Positions 1-64,000 are shown, counted from the stretch's first letter. The stretch is 64,000 nucleotides of DNA from Diplonema japonicum (GCA_964019335.1 OZ025668.1:558001-622000), one strand, 5' to 3'. Notes: generated by a model from the letters alone, not told the origin. Numbers and translations: made by a program.

Positions 1-759
1 CCCTTATGGAGAAGTGCAACGGCACCCAAAATCACTGCAAATTTCGAAAAACAAGGCAAATCTCGAAAAGCTCCTGCCTGTGTAAACTCAGACGTGTTTT
101 CCATTGTCCGAACCTCACGATCGGCACCTCACAAAGTAAAAAGAAAAGAAAATGATGGGGGGGGGGGAGGGGACTTCCTCGTTACTCTGCGGTCGGTCAG
201 TGCCTTTACTTTTTTTTTTATTTGACAGAATCAAAAAAAAAGAAGACAAGCGAGTACCTTTGTACCCCCCCCTCTTTGTTTCCCTCCCACAAAAAAAAAA
301 ACCACATTCAGTAAAAGGAAAAAAAAAATGTGACGCGGGAAAGGGAAATAAAGCCGAAATGGTAGGGAGATATCAGAGAGAATTAAATACCAATAGAACT
401 TGTTTTCTTTTTTAGAAAAGAAGTGTCCCCCCCCCCCCAGCACGAAGCAGCTTCATCAGCTGAATGAAATGAGATGGTTCAATGATGCAGCCTTTTGCAG
501 ATTTTATTTGATTTATTTTGTGATAAATAACTCAACCTAATTATTTTGTCGGACGACAAACGACATGAACAAATTATTTCTTCTTCTCTTTTTTTTTTCT
601 TTCTTTCTTTTTTTGTAAAAATCCCCTTTTAACTTTGACATTCCGAATGACGAAACAACTTTTTTTTCCCCCCTTCTTAGCTCATTTTTTTTTCTCCTTT
701 TTTGGGGCAGCCTTGAGGAAAGGCTTTAAAAGCTGCACCCCCTCATAGAAAATAAAAAT

Positions 760-960
760 AAATATATGAGTTAAAGGAGGCCGGTGTTGGCGGCGCCCTG
801 CACAAGAACTGTCTACTTGATTACAGGGGGCGCACCGCGGCCGAGTTGTAGCTTCTTGTTCTTCCACTCGGGCGCTACCGGTGATGACGGACGAGGAGGT
901 CAACAGCGAACAACACATCTGATGTTTTTCTTATATTTTCATGTTATCCCCACCACCTGG
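760..960 (+). repeat. Dispersed repeat family R1, internally deleted and 3'-truncated copy
   Basis: Near-identical to 2441-2765 but jumps from 'gtagcttctt' directly to 'gttcttccactcggg', lacking ~125 nt of the middle. Confidence 0.9.
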
Positions 961-2440
961 AAATAAAGGACAGGCACTCCCCTCGCCATGCCTTCCTTTT
1001 TTCTTCTCCTTAGTTCCCCCCTCACTGGGAAAGTTACTGTCAAGGGGGAAGGAAAATTAAATAAGAACAGTAGAGGGGGGGGGGGGGGTCTAATGCAAGA
1101 AGGCGAACTGGGCATCACTGCCAAGAAAAGAAAAAAAAACCCCCTTCTAGTTTTTCATCATTCATACTTTTCTTTTTCTTTTTGGGAGGGGCCGCGGGAA
1201 AGGATCAACTGCTCCAGAGAAACCAGAGCGGGGAGGGGGGGGGCCAAAAATAAAATTGTTTTCAGAAGCCTATTTCTTTCATTTTTTTCTTTGGTTTCAC
1301 TCACTGAGCCTGCACAAAAAGAAAAAAAAAAAAAAAAAAAAAAACATTCGATTTTTTAACGTCAAAATGACACAAGTCAAAAAAGAATAGGGAAGAAGGA
1401 AAGTAAACAATAAAACCCGGTAGTTTTTTTTTTTTTTTTTTTTTTTTTTTTCTCTCTTTCAAAGAAAAGCAAAAAAAAAAAAAAAAAAGAAAGAAAAAAA
1501 AAAGAAAAAAAAACGCCAAAAATAAACCCCACTTTTGTGTGTGTGCGTGGTTTTTTTAAAACTTTTTTTTTTTGAGCTATTACATCCCCACAACAAAAAG
1601 ATTTAGTTGTAAACAGAAGAGAAGAAGTAAGGTGGAGAGTAGAGGGGAAAAAAAAAAAAAAAAGGAAATACTAACGAAGAGAAGAGAAAAAAAAACAGAA
1701 AGAAAAAATACATTGTTCTAATCTGGCACTTATTTATAGCAGACTGCACAGTGCATCTTAAACAGCTGTATCTAATCTATAAATAGTCTTTAGGACAAAT
1801 GTTTCGCTCACTCTGGGGGGTGACGTTAAAAAAAGGGGGGGGGGTGAACAGAACTACGGTGCCGTTCAACAAATAAAAAAAAGGAAGGGAGGAGATGATA
1901 AAAAAGAAAAAAAAAATGTGTGTGTTGTTGTGTGTGGCACAAAACCTGAACATAAGTACTTATTTCAAAAAAAAGGGGGGGATACTGTAATCAAAAAAAA
2001 ACCGTTTTTTTTTTTCATAATTATTATTACTGAGTCTTAAGCAAGACAGCCCAATCAACTACTGGCAGAAAATGTAGAAAACAAAGGTTCGCTCGACCAA
2101 GAGCTTCCACGAGGAATGCTGGAAGGGAATTCTTTAAAAAAATTTTTTCCCCCCAAGTAGAAGATAGTCATATACCATATTCACTAGAAGCATCTGCTTG
2201 CTCCTCATTGGAAAATACGGTCACCTCTCCACTACTGCCACATTCAAGTTTTTCTTCTCCCCCCCCCCCGGACCATATTTTCATTTTTTTTGAAACAAAA
2301 CCAGCAGGATAAAAAAAAGGAGGGGTGTAAAGAAAAACTTGGAATAGAAAAAAAATTTATATCCCCCCCAAAAAAAAGAGAAGATACGAACGAGCTAAAA
2401 GGGGAAAAAAAAGGGGGGGGAGGGAGAATAAAATAAAAAA

Positions 2441-2840
2441 GAATATATGAGTTAAAGGAGGCCGGTGTTGGCGGCGCCCTGCACAAGAACTGTCTACTTG
2501 ATTACAGGGGGCGCACCGCGGCCGAGTTGTAGCTTCTTCTGCGTTCCGCGTCGTGTCCTTAATGCGTGCGGTGTACAGCTCAACCCCAGCCGGTGCGTCC
2601 CGGGTAACCAAGATTCTGCGCTCGTGCAGTTTGCTACCTGTTCGTCACCCTGAGCATCTGCATGATGTTCTTCCACTCGGGCGCTACCGGTGATGACCGA
2701 CGAGGAGGTCAACAGCGAACAACACATCTGATGTTTTTCTTATATTTTCATGTTATCCCCACCACCAAAGAAAATGCCCAACAATGGTAGCAGCGGTGTA
2801 CCCTCTGCTCCACTAAGGTGGAAGAAAAAAGAGAAGAAAA
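2441..2840 (+). repeat. Dispersed repeat R1 (~400 bp, A-rich right end; SINE/retroposon-like)
   Basis: Near-identical copy at 19863-20260, partial copies at 760 and 63765; both long copies end in 'ggtggaagaaaaaagagaagaaaa'. Confidence 0.85.
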
Positions 2841-2858
2841 TTGTCCCCTCAAAAAATA

Positions 2859-5800
2859 CTACGAAAGTAAAAACGGGCTTGAACGGAGAGAGTGTGCTGA
2901 AGGACGGTCAGACGCCTTTCTCTTGAAACACCGTTTTGCAAAGTTAGAGACTTCCCAGTTTACGGTGGACGGCACGTGTGGCACCATTGTCTCCTTGTAC
3001 AAAAGTTTATCGGTGAAGGCCTGCTGGTTGTAACCTCCAGCAAGTTCGCTTTTCCACGTAACGTGAAGCTCTCCAAAAGCAAGCTCTATAACAATAATCC
3101 CAACAGCCCAGATGTCAGATTCGTAACGAATATCTCCATTGCAAGCTTCAGGAGACATGTAAAGCGGTGTTCCCACAACCTTCATCTGATCCTTTGTAAT
3201 GGTAGTGAGCACAGCAGCAGCGCCAAAATCAGCAAGCTTACACTGTCCTTCCGGGGTCATCAAAACATTATGCGGTTTCAAGTCACGGTGGACAATTTTG
3301 TTTTTGTGTAGAAACTCCAAACCGGCCAAGATGGACACGGTATACCGTTTGACCACCGCCAAGGGGATCTCGCCGAAATCCTTGATAACTCTGTCTAAGG
3401 AACCCCCTGAAACGTATTCCATGATGATGATGACGAACCCGTTCACGACAGATGAGCCCAGATACGATACGACAGAGTCGTGCTTTAGATCATTGAGGAT
3501 GTCCACTTCGCGTTGCAGCTCGTCGATATGCCTTAGCAGCCGGGTGTCTTCCTCCACCATGACTTGTGTTGTTTTTGGCAGTCTGACCATTTTAAATGCT
3601 GCTAGCGTCCCTTCGCCGCCTTCCATGCCAAGCGCCACTTCACCGTACCCACCCGACCCGATGTGCTTCTTCGACTTGAGCCATTCCCTGTTATTCGATT
3701 GGAACCTTATGAGATGCTTTGCGTGGAAGTGTCCAGGTGCAGATGTTTGCATTTCGATCTGCTTCCTCAGCGGGACCGATTCGCGTGCCGACGTCACTAC
3801 TTCCTGTCCTTCCAAGCTATCCTCGTCAAGAGCCGGTTGGGAGTTTTCCACCGCGCGGCGGACTTCAACAGGTAGCTCCACCTCATTGCATGCGTCTTCT
3901 AAGTTCTGCCATCCAAGGCTTTTCCTGCAATATTCATTCCCCGCTGTGTTGCCCATTGCCAGGCGCAGCAATCGCATGGACTGCTTGTCTGTCGGAACGT
4001 TGATGACGCACGTTGAGAACTTCTCGCACGCCTCTGTGTACTTCATTTCTTTGATGGCGCTGAAGCCCTCCACGTACCCTGTCTTGAAGCTGTCGCCGAA
4101 GTCGCGGTTCATCAACTCGTAGACAGTGTCCTGGCCCACGGGCTCCCTTTCGGGGTCAGGCGGCAGGCTGATGACGTCCACAGGTCGTCCCTTGATCGTT
4201 GACCTCACCTTGTCATACGTGTCGCCGGAGGCGACGATGCGGACCTTCAAACGGCGGCCCAGGTTGGCCAGCGCTGCAGCCAGCCCGACAGGCTCGCCCA
4301 CGATGACAGAAGCACGGTGCTTAGCGGCACCTGCTATCCCCACCTGCACAACGCCTGTTACAATGGCCAGCCCCCACCATCCAACCTGTCCCTTCGTGTT
4401 GTTCGCCAGTGCGCTTGCAATCGCTAGGGCACAGTCAGCGCCCTGTGTGTGTGTGTGTGGTGTTTTTCTTTCCCATACATGTTGTGTGTGCAATGGGCAT
4501 GGCACGTGGGTGTTCCATGCAAGCAGAACACCGCTTCCCACAACCTGCAGCGTTACGCTCTCGAACTGCCGGCCCACATCTAGAACCGTCTCCACAAAGG
4601 CGGACTGTTTGTTTTTAAGGTGGTGTTGCATTGCATACCAGCTTCTGACCAGAAATGTTCTGTGTGGAGTCGAGCTCCGCCAGGACAAGGGTGGCCGTGC
4701 GGGATCGGAGGCGGCGCTCGCGCCCCTGAAGCATCAGGAACTTAGCGTTGTTGGCAACAGACGTGCTGGAAGATTGCGTGGTGGCCTTGTCATCGCATGT
4801 TTCGATTGTGCACGTGGACTGGATGTCTGTCCTTGGGGTCTGCGGCCTGCCTTCCAAGTCGTTGTCGTCTTCAGACATAGGGCGCTCTAATGGGTTCATT
4901 GGCATGTTGTCAGAAAACTCCTTCCCCGTGGCCTTTCGCACACATTCGGGGATGAAGGGTCTGTACGCAAACAGCCAGTCAATCATTCTGTCGAACGACT
5001 CTGATATCTTGCTCACCTCCATCACAACAGGTGTCCCCATCTTGCTCTTTATCTCATTGGCCTCTTCCAGCCCTTCCATCGTTCCAGCTTGCTCCAGGGC
5101 CTTTGCAATGATTATCAATGGCCTGGCGATGAGCATCACCTCCACCAGGGCTAACATGATGTCCACAAAGAACACAAGTGACACGAATATGAGTAAGTAC
5201 GTCAACGCCTTGTTCACCTTGTCCTGCACCACGGAGGCAGGCCTCAGCCAGATCACAACAACATTCACGCCAGGGATCCCTTCGGGGGTGCGGATAACTT
5301 CAGATCTTCTGATGAAGTTCTTGGTCCCGCCCACTGTTTTGTCATGGAAGGAGGTGTACTGTAGCCCGCCGCCGGATAGCTTCTGTTGTCTTCTTTCTTC
5401 AAGCAAGAATTCAGTTGCGTCCCTGGCAGCGGTGTCCTGCAGTTCGGTGTAACGCAGCGCACAGGTATCGTTTACTGCTACGGTTTCACCGTTGCTGTTG
5501 AAGGCGCATGATTGGTTCACAACTTCCTCTTTATCGCCTAGTGAAGACGAGGCGAAGACCCAGTTGGTGTCAGCATCGACAACTACGACCGTGTCCAATG
5601 GGTAGGTGTTCTTGTGCTCGTCGATAACCCTCTTCCAGTCGGGATAGATGAAGTATGTCTGCACTACAACAGACCCGCACTTCGACAAAGGGTTGTTCAC
5701 GTCGGTAGGTGGCGCGTAAAGGTGGTCGTAGGCTTGGAAGTTGTAGAATACATTGCTGCTGGTGCTTCTTGTGGTCCAGGTTTGGGGGTCGCGCCAGCGA

Positions 5801-6438
5801 AAATAGTCCCCAGCAGTGCCATTCCAGCCCTTCGGGGTTAATATGTCATCCCAGCTATTCATAGCAGTATTGGCAAGGCCGAAGTCGAAGGAGTAGAGTA
5901 TCGGTGCCTCCTGCACTTCGCCGGTGTGGCGATCCAGCTTCCTGACGTTGACGGGGAGGGGTTCGCCTTGGTCTCTGCTGGCAACAACGAATATTTTTTC
6001 GTTCGCATCAGTTGCGTCATCTGGTGTGTTGTCCCTCTGGTCGTACCACACGTGGTAGTAGGACCAGCCCCCTGGGTCTTGCTGTATCAAACTTTTGTCC
6101 AAGCAAACAAGACCAATTTCCTGCAACACGCCGTCTGTTGAATTGATGCGTGCAAGTGCCATCCACTTCAGGATGTCTAGATGCGGGTTGTCGTCGCTGT
6201 AGCTGCTGAAGTTCATGTTCCACAAGAACGTCTTCAAGGACGCAGCAACCTTCGGCGGCTGTTCGTAGAACTCAGCCAGCTCGTTCGCCACGATTTCCGT
6301 CTGCGCTTCACTGATGTCCATCACAGTCTCCTTCAAGCTCGCCAGCGACTCCCAATACATCAGCAGCCCACCTGCCAGAGACGCTGCCGTCGAGAGGACG
6401 GTGGTGACGCACAGCACCCATTTGATCGCGATACGCAT
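2859..6438 (-). CDS. Receptor-like kinase: TM - extracellular sensor - TM - HAMP-like - degenerate class III cyclase - STE11/MAP3K-type kinase; introns 4605-4638 and 4443-4478
   Basis: Removing the GTATGC..ACAG intron (34 nt) joins ORFs 4615-6690 and 2859-4688 (QKL|SAFV). Kinase motifs GSGGYG, AFK, HRDLKPHN, DFG, GTPLYMSPE, DIWAVG. Two hydrophobic helices; YRPFIP precedes a cyclase-like segment. Confidence 0.9.
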
Positions 6439-6578
6439 ATTACAGAAGGAGCACTTCCTTCTCCTGTGGGGAGGGTGAGCGTGAATATAAAAACCAGGCC
6501 GCGGAAGAGTTAAATAACAAAACAAAAAAGAAGAAAAAAACAAAGGTACAAAGTAACCATTTAACAAACCGCCTTTCT

Positions 6579-7292
6579 CTACAACGGAACGTGTCGCGAC
6601 CCAGACTGCGGGCAGAACGGCGTCGGGGCAGCCAAGTCCTGGCCGCAATGCGGGCAAAACAAATCCTTCTGTTTTTGGGTACGAAGGCAAGGGTTTAGAA
6701 TAGATGCGGATTTAGAATGCCGATGCAGCCAAACATTATTTCTCAGAGGGGATATAGGCGTGTTAGGTTTCGTCCTGGGGGACACGGGCGGGGAGCGGGA
6801 ACGGGAACGGGAATTAGCGCGCCATGGGCGTGGCCAGTGCTCAGGAGTGATCCTGCCGGTGGGTGCTGGAGGGGGCGGTGGGGGGGATCGCCCCCGTGAC
6901 CGTGATCGATGCCGTGCGGCGTAACCCATGAGGTCCCTGTACGCTCCCGTTCGCAGGGCAACCTCGGCCAGTCTCTTGCTCACAGCACGCGACACAACTG
7001 GCTGCGGTGGGTCCTCGTTGGGGACTCCATTGGCAAACCATACCTCCCTGCACACTTCTTTGTTCCCATCCTTCTCCTTCACTAGTACATCCCCTTCCAC
7101 CACATACCTCACCCACCCACCGCTAGTGCTCCTGTACTCCAACCCACTCGCCACTCCATTCACCATCTTTATCCGAACACCCCCCTCAACCGCCCACTTC
7201 GTCTCATCTCTACCGCACCACCCCGTCCATTCGCCTCTCTTGATGCCTTGCGGGCTGCGGCTCCTGCTCCTCCCCCTTGGTGTACGGATCAT
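6579..7292 (-). CDS. Hypothetical RS/Pro-rich protein with C-terminal zinc ribbon
   Basis: GC-rich open frame between AT-rich spacers; ends FCPHCG..PFCPQSGSRH; start Met chosen by eye. Confidence 0.65.
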   Translation of the reverse strand: MIRTPRGRSRSRSPQGIKRGEWTGWCGRDETKWAVEGGVRIKMVNGVASGLEYRSTSGGWVRYVVEGDVLVKEKDGNKEVCREVWFANGVPNEDPPQPVVSRAVSKRLAEVALRTGAYRDLMGYAARHRSRSRGRSPPPPPPAPTGRITPEHWPRPWRANSRSRSRSPPVSPRTKPNTPISPLRNNVWLHRHSKSASILNPCLRTQKQKDLFCPHCGQDLAAPTPFCPQSGSRHVPL

Positions 7293-7402
7293 CTCACCTG
7301 TTGGTGTCGGGTGTCCACTGAGAACAACGAGGGAAACCAAAAAATAAAAATACAAAGGCCACATAATAGCAGCGAATACTCTATTCTAGTCTAAAATATA
7401 CA

Positions 7403-10273
7403 TCAGATGAGGTTAATAGATGTGACAGGAATGGGGTGGTAGGGAGCGTGCGGGATGTGCAGCTCGGAGAGGGTTAGTGTGGTGTCGGTGACTGACGAGT
7501 CGGGGGAGGGACTGGGGCGGGAGCAGGACTTGGAAGCGAGGTCATTTTTAATGATGCGGGCAACGACGGAGGGGTCAGGCTGCGAGGGGTCCTGGGGCTT
7601 TGTGTGCGCAGAGACGCCTGTAGAGAGGGACGACTGACTGCGGGAGGACTGCCTTGCGGTGCTCATACTGGACGAGGGTGTAGTCGTCCTGCGCTGCCGT
7701 GCAGTGCCAGTAGTCGACGGCGGCGGGGGCGACACCACGTTATTGCTATTTTTATGAAGGTGTTCAATAGGCTGAACACGTTCAACAGACTCAATGCTCG
7801 GCTTGCTGTGCTTGCTCTGCATGTCGTTGCCTGCACGTGTGTTGACCTCTACCTCGCCTAACGCGCTCCTCACCCCCGACCGCAGGGCACTCAGCCGCCT
7901 CTCGATCCTCCTTGTTTCCTCCCTGTCCTCCCTCAGCTGCGCCTCGGCTTTCCTCATCTCCAACTCCTCGATTGTGCTGTTGAAGGTCAGGCTGCTTGGC
8001 TTCCTGTTTGGTACCGGTGGCGGCGGTGGGAGCCTCCCATTCCTTGGTGTCCCTCTGGTTGGTGTCTTATTGATATGGCCCATGTCGACGGGGACCACGT
8101 CCACTGGCACCACAGACTCCACCACAGGGCTAGCTGAATGCGTTCTATGCCCCGCACACCTCTCCCGCTCCAGCACAGCGTCCTCCCTCTGTTGCAGAAC
8201 CTCTCTGTATGCCTCGATCCTTTCTCGCTCTCTTGCTATCCTTTTCAGTTCTGCAGTCTGCCTGTGGTTATCGTGAACCACTTCCCGCGACCTGCCCTCC
8301 AGCTCTTTGCTCCTAGCCTCAACCATTTTTTCTTTTTCCATAACTTTCTCATTCCGTGTCTCCAAGCGCAATGCCTGTGGCATGTGTGTACTGTGTCCCT
8401 CGCAACGCATACCTCTTCGAAGGCTGTTCGCTGGTCTTCTTCTAACTTTTGCAGATCGGCTTCTACCGTCTTTATCTTTGTTTCCAACTCCTTTTGAATT
8501 CGTTCTTGCCTGTGTAGTGTTGCTTGTTGGATTGTCTGCATACAATGCTTTCTGTGCAGCTAGCCGCTCCTTTTCCTTCTTCACAAGAGCTTCGTCTTGC
8601 TGAAGCTGTTGTTCTCTCCTCTCCAAGTTGGCTGCCTGCATCTCTGCTGTTGCTTGGAATTGCGTCTTTCTCGATTTCAGCACTGACTGAAGCCTTTCAT
8701 TCCTTGTCTTCTCCCTCGTGAGTTCGTTCTTCATTTTCGCCAGTTCTTGGACATGGCTCGTGTCCTTTTGCTTGGGCGACGCGGAAGCTGAACGCTTCCT
8801 ACTTGTGCTTTTCTCCTTCTGTGGTGTAGTTGTTGGTTGTTGTTGTTTTTGTGTACCTCCTGAAACTGCTTGAGTTCTTCTTTGCAGAGCGTTAGTTCCG
8901 TGGAGAACTGTCGCTTCGATGCACGCAGTGACCTGTGGTGTGGTGTGGTGTGGTGTGGTGTGATGGTGTTGGTACATACGCCCTCTCTTGCTCAAGCGAC
9001 TTGATGGTTTGCCTCATAGCATCGAGCTCCTTGCTCTGTTTGGTGATCAGGGCCACGCTTTCCTCGTGCTTGATGCGCATCTCCTTGCAAGCCGCCGTCG
9101 ACGTCGCTTCGCTCTCCCGCTGCTGTCGTGTCTGGTGCCTCTCCCGAGACCGCTCTGCTTGTATGGTGCGGTTGGCCTGTCGTGTTTTTGTGTTTGTGTT
9201 GCATAGCACACCTCGTCTTTCACGTGTGTTATTTGCTGCTTCAATTGTTCCACAGTTTTGTTGAATTTGTCGTCCTGCACTCGTTTGTACTGGTCATGCA
9301 TGTTGCGTGCCTTCGCAAGCTCTGCGCGGTGCACGCTCAGGAGGACTGTCTCAGGCGTACTGCGCTCGGAGGGGGAGGGGGCGGAAGGCGTACGGCTCCT
9401 GTTTGCAAGGAGACGGGAGCCAGCTGCAGGGGGTGCGAGAGGGGAGCGTGGCCCGGAGCGAGAGCGAGAGCGCGACGAGGTGTGGGTTTTGAGGAAGTCG
9501 GGGGGGCCCTCGAGGGTGCCGTGGGGTGAGGGGGGTTGCGTGGACCGGCTGGGCGCGCGGTAAGAAGGGGTGGGGGCAGGGGCAGTGGCGACAGGCTGTG
9601 GGGCAGGGGAAGAAATATGCTCGTTGTGCGCAGGGAGAATAGGAGCGAGCTCACCATCGACAAGCACACAAGTGTTGAGAGGAGACTGCTTGTCATAAGA
9701 GCTGCCTTTGTGCTCCGAAGCCTCGCTAGGATCTTCAGCAGGATACAGCACAGCGTCAAAGTCATTCGCCCGCACACTGTGGTCAAAAAGAGGCGCAAGC
9801 GTTGATTTATCATCGTGGTCGTGGTCACTTGCAGGCAAAGGCGACCTGACTGTCTTGATGACGAAGTCAGTGTCGGGCTCGGGGTCAGATACGAGCCCAG
9901 ATTCGTTGACCAGGCATGCCTTCTGCGTTTCCATATCTTCGTAGAAAGACCTTCGCTTCTCTTTCCAAGTGTTCTCCGGCTGCGGTGAGTCAAGAGGCGT
10001 CCCAAAACCTCGCATCTTCGCAGCGTCGAATGTTTCACGCTTTTTGTTCGCTTCCTTGCATATCCCTTCGTGCACCGACACCCTTGACACGGAAAAGGTC
10101 CTGCAACAAAATCTGCACTGTGTTAACTCCCCTTCACCTGCCTTGTCTTCTGCTTTTTCTTTCTCTTTTGTAGCCTTCTTCGCACATGACTTCTCATGGA
10201 ACTTGAGGCTCCCGCTGGTAAACAACAACCCGCACAGCGCACAGGGTAGCATCTTAGGACCCCCCCCATCCAT
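7403..10273 (-). CDS. C2HC zinc-finger (zf-C2HC_2-like) plus coiled-coil protein; introns 9177-9211, 8933-8979, 8819-8856, 8510-8543, 8375-8412
   Basis: CALCGLLFTSGSLKFHEKSC and CRFCCRTFSVSRVSVHEGIC; five GT..CAG micro-introns stitch the frames into one continuous coiled-coil reading frame. Confidence 0.85.
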
Positions 10274-12384
10274 CTTTTCCTGTAGAAAAAAATGATGATA
10301 CCGAAAAAGTGGGAGAAGAGAATAAAAAAGAAAAGAAAATGCGATTGTTCGCAAAGAAATACCGCAAAAGTCAGGCGACTGTCTTTCCTCGTACGTGCAC
10401 CTGCACCGCTATGGGCTGGCATTGTAGGCTTACGTGAAGTAATATGCAGTTTAAGCCATGGGGTAAAGAAGAGGGGGAAAGAAAAATACGGATACAAAAC
10501 GATTAGCGGGTTCTGTCTTAAAAAAATACAGGGCACGTCTTATCATGCGTGAAGGTTGTTCTTGTCTTCTTTTTTTTTTTTAAAGTTGTGTTTTAAGACA
10601 GGAAATGCAAGGTCGCTATGTCTGATGCCTACTCTGCGGAGTTCACCTGCAACAGCACAGCGAGGGCAAGGACGTTTCCCTGAGGAGCAGCCACTTACGT
10701 CCCAACAGGTAGAAGGAAAACAAGGAATTAAAAAAAAATATATGAGTTAAAGGAAGTCTTTGTGAGACGCCCCCTTGTTCTCATCTTCTACCTGCACCTA
10801 TCCCCTTTCAGCAGCGGTTTCTCCTCCTTTGGTGGTCTTGCCGGCCTTCTCCCCAGCCTGGCCGTTTCTCTTCGTTCTCTCGCCCATTGTCCTTTCAACG
10901 CCTCTAGGTCATGCTTGGTCTTCGGTGATGCAAATATCGCCCTCCTGTTCCATCCGATCACCGCCTTTGTCCTCCCGATGGATCGTAGTGTGTGCACCCT
11001 TGTGCTCGGCTCAGCTGGGAAGGCCCTCCTTCCTTGAAAAAAGAAAAAAAGAAATCGAGGGGGGAAGGGAGGAGGGACAAAACAAGACCACCCAAGAATT
11101 TTGATATTTTTTTCTTGTTAAAATACTTTCTTTTTCTTTTTTTTTTTTTTTCCGCTTCCACTTTCTTTCGGTACATCGAAGGGAGAAGAAGAGGGAGTGG
11201 GCAAAGAAAAAAAAAGGAGAAAAACAAAAAGGAAAAAAAAAAAAGGCCTCGTGATCGGGGCAAAAGAAAAGTGCGACAAGTGCTCAGCATCGCCGGAGTT
11301 TCTTGCTTTCACCTGTGGCCCTTGCTCACTCCAAGTAATTGTTGTTTTTTTATTTGTTTTTTTTGGGGGGTGTTAGGGTGTGATTTTTTTTTGATTTCTC
11401 TAAACAAGCTAGGAAAAACAAAAGAGTGAAGCTCTTCCTTTTTTTTTTTTTTTTTTTTTCTTTTTTGAGGCAAAATCTCAGCTTAAGAGGTCGTGGTAGC
11501 ATAAAAAAAAAAAAATTTTTTTTTAAAGAGATAAAGAGAGGGGAGGAGAGGAAGAAAAAGAAAAACGTCAGTTTTAACCTGAATTAGTTTATTTTGTTTT
11601 CTCTCCTCTCTTACTTTGTTTAAAAACCAGCTCACCAACCTCCAGTGCACAATCCACAACCAGAGGTTTCAGCTTCTATGATTTCAAATAAAAACAGAAA
11701 GAAGGAAAACAACAAGAGGAACAGAATTTTGCGAACTTTCTAACACATACTTGAAAAAAAAAAGAGAAAAAAAAAACCCCCCCAGTGTTCGCAAATAAAC
11801 ATTTTGTTAAACTTTACAGTACTTTTGTATTTTTTTTTAAGTGTTCACATGAGGTGTTTATTTATTTCGATTGGTTTTTCTTTTCTTTCACCCCCCCCCC
11901 CTTTCTTTTTTGTTCTGTCAAAACATATTTCTTTTTTGAGTCGGCAACAGATACAAAAAAAGGAGGAGAGGGGGGGAGAAGGGAAGGAGGGAGGGTAAGA
12001 GGGGGAGGGCAAACAACACCCCACCCCACACCCTTTCTTTTCTCTTCGAAACGATTATAGCTTGCAATTGTAGTGATACCATAACCTAAAGTGCTTTACT
12101 TAAAATTGTCGTATTTCCATCTCCTTTCTTTCTTTCTTTTTTTTTTTCCCCCTCTTCTTCCTAACGGAAAAGTATATTCTGGCGGTCAAGGGAAAAAAAA
12201 ACTATTCTTTTAAGGTATGCGTTTTTGCGCTCACCGGCCGCGCTGTACTTAGTAGAAAAAAAAAAAAAAAAAAAAGGAACTGGCCGTTGTTTGTACGTGC
12301 CGGGTAACACCTGGAGAAGTTTGCCAACCCGAAACACGTTGCCAACGTTCCCCTTTTGTTTAGACAAGTCAAAGACTTGTTCTT

Positions 12385-12430
<46 letters not shown>

Positions 12431-12504
12431 CCGCGCTTTCAATTAGACTACACGAAAGTAGAGGTCTCTGCATTGGCATAAAAAGTACCATGCAAAGAAG
12501 AAAA

Positions 12505-12559
12505 AGAAGAAGAAGAAGAAGAAGAAGAAGAAGAAGAAGAAGAAGAAGAAGAAGAAGAA
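12505..12559. repeat. (AAG)n microsatellite
   Basis: Direct inspection. Confidence 0.95.
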
Positions 12560-13291
12560 AAATGCCCCCCCTTTTTTTTGCCGTCACCACGCGGTTTTAT
12601 TCCATCCTATCCCCGTACTGAGGGCATACGGATTCCTACTGGATCAGGGGGGGGGGGGGGGGGGTTGACAATATTCTAAATCAACAATGAATTTAATAAA
12701 TATCGGGGTAAAAAAAAAAAAGAGAGAGAGAGAAAACAGCAGAACCAACAGGATAACCTTTAAGTTTTTCCGGGCTAAATATACATCCCGAAACCAAGCT
12801 GGGAACGCCTTCCAAAATGAGTGGAGAACACTTGCAGGCACAACCCCTATCCAGTGTATCCGTTTTTGCAAAAAAGTCAAAAAAGCAAAACGTAAAAAGT
12901 TACCCTGATCTCTTGTTGTTTTCCAATAAGAAGGAAGAGAGAAATAATAAAAAAAAACCCCCCCTCCCCTTACAGCGTGAGGTGTAAAGTAAAACAACAA
13001 CGACAAAAAATCAGTAAGGGGGGAGGGGGGGGTTTTTTTTTTCTTCGTTGCATCTTTTATTTCAGTACTTTTTATCCTTAGTTCCCCCCCTGTTTTTTTT
13101 TTGAAAAAAAGAGGGCCATCAGGGGAAGGGGGTTGTGTTAGCAACCCACCAAAAAAAAAGGGGGGAAAGAGGGGGAAAGACCCCCCCTCCCGCCCTTTGC
13201 CAGATACGTATCTGCGCCCTGCGGTATATTAAAAGGTACACGGGCGTTAAATTGCTTTTATGTGCATGAATATATATACAAACATATATAT

Positions 13292-14841
13292 GGCATCGTT
13301 TCAAAACCCCCCCCCCAAAAAAATGAGGCCAATTGACACTTTCAATATTTCTCTAAGTACTTTTTTCCAAAGAAAAAAAATTCTACAACTTTCCCGGCCC
13401 AGGTTAGGAAAAAAAACACCCCAGAAAATTGGAAACTGAGTACTAGTACCCAAAAAATTCAGTCCTAGGGGTAAAAATGGGTTTTTTACTTTGCACAAAT
13501 TCAGTAAAAGAGGGGGTGACAAAAATGGATGCTTTTAAACTTGCAGTTGAGAAGCTAGGGGTAAAAAAAAATGGTATTCGGACCGAGAAAGGGTAAATGG
13601 GAACACCTTGGCGATCAGGACACTCGGCACAGAGGTTCTTCAGGAGCTCAGTGGCAACGACTGTGCTGCACTAGTTTGTGACGTAGTGTGTAAGGGGGAA
13701 CTTTTAGCGGCACTTCTGCTATCATTTTCTGGTAGCCAACAAGACACCACACGGCGCCAATTGGTCAGAGGCATGAGGCTTGACCACATCACACATGATG
13801 AAATAAGGGCAGCTGGCCTTACTGTTGGAAAAGACTTGTTCCACAGTAGCATGGTCACAGAAAAAAATAAAGAAAGAAATAGAGTGGATACTCTGGACTG
13901 ACGGTGGGTGTCACTTTCGTGCAAAGGAATTTTGCTACTTTGTTCTTTTTGGTCTTCGTTATGTCTATCCTGATCGGACGTTTTCCCTGTGGTTTCTGGG
14001 GGAGAAACACGGCAAAAACAGCAGGGACAGCCACTTTGGTGTGCTCTCTCGTGTTTGGCTTTGGGTGCCTCGTTCCACAACAATTAAAACTGTGGAACAA
14101 ATAGCTAACATCATCAACGATACAGTGCGCCGTGCATGTAGTTTCTTTGGCCCGTACAAAAAGAAAATTCTTGAGTTTCCGGATTTTACAGGTGCATATG
14201 AGCTCAGGAGCACACCGGAGGGTGTATTTGCTACGCGTCCACGAGCTAGAAAGAACTAAAGTACATCATCAAAGAACTCGATGCAGACAGGGCAGAGAAA
14301 AGGCCCCCAGTCTATGAATCTTGTGATGAGTATGAGGACGTTCCTGATAGCCTTCCCGGACTTGAAAAACGAGAAAGAATAGTAACCAAATTACGAAAAT
14401 ACTTGACACCCCATGACAAGCCCAAAGCACCAAGTACACCTACGAATGAGCCTCTTAAAACCCCCCCAAAATGCGGTAGAAGGCCTAATAGTATGAAAAA
14501 GAAACGAGGTCGCCCACTCAGCAGCAGCACATCTCAGCCGCAGAAGACTAGGAAATGAAGGTTTCCACTTCCAACATCATTTCAGCCACCTTCTAGTAGT
14601 GAGTTCCGCTATTTCTTGCTATTGAAAGCATACTCTCTGACTTTACCAAAACCACTAAAACCCGATTTTGACCCTAAAACTGAATTTTTCATACTCTTGA
14701 GCGATTTCTGACCCGGGTTCTTTCCTAATATGGGCCGGGAAATATGGAGAAATTTTTTTAAAGGGGATGGCATGCCCAAAGATGCAACGAAAGTGTCAAT
14801 TGGCCTCATTTTTGGGGGGGGGGGGGTTTTGAAATCGACCC
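13292..14841 (+). mobile_element. Defective DNA transposon, Sola-like, ~50-bp TIRs, ATAT flanks
   Basis: 13292-13343 is the imperfect reverse complement of 14789-14841. Internal frameshifted remnant WTDGGCHFRAKEF...FLGEKHGKNSRDSHFG resembles Sola-type DDD transposase motifs. Confidence 0.75.
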
Positions 14842-15731
14842 ATATATATATATATAGATTTCTTTCTTTTTTTTTGTTTTAGGCAAAAGTACGATATTTT
14901 CGATAATTTTACGAAAGGGAAAAAAAGGTGGGGGGAGGGGGGGATATTTGAAAAAGAGAGAGCGCAAATCACTCTCTGCAACTTAACTGAAGGGAGAAAG
15001 GAGACGAAAGGAAGAATTATAAAGAAGGGAAAAAGAAAAAAAAAAGTCACCTAAAAAAAGTTTTTTTTTTCTTTTCTAATTTTCTCAACAAGCCCAACCA
15101 AAGCTGAAAGAGGTACCAAGAAGATAGGGAAAAAAGGGGGTAGGGAGGTGACATGTGGTTACCCCATTTTTTATTTTTATTTTTTTTTTAATTTTTTTTG
15201 CCATTCCTCACTTTGTTTTTACCCCACCCTTTTTCCCTCCCTTGATGCTCCATCCTTTACACCTTTGGGAGGATACGTTTTCTGCAAAAAAAAAAAGCCC
15301 CCCCGCCCCCACTTTCACTGCTTGATGGAAACAAGTAAGTGGTAGTTCTTTCTATTCTTCTTTCCGGATTAACAACTGTTGTGATGCCAATACAACGTGA
15401 TTTTTCTCATTATATTTTCTTTTTCTTTCGTAGCTAGAACATGAAAATTCGAGTCCCGCCGATTACCCAAAAGAAGAGAAAACTGTGGGTTTAAAAAATA
15501 AAAAACTCCCCCCCCCTTCCCTTAAGAACAACAATGAGAGCACAAGAAGAAGAAAAAAGAAAGGAAAAATCTTCCTTTTTGTTCCCCAAGTGTAAGGGTG
15601 ACACAAAAAAGAAGGGAATAAAAAAAATCCAATCCCACTTTGAGGTCTGCCTCCTAGTGGCGTGAGTTTTTAACCATGCGAATGGGAAAAATAAAAAATA
15701 AAAAAATAAGAAACATTGTATTTTTTTTTAT

Positions 15732-17377
15732 CCCCTAAACGCCCGGAGCCTATCTACGGTACCCCCCCATTTTCGTTGTTGCTTTAAATACTCAAAAAAA
15801 GGGCAGCATGCAACCATAGGAAGGCGCAAGGAAAGGGTAAACGGTACTAAAATTTTCAATTCCAGGTGCCAGATTCAGATGAGAACACTTAACTATGTGT
15901 GTAAGAGGGGGGGTTGAGGGTACTTTTTATGTCCGATTTTGGTCTTGTCGTGGGGGGTCCGTGGAGTTATGGCTGGGCTAAAAAGGGCAGCATTCAGCCC
16001 TATTTGGTGCCCTGAACTCTAGGATTGAGGTCAGTCTGGAGACTTTTTGGGGCTGCGGGATGAAAAGCAACTTGTGAGTTTTTTTTCCAGCTGGGGTAGC
16101 ACGCAAGGGTAAAAAACACGTTTTGCATAAGGGGGTTTTGCAACAGGGGCACCACGTTTGCACCTTCTTCCCGCACCCAGGAACAGCACAGAGCACCCTC
16201 CTCACCTTCGTTCCGTTCATCATGGTCTCGGAGGTGTGAATTAGGGTCAAATCGAGACGTTTTGGGTATTTCTGAGTGAGGGAATCCTCATTGCTAGCGT
16301 GTTTGCGCTTGGGGGTCGGTGACGGTGTTGTCGGGGGTGTGTGCTATCGGTTTTTGGGGCATGGGTGAGAAGCTTGCCAACAAGTTCTTCTTTGAAGCTC
16401 GGGAAGCCATAATTTTTGCCACATTTCCTGCTCTTCTTTCCAGATTATGGAGGGGCTGGCAACACAGCTTTCCAGGACCCAATAAAAAACGACCATGGTC
16501 CACTTCCGGGTTTTCATATGCCGAACTCCAGTCCCTGGAGCTGAAAATGTTGAAATTTGCCAGGTAACAGTTTTATGAGTCGCATGTAGCGATTACCTTG
16601 ATGCCCACCGCGCCATGACTTTTATTGTTGTCGGGATAACACTGTCGTCAACAGACAACCACTTGCCAGGGGTCCGCACAGTCCTACACCGGTTGACAAT
16701 GATGTCAAGAACCTGCGCATGAGGTGCAGTTTCAGGCCTTCCAAATGTTTTCCAGGTTGTCAAAGGTGAGGTAGCGCTGTATGTCAACGAATCGGTTTGC
16801 TCATTTTCTCAAAAGCCGGATGGTTAAATTAGAATTTGTTGTCCAGTAGCTCTTCATGTTCGGTGCCGAGCGTAAACCCATTAACAGGACCAACCCAAGC
16901 CAAATTTTGTACTTTTTTTGAATCGAAACGACCGTTCGTGGAAGAAACTATGAGCTCAAGAACCGCGTGTGTAAAAAAAAAGATAAAAAACACCCTCCTC
17001 ATTGGCCGCTTCACCTAGAGGTGTCCTAAGCCCACCTTTTCACGGAAATGATATGTTTCGGGCCTTTGGGAGTATTTCTCCCATCCAAGCATCGTTTCCG
17101 GCCCCTCTTTGACCGCCTCATCGTCTTTTTCTTCTTTATCTGACCAGTCGGGGGAGACTCACGTTTTCGCTGCTATTTTGACCATCTGATTTCATTTTAA
17201 GCCAACCCTGCCGGTTTCAATTAAAACAAAACTTTTAACGCAAAATGTAGTTCCAAGACAAAATAAACCGCGCAACAATTGCCATATTTTGAAGTCCAGG
17301 GACCGTGTTCAAAAAAAAGTACTTAGCGAAAAAGCAAATTTTGTAAGGACAAAAACGTCCGCGCGGGCGTTTAGGGG
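15732..17377 (-). mobile_element. Defective piggyBac transposon, 14-bp TIR CCCCTAAACGCCCG, TSD TTAT
   Basis: Perfect TIRs at 15732-15745 and 17364-17377, TTAT on both sides. Broken ORF pieces FFTHAVLELIVSSTN, PGKWLSVDDSVIP and Cys-rich C-terminus CAVPGC..KVQTWCPCCKTPLCKTCF. Confidence 0.9.
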
Positions 17378-17446
17378 TTATACTTATAAACAAAACAGAT
17401 CAAAAAAAATTCCCTCTCTGGAGTGACCCCACAATAATTTGGGGGT

Positions 17447-17494
<48 letters not shown>

Positions 17495-18510
17495 TTTTTA
17501 CTTTTAATTCCGCAAAGTTACATGAGGAAATTTCTAAAGAGCCATAAAAATTAGAAATCACTTTGCCATTCACAGTAAATGCAAGAAGAATAAATGCAAA
17601 GTAATAGGCCGAATTTGGCTTAAAAAAGTGCCGTAAATGCAAAGTAAAATCTGATTTTTACTCTGAGCAATTTTCGGGCTTTTTCGGTATTCGTCTTCAT
17701 TTTTTGCATCTGGTGGCCGCTAGCACCGCCGTAGGTCAGTGGTCAGGACCCTCGGCCAGGGTTTCAGGGGTCGAGGGTTCAAGTCTCGAGGGACCGTTTT
17801 TTTGACCCCGATTTTATCGAAAAAGTTCGAGGTCCTGGATTTGATCTGGCGTCTCCAGGAGACGAATGTTGCGCTTTTACAAACGTCACTCGACATATAA
17901 ATTAACTGGTTCGCAAAATATGAGACGTAACCCAACCTGCCCAAAACACAGCCAGGTATCCGAGGCAAAACACAGTCAGGCATCCGAGGCAAAAGAGGCA
18001 TAAACACACTTTACCAGGTTTCCGAGCCACCAAGCTCCACACCTGAGTCCGGCAAATGCCGAAAATTACACTGGCCATGCATACAGGCGTTCTTTTACAC
18101 GATACCTTGTTGATGAAGGAATCTGCTATTTTGGCTGGAAGTCAGACCTGATCAAGCCCCTGCACAAAACCAGCAGTTTCTGAAGAGCGATGATCAAGTG
18201 CCGACACAAATTACACAAAACCTACAGAATTCTGTCAATTTGACATCGCCTTCTCAGGCAATCAGGCTTAGTCTTGACATCAGTGTGAATATTTCGCAGA
18301 AGTGAACATAAAGGGTTCACAGTGTCCGAAATTTCCTCATTTAACTTTGCAAAAATTAAGTAAAATATCATACTAAATAAAAATCAGCCAGAATTTTTTT
18401 TTTTTCACTCGTTTTTTTGAATTTCACTCGCTTCGCTCGTGAAATTTTCAACTACTCGTGAAAAAAAAAAAATTCTTAGTAAAAATCAGGTAATCTGATT
18501 TTTATTTAGT
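17495..18510. mobile_element. Non-autonomous element with ~35-bp imperfect inverted repeats (17495-17534 / 18328-18365), internal short tandem repeats and an adjoining large hairpin
   Basis: 'aattccgcaaagttacatgaggaaatttc' versus 'gaaatttcctcatttaactttgcaaaaatt'; repeated 'ccgaggcaaaa' at 17960-17995; palindrome 18372-18510. Confidence 0.55.
17724..17802 (+). pseudogene. tRNA-like sequence (Pol III A and B boxes plus T-run), not a canonical tRNA
   Basis: TAGGTCAGTGG (A box), D-stem GGTC/GACC, GGTTCAAGTC (B box), followed by T7; acceptor and anticodon stems do not pair. Confidence 0.55.
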
Positions 18511-19404
18511 AAATAGTCATTTTTTTTTCCTCTTTCACCAAGCAAAATAATTCACGATGGGGAGAAAAAAGTGTGTTTGTAACACAGTCCACTATGAATG
18601 ACCTACCTTATGTCAAAAAAGGAACCAGGGGAGGGGGAGGGGGAAGCTATTCACAGCACAAATGTAGTATTTCTTTTCTTTCGTTTTTTTATTTTTTCCC
18701 TCTTCCCCCCCCCCCCCCCCCCCTCCCCTGTTGGTTGAAGCGTTGAACTAGATTTCTTTTTGCAGTATAAAAGAAGGGAAGAAAGGAGAAAAAAAAATAA
18801 TAAAAGAAGGAAGAATAAGAAAGAAGGAAAGAAGGAAGATCACGCACTTCAAAATGGAAAATGTGGAAAAAAAAAATAATTCTTTATGACTATATGTCTT
18901 TGTTGTTCGCACGAGCAAAAAAGGTTTTTAAAAAGCTGCGAAAATTTTTTGCTCGGCACAAGTTGCATATAGTTATAAAATCATTTTTTGAAAGATAAAT
19001 ATTTGTAACAAAAAAAAAAAAAAAGCCCAGACAACACCTGGTTTACAAGTTACATTGTATTCCCGTGCTTTTTCTGGCGACCTTTTTCTTCGTTTTTTCA
19101 CAAGAAAAGCCACTTTCAATTAAGAACATCATGATACCAACCCTGAAGGTCAAACCTATGAGTTGACCAATTTTTTCCTGTCCAAGGTAGTTTTGTAGCC
19201 GGGCTACACCCTCGGCTTTCACTCCTAATAAAGCTACCCCCCCCCCCCCCCCCCCCCCCAATCGGAAAAAAATTTTTTTCGGGTGGTGGCAGCATCATTT
19301 CTCTTTTTTTTTTCCCCGAGGGGTAATAATAGATAGCGGAAATTTTTTTTTTTTCTTCAGGAGAAGAGAAGACGCCCGTCAAAAGGCTGCAGTCCCTCCG
19401 TTGT

Positions 19405-19722
19405 CAGCGTACGCGTACGCAGCAAAATCTGAAAAAGTGCGTACGGCACAAAAATGGATGGAAGAGAGGGTGGGCGGCAGGCCTCATGCAAACACCTTTT
19501 ACACCCGATTCGTCTCTATCAGACGTCCTCTTCTTCATCAGGACCGGCCGGGCGCCCTGACCCAAAAGCCTCATGCCAGTAGGTTGCAAGAGACACAACA
19601 TCGCCTTAGATTTTTCTTGAAGACTTTCCAAAATGAATTGCCGTGCGCAGCAAATCTAAAAAAAAGTGCGTACGGCGTACGTTCGAAATACGCGTACGCA
19701 CGGCCGTACGCCGACCACGTAG
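19405..19722. repeat. CGTACG-rich degenerate element with internal direct repeat, possible DNA-transposon relic
   Basis: 'gcagcaaa(a)tct..aaaaagtgcgtacggc' occurs at 19418 and 19647; many CGTACG palindromes. Confidence 0.4.
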
Positions 19723-19862
19723 GCCAAGAGGGGGGGGGGGGGGGGGTGAAAACAACAAAAAGAGTAAAACTTGCAAGGAGTTTTTATAATGTTATTAAGC
19801 ACAGGAACCCCCCCCCCCCCCCCCAGTATTCTTTGAAAAAAGAAAGAATATGAAAAAAAAAA

Positions 19863-20260
19863 GAATATATGAGTTAAAGGAGGCCGGTGTTGGCGGCGCC
19901 CTGCACAAGAACTGTCTACTTGATTACAGGGGGCGCACCGCGGCCGAGTTGTAGCTTCTTCTGCGTTCCGCGTCGTGTCCTTAATGCGTGCGGTGTACAG
20001 CTCAACCCCAGCCGGTGCGTCCCGGGTAACCAAGATTCTGCGCTCGTGCAGTTTGCTACCTGTTCGTCACCCTGAGCATCTGCATGATGTTCTTCCACTC
20101 GGGCGCTACCGGTGATGACCGACGAGGAGGTCAACAGCGAACAACACATCTGATGTTTTTCTTATATTTTCATGTTATCCCACCACCAAAGAAAATGCCC
20201 AACAATGGTAGCAGCGGTGTACCCTCTGCTCCACCAAGGTGGAAGAAAAAAGAGAAGAAA
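19863..20260 (+). repeat. Dispersed repeat R1, full copy
   Basis: Near-identical to 2441-2840. Confidence 0.9.
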
Positions 20261-20571
20261 AAAAAAAGAGAGAGAGAAAAAAAAACAGAAAAAGGGGAAT
20301 AAAATACGGCATTATGTTGCTGTGCACACGTGCTAGGTTAACTTTGTTCCTTTTATATATTCTTTTTTTTTTTTAATACGGTGGAAATATATTTTGTAAG
20401 GACCTGCCGCGGGTCACTATAATATATCCATCCTGCTTTTGCTATTGACAGTTGATAGCCCATAATTTGGTTTTGGGTTTTTGGCCCACTTTCTCGGTCA
20501 CTCGGAGTGACTCAATTTCTGAACTATCAGATAAAATTACTTACTTTGCGCCAAAATATGGCCATCCCATT

Positions 20572-20642
20572 TACTCTCGAACCGTTTTTTTTGACCTCGG
20601 GCCCTGTGGGCCCTCGGCCAAAAAACCCACGATTCTCGAGTA
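20572..20642. other. Long hairpin with two TC/TC internal mismatches
   Basis: tactc-TC-gaa..ttttttt-gacc-TC-gggccc-tgt-gggccc-TC-ggcc-aaaaaa..ttc-TC-gagta. Confidence 0.7.
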
Positions 20643-21046
20643 TTTCCTTTTTTTCTCTTTCTTTTTTCTTTTCTTTCCCCTTCTCGGTGTGCTGTATGTA
20701 GAGTTCAAATAAGAAGGGGGGGGGGGGGGGGGGGGGGGTGTAAGGACTCTTTCTTTTTCTAGATATATCGCAGCATAGGTCATAGTTTCTTCTTTTTTTT
20801 CTTTTTTGTTTTGTTCAAATATAAATCCCCCTCTTTACTCATAGAACAAAAAAAAACACGAACAAGAAAAAAAGATGTTTTTGAAGGGAACCTTTAAAAA
20901 ACAAAAAGACTTCGTCTTACACTGCTCACTGTAAAATCAAAATCAAAAAATATAATGTTTACATTTTAGGGAGAAAGAGAAGGGGGGGGGGGGGGGGGGT
21001 CATTCCCCCCCCTTTCTTATGATAAAAAAAAAAGATGATATTTTGT

Positions 21047-21553
21047 CTAACCACGCCCTGCAGGAAGGGCAACAGGGTTGGGAACACCCAGGAACCCATG
21101 TGACATGAGGTGCGAGATAAAAGTAACAAAAGGAGGAGGCGGGCTTGGAGCACTCTTGAGACCCTTAAGAAGCAATACTTTGAAGTATGCCAAGTTGACA
21201 ATACACATCGGATCACAAGTCTCGCTCCCATAAATCTTCAGCAACATATCAGCGGCAGCAAAGGGGTCAACTGCTCCCCGGGACAAATGGGCCAGGAGCT
21301 CTTGTGTGAAGGCCATTGTACCTTGTGTGGTGATGAGCTTCTCCATCACGCACTCCGCATCAGCTTCACGCAGCATGTCGCACACGTCTCTAGGACACTT
21401 CCCTAGCATAGCGATCAACAACACCCCCGCTACACAGGACTGCACTGTCGCACTCCTCTTCTTCTTCCCGGGCCTCCTCTTCCTCAGCTTCTTCCCATTC
21501 TTCCCAAGCCTCGCTTCTGGTACCACCGGAACCGTCTCTTCTGTGACAGTCAT
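21047..21553 (-). CDS. Hypothetical protein (168 aa, basic NLS-like stretch)
   Basis: Coding-like composition; ATG follows an A-rich leader; no recognised domain. Confidence 0.65.
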   Translation of the reverse strand: MTVTEETVPVVPEARLGKNGKKLRKRRPGKKKRSATVQSCVAGVLLIAMLGKCPRDVCDMLREADAECVMEKLITTQGTMAFTQELLAHLSRGAVDPFAAADMLLKIYGSETCDPMCIVNLAYFKVLLLKGLKSAPSPPPPFVTFISHLMSHGFLGVPNPVALPAGRG

Positions 21554-21780
21554 TTTTTTTTCTCTTTTTTTTTTTCCCTTTCTCTCCGTGTTGCATGTGA
21601 GGGGGGGTAAAAAAAAAGGGGGGGCAAAGAGGAATATGAATGTGAGGTGTGCTTGCAACAACTTCAATTGTTTCTCTTCGAGAACCAGGGGAAGAAGAAA
21701 AAAAAGGGGGGGGGGGAAGGGGGATAAATAAAATGGGAAAAAAAAAAAAAATGAAAAAAAAAAAGCTCTCTTCTCTCAAC

Positions 21781-21964
21781 CTAAATAGGGAATGGCACGT
21801 CTACAGGCGGTTCAGCTGGAGCCTCCTCAGACTCGTTGACAGCGGCAGGTTCGGTCGAATCAGAAGGGTCAACGGCGATCAGAAGGGTTCGAAACCGCTC
21901 GTTCTTCTTCTCGGGGAGGATGTAGAAGGGTTGGTGCAGCTTCGCTAGGGCACGAAGGATTTGC

Positions 21965-22001
<37 letters not shown>

Positions 22002-24043
22002 CCTTCATACCATTTGCGATCTGTTACCTGCAATAGTTTGGAAAGCCTCACCACCATCAATGTGTTTCTTTAACATGTTCACGACACCCTGCACCCCGTC
22101 TCCATATCGTATCTGTTTCATCTTGCCCCTCGTCATAGTCGTAGCCAATGGTGTAGGGCTCACTTTCTTTATTTTAAAGCTCAACCCGAGACCATGCGGA
22201 GTCGTGCTTATCAGAAGTACACATTTTTCAATATTCGCCGTGACGACGCTGGAGAGGACCAGCAGGGCACCGTGAAGCCTTTCCATGTCCTTCAGCACAT
22301 ATGTGAACTCAGAGAGGGACCTGAGTGCACGCAGAAGGATGTCCTCCGATCCCTTCTTGTGGTCGATCACCTCTGGGACTACCAGCTTCTCCACCATGTA
22401 CTCCACGAAAAACCTGTCAAGCTGCGGTGTCGACATTTTATCGTTCCCCGCTGTGAACCCTATCTCCTTAGGTCGCGAGTAGAAGGAGACAGGGACCTGT
22501 TCAGATAGTGTGGACAGAGCTTCCAAGGTAACTGGGACACCCTGTGTTGTTATGTGGTGGTGGGGTGTTAGAAGTACCTGTAATGTGGATCTTAGGTGCA
22601 CCAACCTCCCGCCCTCCACTCCGTGTTTGATCTGGTCCATCACTCTCGCTACTGTAAGGTTTCCCAGCCCGACGGTCACCTTGACCGCGGTCTGTTCCTT
22701 TGGCACCTCTCTTGTTAATGTAAAGACATATGACCCCGAGCTCAACGTGTCGTCGTCCTTTGTTTGTTGTTTTCTTGCTGTTGTTGCTTGCACTAATACC
22801 TGAACCATGTCCAGCACCATTGTCAGTGGTATCCTGTCCTGTTCTAGGAAGTCGGTCGCGGTTTCGCATGCCTTGGCAGCCGCGCGGATCGCTTCGTGCG
22901 AGTCAGCTGAATTTGAAATGAATCAAAAACACACAAAAGCAAGGACCATACCCGATGCGATCACCTTAACCACCTTCGAGCCATTCTCGTCCTTGAAAAC
23001 ATGGCGGAGGAACCCAGCCAGCTTGGAGGGTCGCGTGTACTTAGAGACGAAGACAACCTTCGGTGCCCCCGGGAGGGGGAGGATCTTCAAGTGGATGGCG
23101 GTGTACTCTCCTTCACTAAGGGGGGTTGGTGGTTTAATTTTATTGTAGAACCGATAAAAAGTTCAAACGGAAAATTTGCCATCTAGTAGCATTCATATCG
23201 GTCATTGGGACCCAGTGGTGTCATGGAGAAATCCCTTGGAACATCCGTCTTGTTTCTACTATTTACCCCTTCCCCCCGATGCAAAAAAATAGGCTGCTGT
23301 TTTCCGAATAATGCTAAATCCAGAGAGCGTTTGGTGTGCTCGTATCTATGTCTATGGCACACGGACATTATCGGTTTTACAGTATTTTTTTTTTTTTTTT
23401 TCTTTTTTTTTTTGTTCGTCATTTCATACTCATTCTTTACAAGGATAGGGAGGAACTCAGTGTACTTGTGCAGGGAAGAGATGGCGACAAGTGCCTTCTG
23501 AACGGACTCAGGCCCTGCAACAGAGAGAACACAGGTTTGGCCCAATTTTTGAGCGGACTCGGCGACCTGTGCGATCGCAGTCTGGTGAGATGACGCGCCG
23601 ACCCTGTTGGGAGCAACACTGTGATGAGAGAGGTCTGCGGGGGGGCGGAGTTGGATGAAAATAGAAAAGTAGCTTGCCGGCGAACCGCGGTCCGTTACCG
23701 TTTCGGATTTGCTAGCCTTGCAGTGGAGAAGCCCCTCTTCGTTTAGGAGTTCCTGTGTCACTGCCAGGGCTTTGATTATCTGGTTGAGCCCTGTCATCCC
23801 TATGGTGGTCATGGTCAGTGGCTCCTTGCTCTCTCGTAGCCGTGATGTTAGCCACCCGCTCAAACTTGCTGTCTTTGTGTCTGCCCGAACTCTGATTATA
23901 TTTGCATCGCTTTGTTCACCCCTTGCACGAATAGAAAACTCAGTTGCACATCTCAACTGGACTCCACCAACCCACCCAGGGCCGGTGTGGAACCCTCCTT
24001 TTACCCGCCCGGCACTCCGTAGCCTCGTAAATGCTCGCTTCAT
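21781..24043 (-). CDS. Protein of tandem SpoVS-like (Alba-fold) repeats with mitochondrial-type presequence; introns 23116-23429, 22907-22951, 22758-22799, 22542-22577, 21967-22010
   Basis: IIRVRADTKTASLSGWL..TTIGMTGLNQIIKALAV and FLPILVKNDEGEYTAIHLKI match the SpoVS pattern; the splices restore one frame; Arg-rich, acid-free N-terminus. Confidence 0.75.
23143..23382. mobile_element. MITE (pogo/Tc1-mariner-like) inside an intron
   Basis: TA|ttgtagaaccgataa ... ttatcggttttacag|TA: ~15-bp imperfect TIR with TA on both sides. Confidence 0.7.
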
Positions 24044-24300
24044 GGCTCTGTACGAGAGGTCTTTTGGAAGATCAGTAGAAGAAAGAAAAAGAAGAATAAA
24101 GGAGGATAAGACAGAAAAAAAAAAAAAAAAAAAATAGAACAGAATAATATAAAAAAAAAAGAAAATAATGAAAAAATATTGGTTTGAAACATGTGTGGAA
24201 GGGAAGTAATGTGAATGAGTAATGTCATTTTTTTTTTTTTTATATTATTATTATTATTTTTTTTTTTTTCGCCCTTCATTATTTCTTCCCTACCCACAAA

Positions 24301-24891
24301 TCATGAGAACTGCTCAATTAACCGGCTAGACTCGAGAAGGAAAGTGTCGACATTTGTTGGAGGGAAGTCTTGCAGAAGCTGCATGTTGCTAGAAAAGTCA
24401 CCCGAAAGGAGGTCCGCACGTATACTGATTACCTGTAATGTGATGTGATGTAATGTGATATGTGATTCTAAAATACCATCGCAGCGGCTGCAAAGTAAAC
24501 CCTGGTGTTGACCTGGCCAACGTCAGAGAAGAGGAAATCCCATATACGAAGCACATCGGGTACAATGAATTCTTGGGAGAGAAGTAAGGTGATCCACCGA
24601 AACGCGTAAAAAGCGGGTTTTAAATTCTGCTCCTCTAGATGCCCGCAGAGCTCAGGGTCGCAGTTGTGCAAAACCTCCACAAAGTGGTTGAGACTGCCTT
24701 GGATCCCGAGCTCATCTCGGTCCAGTGCCCGGCAGAAGTTATCGCCAAGATGGGAGATCAACGTACTGAAACAGAAAAATGCATCAGCCTCCGCTTCCTC
24801 AATTGTCAAGCTGGTCCCTTCTAGTTTGGAGTTGGCGAAGGTGTAGAAAAGATGCCCCGAAAGTTCGTTCATACCCTGCAATATATATATT

Positions 24892-24926
<35 letters not shown>

Positions 24927-25612
24927 TATGATACCTGAACGTAATTCAACCCTGGGTTCAGCTTAACGAATACAAAGAGAAGCCTTCTAAGATGTTGTTG
25001 ATTTCTCGTGAAAGCCGTGCCGGTGTACGTTTCCATCTTTGCCATGAGGTTCGTACCGTCAGGGTCACCATGGTTGAAGAAGTGGAGAGACGGCATTGTT
25101 CGGGGGATGTCAACATCCACAGTTGACAGGACTCTTTGATTCTGCTGGTATTGTGCCCAAAGTGAATCGGATTCGAGGTTTAGAGGGTGGTCCTTGTGGT
25201 CCCCGCCTGCTTCTAGACGTTCCATGACAGTGTCGGGGATGACAATGAGTTCGTCGCAAAAGTCTTTGTATTGTTTTCTTTTTTCTTTCAACACTGCGTC
25301 CCATTCGCTTCTGTCGTGCGGCAAGTATCCCAACAGTAGCTTCCAACACGCGCCTCTGAGGTCGTCAGGGATCCCGTCCTCGGCAAGTTGCCGGAGAATC
25401 TTCAGATCCACCGTTCCTTTCAGGGCATCTTCGAACATCTCTCGTCTATTTTTTGTCTCGACCGGTTTTTTCTTGTTCCCTGGTTCCGTCCGTGTTGGAG
25501 CCAGTGGTGGCGGCGCGCCTCTGACATCCCTCCACCCTGAACCCCCAGGAGCACCTATAATACCCCCATGTGGTGCTGCCGTTGTGAATTTTTTCTTGAA
25601 ACTTTCCAACAT
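24301..25612 (-). CDS. TBC1D13: TBC-domain Rab-GAP (TBC1D13-like); introns 24876-24934 and 24433-24476
   Basis: GIPDDLRGACWKLLLGYLP, DHPL, DIPRT (Arg finger), YVQGMNE (Gln finger, created by the splice), AEADAFFCF, YAFRWITLLLSQEF, LRIWD. Confidence 0.9.
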
Positions 25613-25780
25613 TTTTTTTCTCCCCCCCCACCTCCCTCCTCTCCCCCTTTTTTTTTTTGAAACTTATTATTTTGTGAATGGAAAAAAAAAGGGGGCGGGC
25701 TGGTTTATAGTGACTACGTTGCTGCCTAAAGCACTTCCCGACTTTTAGAAAAAGATTTTTTTTTTTTTTGACCGGTGTAA

Positions 25781-26413
25781 TTATTTTTTCAATCTCATAA
25801 GGAACTTTGGAAGAATCGCACTCGAGGCAAATTCGTACGCTGGCTGCTTCGGTCCCCAGACGCTCTTTGCTAGGCTGGGGAATTCCATCCACTTCGTTTG
25901 GGTGAATTCTTGCGGTTCACCGTTGAGCCCTGTCAGTACAGGGGTGAGGGAGTGGGGTGAGAAGAAGGAGACGAAAGACAGGTGCTGCCCTGCATAGCCT
26001 GCATCCTTAAGCCAACCAGAAGTAACGTTGTAGCAACCAGCCTCGCAAGGGGGTGATACAGTGCCAAGGCACTCCACTTGGTTTTCATCTTTTCCTGTTT
26101 TGATCCCCATTTCTTCATAGAGCTCTCTTGCAGCAGCTTCTTCAAGAGTCTCAGCAGCATCTACTCCGCCCTGAGGCAACTGCCAACTCCCTTCCACCTT
26201 CACCCTTTCCCCTACTAGTACCAAACCATCTTGGTTGAACACTACTGCTGCCACGCATTTCCTGTACTTTTTCCCTGTATATTCAATCGGCTCTGCGTCC
26301 TTCATCTTTCTCCTCCCCTGTAGTGGCATTACCTCACCAACGTCCGAGAGTATTGCTGTGCCAAGCAGAATCACCCCAAAACTCAACCCTATCAAGAGGC
26401 CCGAGCACCGCAT
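25781..26413 (-). CDS. Nudix hydrolase, RppH/Ap4A-hydrolase type, with N-terminal hydrophobic segment
   Basis: [48 protein letters not shown]. Confidence 0.9.
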
Positions 26414-26615
26414 TGTGCTCTTGAAAATTTTTCAGAGAAAAAAAAATTTTTTTTCTTTTTTTTTTTTTTGATTCTTCGAATTAAAAAAAAAAAGAAAAAA
26501 AAATCAAAAGAAAAAGAAAAAGAGAAAAAATTGCTCGCGTTCAAATAATTTTCTTCAAAAAAAAAAAAAAGAAAAAAAAAGTGGGAAATGAGCGCAGGGG
26601 GATAATAAGTGGGAA

Positions 26616-26649
<34 letters not shown>

Positions 26650-26664
26650 AACCCCCTCCAAAAA

Positions 26665-27438
26665 TCAATCTGTTTTCTTGGTGTAAGCCACACCCCGCAC
26701 ACCGGTTAATGTAGGGGTCCCGGTAAAAAAGACCTGCACAATGAACAGCAAGGCTGAGAGAGCATTCAAAGCAAGATTCGCCAGTTTGATAGAGGTGAGG
26801 ATAGTCTGCGCAGGGTCGGGTAACGTCCACGGGGTAGTATAAGAGAAGCAAGAGAGTGTGGTGCAGATCCACAAGGGAATAGACGGGTAAAGCCAACCGC
26901 AACACATTATTACAGATTCCACAGGTGTGCTAAGGTGATTGTAAACCACGCGCCGCAAGGAGTCGGTTAGATAAGGGGAAACAAGAAGCGCGATTTTAAC
27001 GATAAGCAAGAACGAGGTAACTGCTAACGGAGCCACTATCTCTCCTGGAATGTCCCAGCCTGTGATGCACCGTGCAATAGGGACCCCCAGTGCCCTTACA
27101 AATATTGTCAACACATACAGTACACTGGGCGCAAAGACGCTGCAGTACATAACCAGCACACACGGCAGCATAGGGCGTGACACCTTCTGGTTCAGATATT
27201 GCCACCCCATTACGTTTCCTTCTATTCTGACGTCGAGCTTTGCCTTGCAGATTTCACACTCATAATTGTTGCACTTTCTCAAGCCTTCTCTGTCGTTTCT
27301 CTTCAACCACTCTGTGAGGCACTGCTGGTGCACCCATTGACAGCTTCCTCTACACGCACACGGCGATATCAACTCAGCCTCCGCTGTCCGACAGATCCTG
27401 CACTCCGCCCTGTCCTGGTCGTCGTCGCTGGTGTCCAT
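26665..27438 (-). CDS. RING-CH (MARCH-type) membrane E3 ligase
   Basis: CRIC..LISPCACRGSCQWVHQQCLTEW..CEIC followed by several TM helices. Confidence 0.9.
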   Translation of the reverse strand: MDTSDDDQDRAECRICRTAEAELISPCACRGSCQWVHQQCLTEWLKRNDREGLRKCNNYECEICKAKLDVRIEGNVMGWQYLNQKVSRPMLPCVLVMYCSVFAPSVLYVLTIFVRALGVPIARCITGWDIPGEIVAPLAVTSFLLIVKIALLVSPYLTDSLRRVVYNHLSTPVESVIMCCGWLYPSIPLWICTTLSCFSYTTPWTLPDPAQTILTSIKLANLALNALSALLFIVQVFFTGTPTLTGVRGVAYTKKTD

Positions 27439-27499
27439 CCACACCCTCCTTTAATTTTTTTTTTTTTTTTTTTTTTTTGAAGTTTGAGTTCAAATCAGC

Positions 27500-27543
<44 letters not shown>

Positions 27544-27544
<1 letters not shown>

Positions 27545-28713
27545 CACCACTGCGGAGCATTGTTGTTGGCAGTGGTGTCGATCTTGGAGGACTCCGGGTA
27601 GGAATGCGACACTTTGAGTTCCCGTAGCGGGCGGTCGTGGTGGTGAAGGGTGCTGAGATATTCCAACTTGGTTCTGATCGCCGGGCTCCACTGGTAATAC
27701 CCTTCAGATTGCAGCACTGTCACCAACTGTCTAAGTCCGGAAGGGCTCCTCACGCTTACGTACATCGCAATCAACGATTCTACAATGATCTCCCAGTCGC
27801 CAGTGTGACGTATCTCCGTTTCGAGAAAGAAAGCGAAAAGACGTTCAGCGTGTAAGATGTTCGCTTCGTCTGCCACAGCATGCCCGGCGTAGACCCTTAA
27901 ACACGCGCTGAAGAAAACTGCGTCCAATGATATCCTTTTCTTTTTGTGGTGCAGCAGCATTTCTTGTATCAGATTGTGGGCTTTTCCGGGCTCGTTGCAT
28001 TTTCCGTAGATTTGTATCATCATGGTGGATGAGGTGGCTTTCAAGGGGAGCGTTTTGTAAATTTCCTCGCCGGTTGCAGCATCGCAGCTTCTCAAGCAAA
28101 CGGGGAGCAACCGCTGTCTGAGCCTTGGTGTCAAAGATTTATCGAAGAGCGTGCTGTACTCCACCACCTTGTGCATTGACGGCGCTGTCTCTATAATACT
28201 GCAAAACAAAACGTCACATGGATCCTTGCCATCGTTGTGGATAGACTGTACTATTTTATCAGTAATGTGTGGCTGGTTGGCTTTAGCAAACACAGTCAGG
28301 AGGGCGGTGAACACGTCGATGTTGGGCAGGATATTATTTCGCTGCATTTTCCTAAGGACATTGAAGACACCCCTCATCGTGTTTGGATTTCTACCATATA
28401 TTTTTATAAATTCTGCGCACTGGTTTGCTGTGAACCGTTCCCCTCTTCTCTCCATGTACGCCTCGAGCTCCATTGCTATCTTCGATTTCTTTCTTATGGC
28501 CTTCAGTACTACTTCGTAGACTTTGCCTCTCACCTCGCATTCCATCTCTTCGCTGCCGATTCTTTTGAGCTCCATGAGGATGGTCCTCTCACTTCTAATT
28601 TTGCCTCGCAGGAACTCGAAATACTCCGCCGTGTCCTTCTCTTTCCACCCCAACGGAGCCTTGCACTGATTGCTTGGTTTTCCCATCGGGAAATATCTTA
28701 CCGTTCTTATCAT
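27544..28713 (-). CDS. Pentatricopeptide-repeat (PPR)-like protein
   Basis: ILPNIDVFTALLTVFAK, TMMIQIYGKCNEPGKAHNLIQEM, LDAVFFSACLRVYA. Confidence 0.75.
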
Positions 28714-28905
28714 CGCATGTGTCTGGTTTGCCTGTGGTACTTTTTTTTTATGTTTTCTTTTTTTTTTTTTTCTTCCAACTGAAACAGAAGAGGGTAACTG
28801 GGGGGGGGGTTTTTTTTTGGAAAAAAAAAATTCACTTTAGTAGAGCATCAGACATCAAGGCAGGCAATGTCAACGGCATATTTCTCAATGCGTACTTGCC
28901 GCTAG

Positions 28906-31900
28906 TCAGGTTGAGAATGTGTTTCGATGCTCCTTTTTTTTTTTTTTTTTTGTGGTAGTCTTCATACCAGTCATCTCCAGATAGAAATCAGGAGGCAGAG
29001 AAATCTTCTTCATGGCGGCCTTCCTCTCCATCTGCCCTTTCTTCAGTTCGGTTTTGAGGTGGTGCAGCGCTCTCCTGCACTCCGTGCGTCTCTTCAACTT
29101 CCCTTCTGTGTAGCTGTTGTGCATCTTCGTGTGCCAAATCGCAGTCAGATCGACCTCTTGCTCGTAGATTTTAAGCAGCTTACTTGCCAGTCTTTTGTGC
29201 GCCTTAGCTGTTTGCCTTGCGTCGGACTGCATATCAGTGTGTTCAGCATAGCCCAAGGGTGGCTCCAGCTTGGCTACGACACCATTTCCAGTTGGGGGGT
29301 CGGAAAGGCGCAGCAGCCCTGGGCACACGACACCTTCGCCAAAAGAAAACAACATCCACTTGAAGACATCACGAAACCCCTCCTGAGTCAGGTTCCTGTT
29401 TAGTGTGACTCTTGGCGTCACAGAGTAGATCTTAAGGGGGTACAGTAAATGGCGTGTGTTCACGTTGCAGCCTGTGACATGCTGTGCCCACTTCTGCATG
29501 GATCTGATGGTGATGACACGGCCCTTCCCGTGCTCTGCGAATGCCTTGTTGCAAAAATCTTCTCCCTTAGACGTCAATGCGACGGTCTGCCTGTCCACCA
29601 ACGGCGTCGACGGGAGGGCCGACACCATCTCCCTGACAAGGTCCTCAGCAGGAAGTCGTGAGTCTTTGGTCTTGTACACAGTGAACTGTCTTTTCAAAAT
29701 TTTGATCTCGTACCCTGCACGCTGCATCGCACGCACTGTGACATCAGGGTTGTTCGTCACAAAGGAAGCCATGCCGTCCATCCATGCCACCCCTGATGGG
29801 AAATACTCCAGCAAAGCATGCTCGGGAACCGGGGTCCCTGTCACACCAGCAATTGCTTGCTGGACGGCGAGGGTGTTCTGAGGTGTGAAACACTTCGCGA
29901 CAGCATCCAGCACGCCCTCCCTCAGCACCCCGTCCTTCTCGACTAACATGTGCAACGACTGCGGTGTCTGCCCTAGCCATACCCCGCCTTTCCTCTTTCC
30001 AAACCTTAGAAACCTTTGGTCGTACCCATACCCCGAAAATAAACCCCTCAGATATTTAGATATCCCGTGATCCGCTCCGCCCGCCTTCACGTTGAGTATC
30101 TTGAACTCTGGCATGTCTTTCCGTTCCACCTCCTGTACCCCGTCACCTCCAATGTACAGTACGCTCTCATCAGGGCGCCCTTTGAACTTCTCGGTCAGGA
30201 TCTTCCTGCTGGCATGGTCTGTAAGGGCGATGCTCTGCAGTCCTAACCTCGCCAGCATCTCAGCATGTCTCAGGACCCCCTCCTCGAAGCACCGAGGGAC
30301 AATGTCGTTCTTGTTCACGTAGCGCGACACCTTCCCCACCTGCAACCGGGAGGCCTCCACTATGGGGCTGCCGAAGGTGATAAGGTTCACCTGGTTGGGG
30401 AACTGCTCGGCAGCGACTCTTTGTAGGATTTCTGCAACACCACCATCGACACCATGGCCTGTGAAGTATATCTTTGCGATGTCGGGGGAAGGCAACGTCT
30501 GGAGATGCTCTTGTAAGGCAGTGATAATACTTTGGGTGATGTGCTCTGCCAGCGACATGATCGTTGGGTGCGTTTCAGTCTCCGTGGTAATGAGGTCAGC
30601 AGCCTCGTACAGCACGTAGTCAGGAGGCTGGCTGTGCCTGGTGACCACCCACACGATGGGCACCGTGTCGGGACTGGTCGCGACATACGTCACCAGCATC
30701 CACGACGGGGGAAAGGGGTCCGGTGGTGTGTCGTAGTCCGGCGTGGAATGTCCCACCACGTGCAGGGCTGTGCCGCACACTGCACTTATCTTCGCCACGT
30801 GCTCGCGCAGCTCGCACAGCCTTGCTCTGTTCCCCTCTTCTTGCAATGCTTTCAGCCCAGGTACACTCTGCCCACCACCAAACCCTTCCCCTATTCTCCC
30901 AACACCATCCCAGTAGGGTTGCACATCTGGCAGGCACTCAGCCACCATGCACAAGCACACTGCTGTGCAGTGCACGACATCTTCTTTCGCAACAAACTGG
31001 TCGTTCTCCTCTGTTACCCTCCCTACGATTCTCCTTGTGTCTTCAAGACTGACTCTCTGGAAAATCCTCTGTTCCTTCTTGTGCTGCGGTGGTGCAGGAG
31101 GAAGGGCCCTCCCACGCGGCTTGTGCTTGCCTGGGACAGTGCGATGGAAGGCTGAGGTTGTGTAAGGTGTTGTCTCGAGGGGCGGCATGGGACGGCGTCG
31201 GGGCTTAGGCTTTGTCCTGAGGGGGACGAGCTGGTCGGAGGGAAGCAAAGCGGAGGCAGCTTTCAACCAGTCAGAAGAGACTATCTTCGGGATGATGTTG
31301 AGACCATCCAGGTAGCCCTCGAAGAAGGCCTTTGCACCTCGCTTTGAGGCATCGTGCGGAGGGAGCGTAGTGGCAGACCCCAGGTAGAGGCTGTTGCCTG
31401 CTGGGGTGAGATTCGGGCCGACAGTAGCGACTGTCTGCTGAAGCACGGCTTCACCTTTTGCGCTGTCGTACATGACCTTGAGGAGGGACCACTCCCCTTC
31501 GGGAACTTCGGGGCCTTCGAGCACTTCGCCGTTGAAGACAAGCCGCGCCCTCCTCGCACGGAGACTGAGGATCAGCTGTCCTTCAGCATCGACGTCACCG
31601 CAGCCGAGGATGCCCATCTCCTCGAGTGGCTTGGTGCTGAGGCGCTCGTAGCAGGGCTTCACCCAGATTATTATGGTGAAGCTTTCAGAGAGTTTAAGCT
31701 GCTTCACAGTACCTATGAAGTTCTCAGAGCTGCCGTTGAACCGCCAGCACACCACCCTTCGCACCACGACGTTGTCCAAATGCGGCACAATGAGCACATC
31801 CTCCGCAAGAGCTTTGAGGGGCGTGTCGATGACGTGCCTCGCTGCGAGGGACTTGTCGCGCTGCTTCTTCCCCGAAGACTCCTTCGTCGCACGTAGTACT

Positions 31901-32736
31901 TCGCGTGAGTACTCGATCTGCGCATGCGCTATGATGAAGCACCACACGCCGTCCACCGTCTTCACGTCTTCCTGCGGCATCCCCGACTCAAGAAGAGCCT
32001 TGACGACAGGTGCCTTCATCCCTGTCCACGCTTCGAGGCTCACGCCGTACCGGTAGTGCCGCGAGGCAAGCTTGCGTACTGCCTCCGCAGTGCTCTGGTG
32101 GTCCAGTGTTGTCATTAGCTTCCTTAGTGTGCAGCTGAACTTTCTTGCAACGGTAAGCCCTCTGCCAGCAGCGACGGTGGGTTCGAACTCCTTCATATCC
32201 GCCATCCCAGCGTGGAAGGTTTCGATGAATTTTTCAAACGAGGTTTTAGACCACAGGCAGCGGGCAGCGTCGGCCTGGTGGGTTTTGAGGAAGGGTGGGT
32301 GAAAGGCATGAGTAGACTTGCGAGGCGAGTGGGCGAGCGTGGCAGGGACGGGACGTATGGAGGTGTAGTTGGCGAGCGTGGGAGGTGCTATGTAGCCAAT
32401 TACACGCACAGAGGGTTTGTACTCCGCCCCGTAGCGTGCTTGCTCTCTGAGCAGCCGCCGCGTCTCGTCGTCGCATGTCACCACATTGTCGTTCCTGACA
32501 GCACACTTCCATCGGGTGACAGGCATGAGGCCCTCTCGCGGTCCTTTTGAAATGTATCCTACAGTCTTCCCACCGTCTAGCAAAGGTACTCTTCCCCGAC
32601 CCTTGGACACCCACACTTTACCTACTTCCCTCACCTCTATGTACCCAGCACCGCCTTTCTCCGCTACCAGATGCTGGCGCTTGCCTGGGTGCCACCATAG
32701 CTTTATTGCGGCAACGGTTGTGCTGGAGTCGTCCAT
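28906..32736 (-). CDS. Large fusion protein: globin domain + LamG/concanavalin-like domain + lipase class 3-like domain lacking the catalytic Ser
   Basis: VRKLASRHYRYGV..W (globin F/G helices), SFTIIIWVKP..GEWSLLKVMYD..LYLG..FEGYLDGLNI (LamG), IYFTGHGVDGGVA..LITFGSP..RYVNKNDIVPR (lipase_3); the extreme C-terminus crosses a homopolymer and is uncertain. Confidence 0.85.
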   Translation of the reverse strand: MDDSSTTVAAIKLWWHPGKRQHLVAEKGGAGYIEVREVGKVWVSKGRGRVPLLDGGKTVGYISKGPREGLMPVTRWKCAVRNDNVVTCDDETRRLLREQARYGAEYKPSVRVIGYIAPPTLANYTSIRPVPATLAHSPRKSTHAFHPPFLKTHQADAARCLWSKTSFEKFIETFHAGMADMKEFEPTVAAGRGLTVARKFSCTLRKLMTTLDHQSTAEAVRKLASRHYRYGVSLEAWTGMKAPVVKALLESGMPQEDVKTVDGVWCFIIAHAQIEYSREVLRATKESSGKKQRDKSLAARHVIDTPLKALAEDVLIVPHLDNVVVRRVVCWRFNGSSENFIGTVKQLKLSESFTIIIWVKPCYERLSTKPLEEMGILGCGDVDAEGQLILSLRARRARLVFNGEVLEGPEVPEGEWSLLKVMYDSAKGEAVLQQTVATVGPNLTPAGNSLYLGSATTLPPHDASKRGAKAFFEGYLDGLNIIPKIVSSDWLKAASALLPSDQLVPLRTKPKPRRRPMPPLETTPYTTSAFHRTVPGKHKPRGRALPPAPPQHKKEQRIFQRVSLEDTRRIVGRVTEENDQFVAKEDVVHCTAVCLCMVAECLPDVQPYWDGVGRIGEGFGGGQSVPGLKALQEEGNRARLCELREHVAKISAVCGTALHVVGHSTPDYDTPPDPFPPSWMLVTYVATSPDTVPIVWVVTRHSQPPDYVLYEAADLITTETETHPTIMSLAEHITQSIITALQEHLQTLPSPDIAKIYFTGHGVDGGVAEILQRVAAEQFPNQVNLITFGSPIVEASRLQVGKVSRYVNKNDIVPRCFEEGVLRHAEMLARLGLQSIALTDHASRKILTEKFKGRPDESVLYIGGDGVQEVERKDMPEFKILNVKAGGADHGISKYLRGLFSGYGYDQRFLRFGKRKGGVWLGQTPQSLHMLVEKDGVLREGVLDAVAKCFTPQNTLAVQQAIAGVTGTPVPEHALLEYFPSGVAWMDGMASFVTNNPDVTVRAMQRAGYEIKILKRQFTVYKTKDSRLPAEDLVREMVSALPSTPLVDRQTVALTSKGEDFCNKAFAEHGKGRVITIRSMQKWAQHVTGCNVNTRHLLYPLKIYSVTPRVTLNRNLTQEGFRDVFKWMLFSFGEGVVCPGLLRLSDPPTGNGVVAKLEPPLGYAEHTDMQSDARQTAKAHKRLASKLLKIYEQEVDLTAIWHTKMHNSYTEGKLKRRTECRRALHHLKTELKKGQMERKAAMKKISLPPDFYLEMTGMKTTTKKKKKKEHRNTFST

Positions 32737-33047
32737 TTCATTTGGTTTTTTTCTCTCTCTTTTTTACAGTTCTATTTTTTTGTCGTTGTTATTGGTTGTG
32801 ATGTGTTACGGCCGCGACAATAAAAAAATAATAAAAACACGGAAAAAGATAAGAAAGAAAGAAAGAGGGGGACGGGGGGGACGAAGACAGAGTACGGAGA
32901 ATAATAAAGAAAGAAGGGGGAGAAAAAAAAAAGAGGGGGAAATATCAACCGCTTCTTCCCGAGGGAAAAAAAAAAACCTCCCTCACTCCAGCTGACCACA
33001 TCTCAGCTCACAGAACAGGCAATTTGCAGTATTGTGAGCGTGTGTTG

Positions 33048-33085
<38 letters not shown>

Positions 33086-34484
33086 CTCACGCAAACTAAG
33101 AGTCAGGATAAAAGAAAAGACACAGCGAATGCATGGTGTAGAGGGTACGGGGGCAATAAAAAGGGAAAAGGGGGTGATGGGAAGGGTATTTATTTCTATC
33201 TTCCCATCTTTTTCTTCTACTTTTTTTTTTTTTTTTTTTTTTCAAAGGTTTCTTCTGAGAACCCCAGAGTAATCGCTTGGAATCCTTCCTCCTGGAAAAT
33301 AAAAATAAAAAGAAGAGAACAAAATAAAATAATAATAATAAAAAAAATATAAAAAAAAAAAAAGAGAAACTCGTTAAGTGCCTGTTCTCCCTTACTTGCG
33401 TCAACCTGAAATACACTACAATTACCTCCATTATCTTTTGAGTATTTATGACCGTCCTGGCACTTCATGTACCAGAAGAGTAGAAAGTTTTTTTTTTACT
33501 CCTTATTTGTTTTGTGGTTCCGTGCCTTACTTTGAAATGCATGGTACGAAAATTATTAATTATAGTTGTATATATTACCCCCCCCCCTCTTTTTTTAGTT
33601 GGTTGACGGTTTCTGTTGCCTTTACTTGGCGCAGAATATAGGTAAGAGAGGAATATAAGGGATTTTTTTTTAAAAAAAAAAAAGAAGAAGGCCCATAACG
33701 AGAAGTAACAATAACGAAAAGAGGGAAATTAAAAAAAAAAAGGGAAAACAAACTATAATTGTTCCACGGGAACGGGATTGTTCTACTGCTTGTTCGTGGG
33801 GGCATCTTATGACCAGATGGGGGGGGGGGGGGTAAATTCATATGGTGGGGGAAAAAAATGTAAAGTTGTTCTTTCTCTCTCCTCTCCCCCCTCCCTTTTT
33901 TATTTTTAATTCAGGAGCAAAAAGAAAAAAAAAAGATCAAAAACCTGACGCGCTGGTGCGATCAACAAAAGACATCAAAGTCAAGAGATTTTTTTTGAGG
34001 AACCTCACCTCCCCCCATCCCCTTTTCTTTCTTTTTACCCCAGTGAGTGTGTGGGTAAGGACTAAGAAAATAGAAGAGAAAAAAAAAAAGGGGAGGGGGG
34101 AGAGTGTCTCCTGAGGTCTTATTTATTTCGAAATAAGGTAAATTTATTTTCGCATGCTGGCTAGCACACCTGGGGGGGGGGGGGGGGGGGGAAGAAGGGG
34201 GGATCATTTTAGCCTTAGGATTGTTGACAGCTTATTTTGTTGACCCCTCCCCTTCCCTCACGGTTCGCTTCTCTTCTCCTTTGATAGTGTTGCGCCCATG
34301 CAAAAAAATGGACATAAGAAGCACGTTCTTAGTCCTTCATTTCCCCCTTTTCTTTTTGATTTGATATATAGCAAATTGTAGTATTAAAGCAAGAAACGAG
34401 AATGGGAACAAAGCCTCACGCGAGCAGGGGGGGGGGGGGGGATTTTATACGTAATTTTCTTTTTTTTTATAAAAAAAAAAAAAA

Positions 34485-34660
34485 ACTCGATAAAATTTCA
34501 GTGCGCAGGGGGTGCTCACTGTTCATAAAGAAATTCACACTCACCGTTCTGGGTGGCCGTCGGCCGTAATGAGGTGGATGGCATCTGGGCGAAACACATC
34601 ACAGGAGCCGGCCATGGCGGTTGGCTTGCTAGTCATATGATGCTTGCAAAAAATATTTAG
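34485..34660 (+). repeat. Degenerate repeat related to 63394-63560
   Basis: Shared 'aaactcgataaaatttcagtg.gca.gggggtgctcactgttca..agaaattcacact..caccgttctg..atgag.tgga.ggcatctgggcga'. Confidence 0.75.
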
Positions 34661-34863
34661 TAGCTACAACGGGGAAGGGGGGGAAGTAGGGAACACCCAT
34701 CGGTCTCCCCCCCTGTCCACGCCCAGTGTCTAGCACCTACACATATTTCCTTGGTTATAAAAGAAAGAAAGAAAGAAAAATACCACTTCCGGACCTCTAA
34801 CCTGACCTAGTATTTTCTTCAAAGGGAAGCAAAAAGAAAAAGAAAATTGTATTTTGTGTGTGT

Positions 34864-34903
<40 letters not shown>

Positions 34904-36598
34904 AATTTAACCCCAAAAACATGCTGTATGCAAATCATGTCTTCGGTGAGGAGGGGGCTGTGCAAGCTGATGAGGGCTCAGGTTTCACTGATTCCCCCTC
35001 CCCGTCTTTTTTTTTTTTTTTTTTTTTGAAATCCAGGGGGATGGGTGGGTAACGAGACGCGGTTGAGTAGTACAATCAGGCAAAGCCATTTTTTATTTTT
35101 TTATTTTTATTTTTTTAAGCTGAGGGTATGGAGCTGAGCTGGCTAGAGGAAAGTTATGTCTTCTTTTCTTTGCGGGTGAAACAGTGAACAAAGACCAGCA
35201 AGGAAGAGGAAAAAGGAGGGGGGGGGGGGGGGGAAGGCAAGGGGAGCAGTACCTCTCAGATGTGGGAACTTCGAAAGAAGAATCAATCTCCCTTTGGAAA
35301 AAAAAAGAAGAAAAAAAAAAGCCAATAGGAATTTTTCGCAGGGGGTCCTCCAAAAAAAAAAAGAAAATTCCCAAAGGTTAGGTTAGAAGTCCAAAAAGCG
35401 GGGGGAAGAGGAGCCTTCTGAAGACCACCTGCTCATCTCTCATTTTGTTCCCTCTTCTCTAGCATGCAGTTTACGTTCGGTTTTCGTTAAGCCCCAAGAA
35501 AGAAAGAGGAAGAGACAAAAGAGTTCGCGGTGCATAGTTTGGTGCTTGTAGCTGCCTAGACCCTTTTTTGCAAAAAAAAAGGAAAAAGTTATTTTGGCAT
35601 ATTGGTGGTGTGCTTAAGTTAAGAAAAAAAGGGGGGCAGGGGGTATCTACAAATTGCCCATCGGACTGTAAAAAGGCAGGGACAAAAAGGTTCATTTTCC
35701 CCCGTCTCAACACACAAAAAGATAGGAAAGGCGCAGAAACCCCCGTTGGTTTTCTTCTCGCTTTTCTTTTTATTCCTCTCTTTTTTTTCTCTTTTTTTTT
35801 TCATGGCTCACAGCAGTAATCAAGAGTAGGACAAACAGTTCAAGGTATGATACGTAACGGCCGTCGAGGTTGTGTGGCCTGACTTGTCGACTTGTTGAGG
35901 GGGAAGAAAAATAGAAAAAGAAAAAAGAGAGATAAAAAAAAAAGAAAGGAGAAAAACAAAAAAATAGACCCGTTCCCTTCCCGGTGTACTTCCGTGTGGT
36001 ATCCGGGAATTTTGAAGAGAAAAAAAAAGGGGGGGAGAAAAAAAAGTCGGTTTATTGTTGTTTGTGCACAACCGGGGGTTAACCTGTAGAAGGATAAACC
36101 CAACAATGCTACCACAACTCTTTTTTTCCTTTTTTTTTTCTTAGCAATAACCAATTCATTATCAATATTGTTTTTTTTTTCTTTTTCTTTTTCTTGTTCA
36201 AGCAAAAAAAAAAAAAAAAATCTCTTCACTCTTTTTTTTTTTTTTTTTTATTTCCCCTCTCTTCTTTTTAGTGCGCACTAGTAGCGATTTTATAGAGGCA
36301 CGCCCCGTTGCATTCTGGTTCCGGTCGAGGGTTTGCCTGTCAGACACAAGAGACATCGGCCACAGTCTCTCCAAAAAAGGAGCTGTGAAGATAGACGAGA
36401 ACAAATGGTCTCTTGTCGTAGCCATAAAAAAGTGCTTTACAAACATTCCAGAGCAAAGGAGAAAGGTGGGAGGGGGGGGGGGGGGGGGGGGGGTGTTGTA
36501 GCTTGCCGAGAAGAATTTGGTTCCTTCTCCTTTTTTTTTTTTTTTTTTTTTTTTCTTTCTTTTAAATTATGTTTTGTTGTGATTCCTTTTTTTTTTTT

Positions 36599-39092
36599 TC
36601 ATGGCTCACCGCTTCTCGGTGACGGCGGGTCTGATATGGACTCTTGCGTCCGAAGGAGATTTTCATCAGTTTGGTTTGTAGGAGTGGGAACACGGGGGGA
36701 CGGGAAGAGTAGCGGGGAAGGCGGCGGCCGTAAGGACTGTTTCACATGAGAGTTGTTAACAGGCAAGCGTGCAAACCGCCGAATGGACTGCGGCACCATC
36801 CAGGGACCGGGCGACTCGGTAACAGCTTCTCTGAAGTGAGCACAGCCAACCAACGGGACGCTGTTCTCGATTGCAGAACAGCACCCTTGCCGCGATTTGC
36901 TTATCACCTCTCCCGTCACAGCAAAACACAGCCTCCCTCCAGCCCCAAGATTCCCTATCACAGCAGGCCCTGCACTGATTCCAACATGCACTGCTTCATG
37001 CTTCAACCTGTTCAGCACAGACCCTGCACAAGCATAGGCATCGCTAGCAGGGTTCTTTGATGCTTTTGCCGCTCCGAACGTCACGACCACCTCGTAGCCT
37101 GTGTCGAAGGTGTGGATCACACCCCTGTAGCTCTTAGCCTCTATGAACACGGTGGACAGGAAGGCGTTAGTGGTGGATACGATGTCCTGCGCTTCGGAGG
37201 TGACGGGGTCCACTGACGGGTTCAGCTTTATAGTCAAGGCCTGTGGTCATTGTTCAATACAATTCCTGTTCACATACCGCGATGTAACGCTTCATGAGAT
37301 CAAGTGGCAGCAACGGCGGCCCTGTCAGCACGATGGCAGGGGGCTCCAAAGCCAAGCAGTCAGCATCAGCCCCCAGCACGACTATGTCGGACGTGTCGAG
37401 CTCGCGGTCGTTGCTGTGCCCTCTGTCGGGCGAGATGGACGGCGCAGCAAGAGGCTGCGGGTTGTCATCAAACATTGCGTCTGGCAGATACGGGCGGTAC
37501 AGACGCAGGTTCTCCACCAATGTCGAGAAGGCCTGACACAGCTCTGCGTTCTCCGGACAGGGGTCCGCGATCATCTTCGTTGCATCATCCAGGTCGAATT
37601 TTGCCAGGGCCCCTGCCACAGCATTCGCCAGCTGCACACCCTTCTTCATCGCTTCATGTTGCCGTGACACTGTGTGGAACTCGATCGCCGCCTTGAAGCT
37701 CCCCACCAGCTCGAAGAGCGAACTCATAGCACTCACGATGATGACAGCACGCTCCTCAGGCGGCCTATCTTCCGTCACTAGCAGCACGCCATCCAGCACG
37801 AGCATAGGCATGTCCAACGACACTGCTTTCACGACATTCACCACAACTCGCAAGAGTGAATCCTCGCCCAGAACAGTGTACAGGTTCACAATGAACATGA
37901 GGAGGTTCAGCGCAGCTAGCGTGAAGTAGATGGCACCTAGAGTGCTTTCCACACCGATTAGCGCCGACGTTGCGAAGTCAGTGACAATGTCCCAAGTGTG
38001 AAGCATTCGGAACAACATGTTGATAGCGAAGGTGCGTGTTAGCACCGACCACCCTTTCACCATCACTATGATGCCGGGCCCGAGGATGAAACAAGGAAGA
38101 CCAATGATGCCCCACCACACGCCGACGGAGCCCATCGTTATCCCAACGCTCGCGAAGGTCAATGCCGCAGTGATGGGCGCTATGGCGTTCGAGAGCTTCG
38201 ACTGCTGCACTGCACACAGTGCGTTATGAATGGAGCACATCAGCTGCATCATGACCAAGATATCCACGATGCCCAGCCATGTTATTGCAAGTGCTCTGTG
38301 CCTGAAAGTCTCGTGCAACGTACACTTGGCTATAAGCCCCCCCAGTGCCTCGGAGTCGCGGCACACCAGCACAATGTTCGTTAACAGCAACCACGTCACC
38401 GTCCGCAGCACTGCTGTCCACAGATACCCCCCAGTAGAGGCATATCCCATTGTTCACCTGTATGTATATTAAAGTCCTCTCATTACCGATTGAAAAATAA
38501 ATCCCTTCCTTGCAGCAAAGCAGAGGAAGCCTCACTCGTATAGAAACACCTGCAACAGCTTCGAGGGTGCGTAGATGCTCAGGACGTACGTAGCTATCAG
38601 AGGGAGCCAAAAGGCTATGAGGGCACCTCTGAACTCATCGTCTGACAAGCTAACACCGCTACTTACAGGTGCCTTTGCCGGAGTCTCTACGGGGCTCCCG
38701 ACAGGTGTGTCGTTTGCGACCGGAGAATAGGACTCGTGGGGTGTCATGTTGGCAGGGGCCTCAGGTGACCACACAGGCGTCTCACTGATGGGGGCTTCCA
38801 CAGGAGCTTCCCGAGGCGTCTGCTCTGGTGCTACAGGGGTCTCTTCTGGAATGTAATGAGGTGTCATATTAGCAGGGGGCCCTGCAGGCGGAAGAATACT
38901 AGGGGGCTCTAGCGGTTCAGCGGGAGGGGACCGAGGTGGTTCAACGGGAGGGGGCGTGAAGCAGATGAAATCATCATCGACCAGTGTGCATGGACACGAC
39001 TTATGACAATCCCTTATTACCTTACAAGGTTCACCACAACGCTGCTCCACACCTACAACAAGAGCCACATGGAGCAAGCTCGCAAACATCAT
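36599..39092 (-). CDS. Signal peptide + Pro/Glu-rich stalk + multi-TM + degenerate class III nucleotidyl cyclase; intron 37241-37277; junction at ~38450-38550 unresolved (could be two genes)
   Basis: LRLYRPYLP motif, VHVGISAGPAVIGNLG..FAVTGE cyclase strands; the 37-nt GTATGT..CACAG intron joins ORFs 37254-38450 and 36599-37237. Confidence 0.75.
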
Positions 39093-39164
39093 TTTGTGTA
39101 AACAGCCCAACCCATCAACTCATGCCTGTGGTGGTGCTGTTTGCTTTAGATGTAAGTTGCCTTC

Positions 39165-41270
39165 CCACCCACCCCTTTCTCGTGCTGACCGTTAGTTGCC
39201 GTTCTCATCAGTGGGAAGTCAGATGTAGTTCTCACTCATCCCCAAAAGGGTATGAAAAAAATGAACAATTGTAGGTTATCGTTGTCATCATAAAAATAAG
39301 AGTGGCCTACCCCAGTCTCGGTGTCTGTGATGCACCCTCATGTGGCATTTCAGGCCGAAAGAAGGCCTAATTTCCACCTGATGTCTCTTGCACCGCTTGT
39401 GCCTGCCCTCTCAGCTCCCACCCTTTGAACAATCCCAGCCATGTTCTTTCTCCCAACCGTTTAGGGGTTGTCAGGTGCACTGGGAGCACCGCAACCAGGA
39501 CACAGTTGGTGACAATTCAACACCTTCCCACATCTCGGGTTGTGTCGCTTCTCCTGCTCGCTCATCTTGTCAGGTGAATTTGCCTTTCTCAGCACTGAAG
39601 CCTTTCGAGGAAGGTCTAGGTCCGGACTCTGATCCAGGTGGCTGTCACAGGGGATTCGATGTGTCTAATTTCCACCTGATCCAAATTCTCGACTCTCCAA
39701 ACATCTCCCAGTTGCGTAGGGGTGCTCCTTTTGATGTGTTCAAAATAACGGGCGCCAGGGAAGCTCTTGGTGAAGGTACTCTTCACTCGAATCTTGAATG
39801 TGTTGCTTCCAGTGTGCAGGTAAGGATTAACCGCACTTGGTGATCAACATCCTTGTCTCTTTTCTCTTTTTTTTTTTCGTGTCTGGGCCCCACCTTAACA
39901 CTTGCCGCCTACAAGTGGTGGCCAGGCAAGCTGACTCGGGTGCCGTGCTGTCTAATTACAAGCCTGCACAGTCTCGGTGTCTGTGATGCACCCTCATGTG
40001 GCATTTCAAGCCGAAAGAAGGCCTAATTTCCACCTGATGCCCTCTTAGCTCTTGATTGTCACCCTTTCCGCCACCAGCCGTTCTAGTTCGGTCACCCTAC
40101 AGTGCCACCATTGCTGCACCGGGGCCAGTACCACCAAGCACCTTTTAAAACAAACCCCAGCCATGTTCTTTCTCCCAACCGTTTAGGGGTTGTCAGGTGC
40201 ACTGGGAGCACCGCAACCAGGACACAGTTGGTGACAATTAACGAGGAAGGCCGGTAGCTCTCTCACGGTTGTCTGGACCCATGACTTGATCCAGGTGGCT
40301 GTCACAGGGGATTCGATGTGATGTCTAATACAACTAAGCCTGCACTGTCTCGGTGTCTGTGATGCACCCTCATGTGGCATTTCAGGCCGAAAGAGGGCCT
40401 AATTTCCACCTGATCCATATTCTTGACTCTCCAAACATCTCCCAGTTGCGTAGGGGTGCTCCTTTTGATTTGTTCAAAGTAACGGGCGCCAGGGAAGCTC
40501 TTGGTGAGGTACTTTTTGTCGTTCATCACATTCTACTCTCGAATCTTGAATGTGTTGCTTCCAGTGTGCAGGTAACGATTAACCGCACTTGGTGATCAAC
40601 ATCCTTGTTTCTTTTCTTCTTCTTTTTTTTTTTTCAGTGGGTGTCTGGGCCCCACCTTAACACTTGCCGCCTACAAGTGGTGGCCAGGCAAGCTGACTCG
40701 GGTGCCGTGCTCAGGAACCAAGGACACAGTTGACACATCCACATCTCGGGGAAAAGATCTCCTGCGAAGGAAGATGTGAAGCTCCCTTCCAGGGTTGTAA
40801 TGCCCCTCCAGTCATGTCGCTTCTCCTGCTCGCTCATCTTGTCAGGTGAATTTGCCTTTCTCAGCACTGAAGCCTTTCGAGGAAGGTCTAGGTCCGGACT
40901 CGGAGGGCTTTTGCCTTCCCCCCACCCACCCCCTTTCTCGTGCTGACCATTAGTTGCCGTTCTCATCAGTGGGAAGTCAGATGTAATTCTCACTCATCCC
41001 CAAAAGGGTATGAAAAAATGAACAATTGTAGGTTATCGTTGTCATCATTAAGAGTGGCTGATCTCGCAGGTTGCAGACCTCCATTTTGATTTGTTCAAAA
41101 GGATGAAATGTTTAATTCTAGTTCGGTGTTAATCACCCTACGGTGCCACCATTGCTGCACCGGGGCCAGTACCACCAAGCATGCCATTTATAACAAACCG
41201 GTTCTGGGGGAAAGATCTTTCTGGTTTTTGGGAAGACGAAGACTTGCCACCAGGGGTTGCGATACCCTGT
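39165..41270 (-). ncRNA. Intergenic polycistronic snoRNA cluster (AGA-box single-hairpin guides plus box C/D RNA)
   Basis: Same modules as in the cyclin introns but in a different order; each folds on the minus strand as stem-pocket-stem with AGA 14-16 nt from the pocket; C/D copies at 39204-39292 and ~40962-41052. Confidence 0.85.
41202..41268 (-). ncRNA. Divergent paralog of AGA-box guide A
   Basis: Keeps pocket arms (atcgcaac / agatcttt), G/C lower stem and AGA while the upper stem is replaced. Confidence 0.75.
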
Positions 41271-41392
41271 TCTCGTTGCGATAAATTGGTACACACAAAA
41301 TAAAAAAATAAGAAAAAAAAGGGGGGGGACTATTTTTTTCTTTTTTTTCTTTTAAAAAGGTGCTCCTTCGGTTCCACTCGCGTCCCCTGTGC

Positions 41393-42313
41393 TTACTTCT
41401 GATCTGACGGGCGGTACAACGTGTAAGGATACCGGAGGGGTGGGGGTGGTTTCAAGCCGCCGCATTCGCAGAGGCGGAGTTCTTCTTCCTCTTCTTCTTC
41501 CTCCTCCTCTTCTTCATCTGATTCTTCCTGTTCCTCTTTTTTAACTATTGCAGAAGCAGCTGCAGGGGGTCCTTGCCACGAAGCGAGTTTATGCAAATTG
41601 TACTCACGATGCTCTTGGTACTGGTCTATGATGCCAAGACACGCTGTGGTCTTGATAATGGTGATGATGATGGCAAGGGATGGTTTTTTAAGGTCGACGA
41701 TGGTCCTGTCAGCTCGCATGTGTTTGGCAATTGAGTCGTAGATAATGTTGCGGTCTAGGATAGGGTTAGAACAGATCTTCTTGGCCCAGATAATGGAGTA
41801 GGAGAGGAGCCCGATGGGGCCTTGGGCGTCCGACGCCTCTGTGACGTAAGGTTTCAGTTCTCGCTCGATGGCTTCGGGGTGTGCGTTGATGGTGGTGATG
41901 ATGGGTTGCATCTTGTAGACGAACCGTGTCTCTTGCTTCCCTGTTTTGAGGATGCCCCCCGCGATTTGTTTCACAGCCTCACGTGGGTCGATATCGACGC
42001 CGTCCTTGAACTTGTACATTATCCATCCCTTGCAAGGTGTGTCAATGGCAACCCCAATATCGTCAGTCGGGCTTTTCTGTTGCAAGCCCTGTTCCAGCAT
42101 CTTGGATATGCTTAGGTTAGCATCCATGCCTGTTTCGGCATCTTTCTTAACGTGTCGTGCTACTAGTGATTTGATCTCCTTGACGGCCTGCCCTGCTTTG
42201 AAGGGATCGCTTGTGAACAGAATCCCGCGGAGCCCCGGACCGAAGCTGCTTCCTCCTCCATAGTTCCCACGCTTGCCCCCGTTGGCACCCCCTTCCCACG
42301 GTCGCTTCCCCAT
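41393..42313 (-). CDS. THUMPD1: THUMP-domain protein 1 (Tan1-like tRNA acetylation adaptor)
   Basis: GILFTSD..AVKEI, DTPCKG, TRFVYKMQPI, VDLKKPSLAIIITIIK..CLGI..YNL, acidic tail. Confidence 0.85.
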   Translation of the reverse strand: MGKRPWEGGANGGKRGNYGGGSSFGPGLRGILFTSDPFKAGQAVKEIKSLVARHVKKDAETGMDANLSISKMLEQGLQQKSPTDDIGVAIDTPCKGWIMYKFKDGVDIDPREAVKQIAGGILKTGKQETRFVYKMQPIITTINAHPEAIERELKPYVTEASDAQGPIGLLSYSIIWAKKICSNPILDRNIIYDSIAKHMRADRTIVDLKKPSLAIIITIIKTTACLGIIDQYQEHREYNLHKLASWQGPPAAASAIVKKEEQEESDEEEEEEEEEEEELRLCECGGLKPPPPLRYPYTLYRPSDQK

Positions 42314-43436
42314 TGTTGGTATTTTTTTCTTCTCTTCTCCCCCCCCTTTTTTTTCGAGCCCGGTTCGCTAGGTTTTTGCGTTTCAATTAAGTCTACCGCA
42401 AAGTTCTGCCTTGGACACTTGCCCTCCTTTACTTCAGGACTTTCAGCTGCAAGGGAGGGGACAAACAAGAGGTTCCCTTAGTTGGAACGGCGTGAACTTG
42501 CAGAGGCAAGAGAAAAAAAAGAGAAAAAAAGTGGGGGGGGGAGGGGGGGGAACCATAGCACCATAACAAAACGGGGGGGAGGGGAACGTGACGTTGAAAA
42601 CTTTCTTAATTTTTTAAAACAACGAAGGAAAAAAAAAAAAAAACCATTCAAAGGGGTAGGGGAGGGGAAGAGAAAAAAAAAGAAGAAAGAAACACACACA
42701 TTGTAAGTTATCACTTCCCCCCCCCCCCCCCCCCTCCCTCTTTATACTCTGCCTCTCCTTAGCACTCCCGTGAACTTAAAAACGGGGAAAGGGCGGCTTG
42801 TTTTTATTTTTTTATTCACCCCCCCCCCCCCTCACTCTTCTGAAACACTTCATGCACTCGGGGGGGTTCACTTTCACGGTGAAGACAATCGTCAAAGTGA
42901 TACAGGGATACATAAAGTGCAATAGCTGAGAGGAAGTCAGTTCTTCTCTAAAAAACTGCCCACATTTCAAAGTACAAGGTTAGGACTTTGTGTCCCTCGT
43001 GATGAAGTGATTTCAGAGTGTCGCGAAAAAAACCACTTACCTACCGCCAAGTAACGGCTATGCCGTGGGGGTAATGGTAAATAGTTGTATTCCCCTTCTT
43101 TTTCTTCTTCTTCTTCTTTTTTTTTTTTTTTTTCGTTCAATTTATTTTTTATTGTTACTTCTACAACGAGAGACAAAAAAAAAAAAAAAAAAAAAAAGGA
43201 ATCACCGCGACGAGAAGACGCCCCACAGGACCGCCTGCACATTACAGATCTTTTCATGTTCTCTCTCTACTGCTCTAAAAAAAAAGGTGGGTGGGGGAAG
43301 GGAGTTGTGTAAATAACAAGTTTTTTTTTTTTTTTCCTTTTTTTTTTTTGGAGGGTTCAACTTCCCCGTTTCAAGAAGGCATCTTTTTCAATTATCTCCA
43401 CTGGTTAGCCCCCCAAAAAAAAAGAGAATCGTTCGC

Positions 43437-44948
43437 TTAAATATTCATCTGCTGCTTGATAACAGGTTGATGATACGCCGCAGGTGTGTAAGGCTGGTAA
43501 TCATGAGCAGCATACGTATGAGGCTGCTTAGCAAAGGTGGTGACCTGCGGTGGGGGAGGGAGGGGGTTCTGCGTCTTGAATTCCTCGACACGTTCATCCA
43601 GCTTGTCTCCCACCTCGCGCTCTCCAGAAGGATCCACAGTACCGCCCTCTCGTACCTCCCCGTACACAAAATGCACGTCTTTCAACTCTGCCAGACTTTC
43701 TTTGCTGAAATCGGAGAAATCGACTGTTTTAACGTCCCTGTACCTCTTGTAGACAGAGGACATTGGGAGGAACCTGATTAGAAGTCGTTCCACGAGAAAT
43801 TTTGCGATCGAGAACAAACCCGTTGCTATCATCAGCGTTTTCATCAGTTCGGCGAACGAAAATATGGCCACGTAACCCGCAGGCACGATCACCATGCGGA
43901 TTCCATGCCTCTTCCACACACTCCTCTTGACGTAGCCCGGGCGTGTTGTCTCGAAGAACGACTCCTCATACATGTACTCCACACCTTTCAAAGAGAACGT
44001 TCTGTACGCATATTGAAGCTCTGTGTCGATGCCTGTCCCATCGTACGAGACAATGACGAGGATCACAATGCCGTCGTACCTTAGGGTGTCGTTGGAAGAG
44101 ATTTTTGTGTTTAATGTTGTGATTCCAGTTGCTTGGAGAAGCTGCCGCACTGTGAAGATGTCACCTGGTCTTGACCGGTCTGCTTCAGTGCATGGTTTGT
44201 CCACATCCGGCTGGCTCATCCCCGGAGGGGTCCCGCCGCAGAACGACGCCCATGCGTTGCCATTGTTGTCTTCAAAGACTCCTCTATGCATGTCTTGTCC
44301 CATTACAATTGTTTTCGACTCCCGCCCATAGACACCGTGGTCTATCATGATGGTCATGTCTTCGATGCCTTGTGTGTAGTACGGTGTTACGCGTTGTACT
44401 TGCCATGGGGCGCATGCGTTGCTGCTTTTGTTGAGCCTGCATTGTGATGGGAGTTCTTGGTATTCGGTTACTTTAACCCGTGAAGTGATGAGAACCGAGT
44501 ACTCCTCAGTAGGGGGTTTTATGGTGTTGTGTCTGTCCCAGTTAACGCATTCTAACATGCCTGTGTCGGAGCCGAATGCGTTGAGGGAGGTGATGGGGTT
44601 CCATGTGCAGCCTGTTGTGGTAGTGCATGTTGATTCTGTGGTCTGTGCGGGGCATTGTGATGCGCCGGTGCAGGTTCCTCCGCAGCCCAATGAAGGGCAG
44701 CAGTGTGTCGCGACCTCCGTGGAGTCGCCTCGGCGTACTGAAACCGTTGCGAACCCGACCGGTTCGTCCTTGATCAGATACCCCTTCTGCAGGATCACCT
44801 CGTAGATCACGACGTACACGAACAGCGCGATCATGATCAAGATACGCGCCATGCCAAGCTTCCTGTCCCGGATGACCACACGGCGCGGGGTTTTGTAGGC
44901 AAACAGATCATCGGCATCGACATCAAGAACCTTTTGCACGAATTTCAT
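43437..44948 (-). CDS. P2X receptor-like ion channel
   Basis: FAYKTPR (YxTxK/R) ..IRDRKLG, TM1 then KGY, GDIFTV..LL..G, LRYDG, KRHGIR..G..FSF then TM2. Confidence 0.88.
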   Translation of the reverse strand: MKFVQKVLDVDADDLFAYKTPRRVVIRDRKLGMARILIMIALFVYVVIYEVILQKGYLIKDEPVGFATVSVRRGDSTEVATHCCPSLGCGGTCTGASQCPAQTTESTCTTTTGCTWNPITSLNAFGSDTGMLECVNWDRHNTIKPPTEEYSVLITSRVKVTEYQELPSQCRLNKSSNACAPWQVQRVTPYYTQGIEDMTIMIDHGVYGRESKTIVMGQDMHRGVFEDNNGNAWASFCGGTPPGMSQPDVDKPCTEADRSRPGDIFTVRQLLQATGITTLNTKISSNDTLRYDGIVILVIVSYDGTGIDTELQYAYRTFSLKGVEYMYEESFFETTRPGYVKRSVWKRHGIRMVIVPAGYVAIFSFAELMKTLMIATGLFSIAKFLVERLLIRFLPMSSVYKRYRDVKTVDFSDFSKESLAELKDVHFVYGEVREGGTVDPSGEREVGDKLDERVEEFKTQNPLPPPPQVTTFAKQPHTYAAHDYQPYTPAAYHQPVIKQQMNI

Positions 44949-45081
44949 ATTTTTCTTTTATTTTGAGGGAGGGTCCACGCCCCTTTCTAGAAGGATTTTG
45001 AGGAGGGGGAAGAAACAAAACTTTTTTTTTTTCCAAGGTTTAATTAAAAAAAAGAAAAAAAAAGAAAACCTCCATCCCCCT

Positions 45082-46092
45082 TCAACGCATCTCATCACCC
45101 GGCCCCTCTTCATCGTCTTCGCCGTCCAGGTACCACGTTGTAACAGCGCAGCGTGTTTTCCATGTTGGGGCGACTTCATGGGGGCATCGCTGGTCAGACC
45201 AGAAAAGGAGAAGACGGCTCTTCAAAGGGGCAATGTCAGTGAACCGTGATTCTTCCTCCGTGGCTTGGTAAGGAGTCCCGATCCGTATGTGGCCACCGTC
45301 GTCAGGAGCCCAACCATCGTTCAGATACAAAATGGCGGTCATCTTGCGGGTGTTGCATGCTGTGTTGTCATAGTGCTTAACATAGTGTCCCCCTGTGCCG
45401 GGGTAAATACTGCACATCATTTTGCTGCGGTGCTTCACTTTCCACCCGTACGGCTTCCCGACAGCCGCATCGAGAAAAACGGCGATCTTCTGAATGAAGA
45501 CATCAAGATGCTCTAGGTACGCGCTACAGGCAGGTACGTCCTCTTCCCCTTCTTCCTTCCACGCAACGAAATCCGATCGCAGTGTGGTGGCAGGCTCGTC
45601 TGACCGAAACAGTGCCCCTGGGGACATCTGGTCCTTGGCGCTCAATGCGTATATTTCTTCCCTCATCGCCCTGCAGCCCTCGTTGGTGTGGAAATCATCG
45701 AGGACACAGAAGTTGTTTTCCAGTAGTTGTCTTGAAACGTATGCGTACTCCGGCACCCCTTGCTCCATTGCGGCTTCAAGGTATTTCTTGCAGCATTGTG
45801 TTGGTCCAGACAGCTCTTCGGCACCCGGGCCCTGGATGTCCTTCCCCAGAAGCCAATGGTTTTCCCATATTCTTTTGTTTTGAACTTTGCCTACTTGGAT
45901 CCCCTTGGCCTTCGCCACCCCTTGCTCGTACTGAAAACCCTTCGCGCGCTCCTCGCAGATTGCCTTCAAACACCGCTCTCTCTGTGCCTCCAGCACTTCG
46001 AGGTTTTTTCTGATGCCCTTCTCGGTTTGCATCGCACTGTTCAGCAGTACTGCTATCTCGTTGATGCCATCAGATGCTACCTCCAGCGACAT
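45082..46092 (-). CDS. EGLN/PHD-like 2OG-Fe(II) prolyl hydroxylase
   Basis: LRSD..W, YPG.G..YVKHYDN (HxD), TAILYLN..W..GG, FWSDQRCPHEV, R.AVTTWY; start uncertain. Confidence 0.88.
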   Translation of the reverse strand: MSLEVASDGINEIAVLLNSAMQTEKGIRKNLEVLEAQRERCLKAICEERAKGFQYEQGVAKAKGIQVGKVQNKRIWENHWLLGKDIQGPGAEELSGPTQCCKKYLEAAMEQGVPEYAYVSRQLLENNFCVLDDFHTNEGCRAMREEIYALSAKDQMSPGALFRSDEPATTLRSDFVAWKEEGEEDVPACSAYLEHLDVFIQKIAVFLDAAVGKPYGWKVKHRSKMMCSIYPGTGGHYVKHYDNTACNTRKMTAILYLNDGWAPDDGGHIRIGTPYQATEEESRFTDIAPLKSRLLLFWSDQRCPHEVAPTWKTRCAVTTWYLDGEDDEEGPGDEMR

Positions 46093-46520
46093 CCCTGCCG
46101 TGGTGGGTGCCTGAGTGGGGTAAAGGGGAATAAAGCGCAACCATTAACAAGTTGGGTGGTGAACTTCGCACACACGACAAAGAAACCAGGGAAGGGGGGG
46201 GGGGGTAAAAGAATAAGATTGGGTTGCAAAGGAGGGCGGGGGGAAAGAACACACTTCCAGAAAAAATAAAAAATAGGGGGAAAACAGCAAAAAAAGAAAA
46301 AAAAAAAGTTGTCTCGATTTTAGTGGTGCCATGCAGTATGTGACACAGCGGCCACCCTTGTGAAACTTTAAAAAAAAAAAAAAAAAGAAAAGAAAAAAAA
46401 AAAAAAAAGACAAAACGAATCGTAACCTCTCCATTTTTTCCTCTTCTTTGTTTTCTCCATTTTTTTTTTTCCTACTTGGGCCGTTCAACAGGGGGAGGGG
46501 AGGGGAGGGAAATATGCCAC

Positions 46521-49115
46521 TTAATTCTTCGTTTTCCCAGAGTCTTCAAGAGCGATGGCCTTGTTGACCAAAGCCTCGAACTCATGATAATACAAGTTGT
46601 TGTGGATACGAATCATGGGTGTAAGGGAGGACACGTGGTGGTCTTGCACTATGCCGAATGCGTTGGTGTCGATGCCGACCGAGAAGAGCACCTCCATCTG
46701 GTACCTCCCGATGGACCCCGGGTCCATGTCGTTGTACTTGTAAACCTTCATAACAATATGCGAGAGGTAGTGCAGCTGGATGGGGTCTGCCACAACATGG
46801 AAGGGAATGGTTTCCCCTGAGTGATACAGCATGTTGTACAAGGCAGAGATGTGCGACTCGGAGGAGAAGTAGAGGCGCGTCCTCGGCTCGTCAATACCTT
46901 GCAGCTCTTTGGTATCCTGCTGCCATTGCTTCAGGAGCGGTGTTATGATCTGAGCCCCGATGAGTCTCCTGCTCTCCGGTGACAGGCCATACTCCCCAAC
47001 ACCCACGAAATTATTCAACACCTGTGCGAGCTCAAACAAAGGGTACAGGTCCAACGGGAAAAGAGCCATTTGGTTGTATGACACATCGTAGCTGATGTAG
47101 TCAAAGATGTCGCTCACCTTTGAGGTGTCGAACCGGCCCTTCTTCGGGCTGAAGAAGTCTCCTGCCAGCTTCGTCCACCGCTGTCTGACAAGGGCGCATG
47201 ATTCATCGCGGTGCAGCGGCTTCCCTTCAGGGATGTGGCGGATGAGCTCCTCCATCAGCCTGTGGCAGTGTCGCATTGCTCGTTTGGGTGTTTGCTTCAA
47301 CTGGCAGATTGCCTCGAACCCAGGTAGGTGCTTCCAATTCTCGCACTCCTCTAGTGAGTCGACATGCATCACTTCATCGATCATCGACTTGCATTCTTCG
47401 ATTGCCTTCTTTGCCTTCTCCGTGTCGTCCAGCGCCTTGCATATTTCCTTCCCCCTGTCACCTGGGTTGATCATCGACTCGTCCCACTGCGATGCGCATG
47501 TCGACGCGAACTCCATTGCAGTGTTCTTCACGCGTCTTTCGTTGTTGGCAAACACATCTATCTTGTGGGGCACTTCGTTCCCGCGGAGCACGCGTCTGTT
47601 GAACTGCTTGCCTAGGTTCCTTGCTTGCATCCTACCTGCGTCTGTGAGCCACCCGCCCCACTTCAAGATCACCTGCACCTGCGTCACCTCGTTGTCGTCG
47701 GAGTACGCCTGCGGTTTGATCTGCAGCTTCAACCCCTCCGCCTCCCGTGTCATCACGTCTACCATGTTCTGATACTTCTGGCAGTCGTCGGCCGACTCGG
47801 TCGCTGCTTTTATGATCTCAGCGAAGGCCTCCCCCCACGACATGATGGGCTCCGACGGGATGTCCGTCCCCTTGATGACCAGTTCTGGGTGCGGTCCAGG
47901 CATCCCGTTGAAGGCCTTTTTGATGATAAGCGAGGACTTTGTCTTCAATTTGATCTTTTGCTTAGGCGTTCTGTCGCCGTGGCGGAAGAGGGCGATAACG
48001 CCCTTCAGCTCGCGCTTGCCGGGACGGTCGGCGGTCATGCGAGAGAGGCCGCGCTTGCGCATTTCCTCCAAAAAGATGTCGCAGATGATGCTGGACGCAG
48101 CGTCGTAGTACTCGTTGTTCCCTTTGACGAAGGACCAGCCGTTCACGTCGCAGACGTAGGACTTGTCGGCGGTGCGGAGGAGATCGAAACCGCAGACCCG
48201 TTGCCGGAAAACCTTGACGATCTTCCTTGCGATCTGGCGTTCGTACTCCGAGAGGGGTGTGTTGCAACGGATCTCCTTGCCGTTCTCATCACGCTGCACC
48301 TCACCATCGACAACGGGGGACTTCCTGCTCTCGGCGTGTGCATAGTCAGCCCCCACAGTGTACACCTTCACATCCTGCGCACTGGACGTCTCAACGAACT
48401 CCTCATAGATGTAAGACCCCGCACGCCTGATCTTGTTCACATCGGGGTGGAACTCGGAGGACTTGTTCCCAACCTTTCTGAAGAGGTGTCTGCTGCCGGT
48501 TTGTCCTGCGTAGTAAATACGTATATTGTGGTCTTCAGAGTTGACCGGTTTTTCAACAAACGGTTTGTCAAGTCGAACGCCATTGACGACAATGTAGTCG
48601 TCCTCCTCCTGAATGACAGGAGACAGTGCCCCGTCATGCCCGTCACGTGAGCACACAACATGGCGGACAACTGGAATGTTGTTCCTGACAAGTGCGTGGT
48701 ATACAGAGCGGCGGTCTAAGAGGACTTCTTGTTCCCTGGGTTCCGTGAGGACGAACATGTCAGGGTACATGTGGGTGTACTCGATCGCCTTGTCCAGCGG
48801 GAAGCCATTGCTGAAGAATGGGATGCAGCAGTCTACCTTCGGCCAGCTTTCCACAGGTTCACCGATGACCATTTGTTCTGCAAAGCAGACGATTTCGAAC
48901 CTGCCGCTGTCGTTGATTCTTCTCAAGAACTCCTTCATTGGTTTGCTTGTTTGCTTCTTGCCCATGCAGCAGATCCCTAGCCTGTACAGACCCTGTGGGT
49001 CACCCCCGCTTCCAGGGGACGCACAAAACCGCTGATCCTCTTGCGACTGGTAGGCCGAGAAGGCCGTACTGTCAATTGAACAGCATTTGCTTAACATTCT
49101 CTTCCCCCCCTCCAT
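46521..49115 (-). CDS. VIP1: Inositol hexakisphosphate/diphosphoinositol-pentakisphosphate kinase (ATP-grasp + histidine phosphatase)
   Basis: SKPM, FSNGFPLDKAI, KPFVEKPVNSEDHNI, DVKVY, HAESRKSPVVDG, DVNGWSFVK, RHGDRTPKQK, LKWGG, TRLYFSSESHI, LHYLSHI. Confidence 0.95.
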   Translation of the reverse strand: MEGGKRMLSKCCSIDSTAFSAYQSQEDQRFCASPGSGGDPQGLYRLGICCMGKKQTSKPMKEFLRRINDSGRFEIVCFAEQMVIGEPVESWPKVDCCIPFFSNGFPLDKAIEYTHMYPDMFVLTEPREQEVLLDRRSVYHALVRNNIPVVRHVVCSRDGHDGALSPVIQEEDDYIVVNGVRLDKPFVEKPVNSEDHNIRIYYAGQTGSRHLFRKVGNKSSEFHPDVNKIRRAGSYIYEEFVETSSAQDVKVYTVGADYAHAESRKSPVVDGEVQRDENGKEIRCNTPLSEYERQIARKIVKVFRQRVCGFDLLRTADKSYVCDVNGWSFVKGNNEYYDAASSIICDIFLEEMRKRGLSRMTADRPGKRELKGVIALFRHGDRTPKQKIKLKTKSSLIIKKAFNGMPGPHPELVIKGTDIPSEPIMSWGEAFAEIIKAATESADDCQKYQNMVDVMTREAEGLKLQIKPQAYSDDNEVTQVQVILKWGGWLTDAGRMQARNLGKQFNRRVLRGNEVPHKIDVFANNERRVKNTAMEFASTCASQWDESMINPGDRGKEICKALDDTEKAKKAIEECKSMIDEVMHVDSLEECENWKHLPGFEAICQLKQTPKRAMRHCHRLMEELIRHIPEGKPLHRDESCALVRQRWTKLAGDFFSPKKGRFDTSKVSDIFDYISYDVSYNQMALFPLDLYPLFELAQVLNNFVGVGEYGLSPESRRLIGAQIITPLLKQWQQDTKELQGIDEPRTRLYFSSESHISALYNMLYHSGETIPFHVVADPIQLHYLSHIVMKVYKYNDMDPGSIGRYQMEVLFSVGIDTNAFGIVQDHHVSSLTPMIRIHNNLYYHEFEALVNKAIALEDSGKTKN

Positions 49116-49845
49116 CCTTTTTTTTTTGTTCCCTTGCGGGGAAATAACAGAGAAAAACATTAATATTTTTTTTTTCTTTTTGTAAGAAGAGAGGGAGGAA
49201 AGGGGGGGGAGGGGGGAATAAAGTGGTAGAAGAAAAAAAAAAGGGGGGAGAGGCGAAAGAGAGAGGCTTTGCAGGTCATCTAGACGATGGATTTCGTTTC
49301 TTTTCCTTTCTTTTTTTACATAAACCTGTTTGAAGCCGATCGCGTATATGGGGGGGGGGGGGTAAAATAGGAAAAGAACAGGGGATCTAAGGGATAATTT
49401 ATCTTTCCAATTTTCTTTTCTCCGTTCTTCTTTTGACGCTTGTTCACCCACATCTCTTTTTTGTCTTCTTCTTTCTTCTTATCAAGAATAAAAAAGAAAA
49501 AAGAAGGGGGGAAAAGATGTAGTTGTGACACGACCGCCAAACGGCAAAAAAAAACAAAAAACAGGGAACAATTATTTTTTCCAGAAGTAAAGAGAAGGAA
49601 AACGAAAGGAACAAAATAAAAAGGGGCATCTAAGGGGCTAAAACTGAACAAGGTTCCAAAAAATGGGTTTGACAAACAGATTTTTTTTTTAAAAAAACTT
49701 AACTATTCTGAAGGAAAAGGAGATGGGAAGGGAATGGAAGAGGTTAAAAGAAACTAGAATTTTTTTTTCAGTCCGTAGAGGTCTAATTTTTTTGTGGGAA
49801 TTTTTGACACGAGTACATCCTTGTTCTCAAGAAGAGAATAGCAAC

Positions 49846-52800
49846 CTAATCCCGCATTTCAGCAACTGAGTCGAATGTCCGGGACACACACCCATAACGA
49901 GAATGGCTGTACTTCTTTCTCACTGCAGCAACTCTCAACTTCGGTACCTGTGAGCAGTGTGATAGGTATCCTTCGCATATCCATACCCTCTTCATGTGCT
50001 CATCAAGCAGCTCCACCACTTCATAAAGGTCGCTCTCGTAGTACCTGGAGGCTTCCTGCAGCGCATCGGTCCACACCTCAGGGACACCAAGCACCCTGCG
50101 AGAGAGGAGCACACACGCCGCTGCCTGTGGTGTTGTTTTGTTTGTGAAGTTAGGAAGTATATTACCTGCATCGAGGGTGCAAACCCGCACAGCTTCCCGC
50201 ACATCTGCGTTTGCTCCGCTAGGTACTCCGCACTGTACTTCATCGTGTCGTCCGTGTCGTCCAGCTGCGTCAGCTGTGTAAGGAACTGCCAGATCGTCGG
50301 CACCGTCAGGTTGTAGTCAAGTTCCACCAGTACATTCTTCTCCATCTGTGGTTTAGGCTTAAATTTGGTTTTGTCTTTTTTTTTGTGGTTTTCTTCTTTT
50401 GTTTTGGTTTATCACCCCCCCCTCATTTTTTCTCCGGGTTTCACATTTTTCTCCCATTTCCTCATCAGTGGGAAGTCAGATGTAGTTCTCACTCATCCCC
50501 AAAAGGGTATGAAAAAATGAACAATTGTAGGTTATCGTTGTCATCATGAGGACAGAACGTCGAATGTTTCTCCCGCAGTGTCTTCGGGTGCCTCTCCTCC
50601 TTCATGTCCACCATTCTATTCTCCCAGTTGCGTAGGGGTGCTCCTTTTGATTTGTTCAAAATAACGGGCGCCAGGGAAGCTCTTGGTGAAGGTACTCTTT
50701 TTGTTGTTCATATTCCTCCTTGAATGTGTTGCTTCCAGTGCAGTGTGCAGGTAGAGACTAACCGCACTTGGTGATCAACATCCTTGTCTCCACTGTCTTC
50801 TCTCAGTGGGTGTCTGGGCCCCACCTTAACACTTGCCGCCTACAAGTGGTGGCCAGGCAAGCTGACTCGGGTGCCGTGTGTCTAACTAAATAAGCCTGCA
50901 CTGTCTCGGTGTCTGTGATGCACCCTCATGTGGCATTTCAAGCCGAAAGAAGGCCTAATTTCCACCTGACGTCTGTTGCACCGCTTGTGCCTGCCCTCTC
51001 AGCTCCCACCCTTTGAACAATCCCAGCCATGTTCTTTCTCCCAACCGTTTAGGGGTTGTCAGGTGCACTGGGAGCACCGCAACCAGGACACAGTTGGTGA
51101 CAATTCAACACCTTCCCACATCTCGGGTCGCTACTCCTGCTCGCTCATCTTGTCAGGTGAATTTGCCTTTCTCAGCACTGAAGCCTTTCGAGGAAGGTCT
51201 AGGTCCGGACTCGGAGGGCTTTTGCCTTCCCCCCCACCCACCCACCCCCTTTCTCGTGCTGACCATTAGTTGCCGTTCTCATCAGTGGGAAGTCAGATGT
51301 AGTTCTCACTCATCCCCAAAAGGGTATGAAAAAATGAACAATTGTAGGTTATCGTTGTCATCCTTAAGAATTGTCTAAATAAACTCGCACTGTCTCCACT
51401 GTCTCGGTGTCTGTGATGCACCCTCATGTGGCATTTCAAGCCGAAAGAAGGCCTAATTTCCACCTGATCCAAATTCTCGACTCTCCAAACATCTCCCAGT
51501 TGCGTAGGGGTGCTCCTTTTGATGTGTTCAAAATAACGGGCGCCAGGGAAGCTCTTGGTGAAGGTACTCTTCACTCGAATCTTGAATGTGTTGCTTCCAG
51601 TGTGCAGGTAACGATTAACCGCACTTGGTGATCAACATCCTTGTTTCTTTTCTTCTTCTTTTTTTTTTTTCAGTGGGTGTCTGGGCCCCACCTTAACACT
51701 TGCCGCCTACAAGTGGTGGCCAAGCAAGCTGACTCGGGTGCCGTGCTCAGGAACCAAGAACACAGTTGGTGGTCTCTCGTCTGCTTCAACATCCACATCT
51801 CGGGGAAAAGATCTCCTGCGAAAGAAGATGCAAAGCTCCCTTCCAGGGTTGTAATACCCCTCCAGTCGTGTCGCTTCTCCTGCTCGCTCATCTTGTCAGG
51901 TGAATTTGCCTTTCTCAGCACTGAAGCCTTTCGAGGAAGGTCTAGGTCCAGACTCGGAGGGCTTTTGCCTTCCTCCCACCCACCCCTTTCTCGTGCTGAC
52001 CGTTCGTTGCCGTTCTCATCAGTGGGAAGTCAGATGTAGTTCTCACTCATCCCCAAAAGGGTATGAAAAAATGAACAATTGTAGGTTATCGTTGTCATCA
52101 TTAAGAACTGTCTAAATAAGCCTGCATGCACTGTCTCGGTGTCTGTGATGCACCCTCATGTGGCATTTCAGGCCGAAAGAGGGCCTAATTTCCACCTGTG
52201 TTGCTTCCTCAATGCACGGGTATGCTGCCCGGGACAAAGTTAGCGGTAGCGGCCACCTGTCCTTCACCACATCTCGGGGAAAAGATCTCCTGCGAAGGAA
52301 GATATAAAGCTCCCTTCCAGGGTTGTAATGCCCCTCCAGTCAAAGTCCCCTCCCCACCCCACCCCACCCCACCCCACCCCTCCCGTGAACACACCATGAG
52401 CATCTCGTTCCTGGTGTAGGTGTTTGCAGAGATGTGCACGAAGTCGCGCACCTCAGGCGGCATCACCTCCTCGTACTTGCAGGCAAGCATCATCGCAACA
52501 CACCCGATAAGCTGAAGCTTCTTCTTCTCCACAGGCTGTGGTTTCGTGTGTTGTTCTTGAGTTCCACCCCACCCCTTCTGAAGCATACCTGGCACATGAG
52601 GTACCTGTCGAGTATGTTCACCGCGAGGTACATGGTCTCAGGCCTGCACTTGTACTTCAGGTGGACGTCGACCAACCAGTCGACCAGGATGGCACGCATC
52701 TTGTCCGTTACCTCCACTTGGCAGATGGAGAGGTGGTTCTGGTGGATTAGCGTGTGCCCCTCCTCCCTGTGCAGAAGGTCCATGATGTCATCTACAAAGT

Positions 52801-52918
52801 CCAGCACGCGGCAGCAGTGGTTTTTAGGCTTGGTGACACCCCTGATGGTGGCCTTGTTGGCTCTGGGAGAGATGTTCAGGGACCTGAATGTGATATCGCC
52901 GAGCGCCGTTCTCTCCAT
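49846..52918 (-). CDS. Mitotic (A/B-type) cyclin, copy 1; introns 52536-52588, 50346-52394, 50125-50165
   Basis: D-box-like RTALGDIT; MRAILVDWLVDVH, LQLIGCVAMMLACKYEE, ME..VL..LDYNL..PT; the splices give a continuous cyclin box. Confidence 0.93.
50460..50551 (-). ncRNA. Box C/D snoRNA (representative of ~10 copies)
   Basis: cctcATGATGA...CTGAtgagg with complementary ends; the D guide ctgacttccc pairs with conserved LSU GGGAAGUCGG. Confidence 0.85.
51034..51099 (-). ncRNA. AGA-box guide G (target unassigned)
   Basis: ccaac/gttgg lower stem, ggttg..ggtgc/gcacc..caacc upper stem, AGA 14 nt from the pocket. Confidence 0.75.
51399..51466 (-). ncRNA. AGA-box guide E, predicted SSU target GUCUGUGAUGC-psi-CCU
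   Basis: 3' pocket gcatcacaga complementary to conserved SSU UCUGUGAUGC; ggtg/cacc stem; AGA at 15 nt. Confidence 0.75.
51489..51560 (-). ncRNA. AGA-box guide B, predicted LSU target GUAGG-psi-A-AGGGAAG
   Basis: Pocket arms cttccct / cctacg; AGA at 14 nt. Confidence 0.85.
51577..51641 (-). ncRNA. AGA-box guide C, predicted LSU target GUUGCUU-psi-U-UGAUC
   Basis: Pocket arms gatca / aagcaac; ggatgt/acattc stem; AGA at 14 nt. Confidence 0.85.
51677..51744 (-). ncRNA. AGA-box guide D, predicted LSU helix 69 target UAAC-psi-A-UGACUC
   Basis: Pocket arms gagtca / gtta; upper stem gcttgcc/ggcaagt (this copy has one mismatch); AGA at 15 nt. Confidence 0.85.
52269..52336 (-). ncRNA. AGA-box guide A, predicted LSU target AGAUCU-psi-G-GUUG
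   Basis: gggg/cccc stem, pocket cattacaac / agatct, cctg-gaagg/ccttc-cagg upper stem; AGA at 14 nt. Confidence 0.82.
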
Positions 52919-53981
52919 TTTTTAGTGGTTAAAAAAAACTAGTTTCTTTTTTTTAAAAAAACCTAGATGAGTTTGAAGAAGAAGTAAGAAAAAATGGGGT
53001 ATACGGTTAATTTAACTAAAGGCTCTGCAGAACTGAGAGCCTATCGTATCAACGAGAGGGGAAGAAATGCAAACAACAGACACTGCGAAGGGCCAAGGAC
53101 AGCATGTGAACCCACCCTTGCATAATACGTAAAAAAAAGGGGGGGCACCTCTTTTGTGGAAAAAAAATAGAAAAGGGAGCAAAGAGGAGATCTACCGCTT
53201 TTCTAATCTATGATCTATCTAAGGAAAGGCCTATACAAGTTGATAAGGTTAAAAAAAGAAATTTAAGAAAAAAGAAGAAAAAGGGTGTAACCCGCCAAAG
53301 CAGGCTTGATTTCGAAGGACTTAAGGGGGCAAGTGGGAGGGTAAAGAGTAATGAGTGTTAATTCCAGGCAACAGCCTAGATTATTTTCGTTGGATAAATA
53401 AAAGAGGGGGGGGGAAGAAAGTAAACTGTATTATAAACAGCTCGGAAAAAGAACTGGCCATTGTTCGTGCTTACGTCGTGTAAGGGCTCTCACATTACTC
53501 TTGTTCTTTCCCCCCCTTTAAACAACAAAATGCCAAGTTTATCCCCCCCTCTTTTCTTTTCTTTTTCGGTTCTTTTTTTTTTTAAACTCTTTTTTTTCTT
53601 CTTCTTTTTTTGAATAAACACTCGAATAATACGTGGGGTGCTGATTATATTTATTTATTTTTTTATTTTTATTTTTTTCCCACCACACGTGTGTGATACA
53701 AACACACCAGTGTGTGTGTGTGTGTGTTTTTCCCCGTCTTTTGTTTTGTTTTCTCGCTCTTTTTTTTTTTTTTTTTTAAATTAGAAATAACTTAATTGGT
53801 CTCCTGCCTTCGAAGGGGCGTGGGTTTGATCTATGCCTTTTTTTTTCTTCTTTTTTTTTCTCTTTTTCTTTTTCTTCTTCGTGCCTTTACAACCGGAGTT
53901 TTACATCTAACAGTGGTATGCATCAGCCGTGCAGCTATACACAGGGGTGGGGGGGTTCTGTCTAGGAAACATATGCGGGCC

Positions 53982-56825
53982 TTACTGCCCTGCGTAAGAG
54001 TCGAAGATCTGGGACACGCACCCATAACGAGAGCGGCCGTACTTCTTTCTTGCTGCACAAACTTTCAGTTTTGGGACCTGTTTGGGTATGTGGGTACGTG
54101 TGCTCAGGCATACCCTTTTCATGTACTCATCGAGAATGTCCACTATTTTAGCGTTGTAAAGCTCTTTTTGAGTTAACAGCGATTCTTCCTCTAGCTTCTT
54201 CGACCACACCTCGGGGAGACCAAGCACTCTGCGAGACAGGAGCACACACGCCGCTGCCTGTGGTGTTGTTTTGTTTGTGAAGTTAGGAAGTATATTACCT
54301 GCATCGAGGGTGCAAACCCGCACAGCTTCCCGCACATCTGCGTTTGCTCCGCTAGGTACTCCGCACTGTACTTCATCGTGTCGTCCGTGTCGTCCAGCTG
54401 CGTCAGCTGTGTAAGGAACTGCCAGATCGTCGGCACCGTCAGGTTGTAGTCAAGTTCCACCAGTACATTCTTCTCCATCTGTGGTTTAGGTTTAAATTTG
54501 GTTTTGTCTTTTTTTTTGTGGTTTTCTTCTTTTGTTTATCACCCCCCCCTCATTTTTTCTCCAGGTTTCACATTTTTCTCCCATTTCATCATCAGTGGGA
54601 AGTCAGATGTAGTTCTCACTCATCCCCAAAAGGGTATGAAAAAATGAACAATTGTAGGTTATCGTTGTCATCAAGAGGACAGAACGTCGAATGTTTCTCC
54701 CGCAGTGTCTTCGGGTGCCTCTCCTCCTTCATGTCCACCATTCTATTCTCCCAGTTGCGTAGGGGTGCTCCTTTTGATTTGTTCAAAATAACGGGCGCCA
54801 GGGAAGCTCTTGGTGAAGGTACTCTTCACTCGAATCTTGAATGTGTTGCTTCCAGTGTGCAGGTAAGGATTAACCGCACTTGGTGATCAACATCCTTTCT
54901 TTTCTTTTTTTTTTTCTCAGTGGGTGTCTGGGCCCCACCTTAACACTTGCCGCCTACAAGTGGTGGCCAGGCAAGCTGACTCGGGTGCCGTGCTCAGGAA
55001 CCAAGAACACAGTTGGTGGTCTCTCGTCTGCTTCAACATCCACATCTCGGGGAAAAGATCTCCTGCGAAAGAAGATGCAAAGCTCCCTTCCAGGGTTGTA
55101 ATGCCCCTCCAGTCGTGTCGCTTCTCCTGCTCGCTCATCTTGTCAGGTGAATTTGCCTTTCTCAGCACTGAAGCCTTTCGAGGAAGGTCTAGGTCCAGAC
55201 TCGGAGGGCTTTTGCCTTCCTCCCCCCACCCACCCCTTTCTCGTGCTGACCGTTAGTTGCCGTTCTCATCAGTGGGAAGTCAGATGTAGTTCTCACTCAT
55301 CCCCAAAAGGGTATGAAAAAATGAACAATTGTAGGTTATCGTTGTCATCATTAAGAACTTCTTGATTGTCACCCTTTCCGTCACCCTAGCCTGTTCTAGT
55401 TCGATGTTAATCACCCTACGGTGCCACCATTGCAGCACCGGGGCCAGTACCACCAAGCACCTTTTAAAACAAACCACAACCATGTTCTTTCTCCCAACCG
55501 TTTAGGGGTTGTCAGGTGCACTGGGAGCACCGCAACCAGGACACAGTTGGTGACAATTAACGAGGAAGACCGGTAGCTCTCTCACGGTTGTCTGGACCCA
55601 TGACTTGATCCAGGTGGCTGTCACAGGGGATTCGATGTGATGTCTAATACAACTAAGCCTGCACTGTCTCGGTGTCTGTGATGCACCCTCATGTGGCATT
55701 TCAGGCCGAAAGAGGGCCTAATTTCCACCTGATCCATATTCTTGACTCTCCAAACATCTCCCAGTTGCGTAGGGGTGCTCCTTTTGATTTGTTCAAAGTA
55801 ACGGGCGCCAGGGAAGCTCTTGGTGAGGTACTCCTTTTGTTGTTCATATTCCTCCTTGAATGTGTTGCTTCCAGTGCAGTGTGCAGGTAGAGACTAACCA
55901 CACTTGGTTGTATCCGTTGTCGCTTCTCTCAGTGGGTGTCTGGGCCCCACCTTAACACTTGCCGCCTACAAGTGGTGGCCAGGCAAGCTGACTCGGGTGC
56001 CGTGCTGTCCAACTAAATAAGCCTGCATGCACTGTCTCGGTGTCTGTGATGCACCCTCATGTGGCATTTCAGGCCGAAAGAGGGCCTAATTTCCACCTGT
56101 GTTGCTTCCTCAATGCACGGGTATGCTGCCCGGGACAAAGTTAGCGGTAGCGGCCACCTGTCCTTCACCACATCTCGGGGAAAAGATCTCCTGCGAAGGA
56201 AGATATAAAGCTCCCTTCCAGGGTTGTAATGCCCCTCCAGTCAAAGTCCCCTCCCCACCCCACCCCACCCCACCCCACCCCTCCCGTGAACACACCATGA
56301 GCATCTCGTTCCTGGTGTAGGTGTTTGCAGAGATGTGCACGAAGTCGCGCACCTCAGGCGGCATCACCTCCTCGTACTTGCAGGCAAGCATCATCGCAAC
56401 ACACCCGATAAGCTGAAGCTTCTTCTTCTCCACAGGCTGTGGTTTCGTGTGTTGCATTGGAACGTGCGCTTCCTTCTGAAGCATACCTGGCACATGAGGT
56501 ACCTGTCGAGTATGTTCACCGCTAAGTAGATAGTCTCAGGCCTGCACTTGTACTTCATGTGGACGTCGACCAACCAGTCGACCAGGATGGCACGCATCTT
56601 GTCCGTTACCTCCACTTGGCAGTTGGAGAGGTGGTCCTTCCCGACGAGTGTGAGCTGCTCCGTGTCTCTTAAGTGACGGAAGATGTCCCCAAACATGTCG
56701 GTGCTGAACGGCTCCTCCGGCGGTGCCATGTCCTCACATTTTGCATTCACCAACTTTGACGAGAAGGCCGCTGTGTTGGTGGACCTTCCCGTGATGTCGC
56801 TCAAGATCATTCTTTGTGTATCCAT
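53982..56825 (-). CDS. Mitotic cyclin, copy 2; introns 56437-56486, 54479-56295, 54258-54298
   Basis: Same exon structure; D-box-like RMILSDIT; divergent N- and C-termini. Confidence 0.93.
55392..55461 (-). ncRNA. AGA-box guide I, arms complementary to the SSU 5' end (GUUGAU..GCCAGUA); register ambiguous
   Basis: tactggc / gattaac flank a cggtgc/gcaccg stem; AGA 14-16 nt downstream. Confidence 0.7.
55575..55642 (-). ncRNA. AGA-box guide J, predicted SSU target UUGUCUGG-psi-U-GAUUC
   Basis: tcac/gtga stem, pocket gaatc / ccagacaa, cctgtgac/gtcatggg upper stem; AGA at 15 nt. Confidence 0.8.
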
Positions 56826-57681
56826 TGCACCCTGTCAAGGCAGGGCGTGGGGGAGGGGGATGGGGGAACCACGACAAATATTAAAAAATCAAAATCAAAG
56901 AGAGAGAAGGTAATAGAAGAAAAAAAGAAAAAGAAAAAAACAAAAGAAAAAAAAACTCTAGAAGAGGGAGAAAAAAAAAGAAAATTCTAGCTAAAATTAA
57001 TTTTTTTTAACACGGGATGGATGGGGCGATAAGGAGAAAGGGAAAGAGAGGGATACCTGGGAACAAGAGGGTATACACCCATAGAAGGAAAAAAAAAAAC
57101 AGGGGGGGAGGGGAGGGGGATATTCCCCGGAACGTGTGAAAAAGCGCCAAAATCATTTTTTTTTAAAAAAAAAAAGTCTTAGATCGATAAAAAAAAAAAA
57201 AAGAAAACCCCCATGTTCCTAGCCATATTGAGAGTGGTAATTGGGGGGCAAACCTATTTTTACGTAAAGACTAAGCCGGGGAGGGTTTGTCGACCCTTTC
57301 TTTTTAAAATCTTTTAATTTTGGCCACATATATATACCCCCCCCCCCCCCAGGTATAATTAAGTGCATGCGATAGTTAGGTTTCTGGCTGTGGTACTCGA
57401 TAAAATAAAATACATTGAATTTGTTTTAAATCGGTTTCCGTTTTCGTCGTCAGGAGCAGAAATAACGTCGGCGCACTCTATAGCCTAGAGGGGGCACGGG
57501 GGTAGCAATAGGCCTTCGAAGGGAGAGAGAATGGGAATTAGAGAGAGGGAGGTCTAGGGGAAGGGGGATCAGTCGAGAGGATTCCAAAGCATAATTACCA
57601 GAATGACTTTCAGCAGAGGGAACTGAGAACATCCTGTGGTACGTCTCAAGACCTTTTTTTTTTCTCTCTCTTTTTCCGTTT

Positions 57682-57724
<43 letters not shown>

Positions 57725-58005
57725 TTGTTGTTGTCTCTGACGAAAAAAAGTTAATTGTGAAGCAGTAGAAGGCATTTCACAAAGAACAAAGTACGATCTC
57801 TTAGTGATCTTTTTTTTTTAACACACTTTTCTTAATAAAGTGTTCTTTTTTATTTCCCCCCTCCTTTTTTATTCCACTTATACGCTGCTACCATTGGACT
57901 TTTTTTTTTTGATAACCACAATTATAATAAGTGTATTGTGTACAAATAATAATAAAAAAGGAGGAAGGGGTGACTTTTTTTTTTTTTTGGTGAATAGTAG
58001 ATTTC

Positions 58006-58006
<1 letters not shown>

Positions 58007-58039
<33 letters not shown>
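58007..58039. repeat. (CAA)n microsatellite
   Basis: Direct inspection. Confidence 0.95.
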
Positions 58040-58438
58040 AAAGTGAAGCACATAAAAACCCTAATGAAAGGACGAGACATGGTTGAATAAATGAATAAAT
58101 AAAATAATAATAAATAAAATGTAGTCTTTTTTTTTCTTCTTTTTTTTTTTTTTTTGCCCCCACCGAACCTCTGGCCAAAGGCACACCCTTTGGCGAAAGG
58201 CACAGATATGGAGCTGGAAGGAGGTGAACTTTAATCTGTTTCTTTTTCGTTCCTTTTTTTTTTCCCCCCACTTTCTTCTTCTGCTTTTGCAAAGAATCAG
58301 ACGGGCGACCGAGGGGGCTGGATGAATGATCAGTCCATCAGTGGTAACGAAATTTTGATTGCAAGAGTTTAGACTGCTTCTTTTTTTTTTTTTTTCCACA
58401 TTTTTTTCTTTCTCCTTTTTCTGTCAGGAGTTTCCACC

Positions 58439-61400
58439 TCATTCGTGCACAGCAACATCCGAGTCAAATATCTGGGACACACACCCATAACGAGAATGGC
58501 TGTACTTCTTTCTCACTGCGCAGACCTTCAACTTCGGTACCTGTGAGCAGTGTGATAGGTATCCTTCGCATATCCATACCCTCTTCATGTGCTCATCAAG
58601 CAGCTCCACCACTTCATAAAGGTCGCTCTCGTAGTACCTGGAGGCTTCCTGCAGCGCATCGGTCCACACCTCAGGGACACCAAGCACCCTGCGAGAGAGG
58701 AGCACACACGCCGCTGCCTGTGGTGTTGTTTTGTTTGTGAAGTTAGGAAGTATATTACCTGCATCGAGGGTGCAAACCCGCACAGCTTCCCGCACATCTG
58801 CGTTTGCTCCGCTAGGTACTCCGCACTGTACTTCATCGTGTCGTCCGTGTCGTCCAGCTGCGTCAGCTGTGTAAGGAACTGCCAGATCGTCGGCACCGTC
58901 AGGTTGTAGTCAAGTTCCACCAGTACATTCTTCTCCATCTGTGGTTTAGGTTTAAATTTGGTTTTGTCTTTTTTTTTGTGGTTTTCTTCTTTTGTTTATC
59001 ACCCCCCCCTCATTTTTTCTCCGGGTTTCACATTTTTCTCCCATTTCATCATCAGTGGGAAGTCAGATGTAGTTCTCACTCATCCCCAAAAGGGTATGAA
59101 AAAATGAACAATTGTAGGTTATCGTTGTCATCAAGAGGACAGAACGTCGAATGTTTCTCCCGCAGTGTCTTCGGGTGCCTCTCCTCCTTCATGTCCACCA
59201 TTCTATTCTCCCAGTTGCGTAGGGGTGCTCCTTTTGATTTGTTCAAAATAACGGGCGCCAGGGAAGCTCTTGGTGAAGGTACTCTTTTTGTTGTTCATAT
59301 TCCTCCTTGAATGTGTTGCTTCCAGTGCAGTGTGCAGGTAGAGACTAACCGCACTTGGTGATCAACATCCTTGTCTCCACTGTCTTCTCTCAGTGGGTGT
59401 CTGGGCCCCACCTTAACACTTGCCGCCTACAAGTGGTGGCCAGGCAAGCTGACTCGGGTGCCGTGTGTCTAACTAAATAAGCCTGCACTGTCTCGGTGTC
59501 TGTGATGCACCCTCATGTGGCATTTCAAGCCGAAAGAAGGCCTAATTTCCACCTGACGTCTGTTGCACCGCTTGTGCCTGCCCTCTCAGCTCCCACCCTT
59601 TGAACAATCCCAGCCATGTTCTTTCTCCCAACCGTTTAGGGGTTGTCAGGTGCACTGGGAGCACCGCAACCAGGACACAGTTGGTGACAATTCAACACCT
59701 TCCCACATCTCGGGTCGCTACTCCTGCTCGCTCATCTTGTCAGGTGAATTTGCCTTTCTCAGCACTGAAGCCTTTCGAGGAAGGTCTAGGTCCGGACTCG
59801 GAGGGCTTTTGCCTTCCCCCCCACCCACCCACCCCCTTTCTCGTGCTGACCATTAGTTGCCGTTCTCATCAGTGGGAAGTCAGATGTAGTTCTCACTCAT
59901 CCCCAAAAGGGTATGAAAAAATGAACAATTGTAGGTTATCGTTGTCATCCTTAAGAATTGTCTAAATAAACTCGCACTGTCTCCACTGTCTCGGTGTCTG
60001 TGATGCACCCTCATGTGGCATTTCAAGCCGAAAGAAGGCCTAATTTCCACCTGATCCAAATTCTCGACTCTCCAAACATCTCCCAGTTGCGTAGGGGTGC
60101 TCCTTTTGATTTGTTCAAAATAACGGGCGCCAGGGAAGCTCTTGGTGAGGTACTCTTCACTCGAATCTTGAATGTGTTGCTTCCAGTGTGCAGGTAACGA
60201 TTAACCGCACTTGGTGATCAACATCCTTGTTTCTTTTCTTCTTCTTTTTTTTTTTTCAGTCGGTGTCTGGGCCCCACCTTAACACTTGCCGCCTACAAGT
60301 GGTGGCCAGGCAAGCTGACTCGGGTGCCGTGCTCAGGAACCAAGAACACAGTTGGTGGTCTCTCGTCTGCTTCAACATCCACATCTCGGGGAAAAGATCT
60401 CCTGCGAAAGAAGATGCAAAGCTCCCTTCCAGGGTTGTAATACCCCTCCAGTCGTGTCGCTTCTCCTGCTCGCTCATCTTGTCAGGTAATTTGCCTTTCT
60501 CAGCACTGAAGCCTTTCGAGGAAGGTCTAGGTCCAGACTCGGAGGGCTTTTGCATTCCTCCCCCCACCCACCCCTTTCTCGTGCTGACCGTTAGTTGCCG
60601 TTCTCATCAGTGGGAAGTCAGATGTAGTTCTCACTCATCCCCAAAGGGGTATGAAAAAATGAACAATTGTAGGTTATCGTTGTCATCATTAAGAACTTCT
60701 TGATTGTCACCCTTTCCGTCACCCTAGCCTGTTCTAGTTCGATGTTAATCACCCTACGGTGCCACCATTGCAGCACCGGGGCCAGTACCACCAAGCACCT
60801 TTTAAAACAAACCACAACCATGTTCTTTCTCCCAACCGTTTAGGGGTTGTCAGGTGCACTGGGAGCACCGCAACCAGGACACAGTTGGTGACAATTAACG
60901 AGGAAGACCGGTAGCTCTCTCACGGTTGTCTGGACCCATGACTTGATCCAGGTGGCTGTCACAGGGGATTCGATGTGATGTCTAATACAACTAAGCCTGC
61001 ACTGTCTCGGTGTCTGTGATGCACCCTCATGTGGCATTTCAGGCCGAAAGAGGGCCTAATTTCCACCTGATCCATATTCTTGACTCTCCAAACATCTCCC
61101 AGTTGCGTAGGGGTGCTCCTTTTGATTTGTTCAAAGTAACGGGCGCCAGGGAAGCTCTTGGTGAGGTACTCCTTTTGTTGTTCATATTCCTCCTTGAATG
61201 TGTTGCTTCCAGTGCAGTGTGCAGGTAGAGACTAACCACACTTGGTTGTATCCGTTGTCGCTTCTCTCAGTGGGTGTCTGGGCCCCACCTTAACACTTGC
61301 CGCCTACAAGTGGTGGCCAGGCAAGCTGACTCGGGTGCCGTGCTGTCCAACTAAATAAGCCTGCATGCACTGTCTCGGTGTCTGTGATGCACCCTCATGT

Positions 61401-62172
61401 GGCATTTCAGGCCGAAAGAGGGCCTAATTTCCACCTGTGTTGCTTCCTCAATGCACGGGTATGCTGCCCGGGACAAAGTTAGCGGTAGCGGCCACCTGTC
61501 CTTCACCACATCTCGGGGAAAAGATCTCCTGCGAAGGAAGATATAAAGCTCCCTTCCAGGGTTGTAATGCCCCTCCAGTCAAAGTCCCCTCCCCACCCCA
61601 CCCCACCCCACCCCACCCCTCCCGTGAACACACCATGAGCATCTCGTTCCTGGTGTAGGTGTTTGCAGAGATGTGCACGAAGTCGCGCACCTCAGGCGGC
61701 ATCACCTCCTCGTACTTGCAGGCAAGCATCATCGCAACACACCCGATAAGCTGAAGCTTCTTCTTCTCCACAGGCTGTGGTTTCGTGTGTTGTTCTTGAG
61801 TTCCACCCCACCCCTTCTGAAGCATACCTGGCACATGAGGTACCTGTCGAGTATGTTCACCGCGAGGTACATGGTCTCAGGCCTGCACTTGTACTTCAGG
61901 TGGACGTCGACCAACCAGTCGACCAGGATGGCACGCATCTTGTCCGTTACCTCCACTTGGCAGATGGAGAGGTGGTTCTGGTGGATTAGCGTGTGCCCCT
62001 CCTCCCTGTGCAGAAGGTCCATGATGTCATCTACAAAGTCCAGCACGCGGCAGCAGTAGTCCCTAGGCTTCTGGTATTGCTGGCTTAGCACGCTGCCAAA
62101 GAGAGGCTTACTCGTGGAAGGCCCGATGTTCGTGGCGCTGTACGTAATGTCCCCTAAAACTGGTCTCGTCAT
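58439..62172 (-). CDS. Mitotic cyclin, copy 3; introns 61775-61827, 58939-61633, 58718-58758
   Basis: D-box-like RPVLGDIT; near-identical to copy 1 except at the termini. Confidence 0.93.
58939..61633 (-). ncRNA. Intronic snoRNA array in cyclin copy 3 (longest, ~27 modules)
   Basis: 2695-nt intron containing the union of the module series of copies 1 and 2. Confidence 0.88.
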
Positions 62173-62379
62173 CTTTGCAAGTTTATTCGCTCTTTTTTTC
62201 TTTTTTTTTTTCCCCCTTCACTTCCGTATTTTTTTCCTTCCTTTGGTTTCCTCGATTCGGTTTTTTTCTCTTTTTATTTTTATTTTTTTATGTAATCAGA
62301 TGTGTATAAGTTCGTTCTCTTTTAATTGATGAAATACACCCCACAAACCCGTTCCACGACAATATATATATTAAAAGAG

Positions 62380-62415
<36 letters not shown>

Positions 62416-62559
62416 TTTTCAAATATAGAGAGAGGTTTTCAGAGAAGGTATCTTTTCTCTCTTTTTTTTTTCCTTCTTCTTCTTTTCGTTCTTCCGTGGC
62501 CTGTGGAAACAAGGCTCATACAGCTAATATACAAAAAAATGTTTGCCCTCTCCTTCTTT

Positions 62560-63287
62560 CTATTTCTTACTTCTGCGTTCTTTTTCAGCAGACTTGCGGG
62601 ACTTCAGGAAGACTTGCACAGTGGGCCACCAGTCGAGAAACTCACTGAACTCAATCCGGCCTGACTTGTCAGCATCGATCTCATTGAGGATTATCCTCGT
62701 TTCCTGTGTCGTGACGTCATCTGCTCCTAACTTGACTAGGATGCCGTGAAGCTCCTTGCTGTCTAGGGAGCCAGACTTGTCAGCGTCGAATTTATCGAAA
62801 ATGCTTTTGATTTTCGAGCAGTCAGCTGTTCCTGCTCTCTTTTGATTCATCTTCAGCATCTGTAGCTCACTCCTCATACGGGTGTCTAACGATATCTTCT
62901 CTTTGACAAGGTCTTGCAGCTGCTTATTGGACGCGAATTCCTCGATCGATATCACTCCGCTTTGATCGTCGTCGGCTGCCCGCAATACCAAACTGCTCAA
63001 GTCCGCTATCTCACAAGGCTCCACACCATATTTCGGATACACCTGCGGGTTTTGAAAGAAAAAAAAGGGGGGGGGGGAAAGACCTGCAACATCACGTCTT
63101 GCAATTCCTTTATACTCACGGTGCCATCCTTGTCGTGGTCCAGCACCGCGAAGGAATCCACTATCTTTTTTTTTTTTTTTTTTTTTTTAAAGTTTTTTTT
63201 CTTTTTGTTAGGGTTAAAAAAAAAAAAAAAAAAAAAAAAAGAGGAGACACACACCTCCTTCGGTAGCCGTGAAGTCATGGACCCCAT
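62560..63287 (-). CDS. EF-hand calcium-binding protein with N-myristoylation motif; introns 63165-63254 and 63043-63083
   Basis: MGSMTS (MGxxxS); loops DHDKDGTVSIKE, DDDQSGVISIEE, DADKSGSLDSKE, DADKSGRIEFSE. Confidence 0.9.
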
Positions 63288-63393
63288 GTTCGCAGGAGAC
63301 CTGGGCTCTTTTCTTTGTCCCCCCTTTTTTTCCCCCCTTCTTCCCCACCCTTATTTAAAAAAAAATCCGGGGGAAAGAAAAAAAAAAAGAGAA

Positions 63394-64000
63394 AACTCGA
63401 TAAAATTTCAGTGTGCATGGGGGTGCTCACTGTTCAGGTAGAAATTCACACTAATCGGTCACCGTTCTGCGGTTGCTGTCTGGTGCCTGCGGTGGCTGTT
63501 TGTCGCGATGAGATGGACGGCATCTGGGCGAGAAACATTGCTTGGAGTCGTGCTAGGTAGGGGGGGGTTTGGCTCGAGGAGAAGAGTGGTCTCCTGTTGT
63601 AGCCGTGTGCCGTCGGGCCCCCAAGATGTCGAAGGGTATGCACCCTTGATTTGGCATTGGCGGGGAAGGCTGACCTTCCACAGCGTGCCTGGGGAAAGAA
63701 AAAAAAAAATGGGGCTTTGATTGCAACACTAGGTGGCGTTAAGCGTGCAATGAAGCACGAACTACCTACTTGATTACAGGGGGCGCTCCTCGGCCGAGCA
63801 GTAGCTTCTTCTGCGTTCCGCGTCGTGTCCTTAATGCGTGCGGTGTGCTCAACCCTAGCCGGGGTGTCCCGGGTAACCAAGATTCTGCGCTCGTGCAGTT
63901 TGCTGCCTGTTCGTCACCCTGAGCATCTGCGTTACGTTCTTCCACTCGGGCGCTACCGGTGATGACCGACGAGGAGGTCAACAGCGAACAACACATCTGA
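63394..64000 (+). mobile_element. Longer, diverged member of repeat R1, possibly a decayed non-LTR retrotransposon 3' end; runs off the window
   Basis: 63765-64000 matches R1; 63394-63560 matches 34485-34660; weak peptide resemblance to zinc-knuckle/restriction-like endonuclease motifs. Confidence 0.5.

Follow-up and report, generated by a model that had tools for sequence, protein, structure and literature searches.

Probable polycistronic arrays of snoRNA-like modules in the second introns of three tandem cyclin genes of Diplonema japonicum

The second intron of three tandem cyclin genes of Diplonema japonicum is probably a polycistronic snoRNA array, composed mostly of euglenozoan-type single-hairpin AGA pseudouridylation guides together with one C/D RNA. 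The genes lie in a stretch of 64,000 nucleotides (GCA_964019335.1 OZ025668.1:558001-622000), here called the window. Our data support the view that snoRNA-like modules on the host strand are arrayed along each long intron, and, with modules in the sense orientation and a host mRNA that is spliced, the arrangement is that of an intronic polycistronic snoRNA cluster. Several of the modules are best explained as RNAs of an unknown kind or as decaying copies. The three genes, A, B, and C, and their second introns are arranged as follows.

58439..62172, minus strand: cyclin A gene, 301 codons predicted, with Pfam Cyclin_N and Cyclin_C matched exon by exon
62172-61828, 61774-61634, 58938-58758, 58716-58580, and 58540-58439, minus strand: cyclin A exons
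58939..61633, minus strand: cyclin A intron 2, 2695 nt, GT..AG, 30 modules
56825-56487 (exon 1), 56436-56296 (exon 2), and from 54478 (exon 3), minus strand: cyclin B exons
54479..56295, minus strand: cyclin B intron 2, 1817 nt, 20 modules
52918-52589 (exon 1), 52535-52395 (exon 2), and from 50345 (exon 3), minus strand: cyclin C exons
50346..52394, minus strand: cyclin C intron 2, 2049 nt, 23 modules

In protein searches run with each exon separately, exon 1 matched Cyclin_N positions 1-64, exon 2 matched Cyclin_N positions 68-112, and exons 3 and 4 matched Cyclin_C; the array interrupts the cyclin box. For cyclin A, intron 4 and exon 5 were assigned from the sequence alone. All three predicted proteins carry an N-terminal RxxLxDIT motif at residues 3-12 (RPVLGDIT, RMILSDIT, and RTALGDIT) that resembles a destruction box, and, by their domains and by this motif, which fits only the RxxL..I core of the RxxLxxxxN consensus, the genes appear to encode A/B-type (mitotic-type) cyclins. 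The remaining introns of cyclin A measure 53, 41, and approximately 39 nt. The 1.8- to 2.7-kb second introns described in an earlier note on this DNA were borne out by measurement. The interval given there for the arrays, 50346-61633, was exact as well: the GT of cyclin A intron 2 begins at 61633, and the AG of cyclin C intron 2 ends at 50346. The cyclin A intron opens with a (GGGGT)n tract and has an A-rich tail containing CCACAG at its other end. The introns of B and C are 98-99% identical to that of A and are deletion derivatives of it, and a gene conversion tract was detected among the cyclin intron arrays.

The cyclin A transcript is spliced across the array. Position 61634 was joined exactly to 58938 in 1.4-kb cDNA-like contigs of three sequencing runs from two studies (X1, X2, and X3), which we took as RNA because their contigs lack introns; this is the NEMLM|MEKNV junction of exon 2 with exon 3 that the earlier note had proposed as a check. 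The contigs also joined 61828 to 61774 and 58758 to 58716, and the 61634|58938 joint was absent from a full-coverage run, X4. In X1, fully spliced cyclin contigs had approximately 10 times the depth of intron contigs, and cyclin splicing therefore appears to be efficient. Low-depth assembled contigs in X1 and X2 each extended across two or three modules, modules were also present in contigs of an RNA-like run from a related organism, and no cut array intermediates were seen among the assembled contigs.

The modules of the three introns are 47-93 nt long, all lie on the host strand, and belong to 15 families, comprising eight AGA-hairpin families (H1 to H8), one box C/D family (CD1), and six families that could not be classified (U1 to U4, X6, and T1). 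The earlier description of stem-pocket-stem AGA modules plus a C/D RNA holds for the first nine families, while the other six fit neither form. Representatives in intron 2 of cyclin A are listed below in the direction of transcription; the stretch 60523..60978 on the minus strand contains H4, H5, H6, H7, and CD1, and the unclassified modules, which are conserved blocks among the arrays, span 59140..61507 on the same strand.

61508..61576, minus strand: H1, AGA at 61513-61511; the minimum free energy (MFE) fold has a lower stem, a 9/9 pocket, an upper stem, and a free AGA tail
61507-61436, minus strand: U1, unclassified
61370..61435, minus strand: H2, AGA at 61375-61373; scanner fold with d=15; four copies in intron A
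61274..61342, minus strand: H3, AGA at 61279-61277; MFE fold
61166-61091, minus strand: U2, unclassified
60978-60913, minus strand: H4, from the hairpin-plus-AGA scan
60822..60888, minus strand: H5, AGA at 60830-60828; 8-bp stem I; z = -3.5, the most stable hairpin
60813-60730, minus strand: H6, from the hairpin-plus-AGA scan
60602..60694, minus strand: CD1, putative box C/D RNA of 93 nt; three copies in intron A
60589-60523, minus strand: H7, from the hairpin-plus-AGA scan
60522-60450, minus strand: U3, unclassified
60380-60334, minus strand: U4, unclassified
60163..60226, minus strand: H8, AGA at 60168-60166; MFE hairpin
59620-59556, minus strand: X6, unclassified
59206-59140, minus strand: T1, unclassified

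A structure-only scan for stem I, a pocket, stem II, and an AGA at 13-16 nt found six hairpins at or above the score cutoff (>=24) on the minus strand, compared with a mean of 0.24 and a maximum of 1 in dinucleotide shuffles, and none on the plus strand. Because modules recur along the intron, these six hairpins belong to only four families. The module architecture is beyond chance overall, which is true of the whole array and not of each module. Mismatches between copies were approximately four times rarer within modules (rate of 0.044) than outside them (0.184), and in H2, H3, H4, H8, and U2 the conservation between copies ended 3-4 nt past the AGA, with 3 nt in H3, which hints indirectly at the position of the mature 3' ends. 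As all copies are recent duplicates, 90-100% alike, the evidence from conservation and covariation rests on few independent changes. Rfam searches of the window at the gathering threshold and of intron A at an E value of <=5 identified no snoRNA family.

In trypanosomatids, H/ACA-like RNAs are single hairpins 57-91 nt long in which 13-16 nt separate the top of the pocket from the downstream AGA, the AGA lies 1-3 nt past stem I and 3 nt from the mature 3' end, stem II has 3-7 perfect pairs beside the pocket, and pocket arms of 3-9 bp surround the rRNA uridine (PMC2613932). The hairpin shape and AGA spacing of the modules agree with these rules (PMC2613932): the distance from pocket to AGA was 14-15 nt, and the AGA followed stem I by 1-3 nt in H1, H2, H3, H5, and H8, with a gap of 0 in H6. 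The unconstrained MFE fold of H1, H3, H5, and H8 consisted of stem I, pocket, stem II, and a free AGA tail, whereas H2, H4, H6, and H7 fitted the hairpin shape in the constrained scan only, and for H2 the MFE favored a different fold from that of the scanner. Stem I of H3 is GGC[A]CCC/GGGGCC, with the pockets GAGTCA and GTTAAGGT. Differences between H1 copies fell mostly in the apical loop, with one further position each in the upper stem and the pocket. A diverged H5 copy on contig C90 kept two stem pairs through two-sided changes and lost its AGA, one H2 copy had a 13-nt deletion, and the H8 copies at 61246-61193 and 59370-59306 carried AGG in place of AGA.

By its boxes (C TGATGA, C'-like TGAGTGA, and D CTGA) and its terminal stem (GTTCTTA/TGAGAAC), CD1 is a candidate C/D-box RNA. 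The terminal stem, 5-7 bp long, was kept in 6 of 7 distinct flank contexts, TCCTCA/TGAGGA among them, with a two-sided change of a pair in one context, and one copy read GGATGA. Matches of CD1 guides to the rDNA unit including its spacers and to the U2 and U6 snRNAs were at chance level, the best being 10 bp to LSU 1988-1997. The six unclassified families folded no better than shuffled sequences; U2 ends in a conserved AGA, and U1 and T1 were found in cyclin introns only.

With the pockets fixed beforehand by structure, five of the 15 families had some support for an rRNA target, and three had strong support (P<=0.006). The predicted targets all lie within conserved rRNA core sequence. H1 is predicted to pair with LSU U1508 through 6+8 bp (6+9 bp in the isoform 60449-60381; P=0.004), H2 with SSU U1699 through 11+4 bp (P<0.001), with a 5' arm of 11 bp that is above the 3-9 bp range, and H8 with LSU U2982 in the helix 89 region through 7+5 bp (P=0.006). 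SSU U1428 is a weak candidate target of H5 (4+6 bp, P=0.06), and for H3 the best candidate, LSU U2331, is the initial U of CUAUGAC in the loop of helix 69 (4+6 bp, P=0.09 on its own). The helix 69 match came from the MFE fold of H3; neither the long nor the short scanner fold tried at first yielded a target. Of the predicted sites, those of helix 69 alone could be placed in yeast numbering, with four known pseudouridine positions falling on U; the placement failed for the helix 89 region, and we claim no yeast equivalences there. No rRNA target above chance was found for H4, H6, or H7. We rejected LSU U2214 as a target of H6, as the match depended on an upper stem of G-U pairs, and H7 as a canonical guide, as its 5' pocket paired over 10 bp with LSU 1906-1915 while its 3' side gave either 0-2 bp or a 12-nt distance. 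A looser scan that left the upper stem free gave 66 matches, compared with 24-74 in shuffles, with similar best scores, and was discarded as evidence. Exact antisense matches to rRNA of at least 10 nt numbered 13, with 12 expected, and this chance level argues against long C/D-type guides to rRNA.

The same array family was found in four spacers between unrelated genes, so that four of the seven arrays lie between coding sequences:

39203..41199, minus strand: array in the window, 21 modules of the same families in a different order
C21:542661-544656: array flanked by a GST gene and an LRR gene
C21:547727-548911: array after a DUF1751 gene
C90:304591-305307: array after an NAD-binding gene

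The first of these follows a stop codon at 41393 and precedes an acceptor, CCACAG|G, near 39126, and therefore occupies a spacer separating two coding sequences; no cyclin exons lie beside any of the four. Because the same arrays occupy spacers between unrelated genes, the link of the guides to cyclin is not exclusive.

We propose that the cyclin genes belong to a long one-strand cluster that would be transcribed as a unit, and that snoRNP proteins would bind the modules while the intron is nascent or after its excision. An endonuclease would then cut the A-rich or variable spacers between modules and exonucleases would trim them, as in the intronic clusters of plants and the clusters of trypanosomatids, and the freed RNAs would guide pseudouridines at LSU U1508, SSU U1699, LSU U2982, and perhaps helix 69. 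The earlier note had reasoned that releasing the units requires endonucleolytic cutting; for 20-30 units this is sound and agrees with accounts of polycistronic precursors in plants and trypanosomes (PMC7671301, PMC4855143). The array would have two equivalent homes, the cyclin introns and the spacers that separate coding sequences and precede a splice acceptor, and in both it would sit within RNA that splicing discards. Its spread to three cyclins probably occurred by tandem duplication, with the likeness of the copies kept by gene conversion.

This explanation requires no special cell-cycle link, and such a link is speculation. It is unlikely that the cyclin introns are the main guide source and that guide supply tracks mitotic cyclin pre-mRNA, coupling rRNA modification to division. 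Eight of the 13 genomic H3 copies are in cyclin introns, U1 and T1 are restricted to them, and the array has been kept in all three paralogues, intact through gene conversion; however, the other five H3 copies and four whole arrays are outside cyclins. In addition, the ORFs of the window all share a single strand, the layout seen in polycistronic units, which makes a gene-specific transcriptional link unlikely. In kinetoplastids, such one-strand clusters are transcribed constitutively and control is posttranscriptional, which may not hold for D. japonicum but, by analogy, speaks against coupling, and an intron-derived RNA is independent of the stability and translation of the mRNA. We regard as very unlikely a competition in which cutting of the array on unspliced pre-mRNA destroys the cyclin transcript, so that each transcript yields guides or mRNA and the array brakes cyclin output. 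Internal cuts are required to free 20-30 units, and a cut transcript could not encode cyclin, because the array splits the cyclin box; Leader et al. are said to have reported in 1999 that plant clusters can be processed without splicing, which would be a parallel. Against such a switch stand the efficient splicing observed in X1 and the lack of cut intermediates among the assembled contigs, and, as arrays also occur in spacers between genes, no host mRNA is needed.

It is highly improbable that the modules are nonfunctional, either a repeat that was amplified recently or snoRNA pseudogenes that have decayed, carried along by segmental duplication and yielding no stable intronic RNA. Copies that are 90-100% alike have had little time for decay, some of them are damaged (AGG in H8, the 13-nt deletion in H2, GGATGA in CD1, and H5 without AGA), and six families belong to no class, all of which would fit inert repeats. 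However, the fourfold-lower divergence inside modules, the compensated stems in CD1 and H5, the three pockets with rRNA targets at P<=0.006, the strict strand specificity, and the modules in contigs of the related organism's RNA-like run all argue for function. Equally improbable, in our view, is a combination in which the cyclin introns are the main guide reservoir and array cutting competes with splicing, which would mechanically link cyclin output and guide supply and tie ribosome tuning to mitotic entry in a host without gene-specific transcription control. Polycistronic snoRNA arrays residing in discarded RNA remain our preferred reading, and it is these that we compare with known systems.

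The cyclin arrays resemble animal snoRNA host genes in that the guides would derive from introns that are spliced out of a Pol II transcript. In animal hosts such as GAS5 and ribosomal protein genes, which are mostly translation-related or noncoding, each intron holds one snoRNA that is released by debranching and exonuclease trimming alone. Among euglenozoans, Moore and Russell reportedly described tandemly repeated snoRNA clusters in Euglena gracilis in 2012, which are similar in being polycistronic, with clustered guides in many isoforms and single-hairpin pseudouridine guides. The earlier note held that intronic hosts elsewhere usually carry one RNA per intron, which is wrong as a general rule, since intronic polycistronic clusters are known from rice, Arabidopsis, Chlamydomonas, and Ostreococcus tauri (clusters 3 and 5) (PMC7671301). 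In the plant and green-algal clusters, as in those described here, one intron of a protein-coding gene contains several snoRNA genes, which belong to more than one class and share the strand of the host, and their polycistronic precursor must be cut between units (PMC7671301). The cyclin arrays differ from them in having 20-30 modules per intron, a mitotic-type cyclin as host, and single-hairpin AGA guides instead of double-hairpin H/ACA RNAs, and in that the array also occurs in spacers between coding sequences and in another lineage.

Trypanosomatid clusters share the AGA guides, which are single hairpins 57-91 nt long with 13-16 nt between pocket and AGA (PMC2613932), are reiterated in one-strand gene clusters, where an unknown mechanism processes the guides from long precursors (PMC2613932, PMC4855143), and lie between coding sequences, as do four of the seven D. 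japonicum arrays. However, cis-splicing in trypanosomatids is limited to two or three genes (PMC11613528), and their clusters are therefore never intronic, whereas three D. japonicum arrays are in cis-spliced introns, and C/D RNAs are a small minority in the D. japonicum arrays. Among the papers covered by our search, none concerned diplonemid snoRNAs. The cyclin arrays are likely a new case, of unusual size and from a new lineage, of an arrangement that is already known, and with 20-30 units per intron they may be among the largest intronic clusters. If small RNAs confirm this, an intron-rich euglenozoan keeps trypanosome-style guides in cis-spliced introns as well as in intergenic spacers, which would link the plant and algal arrangement with that of kinetoplastids, suggest a rule that arrays reside in any RNA that splicing discards, and provide a suitable substrate for identifying the nuclease, as yet unknown, that cleaves snoRNA precursors in euglenozoans.

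Three tandem cyclin genes (A, B, and C) lie on the minus strand of the window at 49.9 to 62.2 kb. The earlier note described their second introns as snoRNA arrays that could couple rRNA modification to cyclin expression; the arrays themselves were confirmed in the cyclin introns and are likely to be snoRNA arrays, while the regulatory reading is speculative. The interval proposed, 50346-61633, runs exactly from the last base of intron 2 in gene C to the first base of intron 2 in gene A.

Cyclin gene A, minus strand: start codon at 62172; exons 62172-61828, 61774-61634, 58938-58758, 58716-58580, and 58540-58439
Intron 2 of gene A, minus strand: 61633-58939, 2695 nt
Intron 2 of gene B, minus strand: 56295-54479, 1817 nt
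Intron 2 of gene C, minus strand: 52394-50346, 2049 nt

The remaining introns of gene A measure 53, 41, and about 39 nt. In Pfam searches run exon by exon, with exons never joined, exon 1 covered Cyclin_N positions 1-64 and exon 2 positions 68-112, and exons 3 and 4 matched Cyclin_C. The N termini carry RPVLGDIT, RMILSDIT, and RTALGDIT, which we consider similar to the mitotic-cyclin destruction box. Intron 2, which terminates in CCACAG, interrupts the cyclin box at Cyclin_N profile position 112, with NEMLM before it and MEKNV after it. The genome holds a large cyclin family, with 49 Cyclin_N matches, six of them exons of this trio; those outside it are mostly without interruption, and two on contig C2 may also be split.

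Splicing was examined by placing contigs of four public sequencing runs (X1 to X3, cDNA-like; X4, full coverage) on window positions 58300-62300. Each of X1, X2, and X3, which come from two studies, yielded a contig of ~1.4 kb whose letters run without a gap over 62070-61828, 61774-61634, 58938-58758, and 58716-58578, and thus introns 1, 2, and 3 were removed exactly as predicted, including the expected NEMLM/MEKNV joint across intron 2. A few letters in these contigs differ from gene A, and the 5' part matches gene C, which points to a paralogue or a close relative as their source. In X4, exons and intron were covered alike with no exon joints; the joined form is therefore not present as DNA in that run. 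Low-depth contigs of 150-240 nt from within the intron also occurred in X1 and X2, each covering two or three modules in a sometimes different order, and may stem from precursor RNA or from carried-over DNA.

When 15 module families were mapped to the window, introns A, B, and C held 30, 20, and 23 modules, each of them minus-strand and 47-93 nt long. Introns B and C derive from A by deletion and are 98-99% identical to it. Recurrent sub-blocks include H3-H8-U2-H2 and CD1-H7-U3, where H1 to H8 are hairpin AGA RNA candidates and CD1 is a box C/D RNA; six families (U1 to U4, X6, and T1) fitted no class.

Module order in intron A, minus strand: H1 U1 H2 H3 H8 U2 H2 H4 H5 H6 CD1 H7 U3 H1 U4 H3 H8 U2 H2 CD1 H7 U3 H5 X6 H2 H3 H8 U2 T1 CD1

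A (GGGGT)5-6 tract (61618-61586) lies immediately 3' of the intron 2 5' splice site and recurs at the equivalent position of introns B and C; on the RNA strand, the tract could fold into a G-quadruplex. Intron 1 and module H7 contain similar G runs.

Intron A was scanned with the architectural rules published for H/ACA-like RNAs of trypanosomatids (PMC2613932): a stem I of 4-8 bp, a pocket, a stem II, and AGA 1-3 nt past stem I and 13-16 nt past the pocket. At increasing score cutoffs the minus strand gave 15, 12, 8, and 6 nonoverlapping matches, against means of 4.2, 3.0, 1.4, and 0.24 in 25 dinucleotide shuffles, and the plus strand gave none. Because modules recur within the intron, the top six matches represent four families. 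Unconstrained minimum free energy (MFE) folding of H1, H3, H5, and H8 returned the stem-pocket-stem with a free AGA tail; a different fold was favored for H2, and H4, H6, and H7 were ambiguous. MFE z-scores were modest, with only H5 reaching -3.5.

Comparison of paralogous copies across seven arrays (the three introns and four further arrays) showed a mismatch rate of 0.044 within modules, as defined by structure or boxes, versus 0.184 outside. Copies of H1 and of H3 differ mainly in their apical loops, and in H2, H3, H4, H8, and U2 conservation stops no more than 3-4 nt past AGA, coinciding with the expected mature 3' end of such RNAs. On contig C90, a diverged copy of H5 has lost its AGA, yet two of its stem pairs are preserved by changes on both sides. 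Other damaged copies are an H2 with a 13-nt deletion, a CD1 with GGATGA, and the H8 variants at 61246-61193 and 59370-59306, in which AGG replaces AGA alongside a 5-nt insertion. The first of these H8 variants has an altered 5' pocket (TACAACCAAG) complementary to LSU 1506-1515, adjoining the H1 target, and may be a chance match or a retargeted isoform. Between 49987 and 62172, identity among the three genes is a mosaic: it reaches 96-100% over a stretch that opens in mid exon 1 and takes in exon 2, intron 2, and exon 3, but is only 10-70% upstream of exon 1, at its 5' end, and from exon 4 onward. This pattern is the signature of a gene-conversion tract centered on the array intron.

Targets were sought in the rDNA unit (contig C119, positions 1-7100; SSU 191-2260, 5.8S 2393-2544, LSU 2750-6229), with pockets fixed by structure and shuffled pocket letters as the control.

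Predicted rRNA targets of hairpin families
H1: LSU U1508, 6+8 pairs (6+9 in an isoform), P=0.004
H2: SSU U1699, 11+4 pairs, P<0.001
H8: LSU U2982, 7+5 pairs, P=0.006
H5: SSU U1428 (best target), 4+6 pairs, P=0.06
H3: LSU U2331 (best target), 4+6 pairs, P=0.09

P values of ≤0.006 in three of eight families are far above chance, and all five best targets lie in conserved rRNA core sequence. LSU U2331 falls in the helix 69 loop, where it is the leading U of CUAUGAC, a position that we presume to be universally pseudouridylated. LSU U2982 lies in the H89 region; in Trypanosoma brucei, H/ACA RNAs guide four pseudouridines in each of H69 and H89 (PMC4855143). No credible rRNA target was found for H4, H6, or H7, a scan with free stem choice did not exceed shuffles, and exact antisense matches of the array to rRNA were at chance level. 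The rDNA unit is 6825 bp long in at least five tandem copies. Within 3480 nt its LSU covers the Rfam eukaryotic LSU model over the full length and so has no large internal spacers, in contrast to kinetoplastid and Euglena LSU.

In CD1 (93 nt), TGATGA lies close to the 5' end and CTGA close to the 3' end, together with a C'-like TGAGTGA. Six of seven different flank contexts retain the terminal stem of 5-7 bp, and in one context TCCTCA/TGAGGA replaces TTCTTA/TGAGAA, changing both sides of a pair. CD1 is classed as a C/D-box RNA, and a target search in the rDNA unit, U2, and U6 gave nothing better than chance. The genome has at least seven copies of U2 snRNA, which is of the full-length 192-nt type.

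When intron A was searched against the whole assembly, its families turned up at four more places, none with adjoining cyclin exons.

Window 41199-39203: further array
Contig C21, 542661-544656: further array
Contig C21, 547727-548911: further array
Contig C90, 304591-305307: further array, the most diverged (73-96%)

The genes near the C21 and C90 arrays are unrelated (GST and LRR protein, DUF1751 protein, NAD-binding protein). The window array, of 21 modules, is flanked within 39126-41393 by a stop codon (41393) on one side and a CCACAG/G acceptor ~35 nt before the next ATG on the other, and thus occupies a spacer between two codirectional coding sequences, as trypanosomatid arrays do. In both settings the arrays lie directly upstream of a 3' splice site, and most likely they occupy RNA discarded by splicing, either a cis-intron in the cyclins or, at the other loci, the RNA that precedes a splice acceptor.

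By analogy with intronic clusters of plants and algae (PMC7671301) and with trypanosome clusters (PMC4855143), we infer a scheme in which snoRNP proteins would protect each module, cleavage in the spacers would fall to a putative endonuclease, and end trimming to exonucleases. The earlier argument that endonucleolytic cuts are needed is sound, since exonucleases alone cannot release 20-30 units. In trypanosomes, the precursors are trans-spliced and polyadenylated, and their processing mechanism is still unknown (PMC4855143). Coupling of guide supply to cyclin expression, as had been proposed, retains a low probability because most H3 copies (8 of 13 in the genome) sit in cyclin introns. However, the idea is unsupported: guides are also encoded outside cyclins, intron-derived RNA is independent of mRNA fate, and the window is a one-strand gene cluster, with nearly all long open reading frames on the minus strand. 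Same-strand reading frames at 43437-44948 and 46521-49451 resemble a P2X receptor and a PPIP5K/Vip1 inositol pyrophosphate kinase, respectively.

No study of diplonemid snoRNAs turned up in the literature searched. In Euglena, single-hairpin AGA guides are well known from reiterated mixed clusters. The same holds for trypanosomatids (PMC2613932), and the predicted guides here are of that kind, placed in cis-spliced introns. Multi-snoRNA introns are known from plants, Chlamydomonas, and Ostreococcus (PMC7671301), so the premise of one RNA per intron elsewhere was too narrow. The novelty lies in the combination of predicted guides of euglenozoan type, cis-spliced introns, 20-30 units per intron, and a cell-cycle host gene. 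The cyclin arrays are probably a large new case of an already known arrangement, with several snoRNAs per intron as in the plant and algal clusters.
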